A stretch of 56,145 bases of DNA. Source: a phage. This document shows, one piece after another, positions 1 to 56,145 of the stretch. Within the stretch, counting starts at the first letter, position 1. Each line of letters starts with the position of its first letter. The stretch lies in sequence record PZ386950.1; one strand, given 5' to 3'. The position numbers were made by a program, and so were the translations under genes. The notes below the pieces were generated by a model that made no database searches, was not told the origin of the DNA, and was given only the letters and a program-made list of their open reading frames with translations.

Positions 1-1764
1 ATGAATAAGTTTACTGGAAATATTCATAATTACCCGCGCTGGCGTGATGCCTACGCAAATGACGAACGTATCTGGCGAAAAGGTCAGCCACGCCCGGATT
101 ACAAACAGTGTTACATTGACCGTATTAACCTGTTAAATCGTATGCGCACGGATCGGGCAATTGTCCCGGTACTGAAAAAGTATTACGAAACAAACCCGGT
201 AGCGTTCATTCTTGACTGGGCGTTTACTTATGACCCGCGTAACGTCGGTACTGAATACCCGCCAAATATGCCTTTCTGCCTGTTCGAACGTCAAATCGAC
301 ATGGTTCAGTTTGTTTACGAAGCGCTTGAAGACAAAGAAAAAGGGCTTTGGGAAAAATCGCGAGATTATGGTGCAACCTGGGTAGCTTGTGGTTTGTCCG
401 TGTGGGCGTGGCTGTATCGTCCTGGTTCTTCAGTTGGCTGGGGATCACGTAAAGAGCAGCTTGTCGATAAACTGGGTGACCCGGATAGTATTTTTGAAAA
501 GATTCGCCAGATTATCCGTGCATTACCACCGGAATTACGCCCTGTTGGTCTGCGTGAAAAAGACCATCTGGTTTACATGAAATGTATCAACCCTGAAAAC
601 GGTGCGACAATTACTGGTGAAGCTGGCGATAACATCGGTCGTGGTGGTCGTAAATCTGTCTATTTTTTGGATGAAGCGGCACACGTAGATCGTCCTGAAC
701 TGATTGAAGCGTCGTTGTCAGCTAACACCAACGTTCGTATCGACATCAGTTCAGTTAATGGCGTTGGTAATGTTTTTTATCGTAATCGTAAAGCTGGTCT
801 GGAATGGGAACCGGGCAAGAAATTACCCCGTGGTAAATTGCGTGTAATGGTTCTTGACTGGCGTGATCACCCGGCTAAAGACGATGAATGGTATAAGCGA
901 GAAAAACAATCGTTCGCTGAAAAAGGTTTACAGCATATTTTCGCACAGGAAGTTGACCGCGATTATGCCGCTGCTGTTCAGGGTGTACTGATTAAAGCTG
1001 AATGGGTTCGCGCTGCTTTTGACGCTTTCCGTGACACAGAATGGCGCAAAGCTAATGGACTACTTACACCAACAGGTCAACGTATCGCCGGACAGGATGC
1101 CGCAGACGGTGGTGAAGACGCAAGCGCACTGGTAATTGCTCACGGTGTATTCCTGACACATCTACAACTTGACCACAGAGGCGCTGAACTGGCTGCACCA
1201 GGGATGTTGACGATGGCTAATATGCTGGGTGTTGATGAATATTGGTACGAAGTTAACGGTGTTGGTACAGGCGTTAAAGTAGCGGCAAATGACCGGAAAG
1301 ATACTTTACGCTTCCGTGTGCGCCCGTGGTTACCGAATGGAAAAGTTGTGGATCCGGGTGGTGATATTATCGGTGGTACGAAACCTGGCGATAAAGACCG
1401 TAAATCAAACAAAGATTATTTCTCAAATTATAAAGCACAGGCATCGTGGGCGTTACGCCTGCGTTGTCAGCGAATTTATAAATGGTATGTGGAAGGTCAA
1501 CCACAGGATCCGGACGAAATCATTCTGATTGATCCATCACTGGAAAATGCACAACGGTTAGAAGCTGAGTTAAGTCAGCCAACGTATACCAGTAACGGTG
1601 CCGGGAAGATTGTGATCGACAAGAAACCAAACGGAAGTAAGTCGCCAAACTTTTTCGATGCTGCGGTTATTGCACTATCACCAAAACGCACTGAATTTGT
1701 CGAAGAACCATTTACTGGTGGTGTGAATCCTGTTGGTACGCCTGATTACGGTGACATTTTTTAA
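1..1764 (+). CDS. terL: terminase large subunit
   Basis: 587-aa ORF; Walker-A-like KSRDYGATWV near N-terminus and acidic nuclease-like C-terminal half typical of phage large terminases; followed by two hairpin terminators. Confidence 0.85.
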   Translation: MNKFTGNIHNYPRWRDAYANDERIWRKGQPRPDYKQCYIDRINLLNRMRTDRAIVPVLKKYYETNPVAFILDWAFTYDPRNVGTEYPPNMPFCLFERQIDMVQFVYEALEDKEKGLWEKSRDYGATWVACGLSVWAWLYRPGSSVGWGSRKEQLVDKLGDPDSIFEKIRQIIRALPPELRPVGLREKDHLVYMKCINPENGATITGEAGDNIGRGGRKSVYFLDEAAHVDRPELIEASLSANTNVRIDISSVNGVGNVFYRNRKAGLEWEPGKKLPRGKLRVMVLDWRDHPAKDDEWYKREKQSFAEKGLQHIFAQEVDRDYAAAVQGVLIKAEWVRAAFDAFRDTEWRKANGLLTPTGQRIAGQDAADGGEDASALVIAHGVFLTHLQLDHRGAELAAPGMLTMANMLGVDEYWYEVNGVGTGVKVAANDRKDTLRFRVRPWLPNGKVVDPGGDIIGGTKPGDKDRKSNKDYFSNYKAQASWALRLRCQRIYKWYVEGQPQDPDEIILIDPSLENAQRLEAELSQPTYTSNGAGKIVIDKKPNGSKSPNFFDAAVIALSPKRTEFVEEPFTGGVNPVGTPDYGDIF

Positions 1765-1771
1765 ACAGTGT

Positions 1772-1796
1772 GGCGGGATTATTCCCGCCCGTTTTC
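1772..1796 (+). terminator. rho-independent terminator after terL
   Basis: GC stem ggcggg-attatt-cccgcc followed by cgttttc. Confidence 0.55.
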
Positions 1797-1879
1797 AGAG
1801 GGTTTACCAGTCCGTTCATAGTACCGTTACAGTTTTCCGCGTTCACGTTTAGGCCTTTTGTATTTTACTGATCGACTTC

Positions 1880-1906
1880 GCCCCGGAAAGTTCCGGGGCT
1901 TTTTTC
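1880..1906 (+). terminator. rho-independent terminator
   Basis: stem gccccgg-aaagtt-ccggggc followed by tttttt; overlaps 3' end of convergent minus-strand gene. Confidence 0.7.
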
Positions 1907-2180
1907 AACGTCTGAAAGATGAAAGAACAGCGAGGCTAACAGAACCTAAACCGAATATGACGGCGTATGTTAGCTGATGTTGAAGTTTCACAAAACCGTA
2001 ATAATCGCTTTGTAATTCCACGATGTCAAAAGCAATTGAAAAACTGGTTGCCAACAACATGATTGAAAGAACACGAATCAGAGCAACCGCTAACCCTATA
2101 ACACCTTGTTCTTTTTTCTCAGTTGTAACAACGACAACAATCATTAACAGAAGTGAGAAAGCAATGTACATGTATTCCAT
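1905..2180 (-). CDS. small membrane protein (about 3 predicted TM helices)
   Basis: 91-aa ORF with hydrophobic stretches LLLMIVVVV, IGLAVALIRVLSIMLLA, AVIFGLGSVSLAVL. Confidence 0.5.
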   Translation of the reverse strand: MEYMYIAFSLLLMIVVVVTTEKKEQGVIGLAVALIRVLSIMLLATSFSIAFDIVELQSDYYGFVKLQHQLTYAVIFGLGSVSLAVLSSFRR

Positions 2181-2340
2181 AATTATTAGTCCCGATAAAC
2201 TTCAGCACACCCATAAATTTTACCAGGGTTGTAAGCCTGTTCAGCTTGTAACGCACCCTGACACTGTTCGAACGTCATGATACGTTCTGTCACAGGTTCA
2301 ATAGCCACACCATGAAGAACGAGCACCAGTACGTAACCAA

Positions 2341-2688
2341 TTAACATTTTCTTAGAGTCTCCCGCCAGTTCAGCCCGTGTAGGTTTACAAAGCCGATACT
2401 TAGAACATTAAGTGAATCGCTAATCCAGTAACGGTTGTTACGTTGTGGTTCTTCATCAAAACAAAAAACTTCACCGTCACGATCTGTTGATATGTATTTT
2501 GCAAATAAAGGAACTTGTAATTCAAGTCCAAAATAATTAACTGTCTTATAACAACTTTCAATCAGTGTCATTTTACAATCTGGCGCTTCTTCGTGGATAT
2601 CCCACGATTTACCACAGTGTGAACACTGATATTCATCGTTACAGCGAATAGCGTTTACATGATTCATGATTATTCTCCTGTTATTCAA
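2341..2688 (-). CDS. hypothetical Cys-containing protein
   Basis: 115-aa ORF with CxxC (CSHCGKSW) and further Cys; tightly packed with neighbours in same orientation. Confidence 0.5.
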   Translation of the reverse strand: MNNRRIIMNHVNAIRCNDEYQCSHCGKSWDIHEEAPDCKMTLIESCYKTVNYFGLELQVPLFAKYISTDRDGEVFCFDEEPQRNNRYWISDSLNVLSIGFVNLHGLNWRETLRKC

Positions 2689-2885
2689 TTGACTAAGTAA
2701 TAAATGTTATCACGGGCCAATTCATCAGCGTCTTCCTGACATTCGATTAAGGTGTTATCGTCATGCCATTCTTTAGCACATTCACGCGCTTGCTTACGAC
2801 GTTTTTTCTTACTGTTACGAAGGTCTAAAAATATTTTTAATTCTTTATCATAAGCTCTTACCATACGTTTCATTGTACTTTTCAT
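2685..2885 (-). CDS. hypothetical basic small protein
   Basis: 66-aa ORF, 4-nt overlap with downstream gene, K/R-rich. Confidence 0.45.
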   Translation of the reverse strand: MKSTMKRMVRAYDKELKIFLDLRNSKKKRRKQARECAKEWHDDNTLIECQEDADELARDNIYYLVN

Positions 2886-2887
2886 GA

Positions 2888-3154
2888 TTATTCTCCTATT
2901 GCTTTAGCAACAATAGCTTTCATTTTCATATAAAGTTCATATTCAGAATTACGTTTTGCGATAGCTAATTGTAAAACTTTTAACAGTTCCGGCGCTGCAG
3001 CGATTAATCGTGCGTTTGCTAATTGTTCTGTTTTGTCACCGTTATAAGTTGGTGTATATGCAATCTCAACACCTGAGTCTGAAACAATATCGGGAGTATT
3101 ATCATCATTGATAATAACTTTCCACGAACCTTTTGTACCTTTAAACTGGTTCAT
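2888..3154 (-). CDS. hypothetical protein
   Basis: track ORF 2888..3187 trimmed to internal ATG at 3154 (MNQFKG...) so it no longer overlaps the upstream gene. Confidence 0.45.
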   Translation of the reverse strand: MNQFKGTKGSWKVIINDDNTPDIVSDSGVEIAYTPTYNGDKTEQLANARLIAAAPELLKVLQLAIAKRNSEYELYMKMKAIVAKAIGE

Positions 3155-3159
3155 AATTA

Positions 3160-3582
3160 TTACCCTGCGTCCTGAATATCTTCCCATTTTTCATCGGATA
3201 CATTTTGCCCATAAACACCGCCGTAAAAATAATTTTCACCGGGCCAAACGATACTACCACCATAATAACCGTTCGAACTATTACGATAGTCAATAACCAA
3301 ATCGCCTTTATCAGTGGTTATTTTTGCACCGTAGAACTGAAGACATTCATATTCTTCATTTTCTAGCGGTTCTTTGTTCATATCTAAATCGTCGCAAGCA
3401 ATGACGGTAAACGGAAAACCCAATGCAGGAAGTTCTACTGATTCAATCCATGTATACGAACAGCAATCAGCATCAACGCGAACGATCAGTTGCTGACCAT
3501 CATCAGTGACAAAAAGAAGTGCTTCTTTATCCGAAGCGATTTGCATTTTAACGATTTTCTTATTCAATAATAAGTTATTCAT
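3160..3582 (-). CDS. hypothetical protein
   Basis: 140-aa ORF, ATG preceded by aagg; same orientation as block. Confidence 0.5.
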   Translation of the reverse strand: MNNLLLNKKIVKMQIASDKEALLFVTDDGQQLIVRVDADCCSYTWIESVELPALGFPFTVIACDDLDMNKEPLENEEYECLQFYGAKITTDKGDLVIDYRNSSNGYYGGSIVWPGENYFYGGVYGQNVSDEKWEDIQDAG

Positions 3583-3585
3583 AAT

Positions 3586-3732
3586 TCAAAACCCCTTACT
3601 TTTAGCAATTTGTTGTGCACGTTTTTTAGTGTGACCAGTGACAATCAAGCGTTTAATTTCGGCTTTACGACGTTCAAAGTGATCGGCGCGTGAATTTTCA
3701 ACCAGTGACCGGCTAATATTTCTCGGATTCAT
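3586..3732 (-). CDS. small basic protein (about 48 aa), first gene after promoter
   Basis: ATG at 3732 about 30 nt downstream of predicted -10 at 3764-3769; not in ORF track (below 60 aa); translation MNPRNISRSLVENSRADHFERRKAEIKRLIV... Confidence 0.3.
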   Translation of the reverse strand: MNPRNISRSLVENSRADHFERRKAEIKRLIVTGHTKKRAQQIAKSKGF

Positions 3733-3763
3733 AGTCTCGTACCCCTGTTCATTTGATGACTAA

Positions 3764-3803
3764 AGCATAATCGCACGTTTGCAATCCGTCAAGAATTATT
3801 TTA
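3764..3803 (-). promoter_or_regulatory. sigma70-type promoter with UP element (conserved family, copy 1)
   Basis: minus-strand AAAATAATTCTTGACGGATTGCA, 17-bp spacer, TATGCT; identical core recurs 11 times in window. Confidence 0.6.
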
Positions 3804-3874
3804 ACACCGTGCAAAAAAACCATCACTGATATAACATACGTTAAGAACCGTAAACCGTATGGAGCCTGTAGAAC

Positions 3875-5230
3875 ATGGCTGATCAACAATTCGAACAACT
3901 AGCCGTTGCCGGGTACAGTCGAACAGGCAACCAGGTAAACGACGATTTCCTTCCTAAGCTGAACGGTAAACAAGGCCGTCGTATTCTTCGTCAGATGGCT
4001 GAGAACGACGAAACGATCGGTGGTGTACTGTTTGCCATGAGCAGTGTTTATCGTTCTGTACAGTGGATTTTTGACCCGTCTGACAAAGATGATCCAGAAG
4101 CTATCCGTTATTCAGAATGGTTACAGGACGCTATTGAAAATAAAATGGGTGATCCGCGTGGTGCACTCCCGGATGATACCTGGTCCGCGTTCGTTCAGAC
4201 ATGGACAGACGTTGATGTATTCGGCTGGGGTTGGTATGACATTTGGGTGAAAGACCTTGATGATGGCACGGTGGGTATTGCCCGTCTGGTTCCTGTAGCA
4301 CCTGAAACGCTTGCTGGATGGGATATTGAAGAACCGACAGGTTATGTTCGTGGTATTTATCAACGTTCACCTAACCAGGGTACAACGACGTTAATCACGC
4401 GTGACCGTTCGCTTCATTTGATTTCAAGTCCGAATAAAGGTAACCCGGAAGGTTTATCACTGCTGCGCACAGCTTATCGCCCGTGGTACTACAAAAAAGT
4501 GAATATGGAAATCGAATCCATACTTGCCGAACGTGGTACAGGGTTCCCGGTAATTACTGTTAACGCAGATATTAAAAAAGCGGCTAATGATCCTAATGTT
4601 CCTGAACAACAGCGTCAGGCAGCACAGGCGATGATTGATAACTATGAAAACATCGTCGCTAATATCAAACGCAATGAACAATCAGGACTGGTGATTTATT
4701 CTAAACCGTATATCACGGGTTATGATAACGAAACAGGTGTTACCACGTATGGTGGTGAACAACAGGTGAAACTGGAATTCGTTACACCTAACCAGACCAG
4801 TTCTGTGGATATTGACCGGACGATTAAACGTCTGGATACCAGTATTGCCCGTGCGTTACTGGCAGACTTTTTATTTTTTGGCAGTTCGGGTAATACAAGT
4901 AATGGTGCTAACCTGGGTAATCGTACTGAACTGTGGATCCGCGCAATGCAATCACGTATTGATAGTATTGTAGAATGTGTTAATCGTCAGTTGATACCGC
5001 AGTTATGGTCGTTAAACGCATTTCCTGATGAATACCGCCCGTCGATTCGCGCCGGGTCAATCAGTAAAGACAGTATCGAAACGTTGACTACGGCACTTGC
5101 TCGTTTAGCACAAGCTGGTGCGCCTGTATTCCCGGATCCAGACCTTCAGGAATACGTATATAAAGAGGCGGGTCTACCTATTACGGGGATTGATAAAGCC
5201 GGAGACGGATTACCGTCTATTGACGACTGA
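3875..5230 (+). CDS. portal protein
   Basis: 451-aa ORF directly downstream of terminase region; size, acidic C-terminus and position typical of portal proteins. Confidence 0.8.
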   Translation: MADQQFEQLAVAGYSRTGNQVNDDFLPKLNGKQGRRILRQMAENDETIGGVLFAMSSVYRSVQWIFDPSDKDDPEAIRYSEWLQDAIENKMGDPRGALPDDTWSAFVQTWTDVDVFGWGWYDIWVKDLDDGTVGIARLVPVAPETLAGWDIEEPTGYVRGIYQRSPNQGTTTLITRDRSLHLISSPNKGNPEGLSLLRTAYRPWYYKKVNMEIESILAERGTGFPVITVNADIKKAANDPNVPEQQRQAAQAMIDNYENIVANIKRNEQSGLVIYSKPYITGYDNETGVTTYGGEQQVKLEFVTPNQTSSVDIDRTIKRLDTSIARALLADFLFFGSSGNTSNGANLGNRTELWIRAMQSRIDSIVECVNRQLIPQLWSLNAFPDEYRPSIRAGSISKDSIETLTTALARLAQAGAPVFPDPDLQEYVYKEAGLPITGIDKAGDGLPSIDD

Positions 5231-5233
5231 ATG

Positions 5234-5266
5234 AAAAAGGGACCGTTTCTGGTCCCTTAATTTTTA
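5234..5266. terminator. bidirectional rho-independent terminator
   Basis: stem agggacc-gtttct-ggtccct flanked by aaaaa upstream and taattttt downstream, between convergent genes. Confidence 0.7.
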
Positions 5267-5596
5267 CTTAGTTTCAGGCTGCACGATTGACAGTAATTTA
5301 CTCGCTTCATCAACCGCAGTCTGAATACGAGTCTGTAACGGATAACTGTTGTTGATCGCACGTTCCAGCGTTTTATCAAGCAATTGCAGTTTGACTTCAT
5401 CATCGCCAGTGAACGCGTACATATCAGCAACGACTTCTTTAAACTGTGATGCTTGCTCAACAATAGTCGTGGTTACAATGTATTTCCAGACTTTGTTTAG
5501 CAGTTTAAATTTCACTTCGTTATCAGCAACTGCATCAACCAGAATTTCAGCAGCAGTCTTGTCATATTTAACAAGTTCAAGAATTTCAAAACGCAT
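5264..5596 (-). CDS. hypothetical protein
   Basis: 110-aa ORF in minus-strand block. Confidence 0.5.
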   Translation of the reverse strand: MRFEILELVKYDKTAAEILVDAVADNEVKFKLLNKVWKYIVTTTIVEQASQFKEVVADMYAFTGDDEVKLQLLDKTLERAINNSYPLQTRIQTAVDEASKLLSIVQPETK

Positions 5597-5611
5597 TTAA
5601 GTCTTCTCCTG

Positions 5612-5956
5612 TCAGTTAACATACTTCGCGATTAGTTTATCACAGTCCTCGCGACAGGTAGCATACTTAAACAGGTCACTGGCTGCTTCTGCCCGGTAGT
5701 CAGTATCAATGGTGTAATGTTCATTGACATAGTTATAGGCTGCAAGGTAATTGCTGAACATCCCCGTGGTTACCACTTTCGGTAGTTCCCTTACGACCTT
5801 ACCGTTAAACAGATATGCGATTACCAGAATCAGACCACCGATCACAGGACTTGTGAGAAATGCGATAAAGAACCATGCACCAGGATTACGACCCGTTTGT
5901 TTGGCAACACCCGCGACAACCAGACAGAAAAGAATCCATAAAATAGTGAATAACAT
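5612..5956 (-). CDS. membrane protein
   Basis: 114-aa ORF; strong RBS AAGGAGG 7 nt upstream of ATG; two hydrophobic helices in N-terminal half. Confidence 0.6.
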   Translation of the reverse strand: MLFTILWILFCLVVAGVAKQTGRNPGAWFFIAFLTSPVIGGLILVIAYLFNGKVVRELPKVVTTGMFSNYLAAYNYVNEHYTIDTDYRAEAASDLFKYATCREDCDKLIAKYVN

Positions 5957-5986
5957 GATTGTGTCCTCCTTTGTTTTGATGTTTGT

Positions 5987-6027
5987 AGGTTACACGTCCT
6001 TGTGTAATCCGTCAAGAATTATTTTAA
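5987..6027 (-). promoter_or_regulatory. sigma70-type promoter with UP element (copy 2)
   Basis: minus-strand AAAATAATTCTTGACGGATTACA plus 17-bp spacer and TAACCT. Confidence 0.55.
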
Positions 6028-6267
6028 ATTATCGTATACAGGCGGTAAACCCATTGCTGCCTGAACAGACCGTTTTTCGTATTCCTCCCGAAGTTTCTGA
6101 AGCCGTTCAATACCGATGTCACAACCACGCATAATATCAGCGCACAGATCGTTGTAGGTCGCTTCAGATTGCTTGCTGTGTGGGTAATCAACACAGGATG
6201 GATCTGCCATAATGACTTTCGGCAGATACGCGACAGTATCGCCCATTGCGTTTTTAAATATCGTCAT
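6019..6267 (-). CDS. hypothetical protein
   Basis: 82-aa ORF; 3' end overlaps promoter copy 2. Confidence 0.4.
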   Translation of the reverse strand: MTIFKNAMGDTVAYLPKVIMADPSCVDYPHSKQSEATYNDLCADIMRGCDIGIERLQKLREEYEKRSVQAAMGLPPVYDNLK

Positions 6268-6593
6268 AAATACGACCCCACAATTGCTGCACAGTTGACG
6301 ATCGCTAAACGCGTTGCTTTTTCACGGTCTTCTCCGTGGCTAACTGGTTGCTTATAACTAACGCCAGTGTCAGGGTTATTAACCGTCACTTCGTTGTCAC
6401 GAATATCCAGATCCATGTACATGTTAACCATCAGACTGAAAGCATCCTCATTACGTGTAAGAGGGTTCCACAGGCGACCGTTGCCTATATCAATACCTTC
6501 GTTTATGTAACGTTCGTCGTACGCGACGTAATATTTACCATGGATTTCAGCAGCCCGTGCTGCGTTGACTAATAAATCACGATTGTTCATCAT
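6264..6593 (-). CDS. hypothetical protein
   Basis: 109-aa ORF, 4-nt overlaps with both neighbours. Confidence 0.5.
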   Translation of the reverse strand: MMNNRDLLVNAARAAEIHGKYYVAYDERYINEGIDIGNGRLWNPLTRNEDAFSLMVNMYMDLDIRDNEVTVNNPDTGVSYKQPVSHGEDREKATRLAIVNCAAIVGSYL

Positions 6594-6949
6594 ACCCGTC
6601 CTGTTGTACGTTTATATTCTTGAACACAGTAATCAAAGTATTCACCATATGTTTTAACATAATTAATTAGTTCAATTATTACGTCACCGTGGCATGGTTT
6701 AGGGGAACAGAAACAAACTAAATCTTTACCATCTAATGATAAAATATCAGATTTAGTTATGTTTCCTTTCAAACATTCATTCCATAACCATGTTTTATAA
6801 CGAAATAATGTCGCACCTCGTTCTTCATTTTCCGAAAGTTTAAAAGGGTTTGCGAATTTACTTTGTGTTAACCCTTTACCACCGCGACCGATATAAACAG
6901 CACCTTCTGGGATTTGTTTACCAATACGATAGAAGTTTAACACTCTCAT
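6590..6949 (-). CDS. DUF4326-like protein
   Basis: track ORF trimmed to ATG at 6949 (MRVLNFY...); motifs FANPF and CFCSPKPCHGD recalled as DUF4326 hallmarks. Confidence 0.45.
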   Translation of the reverse strand: MRVLNFYRIGKQIPEGAVYIGRGGKGLTQSKFANPFKLSENEERGATLFRYKTWLWNECLKGNITKSDILSLDGKDLVCFCSPKPCHGDVIIELINYVKTYGEYFDYCVQEYKRTTGRV

Positions 6950-6950
6950 G

Positions 6951-7455
6951 TTACATGTTCCCCGTTGATCCAAACCCGCCATTACGCTGACTATCAACAT
7001 CTGGTAATTCTTCCACTTCAACCAGGTTAACAGGTTCGACACGTTCAACCATGAGCTGACAAACACGTTCACCGTCTGCGATAGTCTGTAATTTCTGCCC
7101 GTGGTTAGTCAGCGTAACGTAGTATTCTTCTTTGTAATCACGATCACCGATACCCACACAGTTGATTAGTGACAAACCGTGTTTAAGACTCATGCCGGAA
7201 CGTGGATAGAATTTAATGCAATATCCGCTATCAACTGACATTTTCAGACCAGTGGGGATCATAGCGCGGTCGCCGGGCCATAATGCGATTGTTCCTGCAA
7301 CAACCGGACGTTCCACTTTAGCGCCTGATTCTGTGAATATAGTTACCGATTCTTCCCACAGACAAGCACGAACGTCTAACCCTGCGCTGTCTGGTGTTGC
7401 CCGTGTCGGAAGTTCAGCGTGGGGTGTTAGTTTTTTTGATATACAGGTTAGTCAT
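6951..7455 (-). pseudogene. dut: dUTP diphosphatase interrupted by frameshift in A7 run
   Basis: all five dUTPase motifs present (AGLDVRA, PRSG, GIGDRDY, RVCQLMV, GGFGSTG); motif 1 lies upstream of the track ORF in a frame with no start codon; ATG at 7455 with RBS GAGGAA is in the +1 frame and joins after the A7 run at 7431-7437. Confidence 0.75.
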
Positions 7456-7489
7456 TGTTTGATTCCTCAGTGTGTTTCGTTCGTGACAA

Positions 7490-7531
7490 ATGTTAGTGTT
7501 ACTGCTTGCAATGTGTCAAGAATTATTTTAA
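7490..7531 (-). promoter_or_regulatory. sigma70-type promoter with UP element (copy 3)
   Basis: minus-strand TAAAATAATTCTTGACACATTGCA then about 17-18 bp and TAACAT-like -10. Confidence 0.55.
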
Positions 7532-7562
7532 ACTTCTGTCAACGTTAACCAATGAGGAACGA

Positions 7563-8222
7563 ATGATGTTTGAACATCCGTGGAACATACCTGCATATGA
7601 TGCTGAAAGTGAAAAACAATCACTTGACTATCGAATGTACGCACCAATTTTAAGAAATCCGTCACAAATTATGGAGAATGCTGATGACTTTGAAATCTTT
7701 GAAAAACGCCCTTGTGGTCCAGCAACACCTGTCAAAACAAAACTGTTAATGACACCGAAAGCCCGTGGTAATACTTACGAAGAATTCATTGCGACCGGGT
7801 GGAATGACGACCAGTTAGTCGAACATGGTTATGCTGTTCGTACTACAGACAAACGTTCCTGGTCACCAATGACCGTCGGAACTGAAACAATTACACCACC
7901 TTCAAACTGTCGGTGCACATTCACCCCTGTTCAACAACCATCAACAGCGTCTGACTTGCTGAAACAGGCTGAACAGCTACTGACAGAACGTGGTAAGCAG
8001 TATGACACGTCTGGTCAGGAACGTTCGTCAGCTAAAATCGTTGCTGCGTTTAACACAATTACCGGGCGCGACTTAACACCGGGTGAAGGGTGGTTGTTCC
8101 TGATGTTGTTAAAAGCGGTTCGTTTCTATTCCAACACTGAAACACCACATCGTGACAGTCTGGAAGACCTGATCAGCTATGCTGCATTACACGCAGAGGA
8201 ATATCTTAACGATGAACGGTGA
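7563..8222 (+). CDS. hypothetical protein with conserved 35-aa module and all-alpha C-terminal domain
   Basis: track ORF trimmed to ATG 7563 (RBS tgaggaa); contains TYEEFIATGWNDDQLVEHGYAV module shared with the SSB-like protein. Confidence 0.5.
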   Translation: MMFEHPWNIPAYDAESEKQSLDYRMYAPILRNPSQIMENADDFEIFEKRPCGPATPVKTKLLMTPKARGNTYEEFIATGWNDDQLVEHGYAVRTTDKRSWSPMTVGTETITPPSNCRCTFTPVQQPSTASDLLKQAEQLLTERGKQYDTSGQERSSAKIVAAFNTITGRDLTPGEGWLFLMLLKAVRFYSNTETPHRDSLEDLISYAALHAEEYLNDER

Positions 8223-8394
8223 ACAAGCATTCGACCTTCTGGTTAAATACGACATTATTGTTATTCACTGTGACCGTGAACAAATCGTTTTCACAGACGA
8301 TCTTCGTTATGAAGAACCTTATGACGGTGATAAACGGTCAGCCACGATTCGGTTAATCGAACGTGTGGCACGTGACAGAGGGGAACTATTATAA
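8212..8394 (+). CDS. hypothetical small protein
   Basis: internal ATG at 8212 overlapping upstream stop. Confidence 0.4.
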   Translation: MNGEQAFDLLVKYDIIVIHCDREQIVFTDDLRYEEPYDGDKRSATIRLIERVARDRGELL

Positions 8395-8588
8395 TGGTTC
8401 AAACTATTTCTGAATTACTACCCACCGTTTATGGCAACGTGACAGAACTTGCCAGGCGGATTGGGTGTAACAAAGCGACAGTTTATAAATACATGGATGA
8501 CACCAACGGTGAATTTCACGCAGTGGTGAATGGTAAGTTGATGGTCAGACCCGGTTTTAAAGGACGTTATACTCGTGACAAAAGATGA
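8394..8588 (+). CDS. small putative DNA-binding protein
   Basis: 64-aa ORF; ELARRIGCNKATVYKYM resembles helix-turn-helix. Confidence 0.45.
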   Translation: MVQTISELLPTVYGNVTELARRIGCNKATVYKYMDDTNGEFHAVVNGKLMVRPGFKGRYTRDKR

Positions 8589-8732
8589 AAAATTATTACG
8601 TGAACTTGAAATAGACTACGAACGAGCGCAAAAAGCGTTACAGTTTCTGGAAGAACAGATCCGCGAAGTTAAGAACCGCATTCAGGGAACTGAAAAACGT
8701 AATCTTCCACGCCCGTAACACGTGATATAATC

Positions 8733-8761
8733 AGCCTCAGTGTGTTAACTGAGGCTTTTTT
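8733..8761 (+). terminator. rho-independent terminator
   Basis: stem agcctcag-tgtgttaa-ctgaggct followed by ttttt immediately before ATG of next gene. Confidence 0.65.
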
Positions 8762-9721
8762 ATGGCTACTAAAGACCCATACCCGGATATTTCAGACAAG
8801 TATGACGCTCGTATTCGCGAAGCACTTGATGTCGTGTGGGAAAACGTGCGTCGTAGTGAGTCGTTAGCTAACCTGGAATACATCATTGAAACTCAGGGTA
8901 TTGCCGGATTACTCCCCATTCTTGAAACACTCCCTGATGAACTTAGTGCACAGTTGCGCCCGGTTATTGAAGATGCGATCGCCGAATCAGGTCGTGTAGT
9001 CGTTCAGGTTTTACCGAAAGCGGCTGTGACAGGTCCGGTTGTGTTCAGTCTGGTCACCCCACAGGTCAGTACATACATCAACAACTATGTCGGGCAACTG
9101 ATCCGTGAAGTCAGTGATGAAACAGTCAAAGCTGTTCAGATTGCAGTTAACCAGGGTGTGGTAACCGGACGAAATCCGCGTCAGATAGCCCGTGATTTTC
9201 GATCATCAATAGGGTTAACAACACGGCAGGAAATGACGGTTCAACGTCTGCGATCAGCACTGGAAAAAGGTGAAGCAGGTTATGTGAACAGTCTGACCAC
9301 TGTTACAGACAGTGCAAAGAACGCTGTAAGTGCCGGGAAACTATCACAGGCGAAGATTGACCAGATAATCGAACAGACACGCTTGCGTTATGTAAAACAG
9401 CGCACAGAGACGATTGCGCGTACTGAATCACTTCGTGCTGTATCAGTTGGTCAGGATAAGGCTATTCGTCAAGGGCAGGTTACCGGGGCTATTAGTAATG
9501 AATTGCTGAAGCGCTGGTTATACAGAAAGGATGGTAGGACACGTGACGCGCATATTTCCACGGGCGAAACGAACGGCTGGATACCAATGGACAGACCGTT
9601 TTCAACACCGTTAGGACCACTTATGTTTCCTCGTGATCCTAACGGTAGTGCTGCGAACACGATCAACTGCAGGTGCCGGGTTCAGTATAGTTTACCTGAA
9701 GATATTGGTTCACTGGGTTAG
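8762..9721 (+). CDS. head morphogenesis protein (Mu gpF / SPP1 gp7-like)
   Basis: 319-aa ORF with C-terminal NTINCRCRV motif typical of F-like head morphogenesis proteins. Confidence 0.7.
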   Translation: MATKDPYPDISDKYDARIREALDVVWENVRRSESLANLEYIIETQGIAGLLPILETLPDELSAQLRPVIEDAIAESGRVVVQVLPKAAVTGPVVFSLVTPQVSTYINNYVGQLIREVSDETVKAVQIAVNQGVVTGRNPRQIARDFRSSIGLTTRQEMTVQRLRSALEKGEAGYVNSLTTVTDSAKNAVSAGKLSQAKIDQIIEQTRLRYVKQRTETIARTESLRAVSVGQDKAIRQGQVTGAISNELLKRWLYRKDGRTRDAHISTGETNGWIPMDRPFSTPLGPLMFPRDPNGSAANTINCRCRVQYSLPEDIGSLG

Positions 9722-10227
9722 ATGTGACACGGCATTACAATCATATATGCATCGTTTGGAAAATGAATATGAACCGGTCGATTAGAACTTTGCATACTAA
9801 TTTTTGCTTTACACACCCCGAAATATTTAGCCGCTTTAGCAGCGTCGTTTAAATATTGCAAATTCAGTCCGATTTCCGAAATTTTACATTCATCATAGCG
9901 AGCAACTCTACGCCAGTCTGGGTAACGCCCGTCAACAATGTCCAATGGTGTTTGTTGAACAGTCTCACCATTAACATCACAAAATGTTGCTGTATTATGT
10001 GTCACATCGATTAATACATGGTCAAATTTAGCTGGTGCTTTACCTTTAACAGATACAATAACAGTTTCATCATCTGTCATTGCTTTACCAACGAACATCC
10101 TGTAACCATCGGTTGACACAATAAAACCATCACTGTCAATACAGACCCCGTTGAAACAACAACGAACGTCGTTTTTTGCAGCGCAAAGAATTGCACACAT
10201 AAATTCAGGTCTACTAACTCTAATCAT
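9718..10227 (-). CDS. single-domain DNA polymerase III beta-clamp-like protein
   Basis: 169 aa from ATG 10227; VRCCFNGVCID...STDGYRMFV and IVDGRYPDWRRV closely match DnaN motifs (RYYLNG...ATDGHRLAV; LVDGRFPDYRRV). Confidence 0.6.
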   Translation of the reverse strand: MIRVSRPEFMCAILCAAKNDVRCCFNGVCIDSDGFIVSTDGYRMFVGKAMTDDETVIVSVKGKAPAKFDHVLIDVTHNTATFCDVNGETVQQTPLDIVDGRYPDWRRVARYDECKISEIGLNLQYLNDAAKAAKYFGVCKAKISMQSSNRPVHIHFPNDAYMIVMPCHI

Positions 10228-10499
10228 TCCTGTTTCTCCCCGCAGAACGGACAATAAGACATTTTGATGTTGGTTTCCAGGCGTGTGAAGTTCTTCGCCA
10301 GTTCACCGTTTTTCTTTTTGGCACGGTATGCAAGACGATATTTCAACATAACGTGAATTTTACCAGACGTCAGACCGAAACACTGATTATCCCAGCCAAC
10401 TTTATCAAACAGGTTAGTGCTGACTTCCGAACCTACTGGTACTTTTACCATCAGACGTTTTTGAAGTTCGTCACCAACTTTTTTCATGCAATCACACAT
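10224..10499 (-). CDS. zinc-ribbon protein
   Basis: 91 aa, N-terminal CDC and C-terminal CPFCG. Confidence 0.5.
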   Translation of the reverse strand: MCDCMKKVGDELQKRLMVKVPVGSEVSTNLFDKVGWDNQCFGLTSGKIHVMLKYRLAYRAKKKNGELAKNFTRLETNIKMSYCPFCGEKQE

Positions 10500-10660
10500 T
10501 ATGTATACCTCGATAGACGTTTTAATTTAACTATTAATCTTGTGACTTTACTCCAGTCAGATTCAGTAAAGTCGTCCACGTCTTTAGCCCATAACTCATT
10601 AACATGTCGTGGGTTATATGGTTCTTTCTTGACAGGCTGTTTCCGTTTCTTTTTACCCAT
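10499..10660 (-). CDS. small basic protein (about 53 aa)
   Basis: ATG at 10660 with GGGGAA RBS; TAATG overlap with downstream gene; not in track. Confidence 0.35.
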   Translation of the reverse strand: MGKKKRKQPVKKEPYNPRHVNELWAKDVDDFTESDWSKVTRLIVKLKRLSRYT

Positions 10661-10663
10661 AGG

Positions 10664-11044
10664 TTATTCCCCAGGGTGACGGATATTCAGATCCGGGAGA
10701 ATTTGCATCGGGTTAAACGTAACACGATAACGATACTGATCTGTTGGTGAAGGGTCTGTTTGTTCAATGAAATAAGTTACCTCCGTGGTTAACCCCATAA
10801 AGTGTTTCTTAACGTCGTTCGGACCAGTTTTACAGGTGATTTCGATCTCTTTGCTAGTGTTCTCACGGGCACAACGACCTTCGATAGACAAAAGATACTC
10901 ACCGTTACGAACATTATAGAAAACGATACGACGATTTACTTCAAAGTTAGCTGCAGCGGTTGCAACGTTACGACTGGCAACATCAGCAGCGTTATCACAG
11001 GCTGTCAGGGTTGTTAACATTGCGCATAGAATCAGTTTCTTCAT
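10664..11044 (-). CDS. lipoprotein
   Basis: MKKLILCAMLTTLTAC: signal peptide with lipobox LTAC. Confidence 0.65.
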   Translation of the reverse strand: MKKLILCAMLTTLTACDNAADVASRNVATAAANFEVNRRIVFYNVRNGEYLLSIEGRCARENTSKEIEITCKTGPNDVKKHFMGLTTEVTYFIEQTDPSPTDQYRYRVTFNPMQILPDLNIRHPGE

Positions 11045-11059
11045 TTTAGTGTCTCGGAG

Positions 11060-11461
11060 TTATTTAATGATTAATGTTGGTTGTAAGTCTTCTTCATACC
11101 AAGTCCAACCAATGCATGTACCATCTTCAGCATCAACATATGGTTTCAACCAGTCGATAAATTGTTCAATCTCACCACCATAATTTTTAATATCGCTACG
11201 ACTAAAAATATATTGAGTATCGGTGAAATCAAATTTAGGACAACTATTTATTACTTCCGGGTGATGATAAAAACTGCTACAACTACCAATAAAATTCCAT
11301 CTGGGGAGACTGAAAAACTTATGTTGTGGTAGTTTCTCTGGTTCTTTTTCACCACAGAACATGTGTGCAATAATAGCTTTCACATCCACAGGTACATCTG
11401 CTTTAATCTGACACTTCAACACTAATTCGGTATACATTCCCATTTTCACATCCTCATTCAC
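11060..11461 (-). CDS. hypothetical protein
   Basis: 133-aa ORF; alternative start at 11443 has better RBS (GAGGA). Confidence 0.5.
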   Translation of the reverse strand: MNEDVKMGMYTELVLKCQIKADVPVDVKAIIAHMFCGEKEPEKLPQHKFFSLPRWNFIGSCSSFYHHPEVINSCPKFDFTDTQYIFSRSDIKNYGGEIEQFIDWLKPYVDAEDGTCIGWTWYEEDLQPTLIIK

Positions 11462-11489
11462 CAGCGACCCATTGTCGCTTCCTGTAATA

Positions 11490-11530
11490 AAGATATCCTA
11501 CCGTCTGTAATCCGTCAAGAATTATTTTAA
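11490..11530 (-). promoter_or_regulatory. sigma70-type promoter with UP element (copy 4)
   Basis: minus-strand TTAAAATAATTCTTGACGGATTACA plus 17 bp and TATCTT. Confidence 0.6.
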
Positions 11531-11619
11531 AGATACAGTTAATACAGAACGTGTACTAACTGTACATGGTTTTACATAGGTTTCATGATTTTGAGTTGCA
11601 GCTAATACTGAATCTGTAT

Positions 11620-11760
11620 TAGTAGATCATAGATTCATAGATCGCGTCATGTTTATTTTTGACCAACCCATCTCTATCTTATTCTTTTTATTATCTTTTT
11701 ATAGAAAACATAGAAAACATAGATAAATAGAAGAGTAGTATAAGTAGTAAAAGTTGCTGC
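11620..11760. repeat. AT-rich element copy A (about 90 percent identical to 50985-51125)
   Basis: cgtcatgtttatttttgaccaacccatctctatcttattctttttattatctttttatagaaaacatagaaaacatagata matches second copy nearly base for base. Confidence 0.8.
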
Positions 11761-11816
11761 AAGTAGGAGAGGTTTAAAAGGTATAGAGAGTCGCATACTT
11801 CCCATGAATCTATACG

Positions 11817-11856
11817 TAAAATAATTCTTGACGAATTACACCGACACAACTACTCT
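11817..11856 (+). promoter_or_regulatory. sigma70-type promoter with UP element (copy 5, plus strand)
   Basis: AAAATAATTCTTGACGAATTACA plus 17 bp and TACTCT. Confidence 0.55.
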
Positions 11857-11886
11857 GTGGTTAAGAAAACAAGAAGGGTTGAATGT

Positions 11887-12255
11887 ATGGATCCGAACAT
11901 CAGAGTTGCCACAGACGAATTCATTCGTCGCGCCTGTAAAATTCATGGTGATCGTTACGACTACTCATTCAGCATTGTTGAAGATAGTTCCAGCACAGTG
12001 GTTATTATTGACCGTGAAACTAATACAGTGTTTTTCCAGGTTGTCGCTGAACATCTGGACGGTGTTGAACCAGTAACGACTGCTGTTGAACCGGTAACGA
12101 CTGCTGTTGAACCGGTAACGACTGTTGTTGAACCGGTCAAGAATCTTTCTGAGACATTCGGTAACGTTGCAAACAGCGTGTATCACCAGTGCAATTATTC
12201 ATCTGAAATGTTAGAATTTAGTCATGTTGAAACAATACGAGGACAGTCCCCGTGA
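11887..12255 (+). CDS. hypothetical protein with VEPVTTA tandem repeats
   Basis: track ORF starts at GTG inside the promoter -10; trimmed to in-frame ATG 11887 with RBS AAGAAGGG. Confidence 0.55.
   Translation: MDPNIRVATDEFIRRACKIHGDRYDYSFSIVEDSSSTVVIIDRETNTVFFQVVAEHLDGVEPVTTAVEPVTTAVEPVTTVVEPVKNLSETFGNVANSVYHQCNYSSEMLEFSHVETIRGQSP
12064..12137 (+). repeat. 21-bp coding tandem repeat (about 3.5 copies)
   Basis: gttgaaccRgtaacgactgct repeated, encoding VEPVTTA. Confidence 0.85.
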
Positions 12256-12662
12256 TAAATGTAAAAGTCAGCAAAACAGACCCCGGTTTACGAATGGTAT
12301 TCGGCTGGGGAACGATTTGTAAGAAAAGAAATTCTGAAAACGGTTTGTTAGAGGAGTACATCGACACTGACAACGAAATATTTCCCGAAGATGTTGTTCT
12401 AAAAGCATGGTTGGAATTCATGTCTGGCGACCAGCGTATTATGGACAATATGCACAATGAACAACCTGTAGGGAAAGTTGTGTTTGCGTTCCCGATGACT
12501 GAAGACATTGCGGAAAGTTTTGGGCTGGTTGATAAACTGGATCAGACAGGCATCATTGTTGGTACGTTGATAACTGATGACGAAGTTTTGAAAAAGTTTC
12601 AGACTGGTGAATATACGGGCTACAGCATCGGTGGTTCAGCTTATTATAAGGATGTGGAATAA
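12252..12662 (+). CDS. putative prohead protease (S78/U35-like catalytic region)
   Basis: MHNEQPVGKV and TGEYTGYSIGG resemble His and Ser motifs of HK97-type prohead proteases as I recall them; position before scaffold and capsid. Confidence 0.45.
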   Translation: MINVKVSKTDPGLRMVFGWGTICKKRNSENGLLEEYIDTDNEIFPEDVVLKAWLEFMSGDQRIMDNMHNEQPVGKVVFAFPMTEDIAESFGLVDKLDQTGIIVGTLITDDEVLKKFQTGEYTGYSIGGSAYYKDVE

Positions 12663-13921
12663 TGCGTACAGATGGTACTAATCATTTACGTCGCGCTAAA
12701 TCGATGAAGATCGGTTTTCTGTCCGGCGTGACAAAACCTGCTCACGAGGGAGCAAATGCTCTTGTTCTTAAATCACATTCAGAACCGCCTGCCGTTGCTC
12801 TTTTAAAGTCAACATTCAGTGCAGCACTGGCTGAAAAAGAACTTGAACAGAAAGTTCGCGATTTCCTCTCTAATTCGTGGATGTTGAACGATGCGCTTTA
12901 TGAAGCAGCAGAGGATATTGCAAAAGATGATTCTGTTACCGATAAACAAGCAGCATTGCGTGACGCGGTAAATGAATATATTATAACGTTGCAACAGGCC
13001 GCTGGTATTTCGATGAATAAAGCGAAAGGTGGTAAAACTGAAGACGGTGAAGTTTTCCCGGCATCTGATTATGCATATGTACCAGATCCAGAAAAACCTT
13101 CAACCTGGAAACTTCGTTTAACAGCTACCCCTGGCGGTGAACCTGATGCGCGTATTGTAGGCGCTGCACTTGCTGCATTAGGTCCGGGTTATCGCGGTAA
13201 CAAAGTTGAAATCCCTGAAGCCGATTTAGCAGGTGTGAAAAACAAAGTCCGATCCGCGTGGAAAAAATTACACCCGGACCAGGAAGTACCTCAAGTTTTA
13301 AAAACGGCAGAGGAAATCGAAATGTCCGAACTGGAAAAATACAAAGCCCTGGCTGAGATGAACGACGTCCATAAGGCGTATCATAATTCTCTGCCTGAAT
13401 CTGATCAGGAAGCATTCCGTAAAATGGATGTGACTGCTCGCGATGCCCTCGTGACGATGGCTAAACAGGCTGATGAATCGTTTACCACGATTGCGGGTCA
13501 GGTTGTTCAGAAATCTGTAGCTGGTCCGATGTATGACGTTCTGAAATCTCAGGACGAACAACTTCGCAAAGCACAGACTGAAGCGGCACTGGCGAAAGCT
13601 AAAGAAACCGTGAACACTGATTTCGCACATATTCCGGGTGAAATGGTACAGAAAACCCAGATGGTCATGACTCTTGAGCGTTTACCGGAAGCGGATCGTA
13701 ACTTCCTGGTTGAAAAGCTCAAACAGGCCGACGAACTCTGGAAAGCACGTAAAGAGCCAGCCGCGCCGAACGGCAGTGGTAAAGGTTCCAGTGCACTGGA
13801 AGACATGATCAACGAATGGCTGAAAGCAAATCCGGGTAAAACACGCACCCAGGCTATGCAGGCCATTTCTGCAACTAAAAAAGGTCAGGAAGCAATCGAA
13901 GCGATGCGAGGTGACGAATAA
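12662..13921 (+). CDS. scaffolding-like protein
   Basis: 419-aa acidic, helix-rich protein between protease-like and capsid genes. Confidence 0.55.
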   Translation: MRTDGTNHLRRAKSMKIGFLSGVTKPAHEGANALVLKSHSEPPAVALLKSTFSAALAEKELEQKVRDFLSNSWMLNDALYEAAEDIAKDDSVTDKQAALRDAVNEYIITLQQAAGISMNKAKGGKTEDGEVFPASDYAYVPDPEKPSTWKLRLTATPGGEPDARIVGAALAALGPGYRGNKVEIPEADLAGVKNKVRSAWKKLHPDQEVPQVLKTAEEIEMSELEKYKALAEMNDVHKAYHNSLPESDQEAFRKMDVTARDALVTMAKQADESFTTIAGQVVQKSVAGPMYDVLKSQDEQLRKAQTEAALAKAKETVNTDFAHIPGEMVQKTQMVMTLERLPEADRNFLVEKLKQADELWKARKEPAAPNGSGKGSSALEDMINEWLKANPGKTRTQAMQAISATKKGQEAIEAMRGDE

Positions 13922-14331
13922 TGGCTAAGAACAGCAAAATCTACTGGAACTATGAGCGCCCGACCCGTGCCGTTGCATCCGTGGCTATTTCGGCAGGTAT
14001 TGGTCTTGTTCTGGATACCAGTTTAGGTGACACTAACCAATGTGTACCTAAATACAAACTCCCAACGGCTGGCGGTCGTATTGACGGTGTAGCTGTTGAT
14101 GATGCCACTGCTGGTGTATTCTTCGACCTGGTAAACGAAAAAGAAAAATTCGTACCAGTAAAAGCATCTGCAGCGTTCGGTACAGGTGTCGAACTTGCTG
14201 TTGGTGCTGACGGACGATTCCAGACCGCTACTACTGATCAACTGGTTGTGGCTATTTCTCAAACTGGTGCCACTGCTGAAAACCAGGTAGTTACCGCATT
14301 ACTTATTGCACCGTATTCTAAAGGAGCATAA
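13921..14331 (+). CDS. capsid-associated protein (possible decoration protein)
   Basis: 136-aa ORF immediately upstream of major capsid gene. Confidence 0.45.
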   Translation: MAKNSKIYWNYERPTRAVASVAISAGIGLVLDTSLGDTNQCVPKYKLPTAGGRIDGVAVDDATAGVFFDLVNEKEKFVPVKASAAFGTGVELAVGADGRFQTATTDQLVVAISQTGATAENQVVTALLIAPYSKGA

Positions 14332-14334
14332 CCG

Positions 14335-15354
14335 ATGAGTTACAAACAGAATTTTCGCGACGTTGGCGCACCAGATACATTCCTGTCTAACTTTTCTGTA
14401 AGTTACTGGCAGGATACATCACTGTTTGTCGGTACTCGTTATTTCCCGGTAGTTCCTGTTAATCAGGCTGCTGGTAAGTTTCTGACTTACCCGAAAGGTT
14501 ATTTCGGTCGTCCGGTTAACTCCAAACGTGCCGAAGATGGTGTTGCTAACACTATTGGTTACAAAACCAAAAACCAGGGTTACACCGTTGATGACGATGC
14601 GATCCGTATCTTCATTTCTGACAAAAAACGTGCAAACGTTCAGAACGGTCAGCAACTGGATATGGAAGCGTCTGCAGTAACCACAGATGCGTTACTGATC
14701 AACAAAGAAGTGGATTTTGCTGAAAAATTCCTGACCGCTGGTAAATGGGGTCTTGATTTCCAGGGCAAAGACGCGTCTCCGTCCACGGGCGAATTCCTGA
14801 AATGGTCTAATGCGAATGCCGATCCGATTGGTGATATCCTGTCACGTCGTGTTGCGTTCTCTCTGGCATCCGGTGGTCGTCGCTGGAATAAAGCACTGAT
14901 GACGCTGGACGTGTATGACGCACTGACCCGTAGTCCGGCTGTTATTGACCGCATTAATGGTGGTTCTACCACTCAGAATCCGGGAATCGTGACTAAACAG
15001 GCACTGGCTGCACTGCTGGAAGTTGACGAACTGGAAATCATGCAGTCCGTGGTCAACATGGCTGCTGATGGCGTTGAAGACGGTGATGGCAATCCGATGT
15101 CAGACTTCCAGTTTGCTAAAACTGGTGTGCTGATGCTCAACTATGTTGAACCGACTGTTGGTAACATGAAACCTGTTGCTGCTGCGGGCTTCGTGTGGAA
15201 CGAGTTCATCGATCTGGGTGTTAACAACGGACCGTCTATCCGCACCTATCCGGGTGTTGAAGGTCGCCGTGGTAATTTCGTTGAAGCGGAATTTGCCATT
15301 GATGTTCAGATGGTTGCACCTGACCTGGGCGTTCTATTCTACGACGCGGTTTAA
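14335..15354 (+). CDS. major capsid protein
   Basis: 339-aa ORF with strong codon usage, followed by a terminator; position after scaffold. Confidence 0.7.
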   Translation: MSYKQNFRDVGAPDTFLSNFSVSYWQDTSLFVGTRYFPVVPVNQAAGKFLTYPKGYFGRPVNSKRAEDGVANTIGYKTKNQGYTVDDDAIRIFISDKKRANVQNGQQLDMEASAVTTDALLINKEVDFAEKFLTAGKWGLDFQGKDASPSTGEFLKWSNANADPIGDILSRRVAFSLASGGRRWNKALMTLDVYDALTRSPAVIDRINGGSTTQNPGIVTKQALAALLEVDELEIMQSVVNMAADGVEDGDGNPMSDFQFAKTGVLMLNYVEPTVGNMKPVAAAGFVWNEFIDLGVNNGPSIRTYPGVEGRRGNFVEAEFAIDVQMVAPDLGVLFYDAV

Positions 15355-15373
15355 TAACAACTGTGGTATCATT

Positions 15374-15402
15374 AAGGGGTGGCTTATGCTGCCCCTTTTT
15401 TC
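15374..15402 (+). terminator. rho-independent terminator after capsid gene
   Basis: GC-rich imperfect stem aagggg...cccctt followed by ttttt. Confidence 0.5.
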
Positions 15403-15416
15403 ATGAGGTTAAAATC

Positions 15417-15770
15417 ATGCGTAATTCATATGACCCGTCACTGAAATATGTTTTCACCCGTCCGATGCTGTGGAACGGTAAACAGATGTCCGCTGGCGAT
15501 AAAGTATCAACATCAAAAGCTACCCCGGCTGTTTTAAATGCCCTTGTGCGTATGCGCCACATTGAACCAGCTACTGCGACCGTTGAAGAACCAGTGACTA
15601 TAGCAAACGAAGAATCGGCATCAACCACATCTGCTGAAATCCGACGTGATGCGCCAAAAACCTATAACGTTTATGTTATGGGTATGCCGATGAATTCAGA
15701 ATCGTTTAGTAGTAAAAGTGCCGCTGCTGAATGGTGTGAATCTCAAGGCTTGACATATAACTATTCTTGA
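15417..15770 (+). CDS. hypothetical protein
   Basis: ATG 15417 with RBS GAGG; 117 aa. Confidence 0.5.
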   Translation: MRNSYDPSLKYVFTRPMLWNGKQMSAGDKVSTSKATPAVLNALVRMRHIEPATATVEEPVTIANEESASTTSAEIRRDAPKTYNVYVMGMPMNSESFSSKSAAAEWCESQGLTYNYS

Positions 15771-15996
15771 CCTATTGTTAAGTCAGTGACAGAACTGCAT
15801 AGCAGACACTATCACTTAATCGGTCGAAAGACGCCGGATAAACGTAACCGGCACACAACAGGTAAGAGCATTGAGTTGTTTAAAGTGGTGCTGCGACGAT
15901 TATCATACATCTCAGTGCTCTTATCGTTGTGGTGAATTGCAGTTCTCAGAAACAACCAGAAGATAAGCGCCTGGCACTGCAACCAAACACTCGCTG

Positions 15997-16010
15997 ATAA
16001 GGAGGTGATC
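15997..16010 (+). promoter_or_regulatory. extended Shine-Dalgarno-like 14-mer complementary to 16S rRNA 3' end
   Basis: TAAGGAGGTGATCC is the exact reverse complement of GGATCACCTCCTTA. Confidence 0.5.
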
Positions 16011-16184
16011 CTTATCTTGCTGGCGGGAAAGCCGCAAATCGTGGGTAAAGCATGTTGTGAAACATCCTGAACTGCGTGTCGTTTTACATAACTGGTTATT
16101 CACGTGTCACGCATAGGGGTATGTTGGGACGTCAGGTGTGGATGACCAGTTATGTAAAACCCTCATTATCACCCAGAGCCATTT

Positions 16185-16210
16185 GCCGTCTGTTTAAGAC
16201 GGCTTTTTTT
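16185..16210 (+). terminator. rho-independent terminator
   Basis: stem gccgtct-gttta-agacggc followed by ttttttt. Confidence 0.7.
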
Positions 16211-16249
16211 CGTGCTAATATAACGAAAACATTTCTCACAGGTGATCAC

Positions 16250-16660
16250 ATGGCTATTACAGTTGAAGGTATTCGTTATTTGATCAGTGTCCCTGATGTT
16301 ACTGATGAACAAATTCAGTGGTACATTGACAACGGTTATACAAATCCTCTCAGTATTTGCGTTGCTCTCTGTGATTATATGGCGTCTATCGCCAGCAACG
16401 ATACTGATATTAAAGTAGGTCCGATCTCACTCAGCAGTAGTCAGTCAGCAGACGCCTGGAATAAACTTAAAAAAGATTTTATTTTACGTATTAATACTGG
16501 CGCTGATTCAGGTGGTGGTTTGTTAGGTAGTTTTATGGGTGTTGGTGGAGCTACATTAACTGGCGCTGGTATGCAACCTGCTATTCAACGTGGTCAGTTC
16601 GACAACCCACCTGTAACACTTGAAAGCGGTGGTCGTGCACTTAACGAGGGTGAACGGTGA
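16250..16660 (+). CDS. structural protein (head-tail region)
   Basis: track ORF trimmed to ATG 16250; glycine-rich C-terminus. Confidence 0.4.
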   Translation: MAITVEGIRYLISVPDVTDEQIQWYIDNGYTNPLSICVALCDYMASIASNDTDIKVGPISLSSSQSADAWNKLKKDFILRINTGADSGGGLLGSFMGVGGATLTGAGMQPAIQRGQFDNPPVTLESGGRALNEGER

Positions 16661-17034
16661 TGGCAGATAAACGTCAAAGTGTCCTGAACGGTGTTACTCG
16701 TGCACTTGCTGAAGTAGGTGAAGATTTAACGGTAAAACGTGTGACAACGGTTCCCAATCCATCAAACCCTACATTACCGGGCACAACCGTTACCGAATCA
16801 CATACCTGTCGTGGTTATATTTACCCATTGGAAAAATGGGATTCGACTACTATGACCCGAATAACCACGACGATGGTAATTATGGATAGTCAGAGTTTTG
16901 AACCACGATTTGTTCCTGATCGGGGTGATATTGTGGTTGATGAACGTGGTAAAGAATATCGCCTTCTTGATCGTCAAAACCCACGATTGTTAGGGGATGA
17001 TATGGCATTTATTCACCCTGTTGGAGCGGCCTGA
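16657..17034 (+). CDS. head-tail joining protein (putative)
   Basis: 125-aa ORF by position between capsid and tail genes. Confidence 0.4.
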   Translation: MMADKRQSVLNGVTRALAEVGEDLTVKRVTTVPNPSNPTLPGTTVTESHTCRGYIYPLEKWDSTTMTRITTTMVIMDSQSFEPRFVPDRGDIVVDERGKEYRLLDRQNPRLLGDDMAFIHPVGAA

Positions 17035-17035
17035 T

Positions 17036-17467
17036 ATGGCTAAGGCTAACGTTAATGACATAAACCGTATAACAGGTGTCTTTAAAGACATTAAAGCTGA
17101 CCTGCGAGATTTTACCGATCGTGAAGTCATCCGGTATGTCCTGACGTTACGTAATATTCTTGTCAGTGAACCACCTGACGGTACACCAATATTGAGTGGC
17201 TGGGCAAGCAACAACTGGTGGTTCGATCAGGGGCAACCCGCTAATAGTCCTGATACACCAACAGGTAATGTTGAAGCCAGTAAAGCACGTATCGAACAGG
17301 ATACGGTCACTATCAGCAGTATTAAAGTTAATGGTCAGGAACTGCATATTACTAACAACGTTCCTTACATTGGGGTTCTCAATGGTGGTAGCAGTACACA
17401 GACACCTTCCGGGTTTGTCGAACGTGCTATATTAAAAGCCGGAATAATGGTGAGGTTTAATCAGTGA
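17036..17467 (+). CDS. tail-associated protein (putative)
   Basis: internal ATG 17036 overlapping upstream stop. Confidence 0.4.
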   Translation: MAKANVNDINRITGVFKDIKADLRDFTDREVIRYVLTLRNILVSEPPDGTPILSGWASNNWWFDQGQPANSPDTPTGNVEASKARIEQDTVTISSIKVNGQELHITNNVPYIGVLNGGSSTQTPSGFVERAILKAGIMVRFNQ

Positions 17468-17889
17468 TGACACTCTCAGATGTTTCAGGAATTGTTTATA
17501 ATCGCGTTCTGGCGAATCTCCCCGTGGAAATTACGCCTGACAGATTTACAATCGCTTCTGGTCAACTCCCTGATGACACTACAGAAAAACCCGGTCTGAT
17601 TCTGACACACAATCCCGGTCCGTGGACAATAACCACGTTGGGTGGGGAAGGTGTTTGTCGTCGTCGTTTAAGAACAGGAAACGTTTTTTTACAGGTACGC
17701 ACACCTGCTCAGTATGGTATGGACACTTTGAGTATTGATATTGCGGATCGGCTTGCAAAATTATTTGAAGGTGTCTGGCAGGATCGCCCGTTAATTTACA
17801 CGAGTGTTGATATTCGTCATCAGGGTCGTGATAACGCGTGGTTTTTAACGAACGTCGTACTTAGTTACGAATACGAAGAAATATATTAA
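17464..17889 (+). CDS. tail-associated protein (putative)
   Basis: 141-aa ORF by position. Confidence 0.4.
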   Translation: MMTLSDVSGIVYNRVLANLPVEITPDRFTIASGQLPDDTTEKPGLILTHNPGPWTITTLGGEGVCRRRLRTGNVFLQVRTPAQYGMDTLSIDIADRLAKLFEGVWQDRPLIYTSVDIRHQGRDNAWFLTNVVLSYEYEEIY

Positions 17890-17925
17890 ACTACGAATGA
17901 TTGCAATCAAACGAGGCTTAGAACA

Positions 17926-19383
17926 ATGGCTGAATCAATTTTTAAATGTTCGCAAACACCTGCGGCTGATGTAAACGCAACACGACTCAGTGTAGCAAAA
18001 GTCTGTGAACCTGTTTCTGGTACACCCTGGACGGTTCAACAACCGAATGAAATCAGTTCTTATAGTGCTGATATTACAAAGACTCAACGCACACCGATCA
18101 GTACGGACCGATCTGCACGTAAAGGCACGGTAACTAACGTTGAAGTTGCACCGGGTTTTCAGACAGACCTGACACTTGATACGTTCCGCTACTGGGGTGA
18201 CGGATTCCTTTATAGTAAATGGGTCGGTGCTGGTGCAATTGATATTGACGTTACCAGTGTTGGCGCTGACGCTTATAACGTTACTACTCTTGATGCTGCG
18301 CTACCACAAGGCGCACTTGTTTATGCAACAGGTTTTACACTGGCTGCAAACAACGGTTTGAAAACAGTAGGTGCTGATAGTACCACTACTGCTATCAACG
18401 TGTCAGGGCTTACTGCTGAAGCGTTACCGCCTCCTGAAGCTCGTTTGTATCTCGTGGGTTATGTAGCAACGTCTGGTGATATCGCTGTTAACAGTAATGG
18501 TCAGTTGACGTCAACCACCCTGGATTTTTCCACACTGGGTTTAGTACCGGGCCAGTATATTTATATTGACGGTCTAACACAGCCCGTGACCAGTAAAATG
18601 GCCCGTGTGACTATGGTTGGTGATCATGTTCTGACTCTCGCTAACAGTGAATTCACCACTGAAGAAGGTACGGGTAAAACTGTACGTTTATTTGTTTCCA
18701 GTTTTGTTCGAAACGTTCCTGTTGACTCTGCAGAGTTCGTTAAAACCGAATACACAATGGAAGCACGTTACAACACGACACCTGTTATTTATGAATATGC
18801 GCGTGCTGTAGCTGCAAACCAGATGACGATCAACGCGCCGTTGACTGAAAAAATGACAATGGATTTGACGTTTGTCGCACAAGACTTGTCAGCACCGTCA
18901 GAAACCGCGTTACCGGGTTCCGGGTATATTGAATTCGTGGCTAACGAAGCGTACAACACCGTAACGAACCTGAACCGTGTACGACTGACCGGTATTGATG
19001 ATAGTGGCCTCAGTACGTTCCTGAAAGACGTTACTGTCACCGTGAATAATAACGTGTCAGGTGAAAACGTGCTGGGCGTGATGGGTGCTGCGTTTACTAA
19101 CATCGGTAACCTGGAAATCACGATGGAAACTGAAACGGTGATGACGGACGGTGCTGTATTGGCTGCGATCCGTAACAACGCAACAGTCAACTTCGAACTT
19201 GCCGGGGTAAACGGTGACGGTGCCATCGTGGTTAACATCCCCGCTATGACACTGGGTGATGGTTCCAAGAACCTTGCGACGGGCGAAAAAGTGAAAGTTA
19301 CTGTGTCCGGTAACGCCCACGAAGAAGAGTCAATTGGTTTTATGATTGGGTTTAGCTTGTTCCCGTACTTGCCTACAGCATGA
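17926..19383 (+). CDS. major tail protein
   Basis: 485-aa ORF upstream of chaperone and tape measure genes; strong terminator after it. Confidence 0.6.
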   Translation: MAESIFKCSQTPAADVNATRLSVAKVCEPVSGTPWTVQQPNEISSYSADITKTQRTPISTDRSARKGTVTNVEVAPGFQTDLTLDTFRYWGDGFLYSKWVGAGAIDIDVTSVGADAYNVTTLDAALPQGALVYATGFTLAANNGLKTVGADSTTTAINVSGLTAEALPPPEARLYLVGYVATSGDIAVNSNGQLTSTTLDFSTLGLVPGQYIYIDGLTQPVTSKMARVTMVGDHVLTLANSEFTTEEGTGKTVRLFVSSFVRNVPVDSAEFVKTEYTMEARYNTTPVIYEYARAVAANQMTINAPLTEKMTMDLTFVAQDLSAPSETALPGSGYIEFVANEAYNTVTNLNRVRLTGIDDSGLSTFLKDVTVTVNNNVSGENVLGVMGAAFTNIGNLEITMETETVMTDGAVLAAIRNNATVNFELAGVNGDGAIVVNIPAMTLGDGSKNLATGEKVKVTVSGNAHEEESIGFMIGFSLFPYLPTA

Positions 19384-19403
19384 CATGGTGGATGGTAGTG
19401 GTT

Positions 19404-19428
19404 GCCCGGTTAACGCCGGGCTTTTTTG
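19404..19428 (+). terminator. rho-independent terminator
   Basis: stem gcccgg-ttaacg-ccgggc followed by tttttt. Confidence 0.7.
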
Positions 19429-19488
19429 TTGCGTAATTTGTACAGAACTATTACTATCTAATCGTCTACTACATAAAAGGTAAAAACC

Positions 19489-19911
19489 ATGTCAAAGTTT
19501 GACCATCTGAAAAAAGCACTTTCTCCACTGGTGCTGAAGTCTTCTGCTGAACTGATTTTAAATGAAAATTTCAGTATCACCGTGTTGAACCTGAACACCG
19601 CTAACCAGGTATATAACGTAACAGTCGCGGACTATGTAAAACAGAACGGTGTGTTGTCTGAAAACTTCTTTGAAAAACTGTGGAGTCAGGAATATACACC
19701 AGAAGGTGTTAAGTTCGTGGCTAACGTTCTTATGCTGGACTGGAAACTGATTGGTGAAGATGACAAACCGGAACCATTCAGTGTCGAAGAAGCTATTGAA
19801 CTGTTAAGTGATGAACGTTTCGGTCAGGTGATCTACAGTCGTGTTATTCAGTTCGCAATTAATTCCGCATTCTTCAAGGACGAATGGGAAAAACAGATTG
19901 AAAAAAACTGA
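19489..19911 (+). CDS. tail assembly chaperone (G-like)
   Basis: 140-aa ORF directly upstream of tape measure gene, ends at slippery A_AAA_AAC. Confidence 0.7.
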   Translation: MSKFDHLKKALSPLVLKSSAELILNENFSITVLNLNTANQVYNVTVADYVKQNGVLSENFFEKLWSQEYTPEGVKFVANVLMLDWKLIGEDDKPEPFSVEEAIELLSDERFGQVIYSRVIQFAINSAFFKDEWEKQIEKN

Positions 19912-20207
19912 TTGACTTCCTCTTGTGGAACGATAAGACAGACGGGGACGACCTGGACTGGGTTACACAAGGGGCGGTTGCACGTGGTATATCTGTTCCG
20001 GTTGTTGTACAGAAACGTCCTAAACTGCGACCTGATGCTGTTTTTTACTGGAATGCTTTTTTGGATTTGATAGGTGCTGATTGGGTTGCTTGTGAGCGTT
20101 ATGCACGGGTGTATAACGTTGATGTACAATTCTTGTGGAAATTATTGATAGCATTGCGGTCTGCACGTGTTGCCGAGATGAAGAAAAATAAACATAAGCC
20201 CGGTTAG
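19489..20207 (+). CDS. tail assembly chaperone frameshift product (GT-like)
   Basis: -1 slip at A_AAA_AAC (19902-19908) continues into the 19923..20207 frame (KKLIDFLLWNDKTDG...). Confidence 0.6.
19902..19908 (+). other. programmed -1 ribosomal frameshift slippery heptamer
   Basis: A_AAA_AAC immediately before the stop codon of the chaperone ORF. Confidence 0.6.
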
Positions 20208-20221
20208 TTCCGGGCTTTTTC
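20197..20221 (+). terminator. rho-independent terminator
   Basis: stem agcccgg-ttagtt-ccgggct followed by ttttt. Confidence 0.6.
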
Positions 20222-20278
20222 ATATCTCGTGGTTAACGTGTTAAACTATATACATGCTTCACGAAAAGGTTAACCAAC

Positions 20279-23194
20279 ATGGCACAATATCCTATTGATA
20301 TTAAGATTGACACCGGTTCGGCTGACCGCAATCTTAATAACCTTAACAGTCAGTTAGATCAGACTGAAAAATCAACCATAGCTGCTGCACAGGCTGCTAA
20401 TCAGTTATCTGAGGCTGAACAGCAGGTTGCAAAAGCAGCACAGCAACTGGCACAGCAACAAGCTAATCAGGCTGCGCGTACTATAGCAACTGCTCGCGCT
20501 ACTCGTGAAGCGGCAACAGCACAACTACAGCTTGAAAAATCACTTTCTGCATCTACTGACAACTTTCATGTTATTGCACGTTTACAGGCGCAAGTTAAAC
20601 AAGCTACTGAAGCTGAAACAAAAGCTACAGAACAATTAAAAAACAGTCTTAAACAACTTGTACCTGAACAGAAAAAAGTCATAGAAAATACTAAGCAGGT
20701 AGAAACCAGCACTAACAAAACAACAGGCGCTCTTGAAACACTTGTCACTGGTGCAAAAGCGTTTGTCGGTTTACAGATTGCAGGATCGCTTTACGACTGG
20801 GGTAAAGCCTTTGTAGATACTGCAACGAAAGTCGAACTGCTACAAAGTCGTATCAATCTGTACACATCAACGTCTGTCGAATCACAACAGATATTTGCGC
20901 AATTAGTACAACAAGCTAACCGTGCTGGTACAGATATTGACGCTGTGGCAAACAGTTTTCAGCGTTTTGCCGCTGCTGGTAAAGATGCCGGGATTAGTAA
21001 TCAGGTTATTTTACAGTTTACCGACAACCTGCAAAAAATGGCCCGTGTATCTGGTGCATCCAGTGCTGAAGCATCTGCGGCTATTTATCAATTATCACAG
21101 GCATTTGCATCTGGTCGTTTGCAGGGTGATGAATTCCGATCTGTGTCAGAACAGTTACCAACTGTTCTTCAGGTGCTGGCTAAACAGATGGGTGTCACCA
21201 CGGGGGAACTTAAACATTTAGGTTCTGATGGTGAAATTACCCGTGATAAACTGTTGTTGTTAAACAACGCGACTGATGAAATCAGCGCACAGTTCGATAA
21301 ACTTCCTCGTTCTGTAGATCAGTCTGCCACTGCGTTACGTAACAACCTGTCTGTGGCTATTGCTGAACTCGATCAGCAGATTGGCGCATCTAAATTCCTG
21401 GCTAAATTCCTGGACCTGTTAGCAGGTGGTGTATCGGGTACAACAGAGTTAATAAAAGCCGCTGCAGGTGCTGACAAACTGGCACAAGCCACTAACAATC
21501 TGAACAGTGTTACCGCAAAACGTGAAGCCAATCTGAAAGAAATTGCAGATCTGGAAGCACAAATTCAGCGTGGGTATACAACACAGTCAATTGGTGGGTA
21601 TACAAAATTTGTTGGTGACACCAGTGCTGCACAGAAGAAATTAAACGAACTTAAAAAACTTGATGTTCAGTTAACAAAACAACAAGCAGAAGCACAACGA
21701 GGGGTTGTTCAGGCTACTCCGTTGGGTAAGGGTGTTGCTGAAAATCTTGCAAATCAGGCAAGCACTTTACAGGCGAGTATTACGGCTGCTCAGGCTGCCG
21801 GACGTCCTGATGCCGAATCTGCAAAACAGATTAAAAATCTGAAAGAACAGATCACCTATACCCAGGCGCTTGCTGACGGTAACTATGAACTGGCAGCAAG
21901 TCAGAAACTGGGTAATAAAGCAACGAAGGAACAGATTGCAGACTACGCCGCGTTGTTGAAACAACAGGCAGAATATAAAGAAAATCAAAAGAACCAGAAG
22001 AAATCAGCCAGTGCTGAAGCATCTGCTGCTAAACGTGCACAGAAAGAACTGGAACGTAATCAGGCTGCTAACCAGAAATACCTGAAAACGCTTCAGGATA
22101 AAATCAATGCTGGTAATTATGATGTTCAGTTAGCACGCGAACAGGTTCAGATTGCTTTAACACAGGGGTCGTCTGTTGAACAACTTACAGCAACGTATCA
22201 GAAAGAATATCAGGTACGTCAACAGTTAACGCTGGCATCACAACAGGCAGAAGCACAATCACGACTGAATAAAGACGCGACTGATGCTGAACGTGCCGCT
22301 GTTGATGCACATGTGGCTGCATTGCAACGACAACAGCAGATAGCACAGTTAAGCGCAGATGTAAAACAAGTTGACATTGATGTGAAAGCACAGTTGAACC
22401 CGTATCAATCACAAATTGATCAGGTTAATCAACAGGAAGCAACACGTCTTAGTATTATTCAAACTGCCCGTGAACAAGATTTAATCAACGAGCAACAATA
22501 CCAGGATATGAAAACGCAGATTCAACAGGCTGGGGAACAAGCCCGTACGAATCTTGCAAACGCTAACTACAGCTTGTTGCTACAATCCAGTGCTGATTTT
22601 TTGGGTCAAATGGCTGCTGGTCTGGCACAATCTAAAGGTGAGCAATCAAACGCGTATAAAGCGATGTTTGCACTGTCTAAAGCCTTTAGTATCGCACAGG
22701 CAAGCATTAACCTGTGGACAGCAGTTAGCCAGGCTATGGCGTTGCCGTTCCCGGCGAATATTCCGTTCATTGCACAGGCTTTGTCATATGGAACAAGCGT
22801 GTTAGGTAATATTCAGTCTGTGGCTGCAACAGGTTTTGCAACGGGTGGTTATGTTAAAGGTCCGGGTACAGGTCAGAGTGACAGTATAAACGCACGTTTG
22901 AGTAATGGTGAGTTTGTCAGTACCAAACAGGCTACCAGTCGTTATCGTAGCACTCTGGAAGCAATGAATCGTGGGACATATACCCCCGGATCTGAAGGTG
23001 GTTCATCACCTAATATTCAGGTTCATAACTACGGTGGTGAACGTGTTCAGGTGAAACAAGGATTAACACGGGATGACGTAGTGCTTATCATAGGTGAAGA
23101 ATTCCCACGACAATCAGCGGCACAATGGAATGACCCGTACAGTCAGACAAATAAAGCGTTCAGGTCTAACTATGATGCGAACAGGAAAATATAA
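20279..23194 (+). CDS. tail tape measure protein
   Basis: 971 aa, long Q/A/K-rich coiled-coil N-terminal two thirds, location after chaperone pair. Confidence 0.85.
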   Translation: MAQYPIDIKIDTGSADRNLNNLNSQLDQTEKSTIAAAQAANQLSEAEQQVAKAAQQLAQQQANQAARTIATARATREAATAQLQLEKSLSASTDNFHVIARLQAQVKQATEAETKATEQLKNSLKQLVPEQKKVIENTKQVETSTNKTTGALETLVTGAKAFVGLQIAGSLYDWGKAFVDTATKVELLQSRINLYTSTSVESQQIFAQLVQQANRAGTDIDAVANSFQRFAAAGKDAGISNQVILQFTDNLQKMARVSGASSAEASAAIYQLSQAFASGRLQGDEFRSVSEQLPTVLQVLAKQMGVTTGELKHLGSDGEITRDKLLLLNNATDEISAQFDKLPRSVDQSATALRNNLSVAIAELDQQIGASKFLAKFLDLLAGGVSGTTELIKAAAGADKLAQATNNLNSVTAKREANLKEIADLEAQIQRGYTTQSIGGYTKFVGDTSAAQKKLNELKKLDVQLTKQQAEAQRGVVQATPLGKGVAENLANQASTLQASITAAQAAGRPDAESAKQIKNLKEQITYTQALADGNYELAASQKLGNKATKEQIADYAALLKQQAEYKENQKNQKKSASAEASAAKRAQKELERNQAANQKYLKTLQDKINAGNYDVQLAREQVQIALTQGSSVEQLTATYQKEYQVRQQLTLASQQAEAQSRLNKDATDAERAAVDAHVAALQRQQQIAQLSADVKQVDIDVKAQLNPYQSQIDQVNQQEATRLSIIQTAREQDLINEQQYQDMKTQIQQAGEQARTNLANANYSLLLQSSADFLGQMAAGLAQSKGEQSNAYKAMFALSKAFSIAQASINLWTAVSQAMALPFPANIPFIAQALSYGTSVLGNIQSVAATGFATGGYVKGPGTGQSDSINARLSNGEFVSTKQATSRYRSTLEAMNRGTYTPGSEGGSSPNIQVHNYGGERVQVKQGLTRDDVVLIIGEEFPRQSAAQWNDPYSQTNKAFRSNYDANRKI

Positions 23195-23697
23195 TGAGCA
23201 ATACAGATGATTTACCACGGCTTGAGTACGGCGCGAAAATGGTGTTACCTGAGCGTGATAATTACAGTTATAACCCGCCGTGGGGTGTAACTAAATCTGA
23301 TATTTCCGGGACGCTATCACGGTTAGGTCGTAGCGCCTTTGGTGGTCCTGCTCAGGTATCGTGTACAATTCAGTTATATAGTCCTGCGATGCTTCAGTGG
23401 TGGGACGATTTTTATAATCTGGAAATCGCTGAAGGTAGTAAGCGGTTTGTGATGCAACTGTTTGTGAACGGTTTGATTCAGGAACACGTTGTTCAGATTG
23501 TCAGTAACCCGTCGTCCTCTGTTGTAGGATGGAAAGGATCTGTCGATCTACAGTTGCAAGCTGTTCCTGTAATCGACCGTTGCGCAATGGCATCACGATT
23601 GTTAATCACTAAATGCCAGGGTGATTACGCTGCTTGTTACCTTAAAGAAATTATTGATACTGGCCTACTCTTAAATAACGCGTGGACACCAGAATGA
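23194..23697 (+). CDS. minor/distal tail protein
   Basis: 167-aa ORF immediately after tape measure gene. Confidence 0.55.
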   Translation: MSNTDDLPRLEYGAKMVLPERDNYSYNPPWGVTKSDISGTLSRLGRSAFGGPAQVSCTIQLYSPAMLQWWDDFYNLEIAEGSKRFVMQLFVNGLIQEHVVQIVSNPSSSVVGWKGSVDLQLQAVPVIDRCAMASRLLITKCQGDYAACYLKEIIDTGLLLNNAWTPE

Positions 23698-24200
23698 AAG
23701 ACGAACTGCGTGAATTATTAACGGTCGCAACAACTGGTAAAGGTGTTGTTGACGGTGTGAAACTGAATCATAGTTCATGGCCTAATCCGCTATACATCAC
23801 CAGTATTTATCCGGGATTTATCGCTGTACATGAAGACGGTAAGGAATATGAGTACGAATACGTTCCGATGTCCGTCAAGAAGGCGAATAAACAAAACGAT
23901 TTATCACAGGATTATTCATTCACCATTCAGGATCTGAATGAAGTTGTCGGTGTATATCTGGACTTAATTCCGCTTGACAGTAATGAAAAACCATCTGTTG
24001 AGTTACGAACATTTGTTTACCGTGAAGATGGTTCCATGTCTGATATTCAGGATGGGCCATATCTTCTGGAATCTGGTGACATTACTACCGAACCACAGGG
24101 TTGTACGTTCACAGCATCACCACCTATTACAAACTTCGCCGGGACAGGTGAATTATATACGTTCGAACGTTTTCCTACATTGCTGGCGTATGCAACATGA
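23694..24200 (+). CDS. minor tail protein
   Basis: ATG 23694 in ATGA overlap. Confidence 0.5.
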   Translation: MKDELRELLTVATTGKGVVDGVKLNHSSWPNPLYITSIYPGFIAVHEDGKEYEYEYVPMSVKKANKQNDLSQDYSFTIQDLNEVVGVYLDLIPLDSNEKPSVELRTFVYREDGSMSDIQDGPYLLESGDITTEPQGCTFTASPPITNFAGTGELYTFERFPTLLAYAT

Positions 24201-24556
24201 TCGGTGATCGCTACGATATTGATAAATGGAATTGTACACACGAGGTCAGTCAGTGGTATCAGGTGCACAATTACCCACACGTATTGAAAACTGTTTCAGG
24301 TGATGAATGGGATATTGCGTTTGTCAGATGGATGCGAAAACGTTTTTCACCAATTACCACACCGGAACAAGGCGCGCTTGTACTGATGAAGAACCGATAT
24401 TCAGGCGGTTTTCATGTCGGCGTGTGGGATTGTGGAATGGTTCATCATTGTTATCAGCCACCTGGTGATTCACCAGGACAGACAATCAGATCACCTTTAA
24501 GTATAATCAAGACAGCACATAAAGAAATCACGTTCTGGAGAATGAAAAGTGTCTAA
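24197..24556 (+). CDS. tail protein with Cys/His peptidase-like motif
   Basis: 119 aa with conserved Cys and His spacing. Confidence 0.45.
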   Translation: MIGDRYDIDKWNCTHEVSQWYQVHNYPHVLKTVSGDEWDIAFVRWMRKRFSPITTPEQGALVLMKNRYSGGFHVGVWDCGMVHHCYQPPGDSPGQTIRSPLSIIKTAHKEITFWRMKSV

Positions 24557-27080
24557 AGTCATTTATCACACTAATCCTGTTGAACACGCGGATAACGTTG
24601 ACTTTGGTGAATGGATGCTGAAACGCTGGCCCGTGGGTACAGTTCGTCCGCGTGGGTTACTGATTTATAAAAACGACGAAAACATTACCCAGAAATGGGT
24701 CACTGACCCCAGCGTATTAACTGATCCTGATGCTGTTTATCACATTTATGAATTACCAAAAGGTGGGGTGGTTAGTGCAATAACGAAAGTTATTAGCACA
24801 ATTTTAAACCCCGTTTTAAAATTGTTCATGCCGAATACCAGTGCGTCGGCTAATCTTAAGAACTCACGTTCAGCGTCGTCTAACAACGCGCTTCAGGGGC
24901 GTACTAATGCTTCACGACCGGGTGAACGTATTTCTGATATCCGCGGTCGTGTACTGGCATATCCTGACCTGTTAATGGACTACCGAATCTTCATTGACCG
25001 AACAGAATATGAAGTTCAGTTTCTGTGTCTGGGTGCTGGTGAATACGAAGTCGAAGATGTTCGTGATGGTATTACACCTGCTGTAAATATCAGCGGTGAA
25101 AAATTAGACTTTTATAAAAAAGGTAATGCACCAGGGTATGGTTCTCCATATATGAATATCGGTGGTGCAATTGATATTAACACTTTTCCGATCATGGTTG
25201 CTAAGTCATCGAACGAAGCAGACGGATCTGAAGTCAAGCCACCAAACTATGCTGATATCAGCAAAGCGAGTTTTAAAATTTACAGCACTGGTGAAATTGA
25301 CACTATGATTTCCAGTGATGATAACACTACGGTTGACTGGTCGGAACGTGCACCAATCGGTAGTAAAATTCGTTTATCACAATTTTACAGTTTTACACCT
25401 AATACTTTACCGTTAAACACGTATGTACGTAATGACCTATCCGGTGAATATGATGTTATTTATGCAGGTGAGAATACGTTAATCATTGATACTACTGGTC
25501 GTGAAGGTTGGGATGCTCTGTCTGAAAGTGGTCAGGCTGCGTATACACAGGCTTACTTGCGAAATGACGGTTACTGGGAATTTGAAACCACTGAAGGAAG
25601 TGGAAGTTTTTTATACAAATTTTCACCATCTCTTGACAGTACTATGCCGTATATTGTCGGACCTTATCTGATCGATAGTGCGGATAAGCTGATGATCAAC
25701 TTGTATGCGCAGAACGGTGTGTATAAAACTGATGGTGATATTTATCCGTTTACCTGTGATTTCCAGGTAGTGTTGTCAGATCCTAATGGTGTGAAAGCGA
25801 ATGTGACACACTCTATGTCTGTTCGTGGTCGTTATACAGAAGCCGTAGGTAATTCATTAATCGTGGACAACCCTTTTGATGGTCCTGTTAACGTGTCTGT
25901 AAGACGACTATCAAATACAGACAAAGATTTCGAAGGATCTGTTGTTGACAACATTAAGTGGCGCGATTTATACGCTATCACGAACGTTTCTCCGCGTTCC
26001 TATGGTGATGTGACATTGATCCATACAGTAACGAAAGCAACAAACGCGGCACTGAAACAAAAAGAACGTAAGCTAAATATGATTGCAACACGTGTGTATA
26101 ACGGTGTTGCAAGTAGTAATTTTGCAGATGTTGCAATGTCAATGCACACAGATTCTTTATTTGGTCGTCGCACATTAGACACTATTGATCGTGATGCTTT
26201 ATATGCTGTTCAGGCACAACTTCTTGAATATTTTGGTGACCAACGAGCAATTGAGGTTGGCTATACATTCGATAACAACAGTACGACGTACGAAGAAGGA
26301 TTAGACATCATCTGTAACACGGTGAATGTTAAACCATATCAGATTGGTAGTGTATTATATTTCTGGCCCGAATTACCACAGGATCAGTCAGCAATGCAAT
26401 TTGGTCACGCGTTTAAAATTCCTGACAGTGATAAACGCACACGTTCTTTTGCACCACCTAAAGAATACACTGGTGTTCAGGTTAAATACTTCGACCACGA
26501 TGAAAAATCATATTTATACGTAACTAAAGGTGAAGAAACAAACCTTAATAAGATAGACCTTGTTGCGTGTCAGTCGAGATATCTGGCTACAATTCGCGCT
26601 AATCGTGAAATGAATAAACTACGTTATCAGCGTATTACGCACGAATGCACCGCGCTTAGTATCGGGTTGCAGGCTACCCCAGGAATGCGAGTGGATATGA
26701 TTGATAATACGAGAATGAAACAACATGAAGGAGTGATCATCGATGTTGATGGTTTAGTACTGACATTAAGTGACCCTGTTGATTTTGTTACAGGTAATAC
26801 ATATTCGATCACGATAACCGGGCGTTTAGGTACGCTTGAAAACATCCCTGTTTCACCGGGCGATGATGAATTTACAGTTATTTTACAATCTGCACCAACG
26901 GAAGAAATTTACACAGGATGGTTACAGGATCGGACAAGTTATATTATCAGAACAGATGATGAACGTAGTAAGCTGGCGATGCTGGTACAGACTATGGAAC
27001 CATCAGGCGCTGATAACAACTATCAGGTGGGTTTAACGTGCATCAATTACGATGCACGTTATTATCAAGATGACGTTTAA
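24549..27080 (+). CDS. tail tip / host-specificity protein
   Basis: 843-aa ORF after minor tail genes; GTG start preceded by GGAGAA. Confidence 0.6.
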   Translation: MSKVIYHTNPVEHADNVDFGEWMLKRWPVGTVRPRGLLIYKNDENITQKWVTDPSVLTDPDAVYHIYELPKGGVVSAITKVISTILNPVLKLFMPNTSASANLKNSRSASSNNALQGRTNASRPGERISDIRGRVLAYPDLLMDYRIFIDRTEYEVQFLCLGAGEYEVEDVRDGITPAVNISGEKLDFYKKGNAPGYGSPYMNIGGAIDINTFPIMVAKSSNEADGSEVKPPNYADISKASFKIYSTGEIDTMISSDDNTTVDWSERAPIGSKIRLSQFYSFTPNTLPLNTYVRNDLSGEYDVIYAGENTLIIDTTGREGWDALSESGQAAYTQAYLRNDGYWEFETTEGSGSFLYKFSPSLDSTMPYIVGPYLIDSADKLMINLYAQNGVYKTDGDIYPFTCDFQVVLSDPNGVKANVTHSMSVRGRYTEAVGNSLIVDNPFDGPVNVSVRRLSNTDKDFEGSVVDNIKWRDLYAITNVSPRSYGDVTLIHTVTKATNAALKQKERKLNMIATRVYNGVASSNFADVAMSMHTDSLFGRRTLDTIDRDALYAVQAQLLEYFGDQRAIEVGYTFDNNSTTYEEGLDIICNTVNVKPYQIGSVLYFWPELPQDQSAMQFGHAFKIPDSDKRTRSFAPPKEYTGVQVKYFDHDEKSYLYVTKGEETNLNKIDLVACQSRYLATIRANREMNKLRYQRITHECTALSIGLQATPGMRVDMIDNTRMKQHEGVIIDVDGLVLTLSDPVDFVTGNTYSITITGRLGTLENIPVSPGDDEFTVILQSAPTEEIYTGWLQDRTSYIIRTDDERSKLAMLVQTMEPSGADNNYQVGLTCINYDARYYQDDV

Positions 27081-27081
27081 T

Positions 27082-27345
27082 CTAAACATCATCTTCAACA
27101 GCGCTGGAAAATTTTTCCAGCGTTTTTAAATAATTATAAGCCTGAATAAAAGGGTTATCCCCCATAATGTCATAAGGGCATTCGTACTGTTCTGAATACA
27201 ACTCTTCTATCTCTTCTTTATTGGCAAAAAATCTAACGCCAAAAGATATAATTTGTTTATCACGAATGATGGCTGGCATGTTAACCCTGGCCACGCCCTG
27301 TGCCACGGTAAGACCACGAAAACTGATAGGTAAAATCAACGCCAT
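27082..27345 (-). CDS. putative tail fiber assembly/chaperone protein
   Basis: ATG 27345 with GGGGG RBS directly downstream of tail fiber gene on same strand. Confidence 0.4.
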   Translation of the reverse strand: MALILPISFRGLTVAQGVARVNMPAIIRDKQIISFGVRFFANKEEIEELYSEQYECPYDIMGDNPFIQAYNYLKTLEKFSSAVEDDV

Positions 27346-27356
27346 AAATCCCCCTA

Positions 27357-29783
27357 TTACCACGCAGCGACGGCAACGCGCCGCCATGTGTTAGTTGCTG
27401 TGCAAATATAAAGATAAGAGCCATCAGAAGCCCATTGCCCCTCCTGGCCTCCAGACGTTGCTGTTGCTGGGACTGGCACCTTCATGGAAAAAATATACCC
27501 ATCTGTAGCAGAAGCAGGCTCTGAACCTGGTTTATATAGAATCCCTACTGAGCTTTTGAAAAGCCAGCCTTGCCCCCACTGAATTCTACGTCTGTCGTAT
27601 GCTGGCTGTGTCGATGACTTTGTTCCAATAGCAAGATCGCTCTCTATTTTATACGGACCGGAATAGCTGCCAATGTTAATTGCGTTTTTAAGGTCGTGCG
27701 GGCCGATACAAATGCGACCAGAAACGTTGGAAGTCGACGTGTTAACGGAATAAGCAAGTCCGGGAAAGTCTTTAAGGTTTAAGACATCAAGATTGTTGAT
27801 GTTCTGAAAATACAGTGTTGTATCCGTCGAGACGGTTGAATAGTTAACGCCATCAATAATCCGCACGTCGTTGCCGACCGTTACCGCCCACGGGCCTGAT
27901 GCCGACCCCGCAATACTAATACACCGCCCCGCGTTTTTATCGTCGGCTTTGCGGACCGTGGGAATGAGGTCCAGATACTGAGGCCCGGTTACCTGTATGA
28001 AATTTGCGTCTACGGTCATTTTCGACCGGATAGGGTTTCGAATAAAAACACCAAAGTCGCAAGTCATTTCGGCAGTAAAATTAACAAGTTCATACAAACG
28101 GCTATCCGCGCCGCCGTGTGAGTTTGATAACGAACCGCCTTTAATACCATCAAGCCAGATCCCCAGACCGCCACGGTCCTTCCCTGTGCTTATCCCGGAG
28201 AAATGCACATTACGGCCCCAGTTGTAATATGGGGTGAAGAGGAAGTCTACATAGAAGCCGTTAATGGATTGTGACCCTGAAGAGATCCCGTAGTCGGTGG
28301 CGACCACGCCATCAACCGTACACTCGATAGGACTCATCATCTTAAATGCGGCGTTGTCCGTTGTGCCGGTAGCGCCAGACGTTACGATATTGTCAATCGT
28401 CATCCTGCGAGCATAAGTGAAGCTCATCGCGCTCGGAGTGGATGCCGTAACGATACAGTCCCCGAAGTTACCTGCGTAAGAGTAATCGTTAATGCTTCGA
28501 TTAAACCGGCAGCCTTTCACCTGCAGCGACGTTATCGCCCTGAGCTGTAAAACGTCAAAATTCGCATTCAGAATATTAAGTTTATTAAGGAACGCGGCGG
28601 GTACGATAAACGGATCGCCAAAGGCGGTAACCAGAGGGTCCTCTAAAACGAGCTGGGAAGCGCTGGCGGATTTAACCCGGGAATGTTCAAAATAGACGGT
28701 CCCGGAGTTAACGGAGTCTGTTCCGGTAATGTTTTCGAAGCGTACAACGTCACCAGCTGAAAATGCGCTGAAATCGCCGGTGATAGTTGTCGTCCCTACC
28801 GCCAGGGTGCCAGAGTATTTTACAAAAGTAGTTTTACTAATCACAAATTTATCAAAGGCAAAACGTAGCCCATCGGCGATAACCAATTGTGAAGAGTCAG
28901 CTGAAACTACAGTTGAGAAATGTATACCAATCTGATTTATACTACCATTGAATGCGGTATCTGCGGCTAGTTCAATTACAATCTTATCACCGGGACTATA
29001 CGCAGAAAAATTACCAGGAAAAGTTGTAGTACCTACAGCATAAGTTGTATAATCATTAACAGTACCAACAGTTACAGAATTAGTACGAGTTTTTAATATA
29101 TCGCCTTTTATGACAACAAAACCGCTGATAACACCAGGACCAGTTAGGTTAAGACCACCTCTGGAAAATACAAGGCCGTCCCAATTGACGTTAATATCTA
29201 CTACTGCTTGCTTATTGTTATCTATGCAGTAATTTAAAAAAGTGGTCGCTAATGCAGCCTCGTTTCCAGAACCTGTAAAGCCAAAAGATGACGCTGTAAC
29301 AGACGATAACCCGCCAACCATCATAGCACCGTTTACTGATGCCAGTTCCTGGCGTAAATTAGCATCACCAACACTCACCATATGAGTAACATCAGTTGCC
29401 CACGATGTACTATTTGTACCCGTGGTTGTGTATGGTGGAGTTGTGGCCGCGTTTAATCGCCAGAATTCATTCTGATAACGAATAATCTGGTTACGAGCTG
29501 CAATTGTGTATGGTCCGTTTTCATAATCTCCCAGGAACTGATACCCAGAATTTAAAAGGAATTGCTGAAAACGTGCTTCTTTATCAGCCTGAGCATCCTG
29601 AAACTGAGTCTCCATACCATCAAGTGTCAAGTTCGTTACTTGCTCACCGCGAATGGTATCAGTTACAGTTAACGCATGTGCACCGTTAGCATCTTTACTT
29701 TTAGCCACATGTTCTATGTGCTGGACTGCTTGTTTACCTGTTTTAAGGTCGTCAGCACTGATATAATCACTGCAGTTAGCCAT
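27357..29783 (-). CDS. tail fiber / tailspike protein
   Basis: 808-aa ORF; G/T/S/N-rich repetitive central region consistent with beta-helix; encoded opposite to the rest of the tail module. Confidence 0.65.
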   Translation of the reverse strand: MANCSDYISADDLKTGKQAVQHIEHVAKSKDANGAHALTVTDTIRGEQVTNLTLDGMETQFQDAQADKEARFQQFLLNSGYQFLGDYENGPYTIAARNQIIRYQNEFWRLNAATTPPYTTTGTNSTSWATDVTHMVSVGDANLRQELASVNGAMMVGGLSSVTASSFGFTGSGNEAALATTFLNYCIDNNKQAVVDINVNWDGLVFSRGGLNLTGPGVISGFVVIKGDILKTRTNSVTVGTVNDYTTYAVGTTTFPGNFSAYSPGDKIVIELAADTAFNGSINQIGIHFSTVVSADSSQLVIADGLRFAFDKFVISKTTFVKYSGTLAVGTTTITGDFSAFSAGDVVRFENITGTDSVNSGTVYFEHSRVKSASASQLVLEDPLVTAFGDPFIVPAAFLNKLNILNANFDVLQLRAITSLQVKGCRFNRSINDYSYAGNFGDCIVTASTPSAMSFTYARRMTIDNIVTSGATGTTDNAAFKMMSPIECTVDGVVATDYGISSGSQSINGFYVDFLFTPYYNWGRNVHFSGISTGKDRGGLGIWLDGIKGGSLSNSHGGADSRLYELVNFTAEMTCDFGVFIRNPIRSKMTVDANFIQVTGPQYLDLIPTVRKADDKNAGRCISIAGSASGPWAVTVGNDVRIIDGVNYSTVSTDTTLYFQNINNLDVLNLKDFPGLAYSVNTSTSNVSGRICIGPHDLKNAINIGSYSGPYKIESDLAIGTKSSTQPAYDRRRIQWGQGWLFKSSVGILYKPGSEPASATDGYIFSMKVPVPATATSGGQEGQWASDGSYLYICTATNTWRRVAVAAW

Positions 29784-29810
29784 CTTTTAACCCTCGTGGG
29801 AGTGTGAACA

Positions 29811-30134
29811 ATGTCCGATAATCCGGTATTGAAATATTGGCCTATTATAACATTTATTGCAACGGGTGCGGTAGGTTTTGGCGTACTCCAGCAACAGGTT
29901 AACGCAACGGCTAAAGATGTAGCTGACGCAAAAGTAAACGCCACCAACGCCTATAACCTCGCAAAACGTATTGAATCTCGTGTTGATGTACACGATGTAA
30001 AGTTAGAGTATCAGGCTGTTCAAAATACTCAAATCCTTTCCAGCGTCAAAGAACTTACCCAGTCTACTAACGATCTAAAAGTCGTTATTGAAGGTCTTAA
30101 AAATCAACGTCGTACAGAAGGTGAAACAAGATGA
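29811..30134 (+). CDS. holin-like protein (single TM helix plus coiled coil)
   Basis: N-terminal hydrophobic helix WPIITFIATGAVGFGVL; ATGA overlap with endolysin gene. Confidence 0.45.
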   Translation: MSDNPVLKYWPIITFIATGAVGFGVLQQQVNATAKDVADAKVNATNAYNLAKRIESRVDVHDVKLEYQAVQNTQILSSVKELTQSTNDLKVVIEGLKNQRRTEGETR

Positions 30135-30691
30135 GCACAGGCAACGTATCTGTTGATAAAATCATTGATACAACTATTGGTCACGAAGGAGGTTATTCAA
30201 ATAATAGCGCCGATCGTGGTGGTGCAACAATGTGGGGCATTACTGAGACTGTAGCACGTGCACACGGATACAAAGGTGATATGCGTTTATTACCACGGGC
30301 AACCGCTGTAAGCATTTACGAGGCTGATTACTGGTTTAGTCCTCGTTTCGATCTGGTACAACAAGTTTCACCGCTAATTGCCGCTGAACTTTTTGATACT
30401 GGTGTTAACATGGGGCCATCAGTTCCGTGCAAGTTTTTTCAACGGTGGCTGAATGTCTTCAATAATCAGCAAAAACTTTACCCTGATTTGATCGCAGACG
30501 GTCAAATCGGACCGCGAACTATTAATGCTCTTAAACAGTATTTAACCACCCGTGGTAAAGATGCTGAAAAAGTCATGGTGCGTGCGTTGAACTGTTCACA
30601 AGGTAATCGTTATCTGGAACTGTCAGAGGCACGGGAAGCGAATGAAACGTTTACTTATGGTTGGTTACTTAATCGCGTGGGGTCACTCTGA
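30131..30691 (+). CDS. endolysin (GH108-like N-terminal domain with peptidoglycan-binding C-terminal domain)
   Basis: GHEGGYSNNSADRGGATMWGIT matches the GH108 motif E-G-G-Y...D-x-G-G-x-T-x-x-G-I as I recall it. Confidence 0.75.
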   Translation: MSTGNVSVDKIIDTTIGHEGGYSNNSADRGGATMWGITETVARAHGYKGDMRLLPRATAVSIYEADYWFSPRFDLVQQVSPLIAAELFDTGVNMGPSVPCKFFQRWLNVFNNQQKLYPDLIADGQIGPRTINALKQYLTTRGKDAEKVMVRALNCSQGNRYLELSEAREANETFTYGWLLNRVGSL

Positions 30692-30933
30692 TGGATATGT
30701 TCAGCATGTTTCGTAACGCAGCGGGTGGTATCTCGTTAAGCCGTGCGCAGGCTGCGCTGGGGTTCCTTGTGGTAACCGGGATCCTGATTTACCAGGCAGT
30801 CGATCAGACATTAGATAACACGGTTCTGTTAACGTACTTCGGTTTTTGTATCGGTCAGTATGTTGGCGCTAAGAAAATTGCCGTTGATAAGGATATCAAA
30901 GAACAGAAAATTGATGCGGGGTTAAACCCATGA
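30691..30933 (+). CDS. holin (two TM helices)
   Basis: 80 aa with two hydrophobic helices and charged C-terminus. Confidence 0.55.
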   Translation: MDMFSMFRNAAGGISLSRAQAALGFLVVTGILIYQAVDQTLDNTVLLTYFGFCIGQYVGAKKIAVDKDIKEQKIDAGLNP

Positions 30934-31328
30934 CTATTCGTAGCATTGCCATTACAGCGGTCGCACTTTTACTGGCTTTAGCGGCAGGTGGTATAACCTG
31001 TTACAAGGCTGGATATAAAGCGCGATTGAATGAAGAAAAACAGGAAAAGTTAAATGATGCACAACAGGAACAGTTGCGTTTAAAAGCACAGCAACAGTTG
31101 GCAGATAACGTTTTACGTGGTCTTGCTGACTGGTCACAAAATACTAAAATCGTGGAAATTCGTCATGAAAAAACTAATACTGTTTTTCGTAATGAGTGTC
31201 TTACTCCTGAATATCAGCGCCTGTACAACGAACGAGTTACCGAAGCAGAAAGCCGTTTATCAGGCCGCATTAGTTCAGAAGTGTCAGACCGAAAACCTTC
31301 CACGGCTGAACGGTCTGACAGGAAGTGA
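30930..31328 (+). CDS. i-spanin (Rz-like)
   Basis: N-terminal TM helix then coiled coil; contains nested o-spanin ORF. Confidence 0.65.
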   Translation: MTIRSIAITAVALLLALAAGGITCYKAGYKARLNEEKQEKLNDAQQEQLRLKAQQQLADNVLRGLADWSQNTKIVEIRHEKTNTVFRNECLTPEYQRLYNERVTEAESRLSGRISSEVSDRKPSTAERSDRK

Positions 31329-31413
31329 TTCAACAGATGTTAATGACAAGTGGTTAGATATTTATTTCAAATGTGCAACTATTCACAACGCATTAGTAGA
31401 CAGTCTTCAGTAA
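31165..31413 (+). CDS. o-spanin (Rz1-like lipoprotein), overlapping i-spanin in +1 frame
   Basis: MKKLILFFVMSVLLLNISAC lipobox; ORF starts inside the i-spanin gene and extends past its stop. Confidence 0.7.
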   Translation: MKKLILFFVMSVLLLNISACTTNELPKQKAVYQAALVQKCQTENLPRLNGLTGSDSTDVNDKWLDIYFKCATIHNALVDSLQ

Positions 31414-31626
31414 ATCTTCAACCGATACTTCAATCCACGATGCGGGAACCGGATATTCAGTCCGGTACATGAACAAGGATGTTCCTATCAACCCGTGTGG
31501 ATCTGTTTTAATCCCTCGCATGTTCAACAACGGAAAAAACTGTTCGCGTGTTTGTGGCAATCGTGCAAAGCGTCCTGTCGGGCGTTTAGCAGGATCCATA
31601 GGGTTGAATTCAACGATTGTGGACAT
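31393..31626 (-). CDS. hypothetical protein
   Basis: 77-aa ORF at end of minus-strand replication operon. Confidence 0.45.
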   Translation of the reverse strand: MSTIVEFNPMDPAKRPTGRFARLPQTREQFFPLLNMRGIKTDPHGLIGTSLFMYRTEYPVPASWIEVSVEDLLKTVY

Positions 31627-32131
31627 AACAATAACTCCTGTACGCTTGTCGTTTTATTTTCTGATAGTCGGAAACTTTTACAGATCTCGTTTTACATTCA
31701 CCGATATGATGTGGGTCGAAAACAAACATCACCTGTGAACGGTCATTTCCGCCTGCAGGTAACCCGGTGTCAGGATCTACAAACGCTATACGACCTTTAA
31801 ATACCCATAGTTCTGAACAATGTGTCAGTGCTTTATGAAACCAGTCTGCAGACGTCATAGCGTTCACAAGTAATAACGAACCAGTTCCCTGATAAACAGT
31901 GGTTATTATTTTATTAACCCAGGGGGACGGATCGCTGTACGGTGGGTTACACCAGACGAACCCACCACCATTACTTTGAACAATCGAATGCCAGTCTTTA
32001 TTCAGACTATCAGTGATAAACAACGAACATTTAGCGTTAGAACCATCGGTACACACATCAAGAACAAGTGGGAATTCACGAGAAACATTATCAATAAAAT
32101 CCCACGGTGTTTCCCAGTTGTCTTTAGCCAT
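31610..32131 (-). CDS. dam: DNA N6-adenine methyltransferase (phage Dam-like)
   Basis: FVWCNPPY catalytic motif, WETPWDF N-terminus; trimmed to ATG 32131 (MAKDNWETPW). Confidence 0.8.
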   Translation of the reverse strand: MAKDNWETPWDFIDNVSREFPLVLDVCTDGSNAKCSLFITDSLNKDWHSIVQSNGGGFVWCNPPYSDPSPWVNKIITTVYQGTGSLLLVNAMTSADWFHKALTHCSELWVFKGRIAFVDPDTGLPAGGNDRSQVMFVFDPHHIGECKTRSVKVSDYQKIKRQAYRSYCYVHNR

Positions 32132-32477
32132 GTTCCGGTACGCTCTCCACGCTGTAATACACAGGAATACCCAGACGTTCAGCTTCTGCAATTTCCGCAA
32201 TAGTCCCGGACGAACGACGATAATCAGGAAGCACCAGAACAGCGTCACACCGACGCATAACTTCTAATGTGCCTGACAGGTAGTATTCGGGTTGTATATT
32301 GCGTAAACCACCGTCAAAGTCCCACAATTCGGTGTTTTTGTGAGGGATGATCGGGAACCACCCCGGACGTTGTAACGCCAGTCGTTTACCTGCCTGTTCA
32401 GCGCGTGACACGTTACGGGAGGTTTTAAGCGCACAATCAGCACGATAAGGCCCGGCAATGTAACAGAGTTTAATCAT
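32124..32477 (-). CDS. DUF4406-like protein (nucleoside 2-deoxyribosyltransferase-like fold)
   Basis: CYIAGPY...CDAVLVLPDY...GTIAEIAEAERLGIPVYY pattern; trimmed to ATG 32477. Confidence 0.55.
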   Translation of the reverse strand: MIKLCYIAGPYRADCALKTSRNVSRAEQAGKRLALQRPGWFPIIPHKNTELWDFDGGLRNIQPEYYLSGTLEVMRRCDAVLVLPDYRRSSGTIAEIAEAERLGIPVYYSVESVPEHG

Positions 32478-32811
32478 GGTTGTTTTCCTGCATCTGTAAG
32501 AACACAATCATTGCGGCACGGAGTGGGTTAGCGTGAATAACACATGAGTCATCCGCATAAATCATTTCTGTCGCATCACCAGTAATTCCATCAATAGCAG
32601 CATTGTCAGGTAAAGCGATCCATGATGAATCTGTTGAAACAATACTAATTTTATTTTCAATAATAATCGGCATTGCATCGTCTGGTTTATTACAATAATC
32701 GACTACTTGATTCACCAGTTTGAGACGATGTTCATGTGATGGTTCACCGTACAATTTACGACTAACCATTGCGTTGATTGAAATATCACTTAAAACACTG
32801 TAATCAGTCAT
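32470..32811 (-). CDS. hypothetical protein
   Basis: 113-aa ORF. Confidence 0.5.
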   Translation of the reverse strand: MTDYSVLSDISINAMVSRKLYGEPSHEHRLKLVNQVVDYCNKPDDAMPIIIENKISIVSTDSSWIALPDNAAIDGITGDATEMIYADDSCVIHANPLRAAMIVFLQMQENNHD

Positions 32812-33340
32812 GACGATTCATTCCCTCTAACATGTCCCAGATAAGCGCAACACGACGCGGATCCGTGCTGATAGTGTGTAAAGTTTCACATCCGTAATGC
32901 CATCCCCAACGAACGGATAATTCAGACAGCAGATAACCACGGGAATTAGCTAGTTCAGCCAGTTCACCAGGTTTGAACGTCGTTGTATTAGGTTCTGTAA
33001 GAACACGAGTACCACAGATAGCGTCACTGATGCGCCACGGTTTCATCAGGTCATCAACCTTGTACCAGTTACTGATACTGATTTCAGACGTTCCCCAGCG
33101 TGCAGCCAGTTTCAGACGTTCCTGACGGGCCGGGAACATTGGCATCTGTGGTAAACGCAGTTGAATCTGTTCTGCAGGTTCGAACATATCGTCGTCTGTT
33201 AAACGGAATTCACCACGGTCATCAATATAAAAACCACGGGAACGACCGTCGCGGGTGAACCCGTCAACACGGTTATAAATTTTACCGGGAGTAAAGACAC
33301 CAATCGGTGAACCAGCTACGAATTTGTGTGAAGTATGCAT
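32804..33340 (-). CDS. hypothetical protein
   Basis: 178-aa ORF downstream of polymerase gene. Confidence 0.5.
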   Translation of the reverse strand: MHTSHKFVAGSPIGVFTPGKIYNRVDGFTRDGRSRGFYIDDRGEFRLTDDDMFEPAEQIQLRLPQMPMFPARQERLKLAARWGTSEISISNWYKVDDLMKPWRISDAICGTRVLTEPNTTTFKPGELAELANSRGYLLSELSVRWGWHYGCETLHTISTDPRRVALIWDMLEGMNRHD

Positions 33341-33379
33341 TGTTATCGCCTCAATAAGTTTTAAATAATTCTATACGGT

Positions 33380-35236
33380 TTACCGAAGTGGTGCAACGAG
33401 TTTTTCAGCTTCTTTGATGTAAAAATCATAATTGAGTGTTGCCCGGTTAAAACGTTTCATGTCGTTACACTCAGTGGTCAACCAACCTTTACACACTGAC
33501 ATGCGGCGTTCAGGCGCATCAGGGTTCAGTTTCAGTGATTTTGCCAGCGGTGGCATGACTTTTGTTAATGGTGCACCATCTGTGCTGACATAATAACGGG
33601 TAATGTTCTGAACCTGTTTGTCACCCCATAGTAATTTGCTATTACGCGGTACTTTCGTCACCAACATAAAATCGTGAATGTCTTCGTGTGATGTTATAAA
33701 ATCACGAATGTCTTTATTGTGTACCAGTGCTGCTTCAGCCGCTTTTGCAACAACCTGCATACTGTGGTTTTGATGCCAACCCAGATCAACACTGTGGCAA
33801 TAAGCACCTTTACGTTTAACCTTCTTACCACCTTCATAAACAGCGATGTAGTTATTTACATCGCGGATAAACATCACGTCATAAATCGCTTCTTCAAGCT
33901 GGAGTCTGGTTAATTTTTCCCACGCGTGACGAACCTGTTCTACTTGTTCGGTAAACACTCGTGGCACGTAAACCGTAAGACCATCTGTGTTAGCCTGGAT
34001 CATGGACAAACCAGGGATTTTCAGAAGTTCTTCAGCCAACATGCACAAAAGTAACTGTCCATTAATCGTAATAGCCATTGTATAAGCAGGATCGTAGAAC
34101 GGGCTGTATACGTTATTACTGTCGCCATACACACCGTTTAACGCCAGTTTTAACATTGCATTTTCTGGTGTACCTTTCGGGTAACTGGAACGCATGTCAT
34201 AAACATTTTTATAAATGGTGCAAAATTGTTTTCCCAAATGTGCAGGGTAAAGTTCATTACTAATCGCAAGGTTTGGATAAAAACTGGCAACGTCCAGATC
34301 GATGATCACATAATTTTCAGTGGACCTGATAGTTTGAGATTCAATAGACCCGTGGATACCACCCGTACCAAAATCAAACGAGAACCCGTTAATGTCTGCG
34401 CTTAAATCAGTAAACACACCTTTTGTTTCAGTGATGACCTGTTGACGTAACCAGTTAAGAACACGATTAAATTCAGGCTGTTCAAAACGAACATAAGGGA
34501 AAATCACACTGTTCAATGCGATTGATGGTCTGTGCGTCTGCCGTGGTTTTCTGCTACCCGGTTCGAAACATTGAATACCTGATTTTTTAAGTTCCATGAT
34601 GAAATAGTCTTTACCGATTTTCGTGTCGTTATGGTTCATGAAATTACGACCGTATTTAGCAGAAAGTTCACGACGAAAATCGATCAGCTTTTTACTGTGT
34701 TTATAAAACATCAAAGTCGCTTTTAAATCGTGTATCAGATATTGACGAAGCGTATCAATTTGAGAATCGGTTAAATAAGTCCCTGGGGTAAACGGAAGGT
34801 CTTCAATGTTTTCCATTCTCATGTTGAACTCAAGTGTTTTCAGACTTGTTCGTTTTGCCTGGTTGTCGAAATGATGAATTTTATACAAATCAAGTTGGGG
34901 AACTATCCAGTCTTTTTCCCACACCATATGAGCAAAACGATTTTCATCACCAGCGTTAATTATCGAATCACCTTTTTTGTAAATGTCTGCGTTGGTGATA
35001 TACATGATGTTGTTCAAAATAGAATGCTGAACAGGATAGTCGTAACCTAGATTGTTATAACCAACTTCTTCAGCACGATGTTCACGCAAATATTCTGTGA
35101 ACAGGTAAAAAGCCTGACGATCGTCGCGACGATGTGAAATCTCAAAAATATAAGGTGTTTCAGTTAATGCGTGAATAGCACCGAACAGGAAAACATTAGG
35201 ATAATTTTCAATATCGTGAATGTAAGCATCTGACAT
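33380..35236 (-). CDS. family B DNA polymerase (compact, with 3'-5' exonuclease motifs)
   Basis: Exo I HDIEN, Exo II YNNLGYDYP, Exo III YLIHD; polymerase motif A DLDVASFYPN, motif B KLALNGVYG, motif C ANTDG. Confidence 0.75.
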   Translation of the reverse strand: MSDAYIHDIENYPNVFLFGAIHALTETPYIFEISHRRDDRQAFYLFTEYLREHRAEEVGYNNLGYDYPVQHSILNNIMYITNADIYKKGDSIINAGDENRFAHMVWEKDWIVPQLDLYKIHHFDNQAKRTSLKTLEFNMRMENIEDLPFTPGTYLTDSQIDTLRQYLIHDLKATLMFYKHSKKLIDFRRELSAKYGRNFMNHNDTKIGKDYFIMELKKSGIQCFEPGSRKPRQTHRPSIALNSVIFPYVRFEQPEFNRVLNWLRQQVITETKGVFTDLSADINGFSFDFGTGGIHGSIESQTIRSTENYVIIDLDVASFYPNLAISNELYPAHLGKQFCTIYKNVYDMRSSYPKGTPENAMLKLALNGVYGDSNNVYSPFYDPAYTMAITINGQLLLCMLAEELLKIPGLSMIQANTDGLTVYVPRVFTEQVEQVRHAWEKLTRLQLEEAIYDVMFIRDVNNYIAVYEGGKKVKRKGAYCHSVDLGWHQNHSMQVVAKAAEAALVHNKDIRDFITSHEDIHDFMLVTKVPRNSKLLWGDKQVQNITRYYVSTDGAPLTKVMPPLAKSLKLNPDAPERRMSVCKGWLTTECNDMKRFNRATLNYDFYIKEAEKLVAPLR

Positions 35237-35316
35237 AATAAAACCCTGATAAATAAATGGGGCACTATGGCCCCATGTCTGTTTAAAGCGGTATGTTGTC
35301 CCAGTTCCAGTAACTA

Positions 35317-36300
35317 TCAGTAACCGTTACCGTTGAGAAAATTCGGGGCCGGGGTGGTCATTACCATATAACCGTTAGCGATCAGTTGTTCATCATTCCA
35401 ACCTTGCGCAATAAACTGTTCGTAAGTAGCACCACCTGCTTTTTCAGTCATTACCTTCACAGGCGTTGCTACAGGTGCTGCCGCTGGTGTAGGCGTTGCT
35501 ACAGGTGCTGCCGCTGCTACAGGCGCTGCTACAGGTGCTGCCGCTGGTGTAGGCGCTGCTACAGGTGCTGCCGCTGGTGTAGGCGCTGCTACAGGTGCTG
35601 CCGCTGGTGTAGGCGCTGCTACAGGTGCTGCCGCTGGTGTAGGCGCTGCTACAGGTGCTGCCGCTGGTGTAGGCGCTGCTACAGGTGCTGCCGCTGGTGT
35701 TACGCCGATCGGACGTGCACCTTCAGGCATTGCAGGAGCAGCACCGAACACAGATGCAGGAGCCGGACCAGAAATAATTTCTTCACCTGCATAAAGCAAT
35801 TGCGCCATTTCCATGTTGATATACACACCGGCCTGGTTACCTGTACGACCGTTTGCAACAGATGATCCGCTGATACGGTAGTAATAACCTTTTTTCGCCA
35901 GATTTTTATCAATAACTGGCTGGTACGCTGCGTTATAAACCGGACACGCGTCAATAGCCACGTTGCGTGAGAAACCAATTACCCAGTGACCAGCATAACC
36001 AGTTTTACTCGCATGTTTCGGATCGTCACCGTTAATAATTTTCCATGCGAAAGTGGGTTGTTGTGGTTCGCCGTTCACATAGTGTGAGTTAGCCGCTCGC
36101 ATGATGGCCTGGAACACCGCACCCAGTTCACCTTGTTCTTCCCACCAGTTCGCCGCTGTTTTAGGAAACGCCAGACCAACCCACCAGTTATGTTTTTCAG
36201 GTGCTAACGGTTTATTTTCGTGGTCATGGGTGTTGATATCGAAAAAAGAACCGCCAACCAGACGACCAACCGGAGTTACAAAAGATTCTTTCTGTGCCAT
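35317..36300 (-). CDS. putative ssDNA-binding protein (DUF2815/gp2.5-like) with P/A-rich repeat linker
   Basis: position between DUF2800 nuclease and polymerase genes; strong RBS AAGAAGG; long PTPAAAPVAA repeats; C-terminal conserved module. Confidence 0.45.
   Translation of the reverse strand: MAQKESFVTPVGRLVGGSFFDINTHDHENKPLAPEKHNWWVGLAFPKTAANWWEEQGELGAVFQAIMRAANSHYVNGEPQQPTFAWKIINGDDPKHASKTGYAGHWVIGFSRNVAIDACPVYNAAYQPVIDKNLAKKGYYYRISGSSVANGRTGNQAGVYINMEMAQLLYAGEEIISGPAPASVFGAAPAMPEGARPIGVTPAAAPVAAPTPAAAPVAAPTPAAAPVAAPTPAAAPVAAPTPAAAPVAAPTPAAAPVAAPVAAAAPVATPTPAAAPVATPVKVMTEKAGGATYEQFIAQGWNDEQLIANGYMVMTTPAPNFLNGNGY
35461..35700 (-). repeat. 30-bp coding tandem repeat (about 8 copies)
   Basis: aggcgYtgctacaggtgctgccgctggtgt repeated nearly perfectly. 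Confidence 0.9.
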
Positions 36301-36315
36301 GTTATTAACCTTCTT

Positions 36316-37461
36316 TTAAAGTGGACGTGCGCCAGTCGGCATCGTCACGGGTTTATTAAAAACAGATTCTGCCAGTGTGCTGTGACCTTTACGCGGGTCA
36401 CTGTCAGGTACTAAAACTGGCTGACCTTCTGGTTTTGTCGTACACATGTCAACAAGTGCCGGAGGCAGTGATTTTTCCAGTGTTGACAATGGTTTTAATT
36501 TACGTTCGTACAATGTTTCAGGGTTTACACCAAACATTGGTGCAGCACCGATCAGTTTTCCTTCGTCCGTAAGCTGACGTCGGGTTTGTTTTGTTGCAAG
36601 TTTAAAACCCGGTAAAGCCTTACCCATGCGAACAAAATGTAACCCCTGAGTATGTAACGCTGTTTTTGCTTCAGAAGAACGCGTATACAGTTCTTCAAGA
36701 AGTGCCAGACGACGCGCTACTTCTTCTGGTGTAAGTGATGGTGGTGCGTCAAGAACAGTAGCCAATTCTAAAACCCTCTCATACATTGCCGGACACATAC
36801 CACGCGCCGGACAGTAATGACAATGACTACCAACATTTAACGGTGCGTCTGGTTTATGTGCTTCGTTAAACCCGTGTTTAAATCGTTCAGCCCATTCCAT
36901 CAATGTTGCCCGGTTAAACTCCCATCGTCTTACAGGTCCGAGTGGGTGATAAGCCCGTGGCTGAACAATTGTGAACACAACGCGCTTAACAGTGTCGATG
37001 CAACGTTGGTCCAGTGCATAATAGACCCCCTGTGAGTTATCAACTGCGTCAACTGCAACATGACCGTATTTATAATCCCATACATAAAGCGTATCAGTAT
37101 TAAAGTCATACCAGCGATAATCACAGGTTCCGTACTGACCGGGTAACAACCAGTCAATGTGAATGCGAACTTCTGAAAACAGCGGATCAAGTTTCGCACC
37201 AACTGAAAGAACATCTGCTATAAAGTCATCCGCGTAAATGTGCATGTCTTCAGTAACCTGAACACCGTTAGGAGCAATACACGGCATTAATGGCGGTTTA
37301 CCTTTAATCTTCTGTTCTAACACCCAGTGCCCGGCTGTACCTTCTTCAGCACTGGGTGATGATGGTTCTACATAATCAATCCGCTGTGACAGTTGAACGC
37401 TACCAGGACAAGCTAACCAACGTTTTGATCCACTGGCACTAAAGGTAGCGTGACTTGTCAT
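36316..37461 (-). CDS. PD-(D/E)xK nuclease, DUF2800 / Cas4-like
   Basis: N-terminal FSASGSKRWLACPG and C-terminal Cys cluster CHYCPARGMCPA. Confidence 0.7.
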   Translation of the reverse strand: MTSHATFSASGSKRWLACPGSVQLSQRIDYVEPSSPSAEEGTAGHWVLEQKIKGKPPLMPCIAPNGVQVTEDMHIYADDFIADVLSVGAKLDPLFSEVRIHIDWLLPGQYGTCDYRWYDFNTDTLYVWDYKYGHVAVDAVDNSQGVYYALDQRCIDTVKRVVFTIVQPRAYHPLGPVRRWEFNRATLMEWAERFKHGFNEAHKPDAPLNVGSHCHYCPARGMCPAMYERVLELATVLDAPPSLTPEEVARRLALLEELYTRSSEAKTALHTQGLHFVRMGKALPGFKLATKQTRRQLTDEGKLIGAAPMFGVNPETLYERKLKPLSTLEKSLPPALVDMCTTKPEGQPVLVPDSDPRKGHSTLAESVFNKPVTMPTGARPL

Positions 37462-38231
37462 CAGAATGTCCCACCCATTTGTTTAACAGATTCAGCCTGA
37501 CCAACAATGTTTTCAGCATCAGCCGGGGCCGCGTTAATGCGTTCAATCAGTTCGATGATAGATTTCAGTTTTACCGGGTCGTCAATCTGCATCACGTTCT
37601 GAGTTTCATACAGCCCCATGATTCGCTGACTTAATGGCGCAGCACGGTCACCCGTAATTTGTCCAAACATCTGCATCAGTGCTGACTGAAGAACCTGTGT
37701 GTTATAAACTTTAGCCGGATCCGTGGTTACAGGTTGCTCGACAGGCGCGACTGGTGCAGCCGGTGCTGCTGGTACAACTGGAGCTACCGGAGCGGCAGGA
37801 ACCGCTGGAGCAGGATCAACAGGTGCTACATAACCCGGTGCAAGTTCTGCAGGTCCGGTATAACGCCCTGCTTCAACTGCTTCAGCGATAAGTTCACGTT
37901 TAACACCGTCAACAAACGCTTCATCCAGTTTTTTCTTCTGACGCCACAGACCGTCACCTTTGTTCAGGGATTTACTGTCAGTGTGGATACGCGGATCATG
38001 ACGCAAACCCCATTTGTCGAACTCTTCAGTGCTGGTTTCGTTATCGTCAACATCTTCAGTTGGTGCAGATACAACAGGCAGTGATTCAGCAACGACAGTT
38101 ACCGTTTCTTTAGTGATACCATCACCCTGAGCAGTCATGAGTGGTGCAGCACCAGTCGCAATAGCATTTGCCAGATTGTTGATCGCAGTTTCCAGACCCG
38201 GAGCAGTTACAAGTAATTTAACTTCGAACAT
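37461..38231 (-). CDS. hypothetical P/A-rich protein, first gene of replication operon
   Basis: 256 aa with PAAPVAPV-type low-complexity linker. Confidence 0.5.
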   Translation of the reverse strand: MFEVKLLVTAPGLETAINNLANAIATGAAPLMTAQGDGITKETVTVVAESLPVVSAPTEDVDDNETSTEEFDKWGLRHDPRIHTDSKSLNKGDGLWRQKKKLDEAFVDGVKRELIAEAVEAGRYTGPAELAPGYVAPVDPAPAVPAAPVAPVVPAAPAAPVAPVEQPVTTDPAKVYNTQVLQSALMQMFGQITGDRAAPLSQRIMGLYETQNVMQIDDPVKLKSIIELIERINAAPADAENIVGQAESVKQMGGTF

Positions 38232-38263
38232 TACGTTTTCCTCTTGTTGTTTGGTTGTCGCTA

Positions 38264-38305
38264 ACTTTAAAAGGTGTTGTGTAATCTGTCAAGAATTATT
38301 TTACA
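38264..38305 (-). promoter_or_regulatory. sigma70-type promoter with UP element (copy 6)
   Basis: minus-strand TAAAATAATTCTTGACAGATTACA plus 17 bp and TAAAGT. Confidence 0.6.
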
Positions 38306-38326
38306 CGCGCCTTTCGTTGATGCAGA

Positions 38327-38367
38327 TGTTAGAGGAATAAGTTGCAATGCGTCAAGAACTATTTTAA
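38327..38367 (-). promoter_or_regulatory. sigma70-type promoter with UP element (copy 7, tandem)
   Basis: minus-strand AAAATAGTTCTTGACGCATTGCA, about 60 bp upstream of copy 6. Confidence 0.5.
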
Positions 38368-38401
38368 ACTTTTTTCACGATTCGATATTACAGGGTAGAA
38401 A

Positions 38402-40063
38402 ATGAAAGCTCGTTATTATCAGACTGAAGCTATCAATAACGTATGTCAGGCATGGTCAAGCGGTGCTGACGACGTGATTCTTGTGCTTCCCACGGGGGCA
38501 GGAAAAACGTTCTGTATGTCTGAACTGGTAAAAACAAGAGACGGTGTAAAAGTCATCCAGGCGCACCGTAAAGAACTGGTTAGTCAAATCGCAATGGCTG
38601 TTGCTCGCCAGGGGTTAGCACACAGATTTATAGCGCAAAAAGATACTGTTAAGTTTGCAACTAATCAGCAGATGAAAACGCTTGGTTACAGTACCTATTC
38701 CCCCGGTGCTGACATCGTTATTACCAGTTCACAAACGTTAAGAACAAAACAGTACGAACGATGGTACAACGACGTGTCTCTTGTATTCAGCGACGAAGCG
38801 CATCACCTGGTGCGTGGCACACAGTGGGGAGACTGCCGGGAAAAATTCCCTAACGCTAAAGGTCTGGGTGTTACAGCTACACCGATCCGTGCTGACGGTA
38901 AAGGCTTGGGTCGTCATGCGTCAGGTTACGCAGATCAGATGATCATCGGTCCATCAATGCGTGAGTTAATCAGCCAACAACACCTGGCTGATTATCGCCT
39001 GATCATGGCTGAAACAGACCTGGAATTAACTGCAGAAATGATTTCCCATACTACGGGTGATTACAAACCCTCTGCGTTAAAAAAAGCGATGGAAGATTCA
39101 AACATCGTTGGTGATACCGTCAGTACGTGGAAAACGTATGCAGATGGTTTACTCACCGTTGTGTTTACGTGTGATGTGGATTCTGCTGAAGCACTTGCAA
39201 AAGAATTTCGCGATGCTGGTATTCCTGCAGAGGCGATCAGTTCACGAAACAGTAATCAGGAACGAGCGGATATTCTGGAACGTTTTGAACGACGTAAAAC
39301 ACTCGTGCTATGTAACAACGATTTATTCGGTGAAGGATACGACTGTCCGGCAATGGAATGTGCTGTAATGGACCGTCCAACAGAATCTTACTCTTTGTTT
39401 GTACAACAAATGGGTCGACCATTGCGTTTCAAACCGGGTAAAAAAGCACTGATTATTGATAAAGTCGGTAATGTTCGTCGATTTCTGGCCCGTGGTTTTC
39501 CACTTCCTGATCAGCATTACAACTGGTCTTTAGATGACCGTGACCGTCGTTCATCTAACAGCAGTGGGAACAGTAATACAACATGTACAAACAAGGGTGA
39601 TCCTGATAACGGTATTCCACCGTGTCTGAAGCCTTATCCGTCTGGTCTTCCGTGCTGCCCGTATTGTGGTCATGTTCCTGAAAAAGCCGAACGTTCAGGC
39701 CCGGATCGTGTAGAAGGTAATTTACGTGAACTGACACCTGAAGAACTGGAAGAATTACGCCGGGCAGTTGTGATAATCGACCGTGACCCTGTTGCGGTAA
39801 AAGAACAAATGTTAAACGCTGGTGCACCCCCTGTTGTAGCTTACAGTGCAATGAAAAACATTCAGGCAATGAACGATGCACAGCGTAAGTTACGCAGCAT
39901 GATCACCACATGGGCAGGTATTCAGCGTGATAAAGGTATACCCGTTGATGACGCTTACAAGATGTTTTACAGGGTGTTTGGTGTTGATGTACTTAGTGCA
40001 CAGGGCTTACGTACTCGTGAAGCTAACGAACTCGCCGCAAGGGTTGCAAGTTCATTAATCTGA
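38402..40063 (+). CDS. superfamily II DNA helicase
   Basis: Walker A LPTGAGKT, DEAH box FSDEAHH, helicase C-terminal region. Confidence 0.8.
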   Translation: MKARYYQTEAINNVCQAWSSGADDVILVLPTGAGKTFCMSELVKTRDGVKVIQAHRKELVSQIAMAVARQGLAHRFIAQKDTVKFATNQQMKTLGYSTYSPGADIVITSSQTLRTKQYERWYNDVSLVFSDEAHHLVRGTQWGDCREKFPNAKGLGVTATPIRADGKGLGRHASGYADQMIIGPSMRELISQQHLADYRLIMAETDLELTAEMISHTTGDYKPSALKKAMEDSNIVGDTVSTWKTYADGLLTVVFTCDVDSAEALAKEFRDAGIPAEAISSRNSNQERADILERFERRKTLVLCNNDLFGEGYDCPAMECAVMDRPTESYSLFVQQMGRPLRFKPGKKALIIDKVGNVRRFLARGFPLPDQHYNWSLDDRDRRSSNSSGNSNTTCTNKGDPDNGIPPCLKPYPSGLPCCPYCGHVPEKAERSGPDRVEGNLRELTPEELEELRRAVVIIDRDPVAVKEQMLNAGAPPVVAYSAMKNIQAMNDAQRKLRSMITTWAGIQRDKGIPVDDAYKMFYRVFGVDVLSAQGLRTREANELAARVASSLI

Positions 40064-40104
40064 TGGTAATCTGCATAGAAATATTTTAAACGTAAGGAAC
40101 TGTA

Positions 40105-40596
40105 ATGACAACGCTTGAACAATGGGCGATTCGTCACGGTATTAGTCAGATGGCGTTGTACGAGTTATACGCGCTTTATCAGCCTGATGGGACACCACAC
40201 GAAGACGGTGTAAGTGAAAGCGCCACCAGTAAAGAGTGTGAACTGATTGCGGCACGTTCCGGGCAACGTATCTGGCGTAATAACTCAGGTGCTCTGAAAA
40301 ACGAAAAAGGAATGATGGTTCGTTATGGTCTTGGTAACACCAGTGCGAAAATCAACGCTGTTATGAAGTCAAGCGACTACATCGGCATTAAAACCAAAAT
40401 CGTTACACCTGATATGATCGGTTCGAAAGTGGGCGTCTTTATTGCTGCCGAAATGAAACGCCCTGACTGGCACATGATCCCCAGTGATAAACGTGCACAA
40501 GCACAGGCCACTTTCGGTGCGATTGTTGAAAACGCAGGTGGTGAATTTCGTTTCATCACTCATCCTTCACAATTTGAAAAATGGATTAAACAATGA
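40105..40596 (+). CDS. VRR-NUC domain nuclease
   Basis: 163 aa with RNNSGAL and conserved acidic/Lys residues. Confidence 0.65.
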   Translation: MTTLEQWAIRHGISQMALYELYALYQPDGTPHEDGVSESATSKECELIAARSGQRIWRNNSGALKNEKGMMVRYGLGNTSAKINAVMKSSDYIGIKTKIVTPDMIGSKVGVFIAAEMKRPDWHMIPSDKRAQAQATFGAIVENAGGEFRFITHPSQFEKWIKQ

Positions 40597-40868
40597 ATAA
40601 AAAATCTTTAATCGCAACAATTGTAAGTCCTGAATACAAACAAAAACGTGAATCAATAACGTCTGAAATTGTTTCTGAATTTGATGACGTTAAAAAAACA
40701 AACCAGCGCGTATCACGTCTACAAAAACTGATTGATAACCACGGTATTGAAGCTGTTGCTAAACGTCTGAACGTTACTGAAATTCATGTTAAACGTAATC
40801 TGCTTACAGGGCGATCTGCTATCAACCTGGTCAAACTGATGGCTGCTGAACGTCAGTTCGGAGCGTAA
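40593..40868 (+). CDS. small putative DNA-binding protein
   Basis: 91-aa ORF, ATGA overlap. Confidence 0.4.
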   Translation: MNKKSLIATIVSPEYKQKRESITSEIVSEFDDVKKTNQRVSRLQKLIDNHGIEAVAKRLNVTEIHVKRNLLTGRSAINLVKLMAAERQFGA

Positions 40869-40871
40869 ATT

Positions 40872-43226
40872 ATGAAAGGGTTACTGAACCGTAAACAGTG
40901 GGTCATGTGGCGGCTTGAGACAGTCGCCGATCGTCCAAAACCAACGAAAGTACCATACAGTCCGGTACACGGTTACAAAGCCAGTACCACTAATCCTAAC
41001 GACTGGTCTGACTATCACACCGCGTTAGGTATGGCGCAAATGTACGGCATGTCTGGTGTTGGTTTTGTATTCACAGAAAACGACCCTTATTTCTTTATTG
41101 ATGTCGATAACTGTCTGGTAGATCAGGCAACAGCTACGTGGTCACCACTGGCGCATGAATTCGTAAACCGTTTTCCAAATGCTTACACTGAAGTCAGTCA
41201 GTCAGGAACAGGTTTGCATATAATCTGTGCTTATACCAGCATACCGGAAGGTTTTAACAGTCTGAACGACCAGAAAACCGGGCTGGAAATGTACTGGCGT
41301 GATCGTTTCGTCGCGATGACGCTCACGGGTAATGGTGATGTTGATATTGATTATACCCAGGGTATTCATGATTCTATTGCCCGGTATGGTCGCATCCGTT
41401 CAGACCGTTCCGCACGCTGGACAACAGCACCCTGTGATGACTGGTCAGGCCCGGCAGACGATGATGAACTGATTAAAATGGCGTTAAATTCGTCCAGTGC
41501 TGCTTCAGTATTTGGTAATAAAGCGTCATTTGCGGATCTGTGGAATGCAAACGTTGAACGCCTGTCTGTGTCATATCCCAGCGACCAGGGAAAAGACTAC
41601 AATGCATCTGCCGCTGATGCTGCCCTGTGCTCACACCTTGCTTTCTGGACCGGGAAAGATTGCGAACGTATTGAACGTCTATTTAACCGTTCCGGGCTGG
41701 TTCGTGGTAAATGGACAGACCGTCAGGATTACCGTGAGAATACGATTCTGGGCGCTGTGGAACGTTGCGATACTGTTTATCGTAGTCAACCGACGCTGAC
41801 ACCAGAACTGATGAAAGCAGTCACACCAGCGCCTACCATCGTTCCTAACGGTGGAACACCTGCGTACATGAGTGTGAAACCCGGTGAAGGTGCATATGGT
41901 TCAAACCACACGGTTAACGCATCCACTTTCGTTAATAACTATTATCCGAACAACACATTGATTTTCGTCCAGCAACAACCATACCGGTTCAACGGTCGCG
42001 TGTGGGAACGTGTCAGTGAAGATGAACTGAAACATCAAATTTCTATGGCAATGCTCGCCAGCGAACCAAAAGCTGACGTGATTAATGGTACGTACAAGGT
42101 TTTGTCGTATTTATTCACACGGGCTGATCGTGAGCTTGGAACATGGCCCGGCGTTGATGTATCACACTATATTGTTTGTCAGAACGGGATACTGGATGTA
42201 CACACGGGTAAATGTGATGCACATAACCCTGATTTCTTTACGACCAGTATTTTACCGTATAGCTACGATCCATTTGCTCGTGCACCAGCGTTTGAACAGT
42301 TTTTAAATACAACTCTGGAAGGTGATCAGGAACGTATTGCATTGTTGCAGGAATGGCTGGGTTACATGCTTGTCAACTCGTATGACTATCAGAAAGCGAT
42401 GCTGTTGATTGGTGCACCACGTTCCGGTAAAGGTACGATTGGTCGCATCATTCAGGCACTGGTAGGTGATGAAGCGTATGCAGGGATCACACTGGAGGGT
42501 TTAGCAAGTGATGCGGTACTTGAAACTGTGCTGGATAAATCTGTGCTATTTATCGGTGATGCTCACAGTGTGTCCGGGCCTGATCGCAACCGAATTCTGG
42601 ACCGTTTCAAATCTATTACAGGTTGTGATGCGATTCCGGTTAATCGTAAATATAAAGGTGCATGGAACGGTCGTTTACCGGGACGTATGACACTGGCTGC
42701 TAACAACATACCTGCATTTGCTGATGATTCCGGTGCAATGGCTAACCGTTTGCTGATCCTACCATTCAACATTTCGTTCCTGGGTCGTGAAGATACCACT
42801 CTGGAAGCACGACTGATGAAAGAACTACCGGGGATCTGTAACTGGGCGATTGAAGGTTTACAACGGTTACGTGCAAACGGACGGTTTACTGAACCAAAAG
42901 CAAGTCTGGAAGAACGTCAGGAAATTATGGATCAACAATCACCACTTAGAAGTTTTATCAGAGATTGTTGCGAATTGGTATCTGATGGTGAGGTGCACAC
43001 TGAAGAACTCTATGGTCGTTATCGTCTCTGGAAAACACAGGAAGGTGGTCCAGCAATGACTAAAACTGCATTTAGTCGGGCGTTTAAATCCACCCTTCGT
43101 GGTAAAGTGAAAAAAGACGTTGTTAATATAAATAACGTTCGACTAAACGGTTTCAGGGGTATTCGTCTTCTCCCTTTTCAGTCAACAGCTAATGTAGTGC
43201 CTTTCCCACCTGCGAGTAACGGTTAG
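40872..43226 (+). CDS. primase-helicase (primase-polymerase N-terminal domain plus P4/D5-type SF3 helicase)
   Basis: N-terminal SQSGTGLHIIC, C-terminal Walker A GAPRSGKGT. Confidence 0.8.
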   Translation: MKGLLNRKQWVMWRLETVADRPKPTKVPYSPVHGYKASTTNPNDWSDYHTALGMAQMYGMSGVGFVFTENDPYFFIDVDNCLVDQATATWSPLAHEFVNRFPNAYTEVSQSGTGLHIICAYTSIPEGFNSLNDQKTGLEMYWRDRFVAMTLTGNGDVDIDYTQGIHDSIARYGRIRSDRSARWTTAPCDDWSGPADDDELIKMALNSSSAASVFGNKASFADLWNANVERLSVSYPSDQGKDYNASAADAALCSHLAFWTGKDCERIERLFNRSGLVRGKWTDRQDYRENTILGAVERCDTVYRSQPTLTPELMKAVTPAPTIVPNGGTPAYMSVKPGEGAYGSNHTVNASTFVNNYYPNNTLIFVQQQPYRFNGRVWERVSEDELKHQISMAMLASEPKADVINGTYKVLSYLFTRADRELGTWPGVDVSHYIVCQNGILDVHTGKCDAHNPDFFTTSILPYSYDPFARAPAFEQFLNTTLEGDQERIALLQEWLGYMLVNSYDYQKAMLLIGAPRSGKGTIGRIIQALVGDEAYAGITLEGLASDAVLETVLDKSVLFIGDAHSVSGPDRNRILDRFKSITGCDAIPVNRKYKGAWNGRLPGRMTLAANNIPAFADDSGAMANRLLILPFNISFLGREDTTLEARLMKELPGICNWAIEGLQRLRANGRFTEPKASLEERQEIMDQQSPLRSFIRDCCELVSDGEVHTEELYGRYRLWKTQEGGPAMTKTAFSRAFKSTLRGKVKKDVVNINNVRLNGFRGIRLLPFQSTANVVPFPPASNG

Positions 43227-43245
43227 TCATTGCACAAGGATGTGT

Positions 43246-43285
43246 AAAATAATTCTTGACGAATTACAGACGTGTGCGCTATAGT
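43246..43285 (+). promoter_or_regulatory. sigma70-type promoter with UP element (copy 8)
   Basis: AAAATAATTCTTGACGAATTACA plus 18 bp and TATAGT. Confidence 0.65.
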
Positions 43286-43316
43286 CTGTACATCAAGTGA
43301 ACAAGGAGTGATTGTT

Positions 43317-43529
43317 ATGAAACCACATTACCGATTAATGAGACTTTCACAGTGTCCTAACGGAACACGGTTTTATTTTTATCGTCTGAAGCAACTATTA
43401 CCTTTCACGTTAATTGCTAACAGCTTCAAGAAACACGAAAGTATTTATCACGAAGGTCACGATTTTAATATAACCGCGCGAAAATACAGAACGTCTACTC
43501 ATAAACTTGTGTGGGCTAAGGTGGGTTAA
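43317..43529 (+). CDS. hypothetical protein
   Basis: ATG 43317 with RBS AAGGAG; 70 aa. Confidence 0.5.
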   Translation: MKPHYRLMRLSQCPNGTRFYFYRLKQLLPFTLIANSFKKHESIYHEGHDFNITARKYRTSTHKLVWAKVG

Positions 43530-43531
43530 TA

Positions 43532-43771
43532 ATGGGTGGTCGTGGATCATGTCGTCGAACTCGTTCATTACGCTGCAGTAAGTGTTATGAACAGAATTTA
43601 CATGGATATCTTTTAGGATACGGTACACGCAACTGGGAAAACGTTGAAGTTACTGGTGAAAATGGAAACACTTACACCTGCCGTTGTGAATCCTGTGGTC
43701 ACACTTATCAAACAACATCAGCGGCTGCACGTCGCGAATGGAAGTGGAAGAAAAACCATGTTGATAACTAG
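43532..43771 (+). CDS. zinc-ribbon protein
   Basis: CSKC ... CRCESCGH. Confidence 0.5.
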   Translation: MGGRGSCRRTRSLRCSKCYEQNLHGYLLGYGTRNWENVEVTGENGNTYTCRCESCGHTYQTTSAAARREWKWKKNHVDN

Positions 43772-44015
43772 TATTTTCATACTTGTATTTTGGATAATCA
43801 TCGTTATACGTATAATTATTTGTGCTGTCATACAAAGAAAAATGATTGATTTTTATTATTCTGATAAAAGTGGTTGGGACACACATCAACAGAGTATGTT
43901 TGATGCTTACCCACAATTAGATACTTTCAAAATGATTTTTAAATTCTGGGTGTGGCCTATGTCAAAATTCTATCCTGAATACAGGAAAGGTAAAAACCAT
44001 GAAAAACATATTTGA
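43758..44015 (+). CDS. small membrane protein
   Basis: MLITSIFILVFWIIIVIRIIICAVI hydrophobic N-terminus. Confidence 0.45.
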   Translation: MLITSIFILVFWIIIVIRIIICAVIQRKMIDFYYSDKSGWDTHQQSMFDAYPQLDTFKMIFKFWVWPMSKFYPEYRKGKNHEKHI

Positions 44016-44196
44016 CCGTTTAATTACTGTTATCGTGTTCCTTGTGTCCGTAACACTAGCGTCTTGTATTGTCGGACTAATGACCCGTGGTAATCATGCG
44101 GAAACTCCGTGGTGGTTTCTGGCGGGTCTTGGATTATTAGCGGCTGCTGCATCAATTGGCGCTTGCATGTGGGGAGTGAAAAACGATCATGACTGA
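43999..44196 (+). CDS. small membrane protein (two TM helices)
   Basis: 65 aa with two hydrophobic helices. Confidence 0.5.
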   Translation: MKNIFDRLITVIVFLVSVTLASCIVGLMTRGNHAETPWWFLAGLGLLAAAASIGACMWGVKNDHD

Positions 44197-44404
44197 GTTC
44201 GGTGCTGTAATCAAAAAAGAAGACCGTTATGCACATATTGACACCAGGATTACCTGGGTTGATATCAGTGAAGCTACTCTGTTCAGTTCAACTTACATGG
44301 CTGGTGTTGCACTTAAAGCACTTCGTGATCAAGGTTTCAATTGTAAAAAAGTAACAATCGCGCCTGTTAAAATCACGCGGATCGTCGAGGAGACAGAAGG
44401 ATGA
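44189..44404 (+). CDS. hypothetical protein
   Basis: 71-aa ORF, ATGA overlap downstream. Confidence 0.45.
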   Translation: MTEFGAVIKKEDRYAHIDTRITWVDISEATLFSSTYMAGVALKALRDQGFNCKKVTIAPVKITRIVEETEG

Positions 44405-45081
44405 AAATTGTCTGGTCATTATTCGACGGTTCCGGGATTATGGGTTTACCGTGGGCTAAGGCTGGCTATCAGGTTTATTGCTTTAATGCTGATTCCGGTA
44501 ATCACGGGGAATATAAAATCAAAATGCAACACCCCAATCTTCATTACATTAATCAATGGATTGATCCACAGTTTGCAATTAAGCGGGAAATACTGGGAAC
44601 ACCTTTACCGTCAATTATTTTTGGTTTTCCGGATTGCACCCTGTTTGCTCAAAGCGGTTCGCAACATGACCGGGATGACGCTGAACTACAGTATGCACTG
44701 GCAAACGCAAAACTGATCCGTGAACTCGGAGAACGTTATAACGTACCCTGGATGGTCGAAAACCCTGTCGGTGCTTTATCGCGTCCTGAAATGATGGGGA
44801 CACCTGACGCTTATTTTCACCCATGGGAATATGGCGGTTATATGACAACAGATGACAAACCTTTTCACCCTAAAATGCCGATGTTTGACGGGTACACGAA
44901 GAAAACGTGTCTGTGGTTCGGTAACGGTTTCAGAATGCCTGAAAAACGTCCCGGACCGATTAACATCGGCTTTTTCTGGGGCTGGAAATATCTGGGTGGT
45001 AAATCTGAAACAACTAAACAGTTACGTTCATTAACCCCGCGTGGTTTTGCTCGCGCTGTATTTGAGGCTAATAAACAATGA
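44401..45081 (+). CDS. short DNA (cytosine-5)-methyltransferase-like protein
   Basis: motif I SLFDGSGIMG, motif IV-like GFPDCTLFAQSG, motif VI-like ENPVGAL; only 226 aa with no recognisable target-recognition domain. Confidence 0.5.
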   Translation: MKIVWSLFDGSGIMGLPWAKAGYQVYCFNADSGNHGEYKIKMQHPNLHYINQWIDPQFAIKREILGTPLPSIIFGFPDCTLFAQSGSQHDRDDAELQYALANAKLIRELGERYNVPWMVENPVGALSRPEMMGTPDAYFHPWEYGGYMTTDDKPFHPKMPMFDGYTKKTCLWFGNGFRMPEKRPGPINIGFFWGWKYLGGKSETTKQLRSLTPRGFARAVFEANKQ

Positions 45082-45473
45082 TAATAGTCGTTACAGGTGG
45101 TCGTGACTTCAACGACAGAACAGCAGTATTTTCCGCGTTAGGACTACTTCACAAACAATTCCCCATTACCGAACTAATTGAAGGTGGTGCGTCAGGTGTT
45201 GATAACCTGTGTAAGCAATGGGCGCAATTACACGGTATTCCTGTACGTAGTTGCCCGGCAGCATGGGACGATCTGACTGTACCAGGTGCGGTTGTAAAAC
45301 AAGGTAAGCACGGGCCTTATAACGCTGTTGCAGGTCATCAACGTAATCAGGCGATGTTAGAGGGTGAGCCACGCCCTACATACGGTGTTGTGTTCCCCGG
45401 TGGTCGTGGTACTGCTGATATGCACCGTCGCATGTTGAAAGCTGGTTTAACTGTGTGGGTGCCGTATGGTTGA
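45078..45473 (+). CDS. SLOG-family protein (DUF2493-like)
   Basis: IIVVTGGRDF ... EGGASGVD Rossmann-like motifs in 131 aa. Confidence 0.55.
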   Translation: MIIVVTGGRDFNDRTAVFSALGLLHKQFPITELIEGGASGVDNLCKQWAQLHGIPVRSCPAAWDDLTVPGAVVKQGKHGPYNAVAGHQRNQAMLEGEPRPTYGVVFPGGRGTADMHRRMLKAGLTVWVPYG

Positions 45474-45828
45474 TGCGTATCATATTACTAAAGTGGAAAA
45501 CCGTGAAAGTATCCTGATGAAAGGTATCGTACCAGGGATAAAACTGATCACCAATAATTTAGATGGTCGTCAGGGATTAGGTGTTCCCATCCGTTCCTGT
45601 AGTTATGATAATTTATACGGTTTCCACCCCGTGTTCATTACCTTTAATCCTGTTGAGGCTATATCAATAATGAGTTATCGTGGTTCTGCTGATGAATGGT
45701 GTGTTGCTGTTATAAACGCTACTAATTTACAACATAAACCCGGTCGTTTTTCGTGGGAGTCAATCACTGATTATGTACCTGCTGATTGTATAAAACGTTT
45801 CGAACCCCTGACCAACTTCTTAAAATAA
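45466..45828 (+). CDS. hypothetical protein
   Basis: 120-aa ORF; stop overlaps promoter copy 9. Confidence 0.45.
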   Translation: MVDAYHITKVENRESILMKGIVPGIKLITNNLDGRQGLGVPIRSCSYDNLYGFHPVFITFNPVEAISIMSYRGSADEWCVAVINATNLQHKPGRFSWESITDYVPADCIKRFEPLTNFLK

Positions 45829-45860
45829 TTCTTGACAGATTACCAAACCTCCCCGATAAT
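45822..45860 (+). promoter_or_regulatory. sigma70-type promoter with UP element (copy 9)
   Basis: AAAATAATTCTTGACAGATTACC plus 17 bp and GATAAT. Confidence 0.65.
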
Positions 45861-45894
45861 TAGCCTCAGTTAACATACATGAGGCTAAACACAA

Positions 45895-46662
45895 ATGGCT
45901 AACATTAACTCCCTTCGCAAGCTGTCTGATACCGATAAAACCAACGTAAAACGTGGTAATGCATATCGTATTGATCCGCGTATCATCAAGATTCGCCCTG
46001 GTCATAATCCACGTGGTGTGTTTACCGACAACTACTGGGAAACTGAAGCAGCACTGGCACACATTGAAAACTTTCGTCAGGCTTATACCAACGGCGATTT
46101 CGTTCCACCGATCGTGGTACAGGTTGTTGATGGTGTTCCTTATGTTCAGGATGGTGAGCATCGTTTACGTGGCGTATTGGCAGCTATTGAGGCCGGGACG
46201 CCGATTCTGACAGTAGACGTTGTTGAATCGTCCGGTGACGAACTACAACAGACCCTGACACTGTTAAAAGGTAATGAAGGTAAACCGTGGTCCCCTGTTG
46301 AACGTGCTGTTATTTACGGTCGTTTCCGTTCATATGGCATGAGTGTTGAGCAGATTGCTACACAAGTCGGTAAAACCGTTCAGCACGTTTACGAACAACT
46401 GAATATTCTTGATATGCCGCTGGAACTTAAACGTCGTATTCAGAACGGTGAAATCAGCGCATCAGCAGCCATACGCCAGTTCAAAGCAGGTGATAAAGAA
46501 CCAGTAATAACGCGTCGTCCGCCTGCTAAACTGGTACGATCTGCAGTGGAAGCAATCCGTGGTGAATGGTCTGTAACCCGCCAGGAAGGTGGTAAAGTCC
46601 TGGTTGAACTTACCGCTGAACAGTTCGAAGCGTTAAAAGCACTGAAGGAGCACCAGTTATGA
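45895..46662 (+). CDS. ParB-like nuclease domain protein
   Basis: VQDGEHRLRG motif and HTH-like middle region. Confidence 0.6.
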   Translation: MANINSLRKLSDTDKTNVKRGNAYRIDPRIIKIRPGHNPRGVFTDNYWETEAALAHIENFRQAYTNGDFVPPIVVQVVDGVPYVQDGEHRLRGVLAAIEAGTPILTVDVVESSGDELQQTLTLLKGNEGKPWSPVERAVIYGRFRSYGMSVEQIATQVGKTVQHVYEQLNILDMPLELKRRIQNGEISASAAIRQFKAGDKEPVITRRPPAKLVRSAVEAIRGEWSVTRQEGGKVLVELTAEQFEALKALKEHQL

Positions 46663-47003
46663 TTATTAACAAACAACAACTGCGTGACGATATTAAAAAG
46701 CGCAAAAATTTACCTGAACCGGGTATTAGTGTTGAAGAAACTTTTCAACGTATACAAATCATCGCTGAAACACAAAAAAGTTTCACACCAGAAATCGTTG
46801 AAGCGCTGTTGGACGAAATTAAATTTAAAGATGTTCGAATCGCTGAACTTACAGATGCTCTTATGCAAATGGTTAATGCATATAAGCGTATTATTCACGA
46901 TGGTTACAATCGTATTGTTGAATATGGGGGGGGTGATTGTGATTCACCGGAAGAAATGATTTCAAGAGAACCGGATATCAACAAAGCGCTAAAAGCATTG
47001 TAA
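46659..47003 (+). CDS. hypothetical protein
   Basis: 114-aa ORF, ATGA overlap. Confidence 0.5.
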   Translation: MIINKQQLRDDIKKRKNLPEPGISVEETFQRIQIIAETQKSFTPEIVEALLDEIKFKDVRIAELTDALMQMVNAYKRIIHDGYNRIVEYGGGDCDSPEEMISREPDINKALKAL

Positions 47004-47017
47004 GAAGGAGACTAGTT

Positions 47018-47221
47018 ATGAAAAACCGCAAGGCAAAGATTCTGTTAGTTCGTAGAAACGGTCCCGGCGTCTGGCAGTGGGTAAGACTCAGCAACCGACG
47101 AATGGGGTTGATGAAATATTACGGGATGATGGATTGTGGTTTTTGCAAAAAGCCCAGCGCGGCGCAAAACCGCTGGAAAAACCACCGGCACCCTAAAGGA
47201 GACAGAATTTATGTCAGATAA
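47018..47221 (+). CDS. hypothetical small protein
   Basis: RBS AAGGAG 8 nt upstream. Confidence 0.5.
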   Translation: MKNRKAKILLVRRNGPGVWQWVRLSNRRMGLMKYYGMMDCGFCKKPSAAQNRWKNHRHPKGDRIYVR

Positions 47222-47372
47222 CTTAACACCAATTTACGGTACGTTGACCTGTCGTTCTAAATTTAAACCGTTGACAAAAGAAGAAGAACGTCAGTGTAAG
47301 TTCAATAACAGTTTTCCCAGCGTTAATGAAAATCGTTGGATTGCTAAACTAACCGGGAGTAAAAAGAAATGA
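47211..47372 (+). CDS. hypothetical small protein
   Basis: ATG 47211 with RBS AAGGAG. Confidence 0.4.
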   Translation: MSDNLTPIYGTLTCRSKFKPLTKEEERQCKFNNSFPSVNENRWIAKLTGSKKK

Positions 47373-47632
47373 CTAAAATCTACGTTACAAAATATGCGTT
47401 AACAACTGGTATTTTCAGTGTAGATGCTAAAATAAAATCAGATGGTACAAGTGCAACTTTCGACGACAAAAGAAACATGCGACAGTTTGTTTATGGTAAA
47501 GATTTTTGGTTGACACCGGAAGAGGCTTTTATTGATTGCGAGCGCCGTCGAATAAACAAATTAAAATCTCTGGAGAAACAGAAACAAAAAGTTGAAAGTT
47601 TAAACTTTCAACTTATTAAGGAACATTTATGA
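47369..47632 (+). CDS. hypothetical protein
   Basis: ATGA overlap chain. Confidence 0.45.
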   Translation: MTKIYVTKYALTTGIFSVDAKIKSDGTSATFDDKRNMRQFVYGKDFWLTPEEAFIDCERRRINKLKSLEKQKQKVESLNFQLIKEHL

Positions 47633-47853
47633 CTATCAGACTGATGAATCCAACCGTTGCCCGTGATATTAAACCGGGTGACAAGATTGAAGTATTTAAC
47701 GAATGGTACTGGGTGCGCTATATCAATTACCACGGGTCACAGATTACGCTTCGTTTACAACCGGAAGATGAACCGCTATCACCATTTTGTGAAAACGACC
47801 GTGTTGTGGTGACAGTACCAGAAGATCTAATGATTGATGTCGAGGTGCGTTAA
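47629..47853 (+). CDS. hypothetical protein
   Basis: ATGA overlap chain. Confidence 0.45.
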   Translation: MTIRLMNPTVARDIKPGDKIEVFNEWYWVRYINYHGSQITLRLQPEDEPLSPFCENDRVVVTVPEDLMIDVEVR

Positions 47854-48105
47854 ATGACTGTGTACGAAATGGAATATTTTCTTCGTGGTAAATGTGTTCC
47901 GGGTGATTTGAAAGTTAACGAAACAAACGCTGAATATCTGGTGCGTAAATTAACACTTGTGGATCAACAACTGGAAGCACTGGATAAACTAGCAGGTCAA
48001 TTTCTACAATTATCAATGGAACGTGGCGGTCGTGTTTCAACCGCGTATGCTGAGTGTGCTGATTTGTTGGCTAGAACTGTTCGCGACATAAGGAAAAACA
48101 CATGA
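47854..48105 (+). CDS. hypothetical protein
   Basis: TAAATG junction. Confidence 0.45.
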   Translation: MTVYEMEYFLRGKCVPGDLKVNETNAEYLVRKLTLVDQQLEALDKLAGQFLQLSMERGGRVSTAYAECADLLARTVRDIRKNT

Positions 48106-48308
48106 ATACTAACGATTATTTATATCTTGTATTAGTTCCAATTGCTGAGGTATTCAGATCACGTTTTCCGAAGGGTTCTGCGCCTTTTAGTGCTATTCGT
48201 AACAATAAAACCTGTCGCGTTAAATTTACAAGCAAACGGCTTGAAAAAGAATGGCAGGAATTTTGTAAAAATAACGAATTGAAAAATGATCCAAAACTGG
48301 AATACTAA
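48102..48308 (+). CDS. hypothetical protein
   Basis: RBS AAGGAAA. Confidence 0.45.
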   Translation: MNTNDYLYLVLVPIAEVFRSRFPKGSAPFSAIRNNKTCRVKFTSKRLEKEWQEFCKNNELKNDPKLEY

Positions 48309-48537
48309 CAGGTTCCCTCGTAACGGTTTGAAGTGGTCCGCACGAGATCTGGTGTTATTAAAAATTAATGCGGGGAAGATCAGTGCGGGCGAAATAGCGT
48401 ATTACCTTCGCCGGGACGTTGAAGCGTCACGTCTCGGTATATCACTGGTAACCAATAAATGTAAACGTGGTCATGCGCGAGTTTACCAAAAAGGTAGATG
48501 GCGCTGTCCTGAGTGTAGAAAATTAAAAGGGTATTAA
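48286..48537 (+). CDS. hypothetical protein with C-terminal zinc ribbon
   Basis: CKRGH ... CPECRK; start uncertain. Confidence 0.4.
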   Translation: MIQNWNTNRFPRNGLKWSARDLVLLKINAGKISAGEIAYYLRRDVEASRLGISLVTNKCKRGHARVYQKGRWRCPECRKLKGY

Positions 48538-48539
48538 AT

Positions 48540-48773
48540 ATGAAAATTAAAAATATGGCTGCAAGTGGTCTGTCAGGCCGTATCTTTTACGGTACGATGG
48601 AAACAAAAGACGGTGGTCAGTCTGGTAAATGGTTAGCAGGAAAGCAAGACGTTACTGATATGGCGATCCGCGCCGTTGCTGAACATTGTCATCTGACAGG
48701 AAACGAATATTCATTTACTATTAACGACGGTCGTGTGATTACACTGACAGTAACAGAGGTACAACCATCATGA
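48540..48773 (+). CDS. hypothetical protein
   Basis: 77-aa ORF. Confidence 0.45.
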   Translation: MKIKNMAASGLSGRIFYGTMETKDGGQSGKWLAGKQDVTDMAIRAVAEHCHLTGNEYSFTINDGRVITLTVTEVQPS

Positions 48774-49339
48774 CACCTGAACAATTTGCAAAAGCAGCAC
48801 ACGGTGATCAACTGCGTAAATATACCAACGACCCATATGTTAACCACTGCCGGAACGTTGCTGAACTGGTTAAACGCTATGGTGGTACGCCGGATATGGT
48901 TACTGCTGCCTGGCTGCATGACGTCGTTGAAGATACGCCCGTGACCGTGGGTGATGTGTGTTCGCAGTTCGGTGAGACTGTGGCACGTTATGTTGATCAG
49001 CTTACTGATGTGAGTCGTCCACACCACGGCAACCGTGTTAAGCGTAAAGCACGGGACATCGACCATTTATCACGGGCTGAACCTGTGGTGAAAACTATAA
49101 AACTGTGTGATCTGCTGGATAACACCTCTTCAATTGTCCGACACGATCCGAAGTTTGCTGTAACTTACCTGGCTGAAAAACAACTCATGCTTGCTCATCT
49201 GTCAGACGCAAGCAACCAGGAGTTATACGCGCTTGTTGAGCGTGAATTGTTTAAAGCCAAATACAAACTAACGAACGTCCAGTTGACCGCGTTTGACAAG
49301 CACTACGACGCACTGGTTAAAGCGATGGGGAATCTGTGA
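48770..49339 (+). CDS. HD-domain phosphohydrolase, SpoT/Mesh1-like (putative (p)ppGpp hydrolase)
   Basis: HGDQLRKYTNDPYVNH ... AAWLHDVVEDT matches the RelA/SpoT hydrolase-domain signature. Confidence 0.65.
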   Translation: MTPEQFAKAAHGDQLRKYTNDPYVNHCRNVAELVKRYGGTPDMVTAAWLHDVVEDTPVTVGDVCSQFGETVARYVDQLTDVSRPHHGNRVKRKARDIDHLSRAEPVVKTIKLCDLLDNTSSIVRHDPKFAVTYLAEKQLMLAHLSDASNQELYALVERELFKAKYKLTNVQLTAFDKHYDALVKAMGNL

Positions 49340-49341
49340 TT

Positions 49342-49512
49342 ATGAAAGAAATAGAACAACTGGTTGAACGTTTACGTGCTGCTGGTCATCAACTTACTGT
49401 TGAAAATAACTGGATAGTGGTTAACCCACCATGTTCTTTATCTGATACGCTTTTAATTCAGAAATTGAATAAAGGTGAAAAACTGGCTAAGTATATTAAG
49501 GAAAATCCGTAA
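49342..49512 (+). CDS. hypothetical small protein (56 aa)
   Basis: ATG 49342, TAATG overlap downstream; not in track. Confidence 0.3.
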   Translation: MKEIEQLVERLRAAGHQLTVENNWIVVNPPCSLSDTLLIQKLNKGEKLAKYIKENP

Positions 49513-49652
49513 TGAAACTAAAAATTCCCGGTTACTGGTTCGCCGTAAGCTGGAACAGTTACAGTAAGTGGGGTTATTTCAAACTGTGGCATGACGGGCC
49601 GTACCGCGCGTTCTGGATCGGTCGTCTTTGTTTCGAATGGTGGTGGCGATGA
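49512..49652 (+). CDS. hypothetical small Trp-rich protein (46 aa)
   Basis: coupled by overlaps on both sides; not in track. Confidence 0.3.
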   Translation: MKLKIPGYWFAVSWNSYSKWGYFKLWHDGPYRAFWIGRLCFEWWWR

Positions 49653-49936
49653 CCATAAGACGTGTTGTGTGTGCGGCAAATAAATATGAGCTTAACGACG
49701 GTTCAACTAAAATTTTCACGGGTATTCGTCACTATTGTCCCGTTATGCGTCAGAATATGGAATTCTGGAAATTATCCATCAAACGTTCTACAGAAATACA
49801 AGGCTTTGTAGATCAGTATGGTGTTTTTATGGACCGTTTTGAAGCACTTCAGGTTGCAAAAGATGCCGGGCAACTGAATATTGCCAGACCAAAAACATCA
49901 CCTGAAGATCGGTTGTTTAGCGAGGACTTATACTAA
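49649..49936 (+). CDS. hypothetical protein
   Basis: trimmed to ATG 49649 in ATGA overlap. Confidence 0.45.
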   Translation: MTIRRVVCAANKYELNDGSTKIFTGIRHYCPVMRQNMEFWKLSIKRSTEIQGFVDQYGVFMDRFEALQVAKDAGQLNIARPKTSPEDRLFSEDLY

Positions 49937-49966
49937 CAAAAAGCGGGGATAATTACCCCGCTATCT

Positions 49967-50764
49967 TTATTGACCCATCATATCTTTATACATCATCAAA
50001 ACAATATCATCCGGCATATTGTCTACATCACAATGTGGGTTGTGTGATAACGCATACAGTCTGATTTTCTCCTTCAAATCGCTGACATCGACTACAGGTG
50101 CTTCCACTCGTGTTACAGGTGCTTCCACTCGTGTTACAGGTGGAAGCACTCGTGTTACAGGTGGTTCCACTCGTGCTACAGGTGCTTCCACTCGTGCTAC
50201 AGGTGCTTCACAAACCATCACATTAAACGGTGTACCGGTGCCTTCGTATTTTTCAAGCAAATCGACCATTACGTTTACACATTCCGGGATCCATCCCCGG
50301 CGCAAACCATTCTGAATCCAACTGTCAGTAATTGTGTGTTCGTTTAAATTCCTGCGTAGCACATATCTTGCACATTCAAAATTACCGCACATCGCCTCAA
50401 ACCGTGTCCACACGTCGTGACCGTGAACAGCTTCCAGGATCTGTGAATCAACGTATCTGACACGTTGCCAGTAGTTATTAGCAAAACGCCTGTGTGGTAA
50501 TTTCTGACGCAGTTCGGTAACCGGTATTGTGTGTTTAAGAACAATGTTTTCGTCAGAATGTTGTACTGACGAAGGTGACAGTGTGAAGTCAGTAATCTCT
50601 TCAAGAATAATACTGATCGTTTCATATTTAGGATGAAACCTACCGCTTAACCATTGGTTGTAACGACCAATGGTTACCTTAACACCTCGACGATTAAGGT
50701 ATTCAACAGCATTTTGTACCCCGCCTTTTAAATCTATCAATTCGTCTAAAAGGTTCTTTTTCAT
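49967..50764 (-). CDS. hypothetical protein with EAPVARV tandem repeats
   Basis: ATG 50764 with perfect RBS AAGGAGG; divergent from terS across the iteron region. Confidence 0.55.
   Translation of the reverse strand: MKKNLLDELIDLKGGVQNAVEYLNRRGVKVTIGRYNQWLSGRFHPKYETISIILEEITDFTLSPSSVQHSDENIVLKHTIPVTELRQKLPHRRFANNYWQRVRYVDSQILEAVHGHDVWTRFEAMCGNFECARYVLRRNLNEHTITDSWIQNGLRRGWIPECVNVMVDLLEKYEGTGTPFNVMVCEAPVARVEAPVARVEPPVTRVLPPVTRVEAPVTRVEAPVVDVSDLKEKIRLYALSHNPHCDVDNMPDDIVLMMYKDMMGQ
50092..50212 (-). repeat. 21-bp coding tandem repeat (about 6 copies)
   Basis: acaggtgcttccactcgtgtt repeated with point variants. Confidence 0.85.
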
Positions 50765-50809
50765 TATCACCCCTCCTTATTTGACCACGGATAAATCATA
50801 ACGCGCGTT

Positions 50810-50980
50810 AGCAGCTAGTGCAAGACGTGCTTTATATGTTAGTGTATTTACACTTAGTGCATGTTGTGCTTTAGCAGTTAGTGCAAGATGCACGTTGTGT
50901 ATTAGCTGTTAGTGCACGTTGTGTATCTATGTTGGTACAGCTAATGCACGTTGTGAATTATATAGTGCATGTTGTGCATT
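50810..50980. repeat. iteron array TTAGTGCAYGTTGTG (about 6 copies)
   Basis: ctagtgcaagacgtgc, ttagtgcatgttgtgc, ttagtgcaagatgcacgttgtg, ttagtgcacgttgtg, ctaatgcacgttgtg, tagtgcatgttgtgc. Confidence 0.8.
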
Positions 50981-50984
50981 AAAG

Positions 50985-51125
50985 TTATACTTAACATAGA
51001 TTTCGTCATGTTTACTTTTTAACCAACCCCTCTCTATCTTATTCTTTTTATTATCTTTTTATAGATAACATAGAAAACATAGATATAAATAAGAAGTAGT
51101 ATAGAAAAATAGAGATAGTGCATAT
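50985..51125. repeat. AT-rich element copy B
   Basis: near-identical to 11620-11760; followed by further iteron copies at 51117-51310. Confidence 0.8.
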
Positions 51126-51374
51126 AGTGTATTAGCTGTAAATAGAGCTAAAATAAAAGTCTGGGAGATACCTATTGTAATCTATGTTTTTATGCAAGTC
51201 TTTGAAATTATTGTGATTATTGGATACGTATTTATGTATGTGATCGAAAATTAGTGCATGTTGTGCACTAACTGTAAACTTAATACTAACGTTGTATTAG
51301 CTGTAAAACAGGGCGTGTGGACAACCCGTGGGTATCTGTGGGAAACTAATTTAAAATTTATGGGAGACAAATTT

Positions 51375-52010
51375 ATGAAAATTTCAGACCGGGCTAAAAG
51401 GGCTGCTCTGGAGTTAACAACCGATCAACTCCGTTTCGCTAACCTGTGGTTAGATCGTGTCAATAACGGCTTCAGCAACGCTCAGTGCGTCTTACACGCT
51501 TATCCGGGACATAAAGACCCTGACGCAGCTAAAGTCACCGCACATCGCCTCCTGTCGAATACGAAGGTGTTGAACTATCTGGACGCGATGGGAAGTCATG
51601 CGCTTGAGTCTGTCGGGGAATCGTTAACGAGTCGTGTCGAGTGGTGGAAACGAGCGGCAAGTACGGCTGAAGAATTACTGGAACCGTATTGTCAACGTGT
51701 CATCGTTCCTGGCGAAGACGACACAGAAGCGAAACACCTGTGGGTGAACAGTACCGGCGATATCCCCAGCCATCTGCAACAGTACGTAGTTTGCTACAAA
51801 CGTTACATGCTGGGTGGATACATTCTGGTGACACGTGAACTGTTCGATCCGAAAACTCGTGCAAAAGCGTCTGAACAACTGGATAAGATCACCGGGAACA
51901 GTATCGACCGTGTGGAATTGTCTGGCGTGGTTGGTAACGTGGTTCAGAGTGTTCCTGAAGGTGCAACTATCGACGACATCGCGCAATTGTATCAGAAGGC
52001 GCTTAAATAA
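51375..52010 (+). CDS. terS: terminase small subunit
   Basis: trimmed to ATG 51375 (RBS GGGAGA); N-terminal HTH-like region FANLWLDRVNNGFSNAQCVLHAY resembles small-terminase DNA-binding domains. Confidence 0.65.
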   Translation: MKISDRAKRAALELTTDQLRFANLWLDRVNNGFSNAQCVLHAYPGHKDPDAAKVTAHRLLSNTKVLNYLDAMGSHALESVGESLTSRVEWWKRAASTAEELLEPYCQRVIVPGEDDTEAKHLWVNSTGDIPSHLQQYVVCYKRYMLGGYILVTRELFDPKTRAKASEQLDKITGNSIDRVELSGVVGNVVQSVPEGATIDDIAQLYQKALK

Positions 52011-52108
52011 CGCCGGAAACCGTTTGCGTTTTCGATAAACAGGATAGAGTAGTGCAAGTGTACTGATAAGGGTATTAAGTTCGTCATAGAGCGTTTTAGA
52101 AAGCCCGG

Positions 52109-52312
52109 TTAATTCCGGGCGATATTCTGGAAGTGAACGTAAATCCCAGGCGTACCATCGACAGCTAATTTTTCAAAATCGAATGGTTGTGGTTTTCCGT
52201 TGTCGTCGAAAACTTTTTCAGACTTTTGGTTTACCAGATAACATTTGCCAACAGTAAATAGTTCGCGGTAACGGTCTGCAATTTTTGTAAAACCTGAACA
52301 CTTAACAATCAT
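52109..52312 (-). CDS. hypothetical small protein
   Basis: ATG 52312 with RBS GAGGG. Confidence 0.4.
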   Translation of the reverse strand: MIVKCSGFTKIADRYRELFTVGKCYLVNQKSEKVFDDNGKPQPFDFEKLAVDGTPGIYVHFQNIARN

Positions 52313-52325
52313 GATTACCCTCGTA

Positions 52326-52350
52326 TTAAAAACCCCGGTTAGTTCCGGGG
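52326..52350 (-). terminator. rho-independent terminator (minus strand)
   Basis: stem ccccgg-aactaa-ccgggg followed by ttttt on minus strand. Confidence 0.55.
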
Positions 52351-52359
52351 TAATGTTCA

Positions 52360-52695
52360 TTATTCGCCCAACGCTTCTTTCAACAACCGATACGTTTCAG
52401 GACATTTACCGGATCCGCGTTCACGTTCATAAGCTGCGCTGATTGTGTCCCAGTTTTCAATCACTCCTTTAAACGCCGGACATTTTTCAGCAATCAATGG
52501 AAAACTGTTTCTGATTTCTGGTACAGCTTCAACCAGGAACCAACAACGGCAAAAATCAGCAACATCCCGTGGTGCACGAAATCCCCAGTCGCCATCCATT
52601 TCATTACCTGTGTGAATGCAGACCATCGTTTTAGAACTTAGTCCAGTTTCACCAGAGCATAACCACTGAATAATACGTTCCTGTTCTGTTTTCAT
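52360..52695 (-). CDS. hypothetical protein
   Basis: 111-aa ORF. Confidence 0.5.
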   Translation of the reverse strand: MKTEQERIIQWLCSGETGLSSKTMVCIHTGNEMDGDWGFRAPRDVADFCRCWFLVEAVPEIRNSFPLIAEKCPAFKGVIENWDTISAAYERERGSGKCPETYRLLKEALGE

Positions 52696-52856
52696 TTCAC
52701 ATCACCTTTTAAATATTTATCATCACCCGAAATCCAAAAACGGCTACCAATATTTGGTGCGTTGTCCCACGGCATCTGTTCAGTTACTTCAATTTCAACT
52801 TCTCCGTGTTCATTACGGTTAACGATTTTCACGGGCACACCGTCATAGGTTTTCAT
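52692..52856 (-). CDS. hypothetical small protein (54 aa)
   Basis: ATGA overlaps at both ends; not in track. Confidence 0.35.
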
Positions 52857-53767
52857 CGTTTAGTCTCCCCACCCAAAGCCGTGATAAGTTGTTTAATCAG
52901 CGCCTGAAGTTCACCTGTCATTAGTACAAAATCAGCGTCGAATCGTGCCAGACTGTCTTCGCAGTCAATATCGTCGTTCTGGTCGAGCAACCCATCACAG
53001 AACTTCACACGGTTTAACGTCATGTTGTAAGTTAGCGTAAACGTTACCCGTTGCTGCCAGTCCATCGCCAGCTTTGTAACGATTTTCCCGGCTTCAATAT
53101 GCGTGGCTATTTCATCACTGGTTAAATCCTGTTTTTTAACGCGTGCAACACCGCCATCAGTCAGGTTTGCTTTCAGTTCAGCAGAATCACCCATTGTGAA
53201 ACCTGTTGGCGCGTTTCCTGAACGTACCCACTCCGTCATCGTCAGTTCAACAGGGTTTTCCATCGTCAGCGGGACGACTGGCAGACTACCCAGGGGTTTA
53301 CGCAACAGTGCTAATGCGTCTTCAGCCCGTTTAGCACTGGACGCATCAACCACGATTAATCCGTTAGTAATATCAATCCACAACTGTGTACGACTGTTTT
53401 TAACAAATGCTCGTGGTAACAGACTATGCAACACTTCATCTTTCAGTGCGTCTTTCTCTGTTTTCTTCAGCTTACGTGCCTGTTCCGCTTCCAGTTTGAC
53501 GATTCGCGCGTTCAGATGCTGTTTAATGACCGGACCCGGAATAATCTTTTCCTGTTTCTGGATGGTCAGCAAATATTGCCCGTTAGCCTGGTGAACCAGC
53601 GTATGATGTTGTTCAGTTGCCGGAACCCACCCAGTACGCGCCATATCCTGTGAACCACATGGGGTAAACTGAAATGCACACAGGCTGTCTTCCAACGTTG
53701 GTAAATGGGCCATTAATTGCATCGGGTTAGTCAGACGATAAATGATTGCGTTTTTAAAGAAGTTCAT
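52853..53767 (-). CDS. rdgC: recombination-associated protein RdgC
   Basis: [16 protein letters not shown] ... [38 protein letters not shown] near-identical in pattern to E. coli RdgC. Confidence 0.8.
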
Positions 53768-53961
53768 AGTTCAATGTCCTGTGGTTTGATAGTAACTTTT
53801 CCGTCAAGAACAACAGTGTTTACACCACTTAGTTTTTGTTCTTCGTATAAATCAAGTTCAACATTAATTCCGACGATTGAGGCTTCGTGTATCGCACAGT
53901 TTAACTGTTTAATGAGGTCTGAAATTCTACGCTGATAATCTTGTGCTTCTGATAGTTTCAT
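53764..53961 (-). CDS. hypothetical small protein
   Basis: 65-aa ORF. Confidence 0.4.
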
Positions 53962-54109
53962 TTCCTGTTCCTTCTTTTCTTCGCCTCGCGTCTGGCTTTT
54001 GCAATACCTGTTTTACGATGTGGTTGTTTACGGTCAGTAATAATTCCGTATGGTGGGATATCCCACAAAGTGTTAGCGGAACCTAATAATTTAATCATGT
54101 AATCTAAGA

Positions 54110-54403
54110 TCATACGTTCACCACTCTTAAATCGGGTGTCAGGCTACGATGGTCATGATGACCGTTCATAGTAAATGAGAAAGTGTAATCGCACTGCTTA
54201 CCGTCGAACGTGAAGGGGATTTGAAACCCTGTATCGTCAACGATGCGAACTTTAACCGGGTATTCAGCTTGCGGATCGACTGCTACAACAGTGCCGAACG
54301 GTTTAGATTTGCGACGTGCGAGAATTTCTAACAGTCGTGGATTGGTGATTTCTACGTATTGACCAGTTTTAAACATGGCGATAACTCCAGTTGTTTTACA
54401 CAA
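54110..54403 (-). CDS. hypothetical protein
   Basis: 97-aa ORF downstream of promoter copy 10. Confidence 0.45.
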   Translation of the reverse strand: MCKTTGVIAMFKTGQYVEITNPRLLEILARRKSKPFGTVVAVDPQAEYPVKVRIVDDTGFQIPFTFDGKQCDYTFSFTMNGHHDHRSLTPDLRVVNV

Positions 54404-54408
54404 ACTGA

Positions 54409-54450
54409 AGTCTATCTGATAATGTGTAAACCGTCAAGAATTATTTTAAA
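54409..54450 (-). promoter_or_regulatory. sigma70-type promoter with UP element (copy 10)
   Basis: minus-strand TTAAAATAATTCTTGACGGTTTACA. Confidence 0.5.
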
Positions 54451-54627
54451 CTGTCCGTCACTGTCTGCAGCGTAACAAATACCGTGACTGTAGATTGTCG
54501 CAGTTCGTGTAATGCGTTGATAGTCTGAGCATTGGTTACGAACACGAAGGTCATACCCGGACTGTATGATCAGCCAGGTTGCAATAATAGCGAGTAATTT
54601 TAAAACGTATCTGAACATGTTCCGCAC
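54412..54627 (-). CDS. hypothetical small protein
   Basis: 71-aa ORF with hydrophobic N-terminus. Confidence 0.35.
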   Translation of the reverse strand: MRNMFRYVLKLLAIIATWLIIQSGYDLRVRNQCSDYQRITRTATIYSHGICYAADSDGQFKIILDGLHIIR

Positions 54628-54689
54628 TCCTGTTTGATAGTTTCAGGGTAGTGCGGAACTGGTAAGAATGGTATGGGTTTTACAATAAT

Positions 54690-55085
54690 TTAACAGGGGT
54701 TTCGGCTGGCGTAAAACTTTGTACCTACTGGCATACGTTCCATGCCGAGTTTTCCACGCAAGTATTTGTATGTTTCACCGGGAGAACGTAGTTCTGCTTC
54801 ACACGGTCTTTCAACAATTTCACCCACGGGATCACCTAACGCGCCTTTCCACCCTTCCCACATTGCACTCATAGTGATAAACCAGACACTACCTAAACTG
54901 GCTTTCTTGTTCTCCCAAAACCAATCGATGAACTCTATCGACATTCCGTGCTGTTTTGCAATTTCGTAACGGTCATCCACTTTTTCAACCCTCCACCCAT
55001 ATTTGGCACGATTCATAGCGGTCCGTTCATCATTCGTGGTGAACAGTACGCGCCCGGATTTATGACAAATGTTCCAAGTCGTCAT
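54690..55085 (-). CDS. hypothetical protein
   Basis: 131-aa ORF. Confidence 0.5.
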   Translation of the reverse strand: MTTWNICHKSGRVLFTTNDERTAMNRAKYGWRVEKVDDRYEIAKQHGMSIEFIDWFWENKKASLGSVWFITMSAMWEGWKGALGDPVGEIVERPCEAELRSPGETYKYLRGKLGMERMPVGTKFYASRNPC

Positions 55086-55299
55086 TTCGCTAATACACCA
55101 ATAATGAAAATTAGCATATAGAATAAAACATTACGGGTCATAATTCATAAACCTTAAAACTACCGCCTGAATAGCGATGTTTATTACACAAATTACAACG
55201 GTGTTCCTGATTTGCGTAGTTACGTTCATCACCGTGTATAGTACGATATAAACACCATTCGTGTTTGCAGAATAATCGTTTGATAAATATCTTCATAGT

Positions 55300-55494
55300 T
55301 CAATAACCCCTCCTCGACTGGTAATCAATTTTCTTCAGTGATTGTTGCACGATCTGCCAGGATGACAACATGAATAATTGCGCGTATTGTCCCAGTGCTA
55401 AATTTCGTGGTTTATCCTGGTAAGCGTAAATGGTCGCAATGTCATCACCATTTAAACGGATCCGCCACGGTGTCAGAGTTGGTTTATCACCCAT
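55300..55494 (-). CDS. hypothetical small protein
   Basis: trimmed to ATG 55494. Confidence 0.4.
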   Translation of the reverse strand: MGDKPTLTPWRIRLNGDDIATIYAYQDKPRNLALGQYAQLFMLSSWQIVQQSLKKIDYQSRRGY

Positions 55495-55816
55495 GTTCGA
55501 CGCGCTCCAGTAGTTCACGAATGTTTTGCAACACCTGTTGTTTTGTCTGAGTAGTGACACATACACCATCAGTACGCCCAAAAGTTTCTAACACAGTTTG
55601 AAGTGCTTGATATATTTCAGGACTATTTAACATTAATGACAGGTTACCCCGGAGTTCCTGGAGTTTTTCTTGTTCTTCGTTTGGTAAATAACAAGGGTCT
55701 TCCATTTTAATAACCACTTGCGCGATTGCCCCGTGGTCTGGTGATGAAATACTCACATGATTTTCAACCCATCCTTCATCTTTAAACCACGGTAATTGTG
55801 AACATTTCATACTCAT
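55487..55816 (-). CDS. hypothetical protein, first gene after promoter copy 11
   Basis: 109-aa ORF. Confidence 0.5.
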   Translation of the reverse strand: MSMKCSQLPWFKDEGWVENHVSISSPDHGAIAQVVIKMEDPCYLPNEEQEKLQELRGNLSLMLNSPEIYQALQTVLETFGRTDGVCVTTQTKQQVLQNIRELLERVEHG

Positions 55817-56040
55817 GACCCTCTTGTTTTTTGTTTAGTGAAAAGATATCTCTTCAACCCGTCGCAACTAATTTCACAATCCCCGCAGGAACCACCATCC
55901 AACCAGATGATGCATAGTGTGTGATTTCGTGGGGTGAGTTACGCTTTATACTCACCGTAGCGCCTGACAATCAGCGGTATCTTCAGCCGGACAATTCCGG
56001 GTTACTACATACTTGGTCAGGTATCTTTTCTATGGCAATA

Positions 56041-56082
56041 ACTATACAGATACATGAGTAATCTGTCAAGAATTATTTTAAA
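56041..56082 (-). promoter_or_regulatory. sigma70-type promoter with UP element (copy 11)
   Basis: minus-strand TTAAAATAATTCTTGACAGATTACT plus 17 bp and TATAGT. Confidence 0.65.
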
Positions 56083-56145
56083 TCTCTGTCACCACCAATC
56101 ACCCGTGGTAAACTGTATAGAACAGTTACAAACGGGCCGATAACC

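Follow-up and report, generated by a model that had tools for sequence, protein, structure and literature searches.

A probable programmed −1 ribosomal frameshift of the lambda G/GT type at an A_AAA_AAC heptamer in the tail assembly chaperone locus of a 9NA/Sasha-like phage

Between the genes for the major tail tube protein and the tape measure protein, the window (the whole 56,145-nt stretch of phage DNA that was analysed, record PZ386950.1) carries two overlapping reading frames on the plus strand, which we call G and T. The upstream neighbour, at 17926–19383 on the plus strand, encodes the 485-aa major tail tube protein, so named in relatives and matching Pfam PF18906 (Phage_tube_2, E = 1.6e-17) and phrog_290. 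The downstream neighbour, at 20279–23194 on the same strand, encodes the 971-aa tape measure protein (Pfam PF20155, TMP_3, E = 7.9e-53; phrog_1107, E = 7.7e-187). G, a tail assembly chaperone ORF, starts at the ATG at 19489 and ends at 19911, its standard 0-frame product being a protein of 140 aa, and the T segment (19908–20207) follows in the −1 frame. The order of tube gene, G, T (19489–20207 together) and tape measure gene is the placement seen in G/GT-type chaperones with a programmed −1 frameshift, the class from which we took our criteria of membership (Xu, Hendrix & Duda 2004), and it bears out the proposal of an earlier note, made from the letters of the window, that a G/GT arrangement lies upstream of the tape measure gene.

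Judged by its sequence relatives, the source of the window is a 9NA/Sasha-like siphophage of E. coli. Its closest relative is Escherichia phage PDP46, with 97% identity over 97% of window positions 8000–32000; PDP46 has been described as a plasmid-dependent phage that targets E. coli with a conjugative plasmid, and its tail fibre is reported to be divergent (PMC12137930). The G/GT region is 95–97% identical to those of Escherichia phages PDP46, AVIO78A and Bas82 and of Salmonella phages Sasha, Sergei and Solent, and about 81% identical to that of Salmonella phage 9NA. The genera of these near relatives are Sashavirus and Nonanavirus.

The 3′ end of the G ORF reads ...CAG ATT GAA AAA AAC TGA and contains the predicted site of the shift, the slippery heptamer A_AAA_AAC, at 19902–19908 on the plus strand. 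The heptamer is in the X_XXY_YYZ phase, with AAA at 19903–19905 and AAC at 19906–19908, and the 0-frame TGA stop (19909–19911) adjoins it directly on the 3′ side, so that the heptamer does stand immediately before the stop of the G-like ORF, as had been noted earlier. Directly 5′ of it lies a TGA of the −1 frame (19899–19901), the 5′ limit of a productive shift. Between these two stops the 0 and −1 frames are jointly open only over the seven nucleotides of the heptamer, and a productive shift could therefore occur nowhere else. From C19908 the −1 frame continues for 99 sense codons, from CTG to GGT (20202–20204), and then meets TAG at 20205–20207 in the loop of a terminator-like hairpin. The claim that this frame runs 98 codons to a terminator hairpin was thus right as to where it ends and one codon short in its count.

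Taken within the window, the heptamer and the open frame behind it are not unusual. A_AAA_AAC is not enriched (21 copies against 26 expected), and a long −1 extension beyond the stop is a frequent feature, seen in 19 of 78 ORFs and mostly running into the next gene. An in-phase X_XXY_YYZ heptamer (Y = A or T) within the last 10 codons is found in only 2 of the 78 ORFs of at least 100 aa. The second of these is T_TTA_AAC at 7527–7533, in the ORF at 7216–7548, after which the −1 frame is open for 225 codons. Since the gene that follows this ORF has its own GAGGAA and an ATG at about 7564, we regard this second heptamer as probably a coincidence.

The assignment of G as a tail assembly chaperone is carried by synteny and by family annotation. 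G matches phrog_8233, a family of 271 positions annotated as 'tail assembly chaperone', with E = 2.4e-47, and also phrog_313 (E = 4.8e-18). Pfam PF27119 (Phage_YdaY) is precomputed for 21 of 23 homologs. A local Pfam search with G gave no family at the cut-off and two matches at chance level (E about 0.05–0.09), an NCBIfam search gave no match, and a PDB sequence search with a G-family profile returned nothing at E up to 10; by sequence, G has no detectable similarity to any protein with a solved structure. An AlphaFold model of G, built on an alignment of 22 sequences, has a pLDDT of 83.5 and a pTM of 0.78. Foldseek comparison of this model with BFVD gave 16 matches at E up to 1e-3, several of which are annotated as tail or tape-measure chaperones and come from unrelated phages. 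The model suggests that G likely belongs to the tail assembly chaperone fold, for which the HK97 tail assembly chaperone (PDB 2OB9) is the named comparison system.

The evidence that we consider decisive against a chance occurrence of the heptamer is the comparison among relatives. It covered 27 sequences: the window itself, 13 loci from GenBank phages, 11 from IMG/VR and two Logan contigs, a set that takes in Klebsiella, Morganella, Proteus and Vibrio phages. Every one of the 27 has A_AAA_AAC in the same phase where G ends, even the phages of Morganella, Proteus and Vibrio, in which T shares no more than 34–46% identity with that of the window. The IMG/VR scan used two patterns, one of them ending in 'xKN', so the 11 loci from this source are partly biased towards Lys-Asn; the other 15 relatives are free of this bias, the GenBank loci having been found through T homology and the Logan loci through G homology. 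Ahead of the lysine stands Glu, Thr, Val or Ile, but in every case encoded by a codon with A in third position (GAA, ACA, GTA, ATA), for which the joint probability is about 0.007 from these four A-ending codons alone, with the codon usage of the window as a rough proxy. The lysine of the heptamer is always AAA and the asparagine always AAC, despite synonymous sites that are saturated between lineages (dS 1.2–1.9). Together, these codon details speak for selection acting on the nucleotide sequence as such. In the enterobacterial relatives and in VpaJT_1, a Vibrio phage, the 0-frame stop follows the heptamer directly; in the Morganella, Proteus and Vibrio lentus-type relatives one codon stands between the two. 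Adjacency of the stop to the heptamer is therefore not a requirement.

The same change of frame could in principle be made during transcription. RNA polymerase adding one A within the run at 19901–19907, which is seven A long in the window, would produce some mRNAs that encode GT in a single frame, and one inserted A is equivalent in frame to a −1 ribosomal shift. Efficient transcriptional slippage in bacteria, however, uses runs of about 9 or more, and no conserved A/T run of about 9 nt or more is found here: besides the A7 of the window, the run is only A6 in many relatives, namely the Klebsiella, Morganella, Proteus and Vibrio phages, in which CAC, CGT or AAT precedes AAAAAAC. The conserved unit is the 7-nt X_XXY_YYZ pattern including its terminal C, and not the length of the run. 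Frameshifted products that arise by transcriptional slippage on A/T runs are documented in bacteria, IS elements included (PMC5009743), but the A6C motif of IS1 is classed as a case of proven ribosomal frameshifting (PMC4066793). On balance we consider slippage by the polymerase improbable at this locus.

T might instead be translated alone, from the TTG at 19923, as a separate protein of 94 aa without any frameshift. A mechanically produced ORF list indeed contains 19923–20207, in the −1 frame relative to G, with this TTG as its start, and a separate downstream CDS is annotated in the records of Bas82, Kpn BU9, Isfahan and the Vibrio phages. These separate CDSs, however, begin at differing, non-homologous positions. 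At the position of the TTG, 9NA has CTG and the Klebsiella phages have CAG, and the T frame of 9NA contains no ATG, GTG or TTG anywhere. The sequence 5′ of the TTG in the window (AACTGATTGACTTCCTC) has no purine-rich Shine-Dalgarno element. Furthermore, the homology of T starts ahead of the TTG: a tblastn search with T found homologs in 95 phage records, down to 34% identity, with alignments starting at residue 1 of T, the first codon after the heptamer, and the five residues LIDFL between the heptamer and the TTG are conserved as protein. The T frame is thus without a conserved start codon or ribosome-binding site of its own, as in G/GT pairs. Independent initiation from this TTG had been named in the earlier note as what would overturn the frameshift reading; the relatives contradict it, and we hold separate translation of T to be very unlikely.

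Read in the −1 frame, the T segment is under purifying selection. In a comparison of eight enterobacterial sequences, its first, second and third codon positions hold 31, 22 and 61 variable sites, and its dN/dS in the −1 frame (0.10–0.22) is similar to that of G (0.03–0.12). The length of T is kept at 86–101 aa in every relative. The phrog_8233 profile covers both parts, G aligning to positions 5–140 and T to positions 141–250 (E = 1.1e-29), and is contiguous over the junction; a match of T to Pfam PF23812 (Phage_TAC_18) was below threshold (E = 2.7e-4). The dN/dS values, the 95 tblastn records and the match to phrog_8233 positions 141–250 show that the downstream segment is coding in the shifted frame. 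Two minus-strand ORFs that lie over T (19848–20129 and 20020–20223) were rejected as coding, because their third positions correspond to positions 1 and 2 of the T frame, which are the less variable ones. That the −1 frame is an opening by chance or a decayed remnant, with G the only functional product, finds some support in the frequency of long −1 extensions in this genome and in the lack of genome-wide enrichment of the heptamer, but is the least credible of the readings considered and can practically be set aside, given the purifying selection on T, its homologs at as little as 34% identity, its matches to tail-chaperone profiles and its constant length.

Programmed −1 ribosomal frameshifting of the lambda G/GT type at A_AAA_AAC is, from the comparative sequence evidence, the probable explanation of the locus; we put its probability at roughly 0.93. 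Most ribosomes would translate 19489–19908 and stop at the TGA at 19909–19911, releasing the 140-aa G. In a minority, the tRNA-Lys and tRNA-Asn paired with AAA AAC would slip back by one base in tandem and re-pair on AAA AAA; these ribosomes would then read CTG from 19908 and continue for 99 codons to the TAG at 20205–20207, yielding a fusion, GT, of 239 aa (predicted join 19489..19908, 19908..20207, plus strand); T would be made solely as the C-terminal portion of this fusion. No tRNA gene lies in the 56,145 nt of the window, and host tRNAs would therefore be used at the heptamer. Tandem slippage of the two tRNAs is the mechanism with the best support, and it predicts the junction ...QIEKN|LIDFLL... 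and the junction peptide QIEKNLIDFLLWNDK. Slippage in the P site only, with an empty A site, would instead give the junction peptide QIEKKLIDFLLWNDK, as in the GenBank joins of relatives, which re-read the A equivalent to 19905 (...EKKL...), whereas tandem slippage predicts ...EKNL... at this point.

From lambda we infer the two protein products, their ratio and their binding partners: the G part present in both proteins would coat the tape measure protein, and the T part would recruit the major tail tube protein (PMC5009743). A fixed, low ratio of GT to G would, again as in lambda, be set by an intrinsically weak heptamer. In lambda this ratio is about 1:30, and in E. coli A_AAA_AAC is much less shifty than A_AAA_AAG (PMC5009743), so the weakness of the heptamer fits a low ratio as in lambda. 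A_AAA_AAC is also the proven low-efficiency −1 site of IS1 in E. coli, which has no established stimulator (PMC4066793). The insA-insB′ pair of IS1 shares with the window an identical heptamer and the same host; its product is a transposase and that of the window a tail chaperone, and with the proteins unrelated the analogy is one of mechanism only. For the 9NA-like clade itself, the literature searched, which did not take in the 9NA-like genomics paper (PMC6819911), yielded no protein, ribosome-profiling or reporter data.

We looked for elements that might stimulate the shift. The fold of 19909–20010, downstream of the heptamer, is no better than those of shuffled sequences (z = −0.12). Folding of the alignment of the enterobacterial clade gave a hairpin in which one base pair is compensatory and another is broken, and a family-wide alignment of nine sequences gave no consensus structure. 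On these three results a downstream stimulatory RNA structure was rejected as an established component. Its lack is weak as evidence against frameshifting, because lambda G/GT and IS1 also have no known stimulator.

Upstream of the heptamer, a Shine-Dalgarno-like purine stretch is present at a distance of 6–12 nt in all relatives examined (equivalent to 19880–19901 of the window). Strong forms of it, with duplex energies from −7.3 to −10.2 kcal/mol (1st percentile of background or lower), occur in 9NA, the Klebsiella phages, Henu15, VpaJT_1 and a further relative, L025; those of Henu15, VpaJT_1 and L025 are within the top 0.1%. The clade of the window has the weakest, a GGGA at 19886–19889 on the plus strand, 12 nt upstream of the heptamer, whose duplex with the anti-Shine-Dalgarno sequence (−4.2 kcal/mol) is at the 10th percentile of the window background; it is a possible, unproven stimulator. 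The stretch coincides with conserved Trp-Glu codons (Trp-Glu-Glu/Asp), and its signal is confounded by coding: it could be a dnaX-like stimulator, or a mere by-product of these conserved codons. A doubtful extension is that the rate of frameshifting in this phage family is tuned by the Shine-Dalgarno-like stretch together with the placing of the 0-frame stop, next to the heptamer or a codon beyond it. The GT:G ratio would in that case differ from clade to clade, with the IS1-type heptamer itself unchanged.

The slip site of lambda is G_GGA_AAG, where that of the window is A_AAA_AAC, with the 0-frame stop abutting the heptamer. The lambda gpG/gpGT pair resembles what is seen or predicted for the window in having two overlapping ORFs, placed after the major tail gene and ahead of the tape measure gene, a −1 heptamer near the end of G, no need of a known stimulatory structure, and a low level of the fusion. 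The sources for lambda, cited in PMC5009743, are Levin, Hendrix & Casjens (1993) and Xu, Hendrix & Duda (2004, 2013, 2014).

At the level of annotation the frameshift feature is already known. A joined 'tail assembly chaperone' CDS is present at the orthologous position in the GenBank records of AVIO78A, Sasha and 9NA, with the notes 'frameshift product', 'ribosomal slippage' and 'translated with −1 frameshift'. The proteins concerned (9NA gp48/gp49, Sasha gp44/gp45 and AVIO78A_058/059) are orthologs of those of the window, with 88–97% identity for G and 82–95% for T, and the heptamer, its phase and the neighbouring genes are the same in all three. The joined region of the window, 719 nt, matches in length the joined CDS annotated in the Sasha clade; in 9NA, T has 90 aa. 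In contrast, the joined GT CDS is absent from the records of Bas82, PJ16, Carvaje, Kpn BU9, Isfahan and the Vibrio phages, which have G alone, or G and an arbitrarily started downstream ORF. Such ORFs in T are CDS0082/0083 of Kpn BU9, the second 'chaperone' of Isfahan and the 'tail chaperonin' of the Vibrio phages. Given the heptamer conserved in their sequences, we regard the missing joins and the arbitrary ORFs as annotation errors that this heptamer allows to be corrected, and the comparative data justify correcting the public records that have no join. The main use of the present analysis is accordingly in annotation: GT is to be given as join 19489..19908, 19908..20207, and the 94-aa TTG ORF not as a separate gene. 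As to biology, it adds nothing new to the established G/GT paradigm.

Terminator-like hairpins flank the locus. The first, GCCCGGTTAACGCCGGGC followed by a T-run, lies at 19404–19421 on the plus strand after the tube gene and is annotated as a terminator in Sasha and AVIO78A. The second, AAGCCCGGTTAGTTCCGGGCTT at 20196–20217, has 8 bp, 6 of them GC, followed by TTTTT in a T-run that extends to about 20222; it scored as terminator-like on both strands, holds the T stop codon in its loop as described above, and is annotated as a terminator in Sasha. It is absent in 9NA and in the Klebsiella relatives. Both belong to a set of three copies of one terminator hairpin in the window, GCCCGGTTA-NNN-CCGGGC with a T-run, at 19404–19421, 20198–20215 and 52103–52120, where none would be expected by chance. 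Two of the three copies bracket G/GT, which is thus a gene between two near-identical terminators, and transcription into G/GT and the tape measure gene may be attenuated stepwise. An Rfam search found no element; its only match, below threshold, was to Trp_leader at 20114–20223 (25.9 bits against a gathering score of 41, E = 0.009). This match overlaps the terminator hairpin and is most likely a chance resemblance of the hairpin and its U-run.

The intergenic stretches beside the two hairpins, 19384–19488 and 20208–20278, are hotspots of insertion in relatives (compared in L001, L002, L006, L007 and L025). The window has no cargo gene at either site, in which it differs from relatives that carry minus-strand cargo genes beside G/GT. 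Between the tube gene and G, such minus-strand cargo is represented by Sasha gp43 (207 aa), AVIO78A_057 and Bas82_0044. Between GT and the tape measure gene, Bas82 carries an endonuclease and a superinfection immunity protein, PJ16 carries PJ16_055/056, and L025 carries a T5orf172/DUF723 gene.

Follow-up and report, generated by a model that had tools for sequence, protein, structure and literature searches.

The tailspike locus of the phage sequence analyzed here (record PZ386950.1; the window, meaning the whole stretch of 56,145 nucleotides) is very probably the receptor-recognition module of a 9NA-like (Sashavirus/Nonanavirus) siphophage, in which an exchanged depolymerase body and a small gene reside in an inherited slot. 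Sequence comparison points to the receptor-binding part of the tailspike and the small ORF downstream of it as a horizontally exchanged host-range cassette, whereas the minus-strand orientation of the slot is ancestral in 9NA-like phages. The exchange ignores gene boundaries: one of its junctions is located inside the tailspike gene, the anchor of which belongs to the backbone lineage.

Organization and orientation of the tailspike locus

According to the ORF list, the plus-strand tail-tip gene is followed by the small ORF and the tailspike gene, both on the minus strand, and then by the lysis cassette, again on the plus strand. The following features were assigned:

24549..27080, plus strand: tail-tip (J-like) gene, left boundary of the cassette; phrog_469 tail protein (E=3.5e-217), FNIII-A_GpJ
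27034..27061, no strand: hairpin A, 11-bp perfect stem AACGTGCATC-N6-GATGCACGTT within the last 45 nt of the tail-tip gene
27067..27095, no strand: hairpin B, 13-bp stem formed by the ...DDV-stop ends of both convergent genes
27082..27345, minus strand: small gene (candidate tailspike partner), 87 aa, acidic, pI 4.5, phrog_18037 family
27346..27356, minus strand: 11-nt spacer with the Shine–Dalgarno sequence of the small ORF (GGGGGA); TAA TAGGGGGATTT ATG
27357..29783, minus strand: tailspike (receptor-binding protein) gene, 808 aa, from ORF and translation
27357..29363, minus strand: exchanged receptor-binding and enzymatic module, ~residues 141–808, with repeats, a predicted right-handed beta-helix and a small C-terminal domain
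29364..29783, minus strand: N-terminal virion anchor of the tailspike, ~residues 1–140, 9NA-like backbone
29784..29810, no strand: divergent tailspike/holin gap, 27 bp between the start codons, overlapping ribosome-binding sequences
29811..31328, plus strand: lysis cassette (holin, GH108 endolysin, small membrane protein, i-spanin)
29811–30134, plus strand: holin gene, phrog_24402
30131–30691, plus strand: endolysin gene, GH108 and PG_binding_3

The stop codons of the tail-tip gene and the small ORF (27078–27080 and 27082–27084) are separated by 1 nt (27080 and 27082), and both are covered by hairpin B. Hairpin A marks the point at which the two transcription units converge. Its fold z is −6.9 on the plus strand and −9.5 on the minus strand; it is kept in 25 matching 9NA-like phage records and carries a "terminator" annotation in Sasha, Sergei, Solent, and AVIO78A. 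A scan for promoters and terminators yielded no more sites than shuffled sequence did. Since the 27-bp gap between tailspike and holin is too short for two promoters, each of them would be located inside a neighboring gene. The GC skew switches its sign across 27–30 kb.

The sequence-only reading had placed the 808-aa gene on the minus strand opposite to the tail operon, which is confirmed by the ORF list and the comparison with related phages, but it had also taken the convergent orientation as a sign of acquisition, and this does not hold. The slot and the opposite strand were found in all of the 9NA-like loci with annotation that were inspected for orientation (n = 8; PDP46, 9NA, Bas82, AVIO78A, Sergei, Kpn BU9, VLCpiS10a, and others; annotation comparison). 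The gp55 locus of 9NA, like those of Sasha, Sergei, Bas82, and AVIO78A, shares with the window not only slot and strand but also the start of the anchor and the conserved junction hairpin. Because slot and orientation are the same in every 9NA-like phage checked, the orientation can be regarded as ancestral rather than as a mark of acquisition. That the whole minus-strand unit, including its orientation, is a recent foreign insertion between the tail and lysis operons, which is the sequence-only reading taken literally, is extremely unlikely and contradicted by the comparison with related phages. Such an event would fit the strand switch at both ends and the changing sign of the GC skew, but the tailspike gene has the same place and orientation in every inspected 9NA-like genome, residues 1–40 of its product are 77–85% identical even to 9NA (and to Bas82), the left junction hairpin is conserved group-wide, and the arrangement was published in 2014, when the orientation of the 9NA tailspike gene opposite to the tail operon was stated explicitly (Casjens et al., 2014; PMC4153490).

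The tailspike body resembles a Klebsiella phage depolymerase

The search for a depolymerase fold, proposed together with the sequence-only reading, was successful. Residues 223–558 of the tailspike match the depolymerase of Klebsiella phage P560 (7VUL) with E=2.4e-39 (phmmer against PDB), and 7VUL was also the top Foldseek match of the AF2 model (E=2.5e-31, TM 0.75), followed by further capsule and O-antigen depolymerases (K1 lyase, LKA1 gp49, AP22 gp54, KP34p57). The model has a pLDDT of 80–97 across ~residues 400–700 and is poor at residues 1–163 (pLDDT <50). The N-terminal repeat region and the beta-helix are homologous in both proteins and are predicted to share the same fold at ~32% identity, a value also obtained for the tailspikes of IME205 and SH-KP152226. 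The repeat region of the tailspike comprises two tandem repeats of ~70 aa (residues 246–315 and 325–394) with a score of 117, compared to 29 ± 5.6 in shuffled sequence, and the C-terminal 60 residues match phrog_17312. The tailspike body is thus predicted to adopt a right-handed beta-helix polysaccharide depolymerase fold of the P560dep type and probably cleaves a surface glycan. The lineage-specific anchor (~residues 1–140) would fix the tailspike to the tail tip, while the trimeric-type beta-helix of residues ~141–808 would bind and probably cleave the glycan as the first step of adsorption. The haloed plaques reported for PDP46 (PMC12137930), which carries nearly the same tailspike, are indirect evidence for such an activity.

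The specificity of the window tailspike certainly differs from that of P560dep. P560dep is reported to be specific for KL47, but the DepoCatalog supplementary tables list "P560dep" under KL169, so that even the reference specificity differs between sources. The accessions of the homologous Klebsiella prophage tailspike, searched for its K-type, are absent from the DepoCatalog supplements. Unlike the window phage, P560 is a T7-like Przondovirus with a different anchor and without a small gene downstream.

Mosaic structure and exchange of the cassette

The exchange of the receptor-binding part is known for the 9NA tailspike (PMC4153490), the body of which is a P22-type endorhamnosidase in contrast to the P560dep-like body in the window. 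In 9NA, Sergei, and AVIO78A, the tailspike gene is not followed by a small ORF as it is here. The comparison with related phages revealed three segments of different affiliation. From 24000 to 27073, including the tail-tip gene region, the DNA is 91–92% identical to the E. coli/Salmonella clade (Bas82, Sergei, AVIO78A). Between 27082 and ~29330, PDP46 is the only match among 9NA-like phages; outside this group, L007 (a Klebsiella prophage), L011 (a T1-like contig), and L014 are 73–81% identical. From 29362 to 31632, the identity to Klebsiella phage Kpn BU9 amounts to 89% and continues from the lysis cassette unbroken into the N-terminal module of the tailspike. All relatives except PDP46 lose similarity exactly within the cassette.

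At the protein level, residues 1–120 of the tailspike are 92–97% identical to those of the Klebsiella 9NA-like phages Kpn BU9 and VLCpiS10a. Since residues 41–120 reach only 25–42% to 9NA and Bas82 compared to 92–97% to Kpn BU9, this part of the anchor is of the Klebsiella-clade type. For residues ~141–808 and the small ORF, PDP46 was the sole 9NA-like match (98%), and the tailspike body showed 75–100% identity per 40-residue bin to tailspikes of Klebsiella and E. coli prophages and of the T1-like contig. The identities per bin place the junction within the tailspike at ~residue 141–160. Body and small ORF also lie side by side in a prophage of K. pneumoniae (78.6% and 79%), in T1-like contigs (89% and 79%), in L014 (83%), and in the E. 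coli R18 prophage. One match located on a plasmid was rejected as a mislabelled chromosomal prophage fragment, the flanks of which are as in L007.

The cassette swapping suspected in the sequence-only reading is therefore borne out for the receptor-binding part and the small ORF. Of its proposal of a separately acquired cassette, the exchange of the contents stands; the ancestral orientation and the junction at ~residue 141–156 inside the tailspike speak against acquisition of the unit as a whole. It had also held that acquisition would be contradicted by homologous phages that share the orientation and are highly identical along their whole length. PDP46 formally is such a relative (98.1% DNA identity over 8 kb), but it is a sibling with the same cassette. 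According to the model proposed here, the 87-aa gene, which starts 11 nt downstream of the tailspike gene, and the depolymerase part would form one co-transcribed two-gene unit. Recombination carries this unit across unrelated phage backbones, namely those of 9NA-like and T1-like phages and of temperate Klebsiella and E. coli prophages. A conserved linker of the tailspike (the LRQELASVNGAMMVGGL region) would serve as one exchange junction, and the convergent terminator hairpin, which follows immediately on the small gene, would mark the other.

The small gene and its protein family

The small ORF can also be read as a protein of 101 aa (27082..27387, minus strand), the first ATG of which overlaps the 3′ end of the tailspike gene; this reading was rejected. 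In the alignment, all homologues start with "MAL..." at ATG 27345, which is preceded by a GGGGGA Shine–Dalgarno sequence and located 11 nt past the tailspike stop codon, and the small ORF of PDP46 is annotated with the same start. Hence, the real product comprises 87 aa. The dN/dS of the small ORF was 0.07–0.16 against five homologues; both genes, tailspike and small ORF, are constrained at the protein level. The product (pLDDT of the AF2 model 95.2) is a cytoplasmic, acidic, stand-alone protein composed of a beta-sheet plus helix.

The window protein matches phrog_18037 weakly (E=0.0015), but the same family was matched by 92 of the 121 aligned members (the window protein and 120 homologues), and the typical length of ~82–87 aa, the "MAL" N-terminus, and the motif YD..G.NP..QAY.YLK.L are all present. 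An exhaustive search with the profile of the small protein retrieved 2,527 cluster representatives. All members among the best 150 of these are stand-alone proteins of 82–118 aa, and none of these 150 is fused to a tailspike. The median pI of the family is 4.9. No match to the small protein was obtained in Pfam (E<=0.1), NCBIfam, or a PDB profile search (E<=10). Among solved structures, no fold match was found, and no likeness in sequence, profile, or fold was detected to the known chaperones Caudo_TAP/Tfa, gp38, and gp57A or to the intramolecular chaperone domain Peptidase_S74. The small ORFs following the tailspike genes of Kpn BU9, VLCpiS10a, and Mimir124 do not belong to the family even as distant members (hmmsearch, E>0.1), and the equivalent position in N4 harbors no family homologue; it is occupied by the 417-aa gp64. 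Literature searches on a tailspike chaperone or phrog_18037 returned nothing relevant. The family is rare in cultured phages, and this is probably the reason for its having been overlooked.

In about 70 of 80 IMG/VR loci, a same-strand ORF of 400–900 aa ends at most ~50 bp upstream of the family gene. The four clear exceptions among the 80 do have such an ORF, but at a distance of up to ~1 kb. Five further loci are truncated where their contig ends, and four of these five still show 281–474 aa of the upstream ORF. As a baseline, 14% of the 565 small genes in the same loci (family members counted in) have such a neighbor. The 47 dereplicated upstream proteins included 26 with Pect-lyase_RHGA_epim, eight with Beta_helix, and five with the T7 tail-fibre N-terminal domain. 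The upstream tailspikes were also examined for a shared C-terminal domain, and none was found: their C-termini are diverse, and BLASTP between them was negative.

Possible role of the small protein

Our best guess, although held with somewhat less than even confidence, is that the small protein is a partner acting on the tailspike rather than an independent host-directed gene product. It would be made together with the tailspike and might act on its folding, trimerization, or attachment. The genes of lambda Tfa and P2 gpG ("Caudo_TAP") and of T4 gp38 and gp57A likewise lie directly 3′ of the receptor-binding gene, are co-transcribed with it, and travel with its distal part. The position directly 3′ of the receptor-binding gene and the co-inheritance with the distal part, by which chaperone genes are recognized, were also found for the small gene. 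However, its product has half the size of Tfa-type proteins, and its clients would be beta-helix tailspikes, unlike those of fibre chaperones. As a rule, beta-helix tailspikes fold without a separate chaperone. The bodies and C-termini of the upstream tailspikes differ so much that they offer a chaperone no common conserved domain to recognize.

The same data may be explained, with rather low probability, by a hitch-hiking accessory "moron" (anti-defence, host-takeover, or superinfection-related) at the end of a late or receptor-binding unit and functionally unrelated to the tailspike. The small size and acidity of the protein, the lack of the small gene in most 9NA-like relatives, which possess other small ORFs or none at this site, and the mutual unrelatedness of the upstream tailspikes are consistent with this explanation, as is the fact that P560dep, the closest solved relative, lacks a downstream gene of this kind, yet folds and is active when E. 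coli produces it by itself (PMC9437526). Co-transfer of tailspike body and small gene, moreover, is also expected from mere physical linkage. The adjacency to a tailspike, on the other hand, is near-universal whatever the backbone (podo-, sipho-, or prophage), in sources as different as Burkholderia, Klebsiella, and marine metagenomes; the spacing is usually 7–20 nt, in which an own promoter cannot fit, and in several loci further same-strand genes follow the small gene, which is thus not simply the end of an operon. These observations argue against a mere hitch-hiker.

PDP46 and plasmid dependence

The genes PDP46_0061 and PDP46_0060 of PDP46 (PQ783785) form essentially the same cassette as in the window: the "tail fiber protein" of PDP46 is 98.3% identical to the window tailspike, and its small ORF is 94.3% identical. 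In the first 25 kb, the two genomes are ~96.5% identical over 90%, indicating separate isolates. PDP46 is reported to depend on IncF plasmids and to form plaques, which are haloed, only if the E. coli host harbors pFamp, with rough K-12 transconjugants among the permissive strains; it was published without a known receptor and without a homologue for its receptor-binding part, and the small ORF was not discussed (PMC12137930).

As PDP46 is IncF-dependent and has no known receptor, the shared cassette is the obvious candidate for the determinant. We consider it possible, but rather doubtful, that the cassette determines conjugative-plasmid-dependent infection, with the tailspike, alone or with the small protein, recognizing an IncF-conditional surface structure. 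Its target might be the pilus or a further Tra product, or else a glycan induced by the plasmid, for instance colanic acid, as opposed to a chromosomally encoded O-antigen or capsule. The sharing of both cassette genes with a phage that forms plaques only on plasmid carriers is in line with this, and, given that O-antigen-dependent relatives share the remaining tail at ~91–92% identity, their adsorption apparatus differs mainly by the cassette. Furthermore, a single tailspike cluster at 90% identity holds prophage copies from E. coli and K. pneumoniae, which fits a cross-genus receptor. Against this explanation, the fold and the closest homologues are those of polysaccharide depolymerases and PDP46 produces halos, while F plasmids, to our knowledge, encode no polysaccharide. 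In addition, the plasmid might be required at a step later than adsorption, PDP46 and the window phage are not identical, and the holin/endolysin region also differs from that of the O-antigen-dependent relatives.

Implications

Modular tailspikes, their reverse orientation, and their horizontal exchange are already textbook knowledge for 9NA-like phages. New is that the PDP46-type receptor-binding protein, which its authors could not place, is given a depolymerase fold and close relatives, and that donor and recipient lineages as well as a small-ORF family are assigned for the PDP46-type cassette. The exact boundaries of the swap (~residues 141–156 and the hairpin at 27034–27061) are what is needed for host-range engineering, and the question of the PDP46 receptor becomes testable via residues ~141–808. 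The small protein belongs to a very large unstudied family, the linkage of which to tailspikes is about as strict as that of the known fibre chaperones.

Two linked propositions, namely that the small protein represents a new class of tailspike partner and that the cassette confers IncF dependence, are put forward tentatively, the pair being on balance improbable. If the former were true, a family of >2,500 clusters with its own fold, encoded almost always directly after a depolymerase-type receptor-binding gene, would be required for beta-helix tailspikes of sipho-, podo-, and temperate phages to mature, attach, or function. If the latter were true, a spike with a depolymerase fold would read a plasmid-dependent surface feature, and, given the spread of the cassette in T1-like phages and in Klebsiella and E. 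coli prophages, tailed phages that depend on plasmids would be more common than suggested by the two isolates, PDP46 and FtMidnight, known to the authors of the PDP46 study (PMC12137930).

Gene layout and orientation of the tailspike region

The phage belongs to the 9NA-like siphophages (Sashavirus/Nonanavirus group). Its first 25 kb are ~96% identical to AVIO78A and PDP46, and it is therefore a relative of PDP46, but a different isolate. Both minus-strand ORFs named in the sequence-only reading were recovered in the ORF list (27357-29783 and 27082-27387). The pair is flanked by two plus-strand units, the tail-tip gene and the lysis cassette.

Features of the tailspike region
24549-27080, plus strand: tail-tip gene (phrog_469, E=3.5e-217; FNIII-A_GpJ)
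27034-27061: hairpin A, inside the tail-tip coding sequence
27067-27095: hairpin B, 13-bp inverted repeat across both convergent stop codons
27082-27345, minus strand: small gene, corrected (87 amino acids; ATG at 27345)
27082-27387, minus strand: small ORF in the first-ATG reading (101 amino acids)
27357-29783, minus strand: tailspike ORF (808 amino acids)
29811-30134, plus strand: holin, lysis cassette
30131-30691, plus strand: endolysin, lysis cassette (GH108/PG_binding_3, 186 amino acids)

The size of 101 amino acids is an artefact of the first-ATG rule. All homologues of the small gene start with 'MAL...', matching the ATG at 27345 (preceded by TAA-TAGGGGGATTT), and the PDP46 annotation gives the same start; the product therefore comprises 87 amino acids. 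With a dN/dS of 0.07-0.16 against five homologues, the small ORF is a real gene.

The convergent arrangement had been read as a sign of acquisition, which does not hold. The tailspike lies on the opposite strand in the same slot in all eight 9NA-like loci whose annotation was inspected (PDP46, 9NA, Bas82, AVIO78A, Sergei, Kpn BU9, VLCpiS10a, and others), and its reversed orientation in 9NA was described by Casjens et al. 2014 (PMC4153490). The orientation is thus ancestral, already known, and uninformative on acquisition. A greedy ORF map of the whole window contained ~20 strand-switch blocks, the structural genes being interspersed with many short opposite-strand genes; many small novel genes among the 9NA virion genes were also described (Casjens et al. 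2014, PMC4153490).

Mosaic structure of the tailspike gene

A separately acquired host-range cassette is nevertheless present, with a boundary inside the tailspike gene. The region 24000-32000 was mapped by blastn against relatives. Positions 24000-27073 share 91-92% identity with Bas82, Sergei, and AVIO78A. From 27082 to ~29330, the only blastn match among 9NA-like phages is Escherichia phage PDP46 (98.1% identity in the cassette region). The same stretch shares 73-81% identity with a prophage of K. pneumoniae, with the T1-like metagenomic contig L011 (47 kb), and with a further locus, L014. The adjoining segment 29362-31632, running from the tailspike N-terminus through holin and GH108 endolysin to the spanin, shares 89% identity with Klebsiella phage Kpn BU9. 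In the E. coli/Salmonella clade, similarity to this segment is confined to the N-terminus and the holin (70-77%). Similarity to Bas82 resumes at 30674-32000 (87%).

At the protein level, bins of 40 residues gave 92-97% identity to Kpn BU9 and VLCpiS10a for tailspike residues 1-120, and 75-100% to prophage and T1-like tailspikes for residues 161-808. By these identities, the swap junction falls within the gene at approximately residues 141-160. Part of the body may have an exchange history of its own: residues 321-440 (28464-28823) are 100% identical to the prophage tailspike of E. coli R18 (L108, 8317-10974), the one genome in which the cassette was found when 5,426 complete E. coli genomes were searched, whereas residues 321-480 share 47-75% with the K. 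pneumoniae prophage version, and residues 401-480 only 47-50%. The beta-helix region may therefore contain a specificity-setting sub-module that was itself exchanged.

The small gene is part of the cassette. A homologue of it (74-79% identity) follows the homologous tailspike body after 10-13 nt in K. pneumoniae prophages, in the T1-like contigs, in L014, and in E. coli R18; the N-terminal anchors of these backbones differ from one another.

The lysis cassette is mosaic, too, because the segment from the tailspike N-terminus to the spanin (29362-31632) is of the Klebsiella-clade type. Kpn BU9 and other Klebsiella 9NA-like phages share the GH108 and PG_binding_3 endolysin (30131-30691); in 9NA, Bas82, Sergei, and AVIO78A, the same slot is occupied by an unrelated endolysin of ~130 amino acids.

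Predicted depolymerase fold of the tailspike

No Pfam family matched the tailspike at threshold. A phmmer search against the PDB matched residues 223-558 to 7VUL, the depolymerase of Klebsiella phage P560 (P560dep; E=2.4e-39). The AF2 model (mean pLDDT 70; residues 1-163 poor, helix good) superimposed on 7VUL with a TM of 0.75, followed by K1 lyase, LKA1 gp49, AP22 gp54, and KP34p57. The body opens with a tandem repeat of ~70 residues (246-315 and 325-394; 28602-29048) of the pattern GTTT-x-G-x-FSA-x-S-x-GD ... SQLV (local alignment score 117 vs 29 +/- 5.6 for shuffles), and this region also aligns to P560dep. The final 60 residues match phrog_17312. The tailspike is presumably enzymatically active; halos around PDP46 plaques have been described (PMC12137930). 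The specificity of P560dep, the closest relative with a solved structure, is ambiguous, since 'P560dep' is given in the DepoCatalog supplements with 802 amino acids under KL169 and tagged 7VUL (PMC13385381), whereas the 7VUL chain has 663 amino acids and corresponds to the second tailspike of P560 (641 amino acids), reported as KL47-specific.

The small protein and its linkage to tailspikes

When 5.8 billion proteins were searched with a profile, 163 homologues of the small protein came up; each carries the label 'hypothetical', and no Pfam domain was found in any of them. An exhaustive HMMER search gave 2,527 cluster representatives (50% identity; 618 with E<=1e-10), and the 150 best-scoring ones were all stand-alone proteins of 82-118 amino acids. 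phrog_18037 was matched by 92 of 121 aligned members. The family is acidic (median pI 4.9), and inspection of the sequence revealed neither a signal peptide nor a membrane segment. In the AF2 model, which is of high confidence (pLDDT 95.2), an antiparallel sheet of four strands is accompanied by a helix (residues 65-75) and a short last strand.

Synteny with tailspikes is a strong signal. The small gene lies directly 3' of a tailspike-like gene in N4-like Gamaleyavirus (IME11, 24-32N, BaqKoxi) and Burkholderia N4-like phages, in Klebsiella prophages, in a Paraburkholderia prophage, and in an SU10-like podophage contig. In ~70 of 80 IMG/VR loci, a same-strand ORF of 400-900 amino acids ends <=~50 bp upstream; five further loci are truncated by the contig end (281-474 amino acids of the upstream ORF are still visible in four of them), and even the four clear exceptions carry an ORF of this kind at a distance of no more than ~1 kb. 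The background rate for all 565 small genes in the same loci was 14%, family members counted in. Among 47 dereplicated upstream proteins, Pect-lyase_RHGA_epim was found in 26, Beta_helix in 8, and a T7 tail-fibre N-terminus in 5.

The 'putative chaperone' label of the sequence-only reading is unproven. A classical chaperone is made less likely by four observations: the upstream tailspike-like proteins share no common C-terminal domain, no fusions occur among the best 150 of the 2,527 representatives, Klebsiella phage P560 lacks the small gene, and P560dep is active when produced alone (PMC9437526). For this reason, an action of the small protein on the tailspike is given somewhat less than even odds, and an independent accessory function is rated somewhat less likely still. 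In other 9NA-like and N4-like phages, the position after the tailspike holds unrelated small ORFs (48-86 amino acids) or an SSB-like gene (L023 3737-4136, L024 3615-3803, L004 5094-5354, L003 4103-4495); small accessory genes in general settle in this slot.

Junctions and proposed transfer to T1-like phages

Hairpin A was kept in all 25 matching 9NA-like records, and four phages carry a terminator annotation for it. Hairpin B exists because the tail-tip protein and the small protein each end in ...DDV-stop, on opposite strands and 1 nt apart. The junction region, with both hairpins, folds far better than shuffles (z = -6.9 for the plus strand and -9.5 for the minus strand). At the other end, the divergent start codons of tailspike and holin are 27 bp apart (29784-29810) and their Shine-Dalgarno sequences overlap (CCCTCGTGGGAG), so both promoters probably lie inside the neighbouring genes. 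Each transcript would then begin within the other unit and be antisense to it, which could couple tailspike expression to lysis timing.

In the T1-like contig L011 (6265-6311), the 47 non-coding nucleotides after the small gene correspond to the 3' end of a 9NA-like tail-tip gene, hairpin included (27035-27081). The Drexlerviridae phage P817 (L025, ~4954-5053) carries a 100-nt remnant after its own tail-fibre gene, 91% identical to AVIO78A. These remnants flanking T1-like cassettes suggest that cassettes and flanking DNA moved from 9NA-like into T1-like phages.

Possible relation to plasmid-dependent infection

PDP46 (PQ783785, 4083-6786), the nearest relative, carries the same cassette as 27082-29783 (98%). 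It is published as a tailed dsDNA phage forming plaques on E. coli solely when the IncF plasmid pFamp is present; rough K-12 transconjugants are among its hosts, as are two wild O-types that resisted MS2 (PMC12137930). With regard to the receptor, its authors single out the divergent tail fibre, the receptor-binding part of which matched no homologue in their search (PMC12137930). This part is predicted to adopt a P560dep-like depolymerase fold, and closely related versions of it occur in T1-like phages as well as in prophages of Klebsiella and E. coli; a single 90%-identity tailspike cluster contains both E. coli and K. pneumoniae. Three candidate routes could lead from a depolymerase-type spike to plasmid dependence: a surface structure might depend on the plasmid, the plasmid might induce a glycan, or it might be required at a step after adsorption. 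The region is a swapped host-range cassette of a kind already known for this group; it offers two leads, one being the family of small proteins and the other the connection with plasmid-dependent infection.

Follow-up and report, generated by a model that had tools for sequence, protein, structure and literature searches.

The window analysed here is a 56,145-nucleotide stretch, sequence record PZ386950.1, which nucleotide comparison identified as a Sashavirus/Nonanavirus-like (9NA-like) phage of Escherichia coli. Near the distal end of its replication operon, two adjacent minus-strand genes encode an N6-adenine DNA methyltransferase of the phage Dam family (Dam) and a protein of the nucleoside 2-deoxyribosyltransferase (NDT) superfamily, hereafter the NDT-like protein. 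Both ORFs, which a first-pass annotation made from the sequence alone had also called, are real. The 2-kb region containing them is 96.8% identical to Escherichia phage PDP46 and 94-97% identical to further Sashavirus/Nonanavirus-like phages of E. coli, including PJ16, AVIO78A, and KarinMuster (Bas82). The PDP46 and PJ16 records label the pair "DNA N-6-adenine-methyltransferase" and "2'-deoxynucleoside 5'-phosphate N-hydrolase"; hence, the pair is correct but not new as an annotation. The ATG starts used here agree with the PDP46 annotation. ORFs of 212 aa and 127 aa with GTG/TTG starts were rejected. The features of the locus are as follows.

32804..35236, minus strand: DNA polymerase gene and a gene for a 178-aa hypothetical protein (phrog_19205), both further upstream in this operon
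32470..32811, minus strand: NinX/DUF2591-like gene (Pfam and PHROG), immediately upstream of the NDT-like gene
32124..32477, minus strand: NDT-superfamily protein, DUF7768/DUF4406, 117 aa, predicted 2'-deoxynucleoside 5'-monophosphate (dNMP) N-glycosidase/transferase
32124..32131, minus strand: 8-nt overlap of the NDT-like and Dam genes, ATGGCTAA, and left boundary of the exchangeable methylase cassette
31610..32131, minus strand: orphan N6-adenine DNA methyltransferase, phage Dam family PF05869, 173 aa, with NPPY at residues 62-65
31610..31626, minus strand: 17-nt overlap of the Dam 3' end with the 77-aa ORF start, and right boundary of the methylase cassette
31393..31626, minus strand: conserved 77-aa ORF (phrog_25980), the last gene of the operon, fused to Dam in two relatives

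The 117-aa product of the NDT-like gene (MIKLCYIAGPYR) starts with MIKLCYIAGP; the Dam-like protein starts with MAKDNWETPW. The Dam ATG lies inside the end of the NDT-like gene, where CCG GAA CAT GGC TAA is read in one frame and ATG GCT AAA in the other. The junction had been described at first pass as an ATGA overlap, which is incorrect, as the two genes share the 8 nt listed above. The NinX-like and NDT-like genes overlap likewise, by the 8 nt ATGATTAA. The GGAG nearest to the Dam ATG is located 13 nt upstream. Dam has no well-spaced Shine-Dalgarno sequence, and its translation therefore probably depends on that of the NDT-like gene, which points to translational coupling of the two. The 77-aa ORF is preceded by a well-spaced AGGAG and converges on the plus-strand lysis cassette, its 3' end overlapping that of the o-spanin gene. 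A simple consensus scan of the minus strand, from the end of the polymerase gene to the 77-aa ORF, matched no promoter or terminator, and thus found no internal signal that splits the Dam/NDT-like pair into separate transcripts. The pair had been assigned to the end of the replication operon. It does lie near the distal end, but Dam is the second-to-last gene and not the last, because the 77-aa ORF comes after it.

The Dam methyltransferase

Dam matched Pfam PF05869 over residues 2-143 with 106.8 bits (gathering cut-off 28.1; E=1.3e-30) and phrog_111 at 3.6e-47, in agreement with the earlier call of a phage Dam with an NPPY motif. Its score against the NCBIfam equivalog TIGR01712 (phage_N6A_met) was 91.0 bits, under the cut-off of 97.05; hence, Dam is a divergent member of TIGR01712 and the function is not automatically transferable. 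Every subfamily-invariant residue in a 26-sequence alignment (W6, T8, P9, D25, N62-P63-P64-Y65, R114, and F117) is kept, so the enzyme looks intact. Dam is the sole ORF of at least 100 aa in the window that carries (N/D/S)PP(Y/F). A PDB sequence search with Dam returned nothing meaningful. As a side observation, one other ORF of at least 100 aa in the window carries NPPW.

The PF05869/TIGR01712 Dams of T1, HP1, and Stx-phage VT-2 are, like the window Dam, small and devoid of a separate target-recognition domain. They share the N-terminal WxTP and the NPPY motif with it, and are likewise encoded in a siphovirus accessory or nin-like region. Unlike the PF05869 model, the window Dam has a C-terminal tail of approximately 30 residues that lies outside the model, and the final five codons of this tail are supplied by the adjacent gene. 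Members of the Dam subfamily are also found without a DUF7768 gene.

Leaving aside six near-identical phage records, the best phage matches to Dam are less than 40% identical, and the Dam genes of Stx phages and T1-like phages (Drexlerviridae) are approximately 32-33% identical. The Stx/VT-2 and T1 enzymes are the characterised GATC methylases. By this family precedent, GATC would be the likeliest target of Dam; the specificity is uncertain because of the low identity to the Stx and T1-like enzymes and the sub-cut-off TIGR01712 score. The window contains 200 GATC sites, versus 212 (base composition) to 244 (Markov) expected. The site is therefore not avoided, and beyond this the counts are uninformative about Dam specificity. 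The close relative KarinMuster (Bas82) is reported to be markedly sensitive to the restriction systems tested, which fits a narrow, single-site protective methylase.

Methylase cassette exchange and the 77-aa protein

The order NDT-like gene, methylase, and small ORF, facing the lysis cassette, is constant in 9NA, Sasha, Kpn BU9, Proteus phage Isfahan, and several IMG/VR and Logan contigs. In the 9NA-like group, the methylase is always directly downstream of the NDT-like gene, and its family varies. The slot is occupied either by PF05869 enzymes of 160-173 aa (244-246 aa if fused to the small ORF) or by PF01555 enzymes of 265, 393, 399, 443, 483, or 517 aa. Across these methylase swaps, the NDT-like gene remains 89-97% identical among 9NA/Sasha-like relatives; in Proteus phage Isfahan, where the methylase is the 399-aa enzyme, it is 60% identical. 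The replacement of one methylase family by another beside a conserved NDT-like gene argues against a base-specific partnership.

In DNA alignments, homology is lost on the left among the final five codons of the NDT-like gene, at a conserved CATGG that contains the methylase ATG. On the other side, homology with 9NA, Sasha, and BU9 returns at the ATG of the 77-aa ORF. The methylase C-terminus reads VHNR* in the window, 9NA, and Sasha, and INR* with the same stop in BU9. Since homology returns at the 77-aa ATG, the last codons and the stop of all four methylases are read from the neighbouring gene. With breakpoints at both junctions, the slot thus swaps exact methylase ORFs and keeps the overlapping junctions. 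The locus is a natural example of ORF-exact methylase cassette exchange with the coupling preserved on both sides. Such exchange is the outcome expected of an arms race with restriction systems, and it does not require an NDT-like enzyme that distinguishes between resident methylases.

The small ORF overlaps the methylase by 17 nt in the window, 9NA, Sasha, and BU9, and by 13-29 nt in Isfahan and the loci L091 and L095. In P0123 (L019 4344-5084, 246 aa) and P0125 (244 aa), the PF05869 Dam and a 77-aa homologue form one in-frame ORF, the only fusion found; the fused C-terminal part is 41-49% identical to the window 77-aa protein and keeps the internal Met. Modelled alone, the 77-aa protein has a confident, compact fold. 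The overlaps, the in-frame fusions, and the compact fold favour an explanation in which the real partner of the methylase is the 77-aa protein, serving whichever methylase fills the slot as a regulatory or accessory subunit, with the NDT-like gene a mere neighbour. We regard this explanation, which is compatible with the main picture given below, as unlikely. Methylases of two unrelated families precede this small protein, which fits poorly with a specific partnership between two proteins. A single frame change just upstream of the 77-aa ATG distinguishes the fused from the split state, so the fusion could be incidental. In addition, structure searches with the 77-aa model yielded no informative match and no detectable DNA-binding or other known fold, and the protein is confined to 9NA-like phages. 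The 77-aa protein is flagged here as an orphan fold that is sometimes fused to a methylase.

The NDT-like protein and its predicted activity

The NDT-like protein scored above the gathering thresholds of Pfam PF24963 DUF7768 (37.0 bits; threshold 26) and PF14359 DUF4406 (30.3 bits; threshold 22), and the DUF4406-like assignment made at first pass is upheld. It matched phrog_355 at 4.8e-26; its score against PF05014 Nuc_deoxyrib_tr was 17.4 bits, below the gathering threshold of 28.8. The AlphaFold model of the monomer is very confident (pLDDT 95.7, pTM 0.89) and matches the flavodoxin-like NDT fold, as the first reading of the sequence had supposed. A profile search at E <=0.001 retrieved 15,977 cluster representatives (clusters at 50% identity); hence, the DUF7768/DUF4406 family is very large. 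It is present in contigs assigned to diverse bacteria and one archaeon, at least some of them beside a phage integrase.

Twelve residues (Y6, G9, N22, A26, P45, H46, C77, S89, G91, E95, A99, and P105) are invariant in 42 homologues (to 40% identity), and R12, T70, E72, R76, and D78 are near-invariant in the same set, D78 in at least 90%. The NDT catalytic triad, defined as a Tyr in strand 1, an Asp/Asn, and a Glu nucleophile (PMC12884076), is represented by Y6, D78, and E95, the equivalence of D78 being by sequence position only. The spacing of S89-x-G91-x3-E95 is identical to that of Ser87/Gly89/Glu93 in rat DNPH1, in which Ser87 and the Gly89 backbone bind the 5'-phosphate and Glu93 binds the sugar (PMC3834327), and the residues of a 5'-phosphate pocket are thus present. 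In the sole PDB sequence match, a weak one to the CMP N-glycosidase 4jen, E95 is aligned with a Glu and Y6 with a Phe. In NDTs such as that of L. leichmannii (1f8x), an Asp six residues before the Glu binds the 5'-OH; the NDT-like protein differs in having an invariant Ser at that position, as in 5'-phosphate-binding hydrolases. A Tyr at the position of Y6 reportedly goes with 2'-deoxy substrates, as is said of the 2013 MilB work of Sikowitz et al.

From the NDT fold, Y6 and E95, D78, and the DNPH1-type S-x-G-x3-E motif, we predict that the protein is a dNMP N-glycosidase or a (phospho)deoxyribosyltransferase that acts via a covalent Glu95 intermediate. DNPH1/Rcl is approximately 17% identical to it and longer (approximately 160 aa versus 117 aa), with a C-terminal segment that is absent from the NDT-like protein; conversely, N22, P45-H46, and R76-C77-D78 are extra invariant residues of the latter. 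Enzymes of the DNPH1 type hydrolyse a dNMP to free base and deoxyribose 5-phosphate, and are homodimers in which the second subunit contributes residues to the active site. The structural-genomics protein PA1492 (PDB 1t1j; DUF1937) is 16% identical. No functional study of DUF4406, DUF7768, DUF1937, or PA1492 was found in the literature searched.

A phage precedent, likened here by description, is DmtZ of the Z-genome phages, an NDT-superfamily enzyme with a Tyr/Asn(Asp)/Glu triad (Tyr6/Asn77/Glu103) for which biochemical work has demonstrated dAMP N-hydrolase and deoxyribose-5-phosphate transferase activity; its gene lies next to those of nucleotide hydrolases, and it acts in a PurZ0/DutZ pathway (NAR 2026, PMC12884076). 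In the 56.5-kb PDP46 genome, the annotation of the first 50 kb (80 of 98 features) contains no purZ-like gene. A tblastn search with the NDT-like protein matched no phage of Gordonia, the host genus of Ghobes.

Retron Ec86 (Eco1) also combines an NDT-like domain with a biology connected to phage DNA methylases, as it is activated by phage Dcm and kills through a dimeric NDT-like effector (bioRxiv 10.1101/2023.08.16.553469). This precedent, and the position of both genes in an accessory, fast-swapping operon end, would suit an anti-defence pair: the methylase would serve to evade restriction, and the NDT-like protein to counter a second-line defence based on NDT- or TIR-fold effectors or on nucleotide signals. 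We consider such a pair highly improbable. The Ec86 protein is an effector of host defence that has an additional lobe and is found in complex with msDNA and reverse transcriptase, and no sequence similarity between it and the NDT-like protein was detected; the connection is thematic only. The complete catalytic set (Y6, D78, S89, G91, and E95) is strictly conserved, which indicates a small-nucleotide enzyme and not a decoy. Furthermore, the great size of the family and its occurrence in bacterial and archaeal contigs speak against an anti-defence role, KarinMuster displays no unusual robustness to the defences tested, and the anti-defence literature searched contained no report on this family.

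Adjacency across lineages and the role of the pair

The neighbourhood of the NDT-like gene was surveyed in an IMG/VR sample of 77 loci, which gave 37 clusters after dereplication of the NDT-like protein at 70% identity. The closest same-strand neighbours were called by crude ORF calling and scanned with Pfam. The gene immediately downstream (+1) was a DNA methylase in 6 of 36 viral clusters (N6_N4 in three, and C5, Dam, and MT-A70 in one each); no methylase was present among the upstream neighbours (0/32). Five of these +1 methylases, the MT-A70 locus not being among them, were located, and each overlaps the NDT-like gene by 4-26 nt. As background, 150 other ORFs (random, at least 100 aa long, within 4 kb) included at least 3 methylases, a lower bound counted among the 25 commonest Pfam families. 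The lineages are not phylogenetically independent, and the Fisher tests are to be read accordingly: p=0.026 for downstream versus upstream, p of approximately 0.002 for all 36 downstream genes versus background, and 0.0006 for the 28 of at least 100 aa. For replication, 21 new clusters were drawn from bacterial and archaeal genomes; the +1 gene was a methylase in one of them, which is not significant alone. The two sets pooled gave 7/57 lineages (p of approximately 0.005 versus 3/150, and 0.049 if the background is really 6/150), with approximately 88% of the 57 lacking methylase adjacency.

Most DUF7768 genes thus have no adjoining methylase, and nucleotide hydrolases or kinases are equally common neighbours; the recurrent ones were dNMP kinase, dATP/dGTP pyrophosphohydrolases, MazG-like, and Metallophos proteins. 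In Chi-like phages, approximately 4.5 to 5 kb separate the Dam-like gene from the NDT-like gene, and the gene preceding the latter is PAPS-reductase-like. When 1.84 billion representatives were searched with a profile, no NDT-methylase fusion emerged: the ten longest of the best 150 representatives had no second known Pfam domain. In our reading, the association between methylase and NDT-like genes is real but loose, and weaker than an obligate two-enzyme system would give. It fits two accessory functions that share the distal end of early operons.

The first-pass annotation had suggested that the pairing links DNA methylation with nucleotide or base processing. Methylase enrichment at +1 in the viral set is in keeping with this suggestion; the single case in the genome set and the lack of fusions are not, and a functional link between Dam and the NDT-like gene is only weakly suggested. 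As a rival explanation, the link would be true coupling, in which the NDT-like enzyme serves the methylase by destroying methylated dNMPs or by clearing a by-product such as S-adenosylhomocysteine (SAH). The +1 enrichment spans four unrelated methylase families, and in the 9NA-like phages both the adjacency and the overlapping arrangement at the two junctions survive each methylase replacement. DNPH1 tolerates large N6 substituents on adenine (PMC3834327). It is also a known sanitiser of a modified dNMP. By extension, DUF7768 proteins might be phage sanitisers that destroy N6-methyl-dAMP or 5-methyl-dCMP from degraded methylated DNA, a proposal that we find improbable. If it were true, methylated bases would not be salvaged into new phage DNA, and hence no methyl-dependent restriction would be drawn; it would also explain the recurrence of the gene upstream of four unrelated methylase families and the junction kept through the 9NA-like swaps.

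Several observations render true coupling in general distinctly unlikely. The active-site residues do not vary with the kind of base that the adjacent methylase modifies. The replication set gave one case in 21, not significant, and the pooled sets only 7 in 57; none of the longest proteins inspected was an NDT-methylase fusion; and Chi-like phages hold the two genes kilobases apart. As for SAH, E. coli already has its own SAH nucleosidase.

The explanation that we prefer, and consider fairly probable, is that the locus encodes two accessory enzymes acting independently, namely a swappable single-site protective methylase and a DNPH1/DmtZ-like editor of the dNMP pool. In this 9NA-like E. coli siphovirus, both genes would be transcribed together and coupled in translation, close to the distal end of the early/replication operon. 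The PF05869 enzyme would methylate N6-adenine in the phage's own DNA, with GATC as the likeliest site, for self-protection against one particular restriction specificity, and occupies a slot that exchanges exact ORF cassettes. The DUF7768 enzyme would most likely cleave a 2'-deoxynucleoside 5'-monophosphate at its N-glycosidic bond, with a covalent intermediate at Glu95, and may transfer deoxyribose 5-phosphate to another base; by either activity, the dNMP pool would be edited during infection. The analysis shows the gene identities, the fold, the conserved residues, the operon layout, and the cassette exchange, from which the substrates, the GATC specificity, the translational coupling, and the independence of the two activities are to be distinguished as inferred. 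The constant +1 methylase in the 9NA-like group and the 6/36 enrichment in the viral set would also fit a real functional link.

On present evidence, the pair is a routine accessory module of phages, already annotated in public records. The analysis adds a precise substrate prediction for DUF7768/DUF4406, a family of approximately 16,000 clusters at 50% identity in which no characterised member was found. If the NDT-like enzyme is indeed tied to methylation, it would represent a new layer in the management of epigenetic marks by phages during infection.

Methylase cassette exchange in 9NA-like phages

The slot that holds the Dam gene in the window (31610-32131) was compared with the corresponding slots of 9NA (L002), Sasha (L003), BU9 (L007), and three further relatives (L011, L013, and L015). 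The PF05869 enzyme and several PF01555 enzymes replace one another as an exact ORF cassette. The genes on either side stay in place through the exchange, as do the two overlapping junctions. For the window, 9NA, and Sasha, the last methylase codons and the stop (VHNR*) are read from the 5' end of the gene that follows; the BU9 methylase ends in INR*, with a stop identical to that of the other three.

Translation and fusion of Dam and the 77-aa protein

The protein encoded directly downstream of Dam is listed below.

31393-31626, minus strand: 77-aa protein (phrog_25980), small alpha/beta fold model

A Shine-Dalgarno sequence lies 8 nt upstream of the NDT-like gene and likewise of the 77-aa ORF. 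The Dam start has no well-spaced counterpart, the nearest GGAG being 13 nt upstream of its ATG (32131-32150, minus strand). Coupling to the NDT-like gene is probably needed for Dam translation.

Dam and the 77-aa protein, which occupy 31393-32131 in the window, form a single in-frame fusion in two relatives, P0123 (locus L019, 4344-5084) and P0125. The split state of the window differs from the fused state of P0123 and P0125 by one frame change, located just before the internal ATG. The C-terminal region of phrog_33262, a PAPS-reductase-like family, also matches the window Dam; this match suggests that some members of the family are reductase-Dam fusions.

The model of the 77-aa protein was confident (pLDDT 91.4). 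It found no match in the PDB and only its own orthologue in BFVD, so the protein has an orphan fold and is restricted to 9NA-like phages. The 77-aa ORF (minus strand) and the o-spanin ORF (plus strand) converge with a 21-nt overlap of their 3' ends (31393-31413); the annotation of phage Sasha shows this arrangement as well.

Tetranucleotide counts and an NPPW motif

Over the whole window, CTAG was strongly under-represented: it occurs 12 times, where 54 (Markov) or 212 (composition) occurrences would be expected. GGCC (49 observed; 75 or 127 expected, respectively) and AGCT (104; 171 or 212) were also low, and CCGG was over-represented (217; 151 or 127). An NPPW tetrapeptide in a 167-aa ORF of the structural region (23194-23697, plus strand) is probably a chance occurrence.

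Neighbors of NDT-like genes

In Chi-like phages, a PAPS-reductase-like gene, not a methylase, precedes the NDT-like gene (Chivirus KFS-SE1, L005, 1566-2923). At other loci, DUF7768 genes adjoin nucleotide enzymes (L098, 2715-4763, and L099, 3001-3645; neighbor censuses). The neighbors include a second DUF7768 copy in tandem together with a dATP/dGTP pyrophosphohydrolase, as well as a MazG-like protein and a dNMP kinase, with Metallophos phosphoesterases at 3 of 21 genome loci. The near-identical relative PDP46 (L100) carries a dUTPase and a gene annotated as 'nucleotide modification associated domain 1' at 11537-12783, and counterparts of both are probably present in the window.

Follow-up and report, generated by a model that had tools for sequence, protein, structure and literature searches.

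A compact family-B DNA polymerase of putative crAss-like affiliation in the replication module of a Sasha/9NA-type siphophage

The window, that is the whole stretch of phage DNA analysed here (56,145 nucleotides; sequence record PZ386950.1), encodes at 33380-35236 on the minus strand what is very probably (we would put it at about 0.85) the standard replicative DNA polymerase of an E. coli/Salmonella phage of Sasha/9NA type: a compact, proofreading and primer-extending family-B polymerase (PolB) of the crAss-like group. The gene is already known in that it is annotated as a polymerase in near-identical GenBank phages, and with the group classified (Kazlauskas, 2020) and the genera discussed (Yutin, 2024), little is gained for the interpretation of the genome itself. 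This very abundant group of phage polymerases escapes the Pfam and NCBIfam models, however, and its members are consequently routinely left as 'hypothetical protein'. The enzyme would also make a convenient model, because it is a single 618-aa chain with proofreading from easily grown E. coli and Salmonella phages, and it is a possible reagent enzyme.

The polymerase gene and its catalytic motifs

The preliminary description had placed a 618-aa open reading frame (ORF) at these coordinates; it is confirmed as an uninterrupted ATG-to-stop frame, to which we add the strand (minus) that the description did not give. The product shares 99.5% identity with the protein annotated as DNA polymerase in Escherichia phage vB_EcoS_AVIO78A, identifying the window as a Sashavirus/Nonanavirus genome, and matches phrog_1252 'DNA polymerase' (E 1e-215). 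The phage that carries it is probably a virulent, headful-packaging siphophage of the Sasha/9NA type. The existence of the gene is far beyond chance; a tblastn search with the polymerase returned matches in 969 phage records, and its homologues form 4,872 clusters at 50% identity (E<=1e-3) in a library of 1.84 billion proteins. At E<=0.01 the 618-aa protein matched no Pfam or NCBIfam family, and Pfam matches among 50 family members were weak only, to DNA_pol_B_exo2 (19/50) and DNA_pol_B (4/50), with none to DNA_pol_B_2 (0/50).

Motif conservation was assessed in an alignment of the protein with 49 representatives at 41-54% identity (50 sequences in all), drawn from an exhaustive representative search and used in place of the near-identical homologues (at least 99%), which are uninformative for this purpose. 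The ORF begins 7 residues before Exo I and has no N-terminal domain. Exo I (D8-I-E10, 35207..35215), Exo II (N61-N-L-G-Y-D66, 35039..35056) and Exo III (Y166-L-I-H-D170, 34727..34741, of DEDDy type), all on the minus strand like the motifs below, have their residues D8/E10, N61-N62/D66 and Y166/D170 invariant or at least 90% conserved, with D66 invariant and the others nearly so. Motifs A, B and C are of PolB type and follow one another in the canonical order. Motif A (D313-L-D315-V-A-S-F-Y320-P-N, 34271..34300), which HMMER pairs with 'LDFRSLYPS' of the archaeal 9N/Tgo polymerases, is conserved as D313-x-D315-xxS318-x-Y320-P321, with all of these positions invariant or nearly so and the catalytic Asp (D315) and steric-gate Tyr (Y320) strictly invariant. 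Motif B of the fingers (K363-LALN-G-V-Y-G371, 34124..34150), which is involved in dNTP binding, is likewise conserved as K363-xxx-N367-xx-Y-G371, with K363 and G371 invariant. In motif C (N416-T-D418-G, 33980..33991), all four residues (N416, T417, D418 and G419) are invariant in the 50 sequences; within the context Q-A-N416-T-D418-G, an Asn replaces the first Asp of the canonical DTD in every member, whereas the second, metal-binding Asp is retained throughout. The earlier claim of a full set of Exo I/II/III and A/B/C motifs thus stands for the exonuclease and for motifs A and B, but not for a canonical motif C, which here is NTDG with the first Asp lost.

The KxY motif, which contacts the primer terminus, has lost its Lys and kept its Tyr: the equivalent N461-N-Y463 (33848..33856), aligned to KKKY of archaeal PolBs, is invariant at N461 and Y463. 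It is followed by a basic and likewise invariant K474-R-K-G477, which the alignment pairs with TTRG in archaeal PolBs that depend on primers. Family-specific invariant residues include H295 (in GGxH) and K474; these two and D382 are candidates for taking the place of the KxY lysine and the first motif-C aspartate. A segment reading 'QLDLY' (residues 114-118) was considered as a beta-clamp-binding motif and rejected, because these residues form a buried and nearly invariant strand within the exonuclease.

Absence of a Pfam or NCBIfam model at E 0.01, together with a motif C and KxY that are off consensus, could point to a degenerate, non-catalytic PolB homologue or to a family-A polymerase taken for a family-B one. 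We regard this as extremely unlikely given that the 50 diverged sequences vary little or not at all at the metal- and dNTP-binding residues known to be required (D315, D418, K363 and Y320) or at the five of the DEDDy set, that motifs A, B and C keep the PolB order, and that the predicted fold is of PolB type. The AlphaFold (AF2) model (pLDDT 95.6) comprises a 3'-5' exonuclease at approximately residues 1-180 followed by palm, short fingers and thumb; its full-length fold matches are family-B polymerases only, which it matches over all four regions, whereas PolA matches it in the exonuclease domain only. The family-B assignment made at the outset therefore holds against a different polymerase family. 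PolBs of crAss and other phages, as modelled in BFVD, also superpose on the model with TM 0.66-0.93. Loss of the first motif-C Asp need not abolish catalysis, as it is dispensable in active piPolB (PMC5695915), and GP55 of Lactococcus phage 1706 is active with a motif C reading KTDS (Zhang et al., 2025, NAR 53:gkaf542). Motifs, predicted fold and neighbouring genes together support the original description of a compact family-B polymerase within a phage replication module, an unusually compact one that is predicted to be catalytically intact.

Placement among family-B polymerases

The polymerase is putatively assigned to the crAss-like group on the strength of profile searches, profile-to-profile alignments and fold comparisons. 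Comparison of its family with the PolB of crAss002 by hhalign gives a probability of 100% (E 2e-50, 600 columns), hmmsearch scores cr55_1 at 387 bits from end to end (hmm positions 3-609), and the orthologue in 9NA is 57% identical. The NTDG motif C is also present in 9NA, JenP1, cr55_1 and crAss002, and NxY is common to all of these and the polymerase, the crAss002 equivalent of KxY reading VNSY. In its treatment of this group, Kazlauskas et al. (2020, NAR 48:10142) describes the crAss-like PolBs as divergent within the EpsilonN-like clade of PolBmain and notes that their MotifC and KxY diverge from those of other PolBmain groups; we count among them the PolBs of Crassvirales, Nonagvirus/JenP1 and Nonanavirus/9NA. 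Table S2 of that study (PMC7544198) lists the 9NA orthologue under 'PolBmain' and not in the 'pPolB+piPolB' cluster. Sashavirus and Nonanavirus are also explicitly named as PolB-encoding in a study of how phages exchange polymerases (Yutin, 2024). In full-length homology, NTDG, NxY in place of KxY and a compact layout with N-terminal exonuclease, the crAss-like PolBs resemble our polymerase, from which they show no substantial difference in the enzyme itself, although crAss002 PolB has some 135 extra residues of insertions relative to the 618-aa protein. The partners do differ, as Crassvirales pair their PolB with a DnaG-family primase and a DnaB helicase, whereas here an AEP primase-SF3 helicase is found.

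Differences from the classical PolBs (archaeal B3 enzymes Tgo, KOD and 9N, Pol II, Pol alpha, epsilon and delta, and RB69/T4 gp43) are more extensive. These enzymes carry an N-terminal domain, which the polymerase lacks, so that Exo I lies at residue 112 in the T4 enzyme and at residue 156 in Pol II, far later than residue 8 here. Their fingers are much longer (74-149 aa between motifs A and B, compared with 48 aa), they have DTDS and KxY where the polymerase has NTDG and NNY, and only 340-460 of the 618 polymerase residues superpose on them. The enzyme would accordingly represent a divergent branch of the nucleic-acid-primed PolBs, predicted to act as a single chain with DEDDy-type proofreading, and it is compact because there is no domain before the exonuclease and the fingers are a short subdomain of two helices.

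The closest characterised relative is the PolB domain of GP55 (HelPrimPolB), in which an SF3 helicase, a PriS-like AEP primase and a PolB are joined in one chain (Zhang et al., 2025, NAR 53:gkaf542). The relationship is distant (hhalign 99%, E 5e-18, 454 columns; ~22% identity), and properties should be transferred between the two only with caution. As in the polymerase, the exonuclease opens the PolB domain of GP55, TPR1 and TPR2 are absent and the first Asp of motif C is lost (KTDS), although the distance from motif A to motif B is 73 aa compared with 48 aa. Both systems combine SF3 helicase, AEP primase and PolB activities. However, the HelPrimPolB fusion is not seen in the window, where the polymerase and the primase-helicase are separate genes on opposite strands; the primase is N-terminal and the helicase C-terminal, the opposite of the GP55 order, and the primase-helicase contains an NrS-1-type helix-bundle domain that GP55 lacks. 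By analogy with the fused GP55 replicase, a helicase, an AEP primase and a compact PolB may constitute a recurrent minimal replisome that exists in fused and split forms.

Priming and genome ends

On the basis of its size, the protein had initially been likened to protein-primed (phi29-type) and primer-independent PolBs, a kinship for which we found no support. The phi29 DNA polymerase does resemble it in length, in lacking an N-terminal domain and in the nearly identical positions of its exonuclease motifs, but TPR1, TPR2, a terminal protein gene and inverted terminal repeats are all absent here. The distance from motif A to motif B is 48 aa as opposed to 134 in phi29, and that from motif B to motif C is 53 aa as opposed to 73, similar to the 52 aa of E. 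coli Pol II, which is without TPR2; these spacings are too short for either insertion, and therefore TPR1 and TPR2 cannot be present. The family profile yields an hhalign probability of 1.5% and an hmmsearch score of -0.1 bits with the phi29 polymerase, Exo II (NLKFD) being the only segment that hhalign pairs between them, and the DNA_pol_B_2 model is matched by none of the 50 family members.

A phi29/PRD1-type enzyme that uses a terminal protein to initiate at linear genome ends is for these reasons vanishingly unlikely, and the genomic context argues in the same direction. The genes flanking the polymerase encode a single-stranded DNA-binding protein (SSB; upstream) and a 178-aa protein instead of a terminal protein, although the diversity of terminal proteins makes homology searches for them non-decisive. 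No inverted repeats involving the window ends were found and terminal identity between the ends is zero; the end-to-start junction is collinear with positions 4520-5930 of AVIO78A, in the interior of that genome, and the window is a circular permutation. The window carries both terS and terL, and packaging in 9NA is of the pac/headful type (PMC4153490). The listing of the 9NA orthologue outside the pPolB+piPolB cluster in Table S2 (PMC7544198) also speaks against protein priming.

Primer independence, in which the polymerase would start chains de novo in the manner of piPolB and leave the primase domain redundant, has somewhat more to recommend it. The piPolBs have a motif C reading SxTTDG, an altered KxY and a KH-X8-KTRG motif (PMC5695915), and the polymerase shares with them both the loss of the first motif-C Asp (xTDG) and a non-canonical KxY region, in which NNY is followed by the invariant K474-R-K-G477. 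We nevertheless consider such an enzyme very unlikely. All piPolBs carry TPR1 and TPR2 (Redrejo-Rodriguez et al., 2017, PMC5695915), which are missing here; the polymerase contains no KH dipeptide and no KH-X8-KTRG, and its 'KRKG' aligns with the ordinary archaeal 'TTRG'; and piPolBs reside in integrative elements (pipolins), whereas this gene belongs to a lytic phage. This comparison with piPolB is one of spacing, motifs and published clustering only. GP55 too lacks the first Asp, yet makes nothing from dNTPs alone and requires its AEP domain (Zhang et al., 2025, NAR 53:gkaf542).

Primases are also consistently retained alongside these polymerases, which is hard to reconcile with self-priming. 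An AEP-type or SF3 primase-helicase-like gene lies upstream of PolB in 26 of 28 related virome loci, phiLNTR2 and the window each pair PolB with a gene of the primase-helicase type, and crAss phages with a crAss-type PolB keep DnaG. When searched by tblastn with the replication proteins of the window, a primase-helicase of the window's type was found in 2 of the 14 virome loci with full flanks. Absence of a primase from the remaining loci was rejected as an explanation, because Pfam and tblastn searches place other primase-helicase types in the same position: one with Prim-Pol, PriCT_2 and DUF3987, and another in which only the DUF5906 SF3 core is recognised.

Homology with the primer-dependent PolB domain of GP55, and the finding that these polymerases are almost always partnered by an AEP primase-helicase, strongly indicate dependence on a primase, and judging from these sequence comparisons the polymerase most likely extends primers supplied by the phage's own primase-helicase, without self-priming. 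The literature searched yielded no biochemical or structural characterisation of a stand-alone crAss-like PolB, and we therefore infer both the catalytic activity of the polymerase and its dependence on primers. More tentatively, and in our estimation rather doubtfully, the changes at NxY, NTDG, H295 and K474 may fit a compact PolB for initiation by an unusual chemistry. The polymerase might, as one option, take over very short, dNTP-started DNA primers from the NrS-1-like AEP prim-pol, in which case the phage replisome would be entirely RNA-free and clamp-free; piPolB-like de novo initiation by the polymerase itself might be another, less likely, option. We identified neither a clamp nor another processivity factor, and no PIP or clamp motif in the polymerase.

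The replication module

Each of the neighbours named in the preliminary description, a Cas4-like DUF2800 nuclease, an SSB, an SF2 helicase and a P4-type primase-helicase, was recovered with Pfam, PHROG or NCBIfam matches. Upstream of the polymerase on the minus strand are an Enc34/gp2.5-like protein for ssDNA binding and annealing, which has a (PAAAPVAAPT)n linker (35317..36300; PF10991 E 9e-6, phrog_7011 E 2e-99) and the DUF2800/PD-(D/E)XK (Cas4-like) exonuclease (36316..37461; PF10926 E 6.5e-58, PF12705 E 7e-7, phrog_69). On the plus strand follow an SF2 (ResIII/SNF2-like) helicase with ResIII and Helicase_C domains (38402..40063; PF04851 E 1.6e-22, PF00271 E 1e-10, phrog_16), a 163-aa endonuclease (40105..40596; phrog_93 'endonuclease', E 6e-22) and the P4-family primase-helicase (40872..43226; PF22763 E 8.5e-22, PF08706, PF19263, TIGR01613 E 5e-55, phrog_1829 E 2e-229). 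The latter, of 784 aa and with an AEP motif reading DVD, is ordered as an N-terminal AEP prim-pol, the NrS-1-type helix-bundle domain, D5_N and an SF3 (P4-type) helicase; its PDB matches include 7OLA, a primase (E 2e-34), and structures of the NrS-1 primase such as 6A9W (E ~1e-30), in which its DxD, GTGLH and RF motifs are aligned, and it is the presumptive source of primers.

In the resulting scheme, the AEP primase-SF3 helicase would open the duplex and lay down short primers, which the PolB would extend and proofread, with the displaced strand covered by the gp2.5/Enc34-like SSB. Recombination-dependent replication, and the processing of concatemers for pac/headful packaging, may draw on the DUF2800 nuclease, annealing SSB, SF2 helicase and endonuclease. 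An iteron and A/T-rich region at 50.8-51.3 kb is a candidate origin. Alternatively, the polymerase could be an accessory repair or translesion enzyme like E. coli Pol II, with host Pol III responsible for bulk replication. Pol II is among its best matches to cellular enzymes (hhalign 85%, E 6e-6), and some PolB groups without the first motif-C Asp are translesion enzymes (B2 group; PMC7544198). We give little credence to this accessory role, as the gene lies at the core of a complete replisome module (SSB, nuclease, two helicases and primase), is the sole polymerase annotated for the closest relative, AVIO78A, and has intact proofreading exonuclease motifs; moreover, related phages swap the same slot in situ for a replicative PolA (PMC11348598).

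The polymerase gene closes a leftward replication operon led by a 256-aa protein (37461..38231, minus strand; phrog_27827 of unknown function, E 1e-163) that has no match in a Pfam scan. By comparison with classical DUF2800 modules, this protein was considered as a Sak4/AAA_24-type ATPase and rejected, as it has no P-loop and contains a low-complexity Ala/Pro linker. Motif and consensus scans of 38264..38366 (minus strand) identified two copies of a phage-wide promoter-like motif (38281-38303 and 38344-38366) that point into the operon ending with the polymerase, and promoter-like boxes reading TTGACA-17-TAAAGT and TTGACG-18-TAACAT. A terminator-like hairpin recognised by consensus scan between the SSB and polymerase genes (35257..35276, minus strand), for which AVIO78A has a terminator annotated at the matching place, is a possible candidate for attenuation. 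Directly downstream of the polymerase lies the conserved 178-aa protein (32804..33340, minus strand; phrog_19205, E 4e-109), a possible accessory factor of the polymerase, which is syntenic with gp64 in 9NA.

Family assignment of the polymerase

The window PolB is encoded by one ATG-to-stop open reading frame of 618 codons in the translated window (33380-35236, minus strand). The exonuclease and polymerase motifs claimed for it in the preliminary description are all present in the canonical family-B order: Exo I (D8-I-E10), Exo II (N61-N-L-G-Y-D66), Exo III (Y166-xxx-D170), motif A (D313-L-D315-V-A-S-F-Y320-P-N), motif B (K363-LALNGVYG371) and motif C (N416-T-D418-G), the last departing from the canonical DTDS. 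Across an alignment with 49 representatives, which share only 41-54% identity with the window PolB, D66, D315, Y320, K363, G371 and N416-T-D-G419 are invariant, and conservation of D8, E10, Y166 and D170 is 90% or higher. Also invariant are G292-G293-x-H295 ('GGIHGS'), which precedes motif A by 20 residues, and the family-specific R188, R349, W439, K474 and R547, none with an assignable counterpart in classical PolBs, as well as D382 ('FYDP'), whose aligned segment in E. coli Pol II is 'FFDP'. For the missing first motif-C Asp, H295 or D382 might substitute.

Pfam and NCBIfam scans of the window PolB returned no model at E 0.01, and PHROG 1252 ('DNA polymerase') matches it at 1e-215. Against PDB sequences, phmmer matched archaeal B3 polymerases and E. 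coli Pol II weakly, in a stretch covering motifs A-C and the first part of the thumb; a profile built for the family raised the PDB matches to 3e-7 and gained Pol alpha and RB69, phi29 polymerase never being among its PDB-sequence matches. The AlphaFold2 model, calculated from the alignment of 50 sequences, has very high confidence (pLDDT 95.6, pTM 0.91), and its top 50 Foldseek matches in the PDB are exclusively family-B polymerases (9N, KOD, Tgo, Pol alpha, ASFV, Pol II; E 2.5e-15 to 4e-13). The protein is therefore a family-B polymerase, and a divergent one: just 340-460 of the model's 618 residues can be superposed on a solved PolB. Superposition of the model with BFVD models of PolBs from crAss-like and other phages gives TM 0.66-0.93. 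The family is very large (4,872 clusters at 50% identity) yet invisible to Pfam and NCBIfam.

Placement among PolB groups

PolBs have been split into 'PolBmain' (nucleic-acid-primed) and 'pPolB+piPolB' (protein-primed and primer-independent) clusters (Kazlauskas et al. 2020, PMC7544198). A kinship with phi29-type or primer-independent enzymes, suggested earlier on the basis of size, does not hold, as motif spacing and, for phi29, profile scores are contrary to it. TPR1 and TPR2, insertions of phi29-type and primer-independent PolBs between motifs A and B and between B and C, respectively, were assessed from motif distances in the polymerase sequences. The window PolB has 48 aa from A to B and 53 aa from B to C, which leaves room for neither, compared with 134 and 73 aa in phi29, 74 and 52 aa in E. 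coli Pol II and 149 and 61 aa in T4 gp43. Its A-to-B distance is the shortest among these four enzymes, and the fingers of the model comprise no more than a pair of short helices (337-350 and 357-374). Unlike Pol II, T4 and archaeal PolBs, it has no N-terminal domain ahead of the exonuclease, because Exo I already lies at residue 8, and this absence explains its compactness.

Scores against the family profile form a clear gradient with crAss-like PolBs at the top and phi29 at the bottom: crAss-like phage cr55_1 (387 bits, end to end), JenP1 (Nonagvirus; 326 bits), crAss002 (263 bits; hhalign 100%, E 2e-50, 600 columns), the PolB domain of GP55, a Lactococcus phage 1706 protein (65 bits; hhalign 99%, E 5e-18), T4 gp43 (25 bits), E. 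coli Pol II (18 bits; hhalign 85%, palm region) and phi29 polymerase (-0.1 bits; hhalign 1.5%). The protein-primed Pfam model DNA_pol_B_2 was matched by none of the 50 family members. A published Table S2 assigns both the 9NA polymerase (633 aa) and the protein of phage 1706 (1317 aa) to PolBmain (Kazlauskas et al. 2020, PMC7544198). Within PolBmain, the crAss-like group diverges from the others in MotifC and in KxY, the motif contacting the primer terminus (PMC7544198), and the window PolB has both peculiarities, NTDG for DTDS and, where archaeal enzymes read KKKY in the alignment, N461-N-Y463 for KxY. The two features are common to the 9NA, JenP1, cr55_1 and crAss002 PolBs. A literature search found no purified or structurally solved stand-alone member of the crAss-like PolB group, and no biochemistry.

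The window PolB shares 99.5% identity with the protein annotated as DNA polymerase in Escherichia phage vB_EcoS_AVIO78A (AVIO78A), 98.5% with its counterparts in Salmonella phages Sasha, Sergei and Solent and 57% with the 9NA enzyme, and the 18 kb around its gene share up to 97% DNA identity with Escherichia phage PDP46 and ~95% with Sashavirus genomes. Sashavirus, Nonanavirus and Gorganvirus belong to 'Clade 3' and encode PolB, and one in-situ PolB-to-PolA swap is known in related Vibrio phages (Yutin et al. 2024, PMC11348598). As this study and that of Kazlauskas et al. (2020) show, the gene was on record beforehand, along with its family and how it evolves; this is a known type of phage polymerase in a phage lineage already sequenced and annotated. 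Split or interrupted PolB genes occur in relatives, namely FpV21 (KT876726), KLPPOU148 (NC_071128), Rheinheimera Barba phages and Cellulophaga phage phi14:2. The tblastn matches fall in two pieces, separated by a 'hypothetical protein' in Flavobacterium phage FpV21 and Klebsiella phage KLPPOU148, and the phi14:2 PolB forms separate BFVD entries of 316 and 252 aa, consistent with the introns and inteins reported in crAss-like PolB genes.

Replication neighbourhood and priming

Domain and profile scans confirmed the claimed neighbours of the PolB gene: a DUF2800/PD-(D/E)XK nuclease (36316-37461, minus strand), an Enc34/gp2.5-like SSB (35317-36300, minus), an SF2 helicase (38402-40063, plus) and a 784-aa P4-family primase-helicase (40872-43226, plus). 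At the N-terminus of the last is an AEP prim-pol domain in which the DxD, GTGLH and RF motifs are all intact; it shows homology to the primase-polymerase of NrS-1 and to primase 7OLA (E 1e-30 to 2e-34). Next come a helix-bundle domain of the NrS-1 type, D5_N and finally an SF3 helicase. Related virome loci with 7.5 kb or more of upstream DNA numbered 28, and in 26 of these a gene homologous to one of three types of primase-helicase lies upstream of PolB, transcribed divergently from it where gene layouts were tabulated. An AEP primase domain is recognisable in two types, that of the window (NrS-1-like AEP, D5_N and SF3) and one with Prim-Pol, PriCT_2 and DUF3987; in the third, Pfam recognises only a DUF5906 SF3 helicase core. 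Leuconostoc phage phiLNTR2 (28 kb) encodes helicase, prim-pol and PolB consecutively, and crAss-like phages having the same PolB type keep a DnaG-family primase.

Of the relatives studied by experiment, the PolB domain of GP55 is the closest; it extends primers and proofreads, yields no detectable product from dNTPs alone, and needs the PriS-like AEP domain, where RNA primers are made that the PolB domain elongates (PMC12205980). Its motif C reads KTDS, the first Asp being absent as in the window PolB. GP55 combines these activities with an SF3 helicase in one chain, whereas in the window the primase-helicase activities reside on the separate 784-aa protein. By analogy, the window PolB would be a primer-dependent, proofreading replicase (probability roughly 85%), because a self-priming polymerase would not need so constant a companion. 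De novo initiation without a primer might be proposed from the lost first motif-C Asp and altered KxY, which are also piPolB traits (PMC5695915), but the near-constant association of this PolB type with a primase-helicase or primase makes it very improbable. For a primer-dependent enzyme, dNTP-initiated DNA primers are a possibility since the window primase is akin to NrS-1. From known family roles, a plausible task for the SSB, DUF2800 nuclease, SF2 helicase and endonuclease would be to support recombination-dependent replication and to process concatemers for headful packaging.

PolBs 50-57% identical to the window PolB pair with at least three primase-helicase types (virome loci L013-L091, e.g. 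L042:3924-6416 and L013:3331-5940), and a DUF2800 nuclease was detected upstream of PolB in 10 of 14 full-flank loci; judged from these comparisons, the replication module is a mosaic around a constant polymerase slot. As no clamp or processivity factor was recognisable for the window PolB, two conserved proteins flanking the nuclease-SSB-polymerase block are candidate accessory factors, one of 256 aa with an Ala/Pro linker (37461-38231, minus; phrog_27827; syntenic 9NA gp68) and one of 178 aa (32804-33340, minus; phrog_19205; syntenic 9NA gp64). Tandem 30-nt repeats in the SSB gene (35401-35760, minus) encode a (PAAAPVAAPT)n Ala/Pro linker from the OB-fold core to the C-terminal tail, which is not acidic, in contrast to that of T7 gp2.5; SSB gene length differs between the window and AVIO78A.

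Genome ends, promoters and repeats

The protein and DNA identities to AVIO78A, PDP46 and the Sashavirus phages indicate that the window is a complete Sashavirus/Nonanavirus genome. The end-to-start junction is collinear with AVIO78A 4520-5930, in the interior of that genome, and the window was therefore opened artificially at the terL start codon. AVIO78A carries small and large terminase genes, and an inverted-repeat search of the window found none involving its ends. Phage 9NA has a circular assembly and a pac fragment, i.e. headful packaging (Casjens et al., PMC4153490).

A 23-nt motif, TAAAATAATTCTTGACGGATTAC, occurs in 11 copies in the window when up to 3 mismatches are allowed (chance expectation 0), always intergenic and in both orientations: 3781-3803, 6004-6026, 7508-7530, 11507-11529, 11817-11839, 38281-38303, 38344-38366, 43245-43267, 45821-45843, 54426-54448 and 56058-56080. 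As it joins an A/T-rich UP-like element to a -35 TTGAC, it is probably the standard early/middle promoter of the phage; the copies at 38281-38303 and 38344-38366 are directed into the polymerase-containing operon. A G+C-rich hairpin with a T-run after it (35257-35276) lies in the gap separating the SSB gene from the polymerase gene and corresponds to an annotated terminator in AVIO78A, suggesting that partial termination may keep polymerase expression below that of SSB.

Upstream of the terS region (50790-51300), at least five direct copies of TTAGTGCAYGTTGTG (50854, 50909, 50941, 50962 and 51251) flank a 79-nt A/T-rich block (51016-51094), which recurs with 92% identity at 11656-11734, beside an inverted TTAGTGCAYGTTGTG iteron copy at 11545-11559 (region 11545-11734). 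This layout of iterons and A/T-rich DNA resembles that of a replication origin or of a TerS/pac recognition region; for comparison, P4 ori/crr is bound by the P4 primase-helicase. Separate 21-nt tandem repeats (TACAGGTGCTTCCACTCGTGT) at 50072-50226 lie within a 267-aa open reading frame (49967-50770, minus strand).

Follow-up and report, generated by a model that had tools for sequence, protein, structure and literature searches.

The window analysed here, by which we mean the whole stretch of 56,145 nucleotides of phage DNA in sequence record PZ386950.1, carries between two diverging sets of replication genes a 170-bp region that probably works as a compact divergent control region, in which host sigma-70 polymerase would be offered two leftward promoters, P1 and P2, and a rightward one embedded in P2 (Table 1). 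In the mechanism that we propose, host sigma-70 RNA polymerase would read the region leftward from P1, the canonical and presumably stronger site, and from P2, presumably the weaker, with starts about 63 nt apart, and both transcripts would enter the operon for a 256-aa protein, an exonuclease, an SSB and a DNA polymerase. P2 would act as a second entry point, with an unstructured leader that is longer by 63 nt. The helicase-primase operon would most likely be started from a weaker promoter lying back-to-back inside P2. At P2, only 2 bp lie between the two -35 hexamers and about 58 bp between the predicted starts, so that binding of the polymerase in one orientation should exclude the other, and in the Sasha lineage P1 may release leftward expression from the competition at P2. 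That the sites fire, how strong they are relative to one another and that they exclude each other is what we infer from their anatomy, orientation, geometry, conservation and distribution.

By its identity to relatives, the window is the genome of a Sashavirus/Nonanavirus (9NA-like) siphophage. Over 2.7 kb around the promoters, Escherichia phage KarinMuster_Bas82, AVIO78A and the Salmonella phages Sasha, Sergei and Solent are 96-97% identical to it, and Salmonella phage 9NA and Klebsiella phage Carvaje, with the relatives of the latter, are about 75-77% identical. Position 1 is the ATG of the terminase large subunit (TerL; ORF 1-1764, 587 aa, equal in length to the TerL of 9NA), the window being circularly permuted and beginning at that codon. 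The leftward operon encodes the 256-aa protein, for which no Pfam family was found, followed by a DUF2800/PD-(D/E)XK exonuclease, a Gp2.5/Enc34-type ssDNA-binding protein and the DNA polymerase. The rightward operon opens with the SF2 helicase gene, whose product matches the Pfam families ResIII, DEAD and Helicase_C, and these 170 bp are the only upstream space available to that gene and to the primase operon behind it. The weak Shine-Dalgarno (SD) sequence of the helicase gene has a ribosome-binding site (RBS) annotated at the equivalent place in the record of phage Sasha. Given that no RNA polymerase or sigma factor is found among the annotated proteins of 9NA, the host polymerase is the expected reader of the promoters.

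Table 1. Predicted promoters of the divergent region and their gene context, in window coordinates; arrows follow the leftward reading direction.
Feature	Position	Strand	Sequence or content
Intergenic region	38232-38401		170 bp, between minus-strand gene 37461-38231 and plus-strand helicase gene 38402-40063
Leftward replication/recombination operon, predicted to be served by P1 and P2	33380..38231	-	
RBS and ATG of the 256-aa protein gene	38229..38245	-	AAGAGGAAAA
P1, proximal leftward promoter (predicted)	38264..38303	-	TTGACA-17-TAAAGT, consensus 10/12
P1 upstream block	38303->38293	-	TAAAATAATTC
P1 -35	38292->38287	-	TTGACA
P1 spacer block	38285->38280	-	ATTACA
P1 -10	38269->38264	-	TAAAGT
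P1 predicted start	near 38256-38259	-	
P2, distal leftward promoter (predicted)	38326..38366	-	TTGACG-18-TAACAT, consensus 9/12
P2 upstream block		-	TAAAATAGTTC, one mismatch to the family motif
P2 -35	38355->38350	-	TTGACG
P2 spacer block	38348->38342	-	ATTGCAA
P2 -10	38331->38326	-	TAACAT
P2 predicted start	near 38318-38321	-	
Candidate rightward promoter, back-to-back with P2	38342..38370	+	TTGCAA-17-TAAACT
Candidate rightward -35	38342-38347	+	TTGCAA
Candidate rightward -10	38365-38370	+	TAAACT
Candidate rightward predicted start	38377	+	A; leader of 25 nt
Weak SD and helicase ATG	38392..38404	+	AGGGT
Rightward replication operon	38402..43226	+	SF2 helicase, exonuclease, two small genes, primase

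The two leftward promoters belong to a family that is spread over the window. A 16-mer motif, which on the opposite strand takes the form TAAAATAATTCTTGAC-nn-ATTRCA, occurs in 11 exact copies in 56 kb where none would be expected, and a chance repeat can thus be ruled out; when up to 3 mismatches are allowed, there are 15 matches, compared with 1.95 on average and never more than 5 in 100 shuffles. All 11 copies have a TAnnnT-type hexamer 17-18 bp after TTGAC (TATGCT, TAACCT, TATCTT, TAAAGT, TATAGT and TAGACT are among those seen), and for 9 of them an SD sequence and a start codon are found in the direction of the motif, 68-74 nt from its start. The block immediately upstream of the -35, TAAAATAATTC, is invariant, and in every copy an A-rich stretch, AAAATAATT, lies at about -46 to -38, a position that corresponds to the proximal subsite only of an UP element. 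Most of the top sigma-70 scores of the window fall on copies of the motif in a position-weight scan, the scores of which are approximate here and below, as it was built on textbook hexamer frequencies; its ranks refer to the 112,230 positions of the window, and a separate consensus scan used a cutoff of 9/12. Across the window, 9NA and Carvaje, the 16-mer together with ATTRCA is nearly invariant in 30 copies, each with at most one mismatch, while the flanks and the -10 hexamers vary among them, and in the latter two phages the motif is letter-perfect despite an identity of only about 75% in the surrounding DNA. We read the copies as sigma-70-type promoters with a proximal UP-like A-tract, and the family as the stereotyped predicted promoters that this phage would use for its small-gene clusters and replication genes.

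A first-pass annotation, which covered 38264-38401 (bounded by the proximal -10 hexamer on one side and by the base preceding the helicase ATG on the other), had reported two copies of the motif 63 bp apart, both pointing into the minus-strand replication operon, and had described the same 170 bp as the upstream region of the plus-strand helicase gene. These observations are borne out: the copies are GTCAAGAATTATTTTA at 38288-38303 and GTCAAGAACTATTTTA at 38351-38366, both on the + strand as 16-mers, their orientation and geometry with respect to the leftward operon are those of the phage's other promoters, and the gap at 38232-38401 does separate diverging genes. The description of the region as a divergent control region likewise holds at the level of sequence, while the plus-strand promoter, which that annotation had not located, is now assigned to a candidate site within P2.

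In a consensus scan of 37900-38700, exactly two promoter-like sites were found, both on the minus strand. P1 matches the -35 consensus at 6/6 positions, scores 14.4 bits in the position-weight scan (rank 2 in the window), and has an SD sequence and an ATG at the canonical offset, 72 nt from the start of its motif. P2 matches the -35 consensus at 5/6 positions and scores 11.7 bits (rank 12); it is the sole copy of the 11 with a substitution in the 16-mer, its spacer is 18 bp, and it has no gene at the canonical offset, a place that is occupied by P1, its first SD sequence and ATG coming at 135 nt, which equals 72 + 63. The -10 hexamers of P1, P2 and the plus-strand candidate all have T1, A2 and T6 at a distance of 17-18 bp. 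Given that the consensus scan found no terminator-like site in 38232-38401, transcripts from P2 would run through P1, and the sole reading frame between the two is a start-stop, GTG-TAA; the sites are thus in the same orientation with neither a terminator nor a gene between them, as tandem promoters should be. A search against Rfam gave no match at E <= 1, and a structured leader can be ruled out, as the predicted leaders fold no better than shuffles (z about 0). The similarity between the two copies is limited to 27 nt, which are 81% identical, and a 63-bp tandem duplication unit is ruled out because the copies have only this motif region in common.

For the rightward operon, the space is tight. 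Only 35 nt separate the motif of P2 from the helicase ATG, which means that a local plus-strand promoter has to overlap P2, and the candidate does: its -35 is palindromic and falls within the spacer block of P2, its -10 falls within the A/T block upstream of P2, and the upstream halves of the two sites overlap, with the P2 -35 at 38350-38355 next to the plus-strand one at 38342-38347, so that at the level of sequence they stand back-to-back. With a position-weight score of 10.1 bits (rank 41 of 112,230), the candidate is the best plus-strand site of the region, the next one scoring 6.9, and the same scan, over the 1.9 kb that precede the intergenic region, found no better plus-strand promoter. 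It matches 8/12 consensus positions (4/6 in the -35), which leaves it short of the 9/12 required in the consensus scan. In the window alone, where 41 sites are as good or better, the chance expectation of a site this good at this spot is roughly 5%, and its conservation is partly forced, since the TA of its -10 and its entire spacer belong to the motif of the minus face.

Our confidence in the rightward candidate is raised by its recurrence in 9NA and Carvaje, in a more diverged relative and at a second junction of the window. At the equivalent position, 9NA and Carvaje have TTGCAA-17-TATGAT, which ranks 29 and 23 genome-wide, respectively, and is also found in four further Klebsiella relatives and in IMG/VR contigs; in the 9NA group, an RBS and a small ORF come after it at the normal distance. 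Contig L020/L046, with a helicase of 70% identity, has the motif in inverted orientation and with TTAAC as a degraded form of TTGAC. There, positions 1350-1500 of L020 (equivalent to about 6640-6760 of L046) contain AAGTTA-17-TTGCAA-17-TAAGAT, the first hexamer being TAACTT on the other strand, and one -35 hexamer may therefore be common to two divergent promoters in L020. Furthermore, the only other compact divergent junction of the window has an identical TTGCAA-17-TAAACT reverse face at 7506-7534. In this junction (7506-7567), a leftward family promoter has its motif at 7515-7530, and the reverse face is followed by GAGGAA and then by the ATG of the plus-strand gene at 7564/7567; the arrangement is kept in IMG/VR relatives and, as TTGTAA-17-TAAACT, in 9NA. 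TTGCAA-type copies for which the plus-strand gene is 65-72 nt away, or for which there is none, are without the essential T at position 6 of the -10.

A broader rule failed. A G in the spacer block (ATTGCA rather than ATTACA) does not mark every divergent junction, as the portal, gp29 and gp37 junctions of 9NA carry A and several G-type copies of Carvaje have CTGCAA in place of TTGCAA. What survives is the narrower pattern of TTGCAA plus TAnnnT at compact junctions. With the plus-strand candidate embedded in it, the distal copy, P2, may be as important for the helicase operon, or more so.

Both copies of the motif are kept in 12/12 Sasha-type database records and in three IMG/VR contigs. In the Sasha-type records, the region is 98.3-99.5% identical; in one relative, L015, the spacing is 64 bp. 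In comparison with SP-062, the intergenic region has 3 mismatches, while 13.9 are predicted from the rate in the coding flanks (P = 5e-4). The five positions that vary (38273, 38276, 38282, 38307 and 38349, in four relatives) avoid all six hexamers, but with so few differences this avoidance of constrained positions (P of about 0.12) does not reach significance on its own; genomes of the Sasha type are too alike for the constraint on the hexamers to be gauged from them. IMG/VR scans for diverse relatives returned the same three lineages and one more distant contig.

On this distribution, only the Sasha lineage has the tandem, and a 63-bp indel between two motif copies separates the lineages. 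A single leftward promoter, TTGACA-17-TAACCT, is found in 9NA, Carvaje, four more Klebsiella phages and six IMG/VR contigs (the single-promoter relatives being 9NA, Carvaje, KPN_H2, KP13-27, S10a, BU9 and L016-L022). The upstream flank and the start of the spacer of this promoter (GAATGTGAAA... and CATTGCAAC) resemble P2, while its -10 and leader (TAACCTTAGCC...AACCAA) align with P1; the single promoter looks like a hybrid of P1 and P2. No donor was found for the 38-nt segment between the promoters in a blastn-short comparison with seven IMG/VR loci, 9NA, Carvaje and the window itself, in which no match was longer than 13 nt. The lineages also differ on the helicase side of the same junction, where the 9NA/Klebsiella lineage has a conserved basic ORF of 47-49 aa (MGLYSFIRHNVFFDRVTGKY...), translationally coupled to a helicase gene that starts with GTG (43133-43378 in 9NA and 42888-43031 in Carvaje, equivalent to 38367-38401 of the window), while the Sasha lineage is without this ORF and the N-terminus of its helicase is different. 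At this ORF/helicase junction, L015 and PJ16 look like intermediates between the two lineages, and the annotated gp69 of 9NA (81 aa), which overlaps the promoter, is probably too long.

The existence of a lineage that manages with one leftward promoter at the same locus raises the question of whether P1 alone drives the leftward operon, with the leftward face of P2 being a weak or dead relic of the 63-bp rearrangement that has been kept for the helicase promoter and/or as a regulator site. Its changed 16-mer base, which is unique among the 11 copies, its 18-bp spacer and the lack of a gene at 68-74 nt would all suit a relic, as would the higher rank of P1 in the position-weight scan (2 compared with 12). 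Nevertheless, we hold such a relic to be unlikely: P2 keeps TTGAC and a TAACAT with the key A2 and T6, it stands within the top 12 sites of the window, equal to or better than several single promoters that must serve clusters of their own (for instance, 6015 and 11828), and its 16-mer is 15/16 intact, although it would have been free to drift as the mere spacer of a plus-strand promoter. Two leftward promoters are, for these reasons, the reading that we prefer.

Besides the promoter copies, the window has two degenerate copies of the motif that are without TTGAC, at 33361-33384 (+ orientation) and at about 40073-40100 (- orientation), one of which is TTAAATAATTCTATAC-GGTTTACC and the other TAAAATATTTCTATGC-AGATTACC. 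One occupies the short spacer that follows the DNA polymerase gene and the other that which follows the helicase gene, in the two replication operons, and each is antisense to its own operon and points inward at the divergent control region. Both are kept at the same places in 9NA (38218 and 45064) and in Carvaje (37907 and 44717). A role as regulator sites or as weak antisense promoters is conceivable, as is an origin from promoters that have decayed.

The invariance of 16 + 6 nt in the motif exceeds what sigma-70 requires, which hints at an extra factor outside the promoter model. In addition, the motif contains an imperfect dyad, TAATTC-N5-GRATTA, which is centred on the -35 and is perfect in copies 11817 and 43245. 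One could imagine that the 24-nt module is both a two-faced cassette, whose ATTGCAA spacer would supply the -35 of the opposite strand and let a single cassette serve two diverging operons (in L020, through one -35 shared by both directions), and the operator of a putative phage regulator that would switch all early units together, with the two copies cooperatively bound and the TTGAC-less copies at 33361 and about 40090 also bound; such a combination seems distinctly unlikely to us. We find it distinctly improbable that the 16-mer and ATTRCA are primarily the site of a phage or host protein, an operator or activator site over the -35, that would coordinate the early units through cooperatively binding copies. 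A conservation far above the needs of sigma-70, spacer block included, in 30 copies with at most one mismatch from three genomes that are about 75% identical would fit such a site, as would the dyad, the conservation of the TTGAC-less copies at two non-promoter positions (33361 and about 40073-40100) and a spacing of 63 bp between the copies, which is about six helical turns. However, a symmetric operator should be conserved in both halves of the dyad, of which only the left is invariant here, the right one being variable; one relative, L015, has a spacing of 64 bp, and no candidate regulator was identified. Moreover, the A-rich block fits the proximal subsite of the UP element, the consensus of which is reportedly AAAAAARNR, and concerted evolution could also account for the identity among copies. 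A regulator would, in any case, add to the promoters without excluding them.

As for the rightward transcript, it is highly improbable that the helicase-primase mRNA comes from a plus-strand promoter antisense within the leftward genes, or from read-through, with TTGCAA-17-TAAACT being fortuitous, since, although the embedded candidate matches only 8/12 positions and a comparable plus-strand site, CTGACT-17-TAAACT, is found at 37682 in the gene for the 256-aa protein (9.7 bits, rank 53), a start there would need a 700-nt antisense leader colliding with transcription from P1 and P2, and TTGCAA-17-TAnnnT is seen again at this place in three diverged lineages as well as at the second compact junction, in the 9NA group with an RBS and a small helicase-coupled ORF after it at the normal distance.

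Other sites in the window deserve a brief description. Promoters 3803, 6026 and 43245 have in common a conserved leader, CATCAA(N)TGAACAGGRG, that follows the -10, and transcription probably starts at the A of CATCAA. The leader of P2 (38312-38324) is a shortened version, CATCAACGAAAGG, that runs directly into the GTG-TAA start-stop at the edge of P1; the shortened leader together with the start-stop suggests that there may once have been a small gene between P2 and P1. Downstream of the head genes, TTGACA-17-TATTGT at 15750-15778 (+) adjoins a degenerate motif, TATAACTATTCTTGAC, and is kept in 9NA (19734) and Carvaje (19708), so the block of structural genes may contain a promoter of its own. 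Across the ends of the window, the promoter at 56065-56080 and TerL diverge from each other at a distance of 65 nt, and the same is true of 9NA (4005 and 4070). Finally, a dUTPase-like gene (6951-7455) downstream of the promoter at 7530 appears to be frameshifted, its ATG at 7455 being 1 nt out of frame with an ORF at 6951-7316, and a T-run at 7431-7437 has seven T in the window compared with six in two relatives, L027 and L031. The frameshift may reflect an error of sequencing, slippage or a pseudogene.

Earlier descriptions of these promoters are few. In the AVIO78A paper, seven promoters were annotated by consensus matching only, and the corresponding record marks only P1 in the 170-bp region, while the genome announcement of 9NA does not mention promoters. 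The motif is printed in no paper of the literature that we searched, which did not include Zeng et al. 2019 (J Virol), and the same literature yielded no transcription-start or expression evidence for 9NA/Sasha-like phages. The arrangement is ordinary phage gene control of known kinds, that is, tandem and back-to-back promoters, with what is probably a modest twist, an opposite-strand promoter embedded in the outer copy, and it leaves the general principles of transcription unchanged. If our reading is correct, the replication module of the 9NA/Sasha-like phages, which have been little studied and now include the BASEL phage Bas82, would have a concrete transcription map, in which the positions of three predicted starts are given, two of them leftward and one rightward. 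The reading would also define a reusable early-promoter cassette, which could serve as a strong, compact and possibly two-way promoter in E. coli, Salmonella and Klebsiella, and it would mean that a conserved promoter cassette marks the points of rearrangement between lineages.

Tandem sigma-70 promoters that feed one operon are well known, for instance A1/A2/A3 in the early region of phage T7 and P1/P2 of the rrn operons of E. coli, and the phage examples are strong early promoters. As in those systems, P1 and P2 are host-polymerase promoters, here predicted ones, that have the same orientation, lie within about 100 bp and would read through into the same genes. In contrast to them, the tandem sites described here are copies of one stereotyped 24-nt module used 11 times in the genome, the upstream copy appears to carry a putative promoter for the opposite strand, and the tandem is confined to the Sasha lineage. 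A parallel can also be drawn with UP-element promoters of the rrnB P1 type, which share an A-rich stretch immediately upstream of the -35, here AAAATAATT at about -46 to -38; the stretch found here, a putative site for alpha-CTD, amounts to the proximal half alone, and, unlike UP elements, it does not vary between copies or genera.

Back-to-back divergent promoters with overlapping upstream regions are exemplified by PR and PRM of phage lambda. The likeness to the region studied here lies in divergent core promoters with abutting or overlapping upstream halves, in the coordination of two opposite operons from about 100 bp, and in the expectation that the occupancy of one promoter would affect the other. 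Unlike in lambda, there is no known operator or repressor here, the -35 hexamers are 2 bp apart with starts predicted to be about 58 bp apart, and the candidate rightward -35 is a palindrome in the spacer of the leftward promoter. The bidirectional promoters described by Warman et al. 2021 (Grainger lab) have a shared symmetric -10 and starts that are mostly 18 bp apart, or 10 or 23 bp (PMC12825309). A promoter of that kind can be ruled out in our case, as each direction has a -10 hexamer of its own (38326-38331 and 38365-38370) and about 58 bp lie between the predicted starts. The two designs are nevertheless alike in that symmetry would let RNA polymerase engage either way, one binding event excluding the other, but the symmetric element in this phage is the -35-like TTGCAA.
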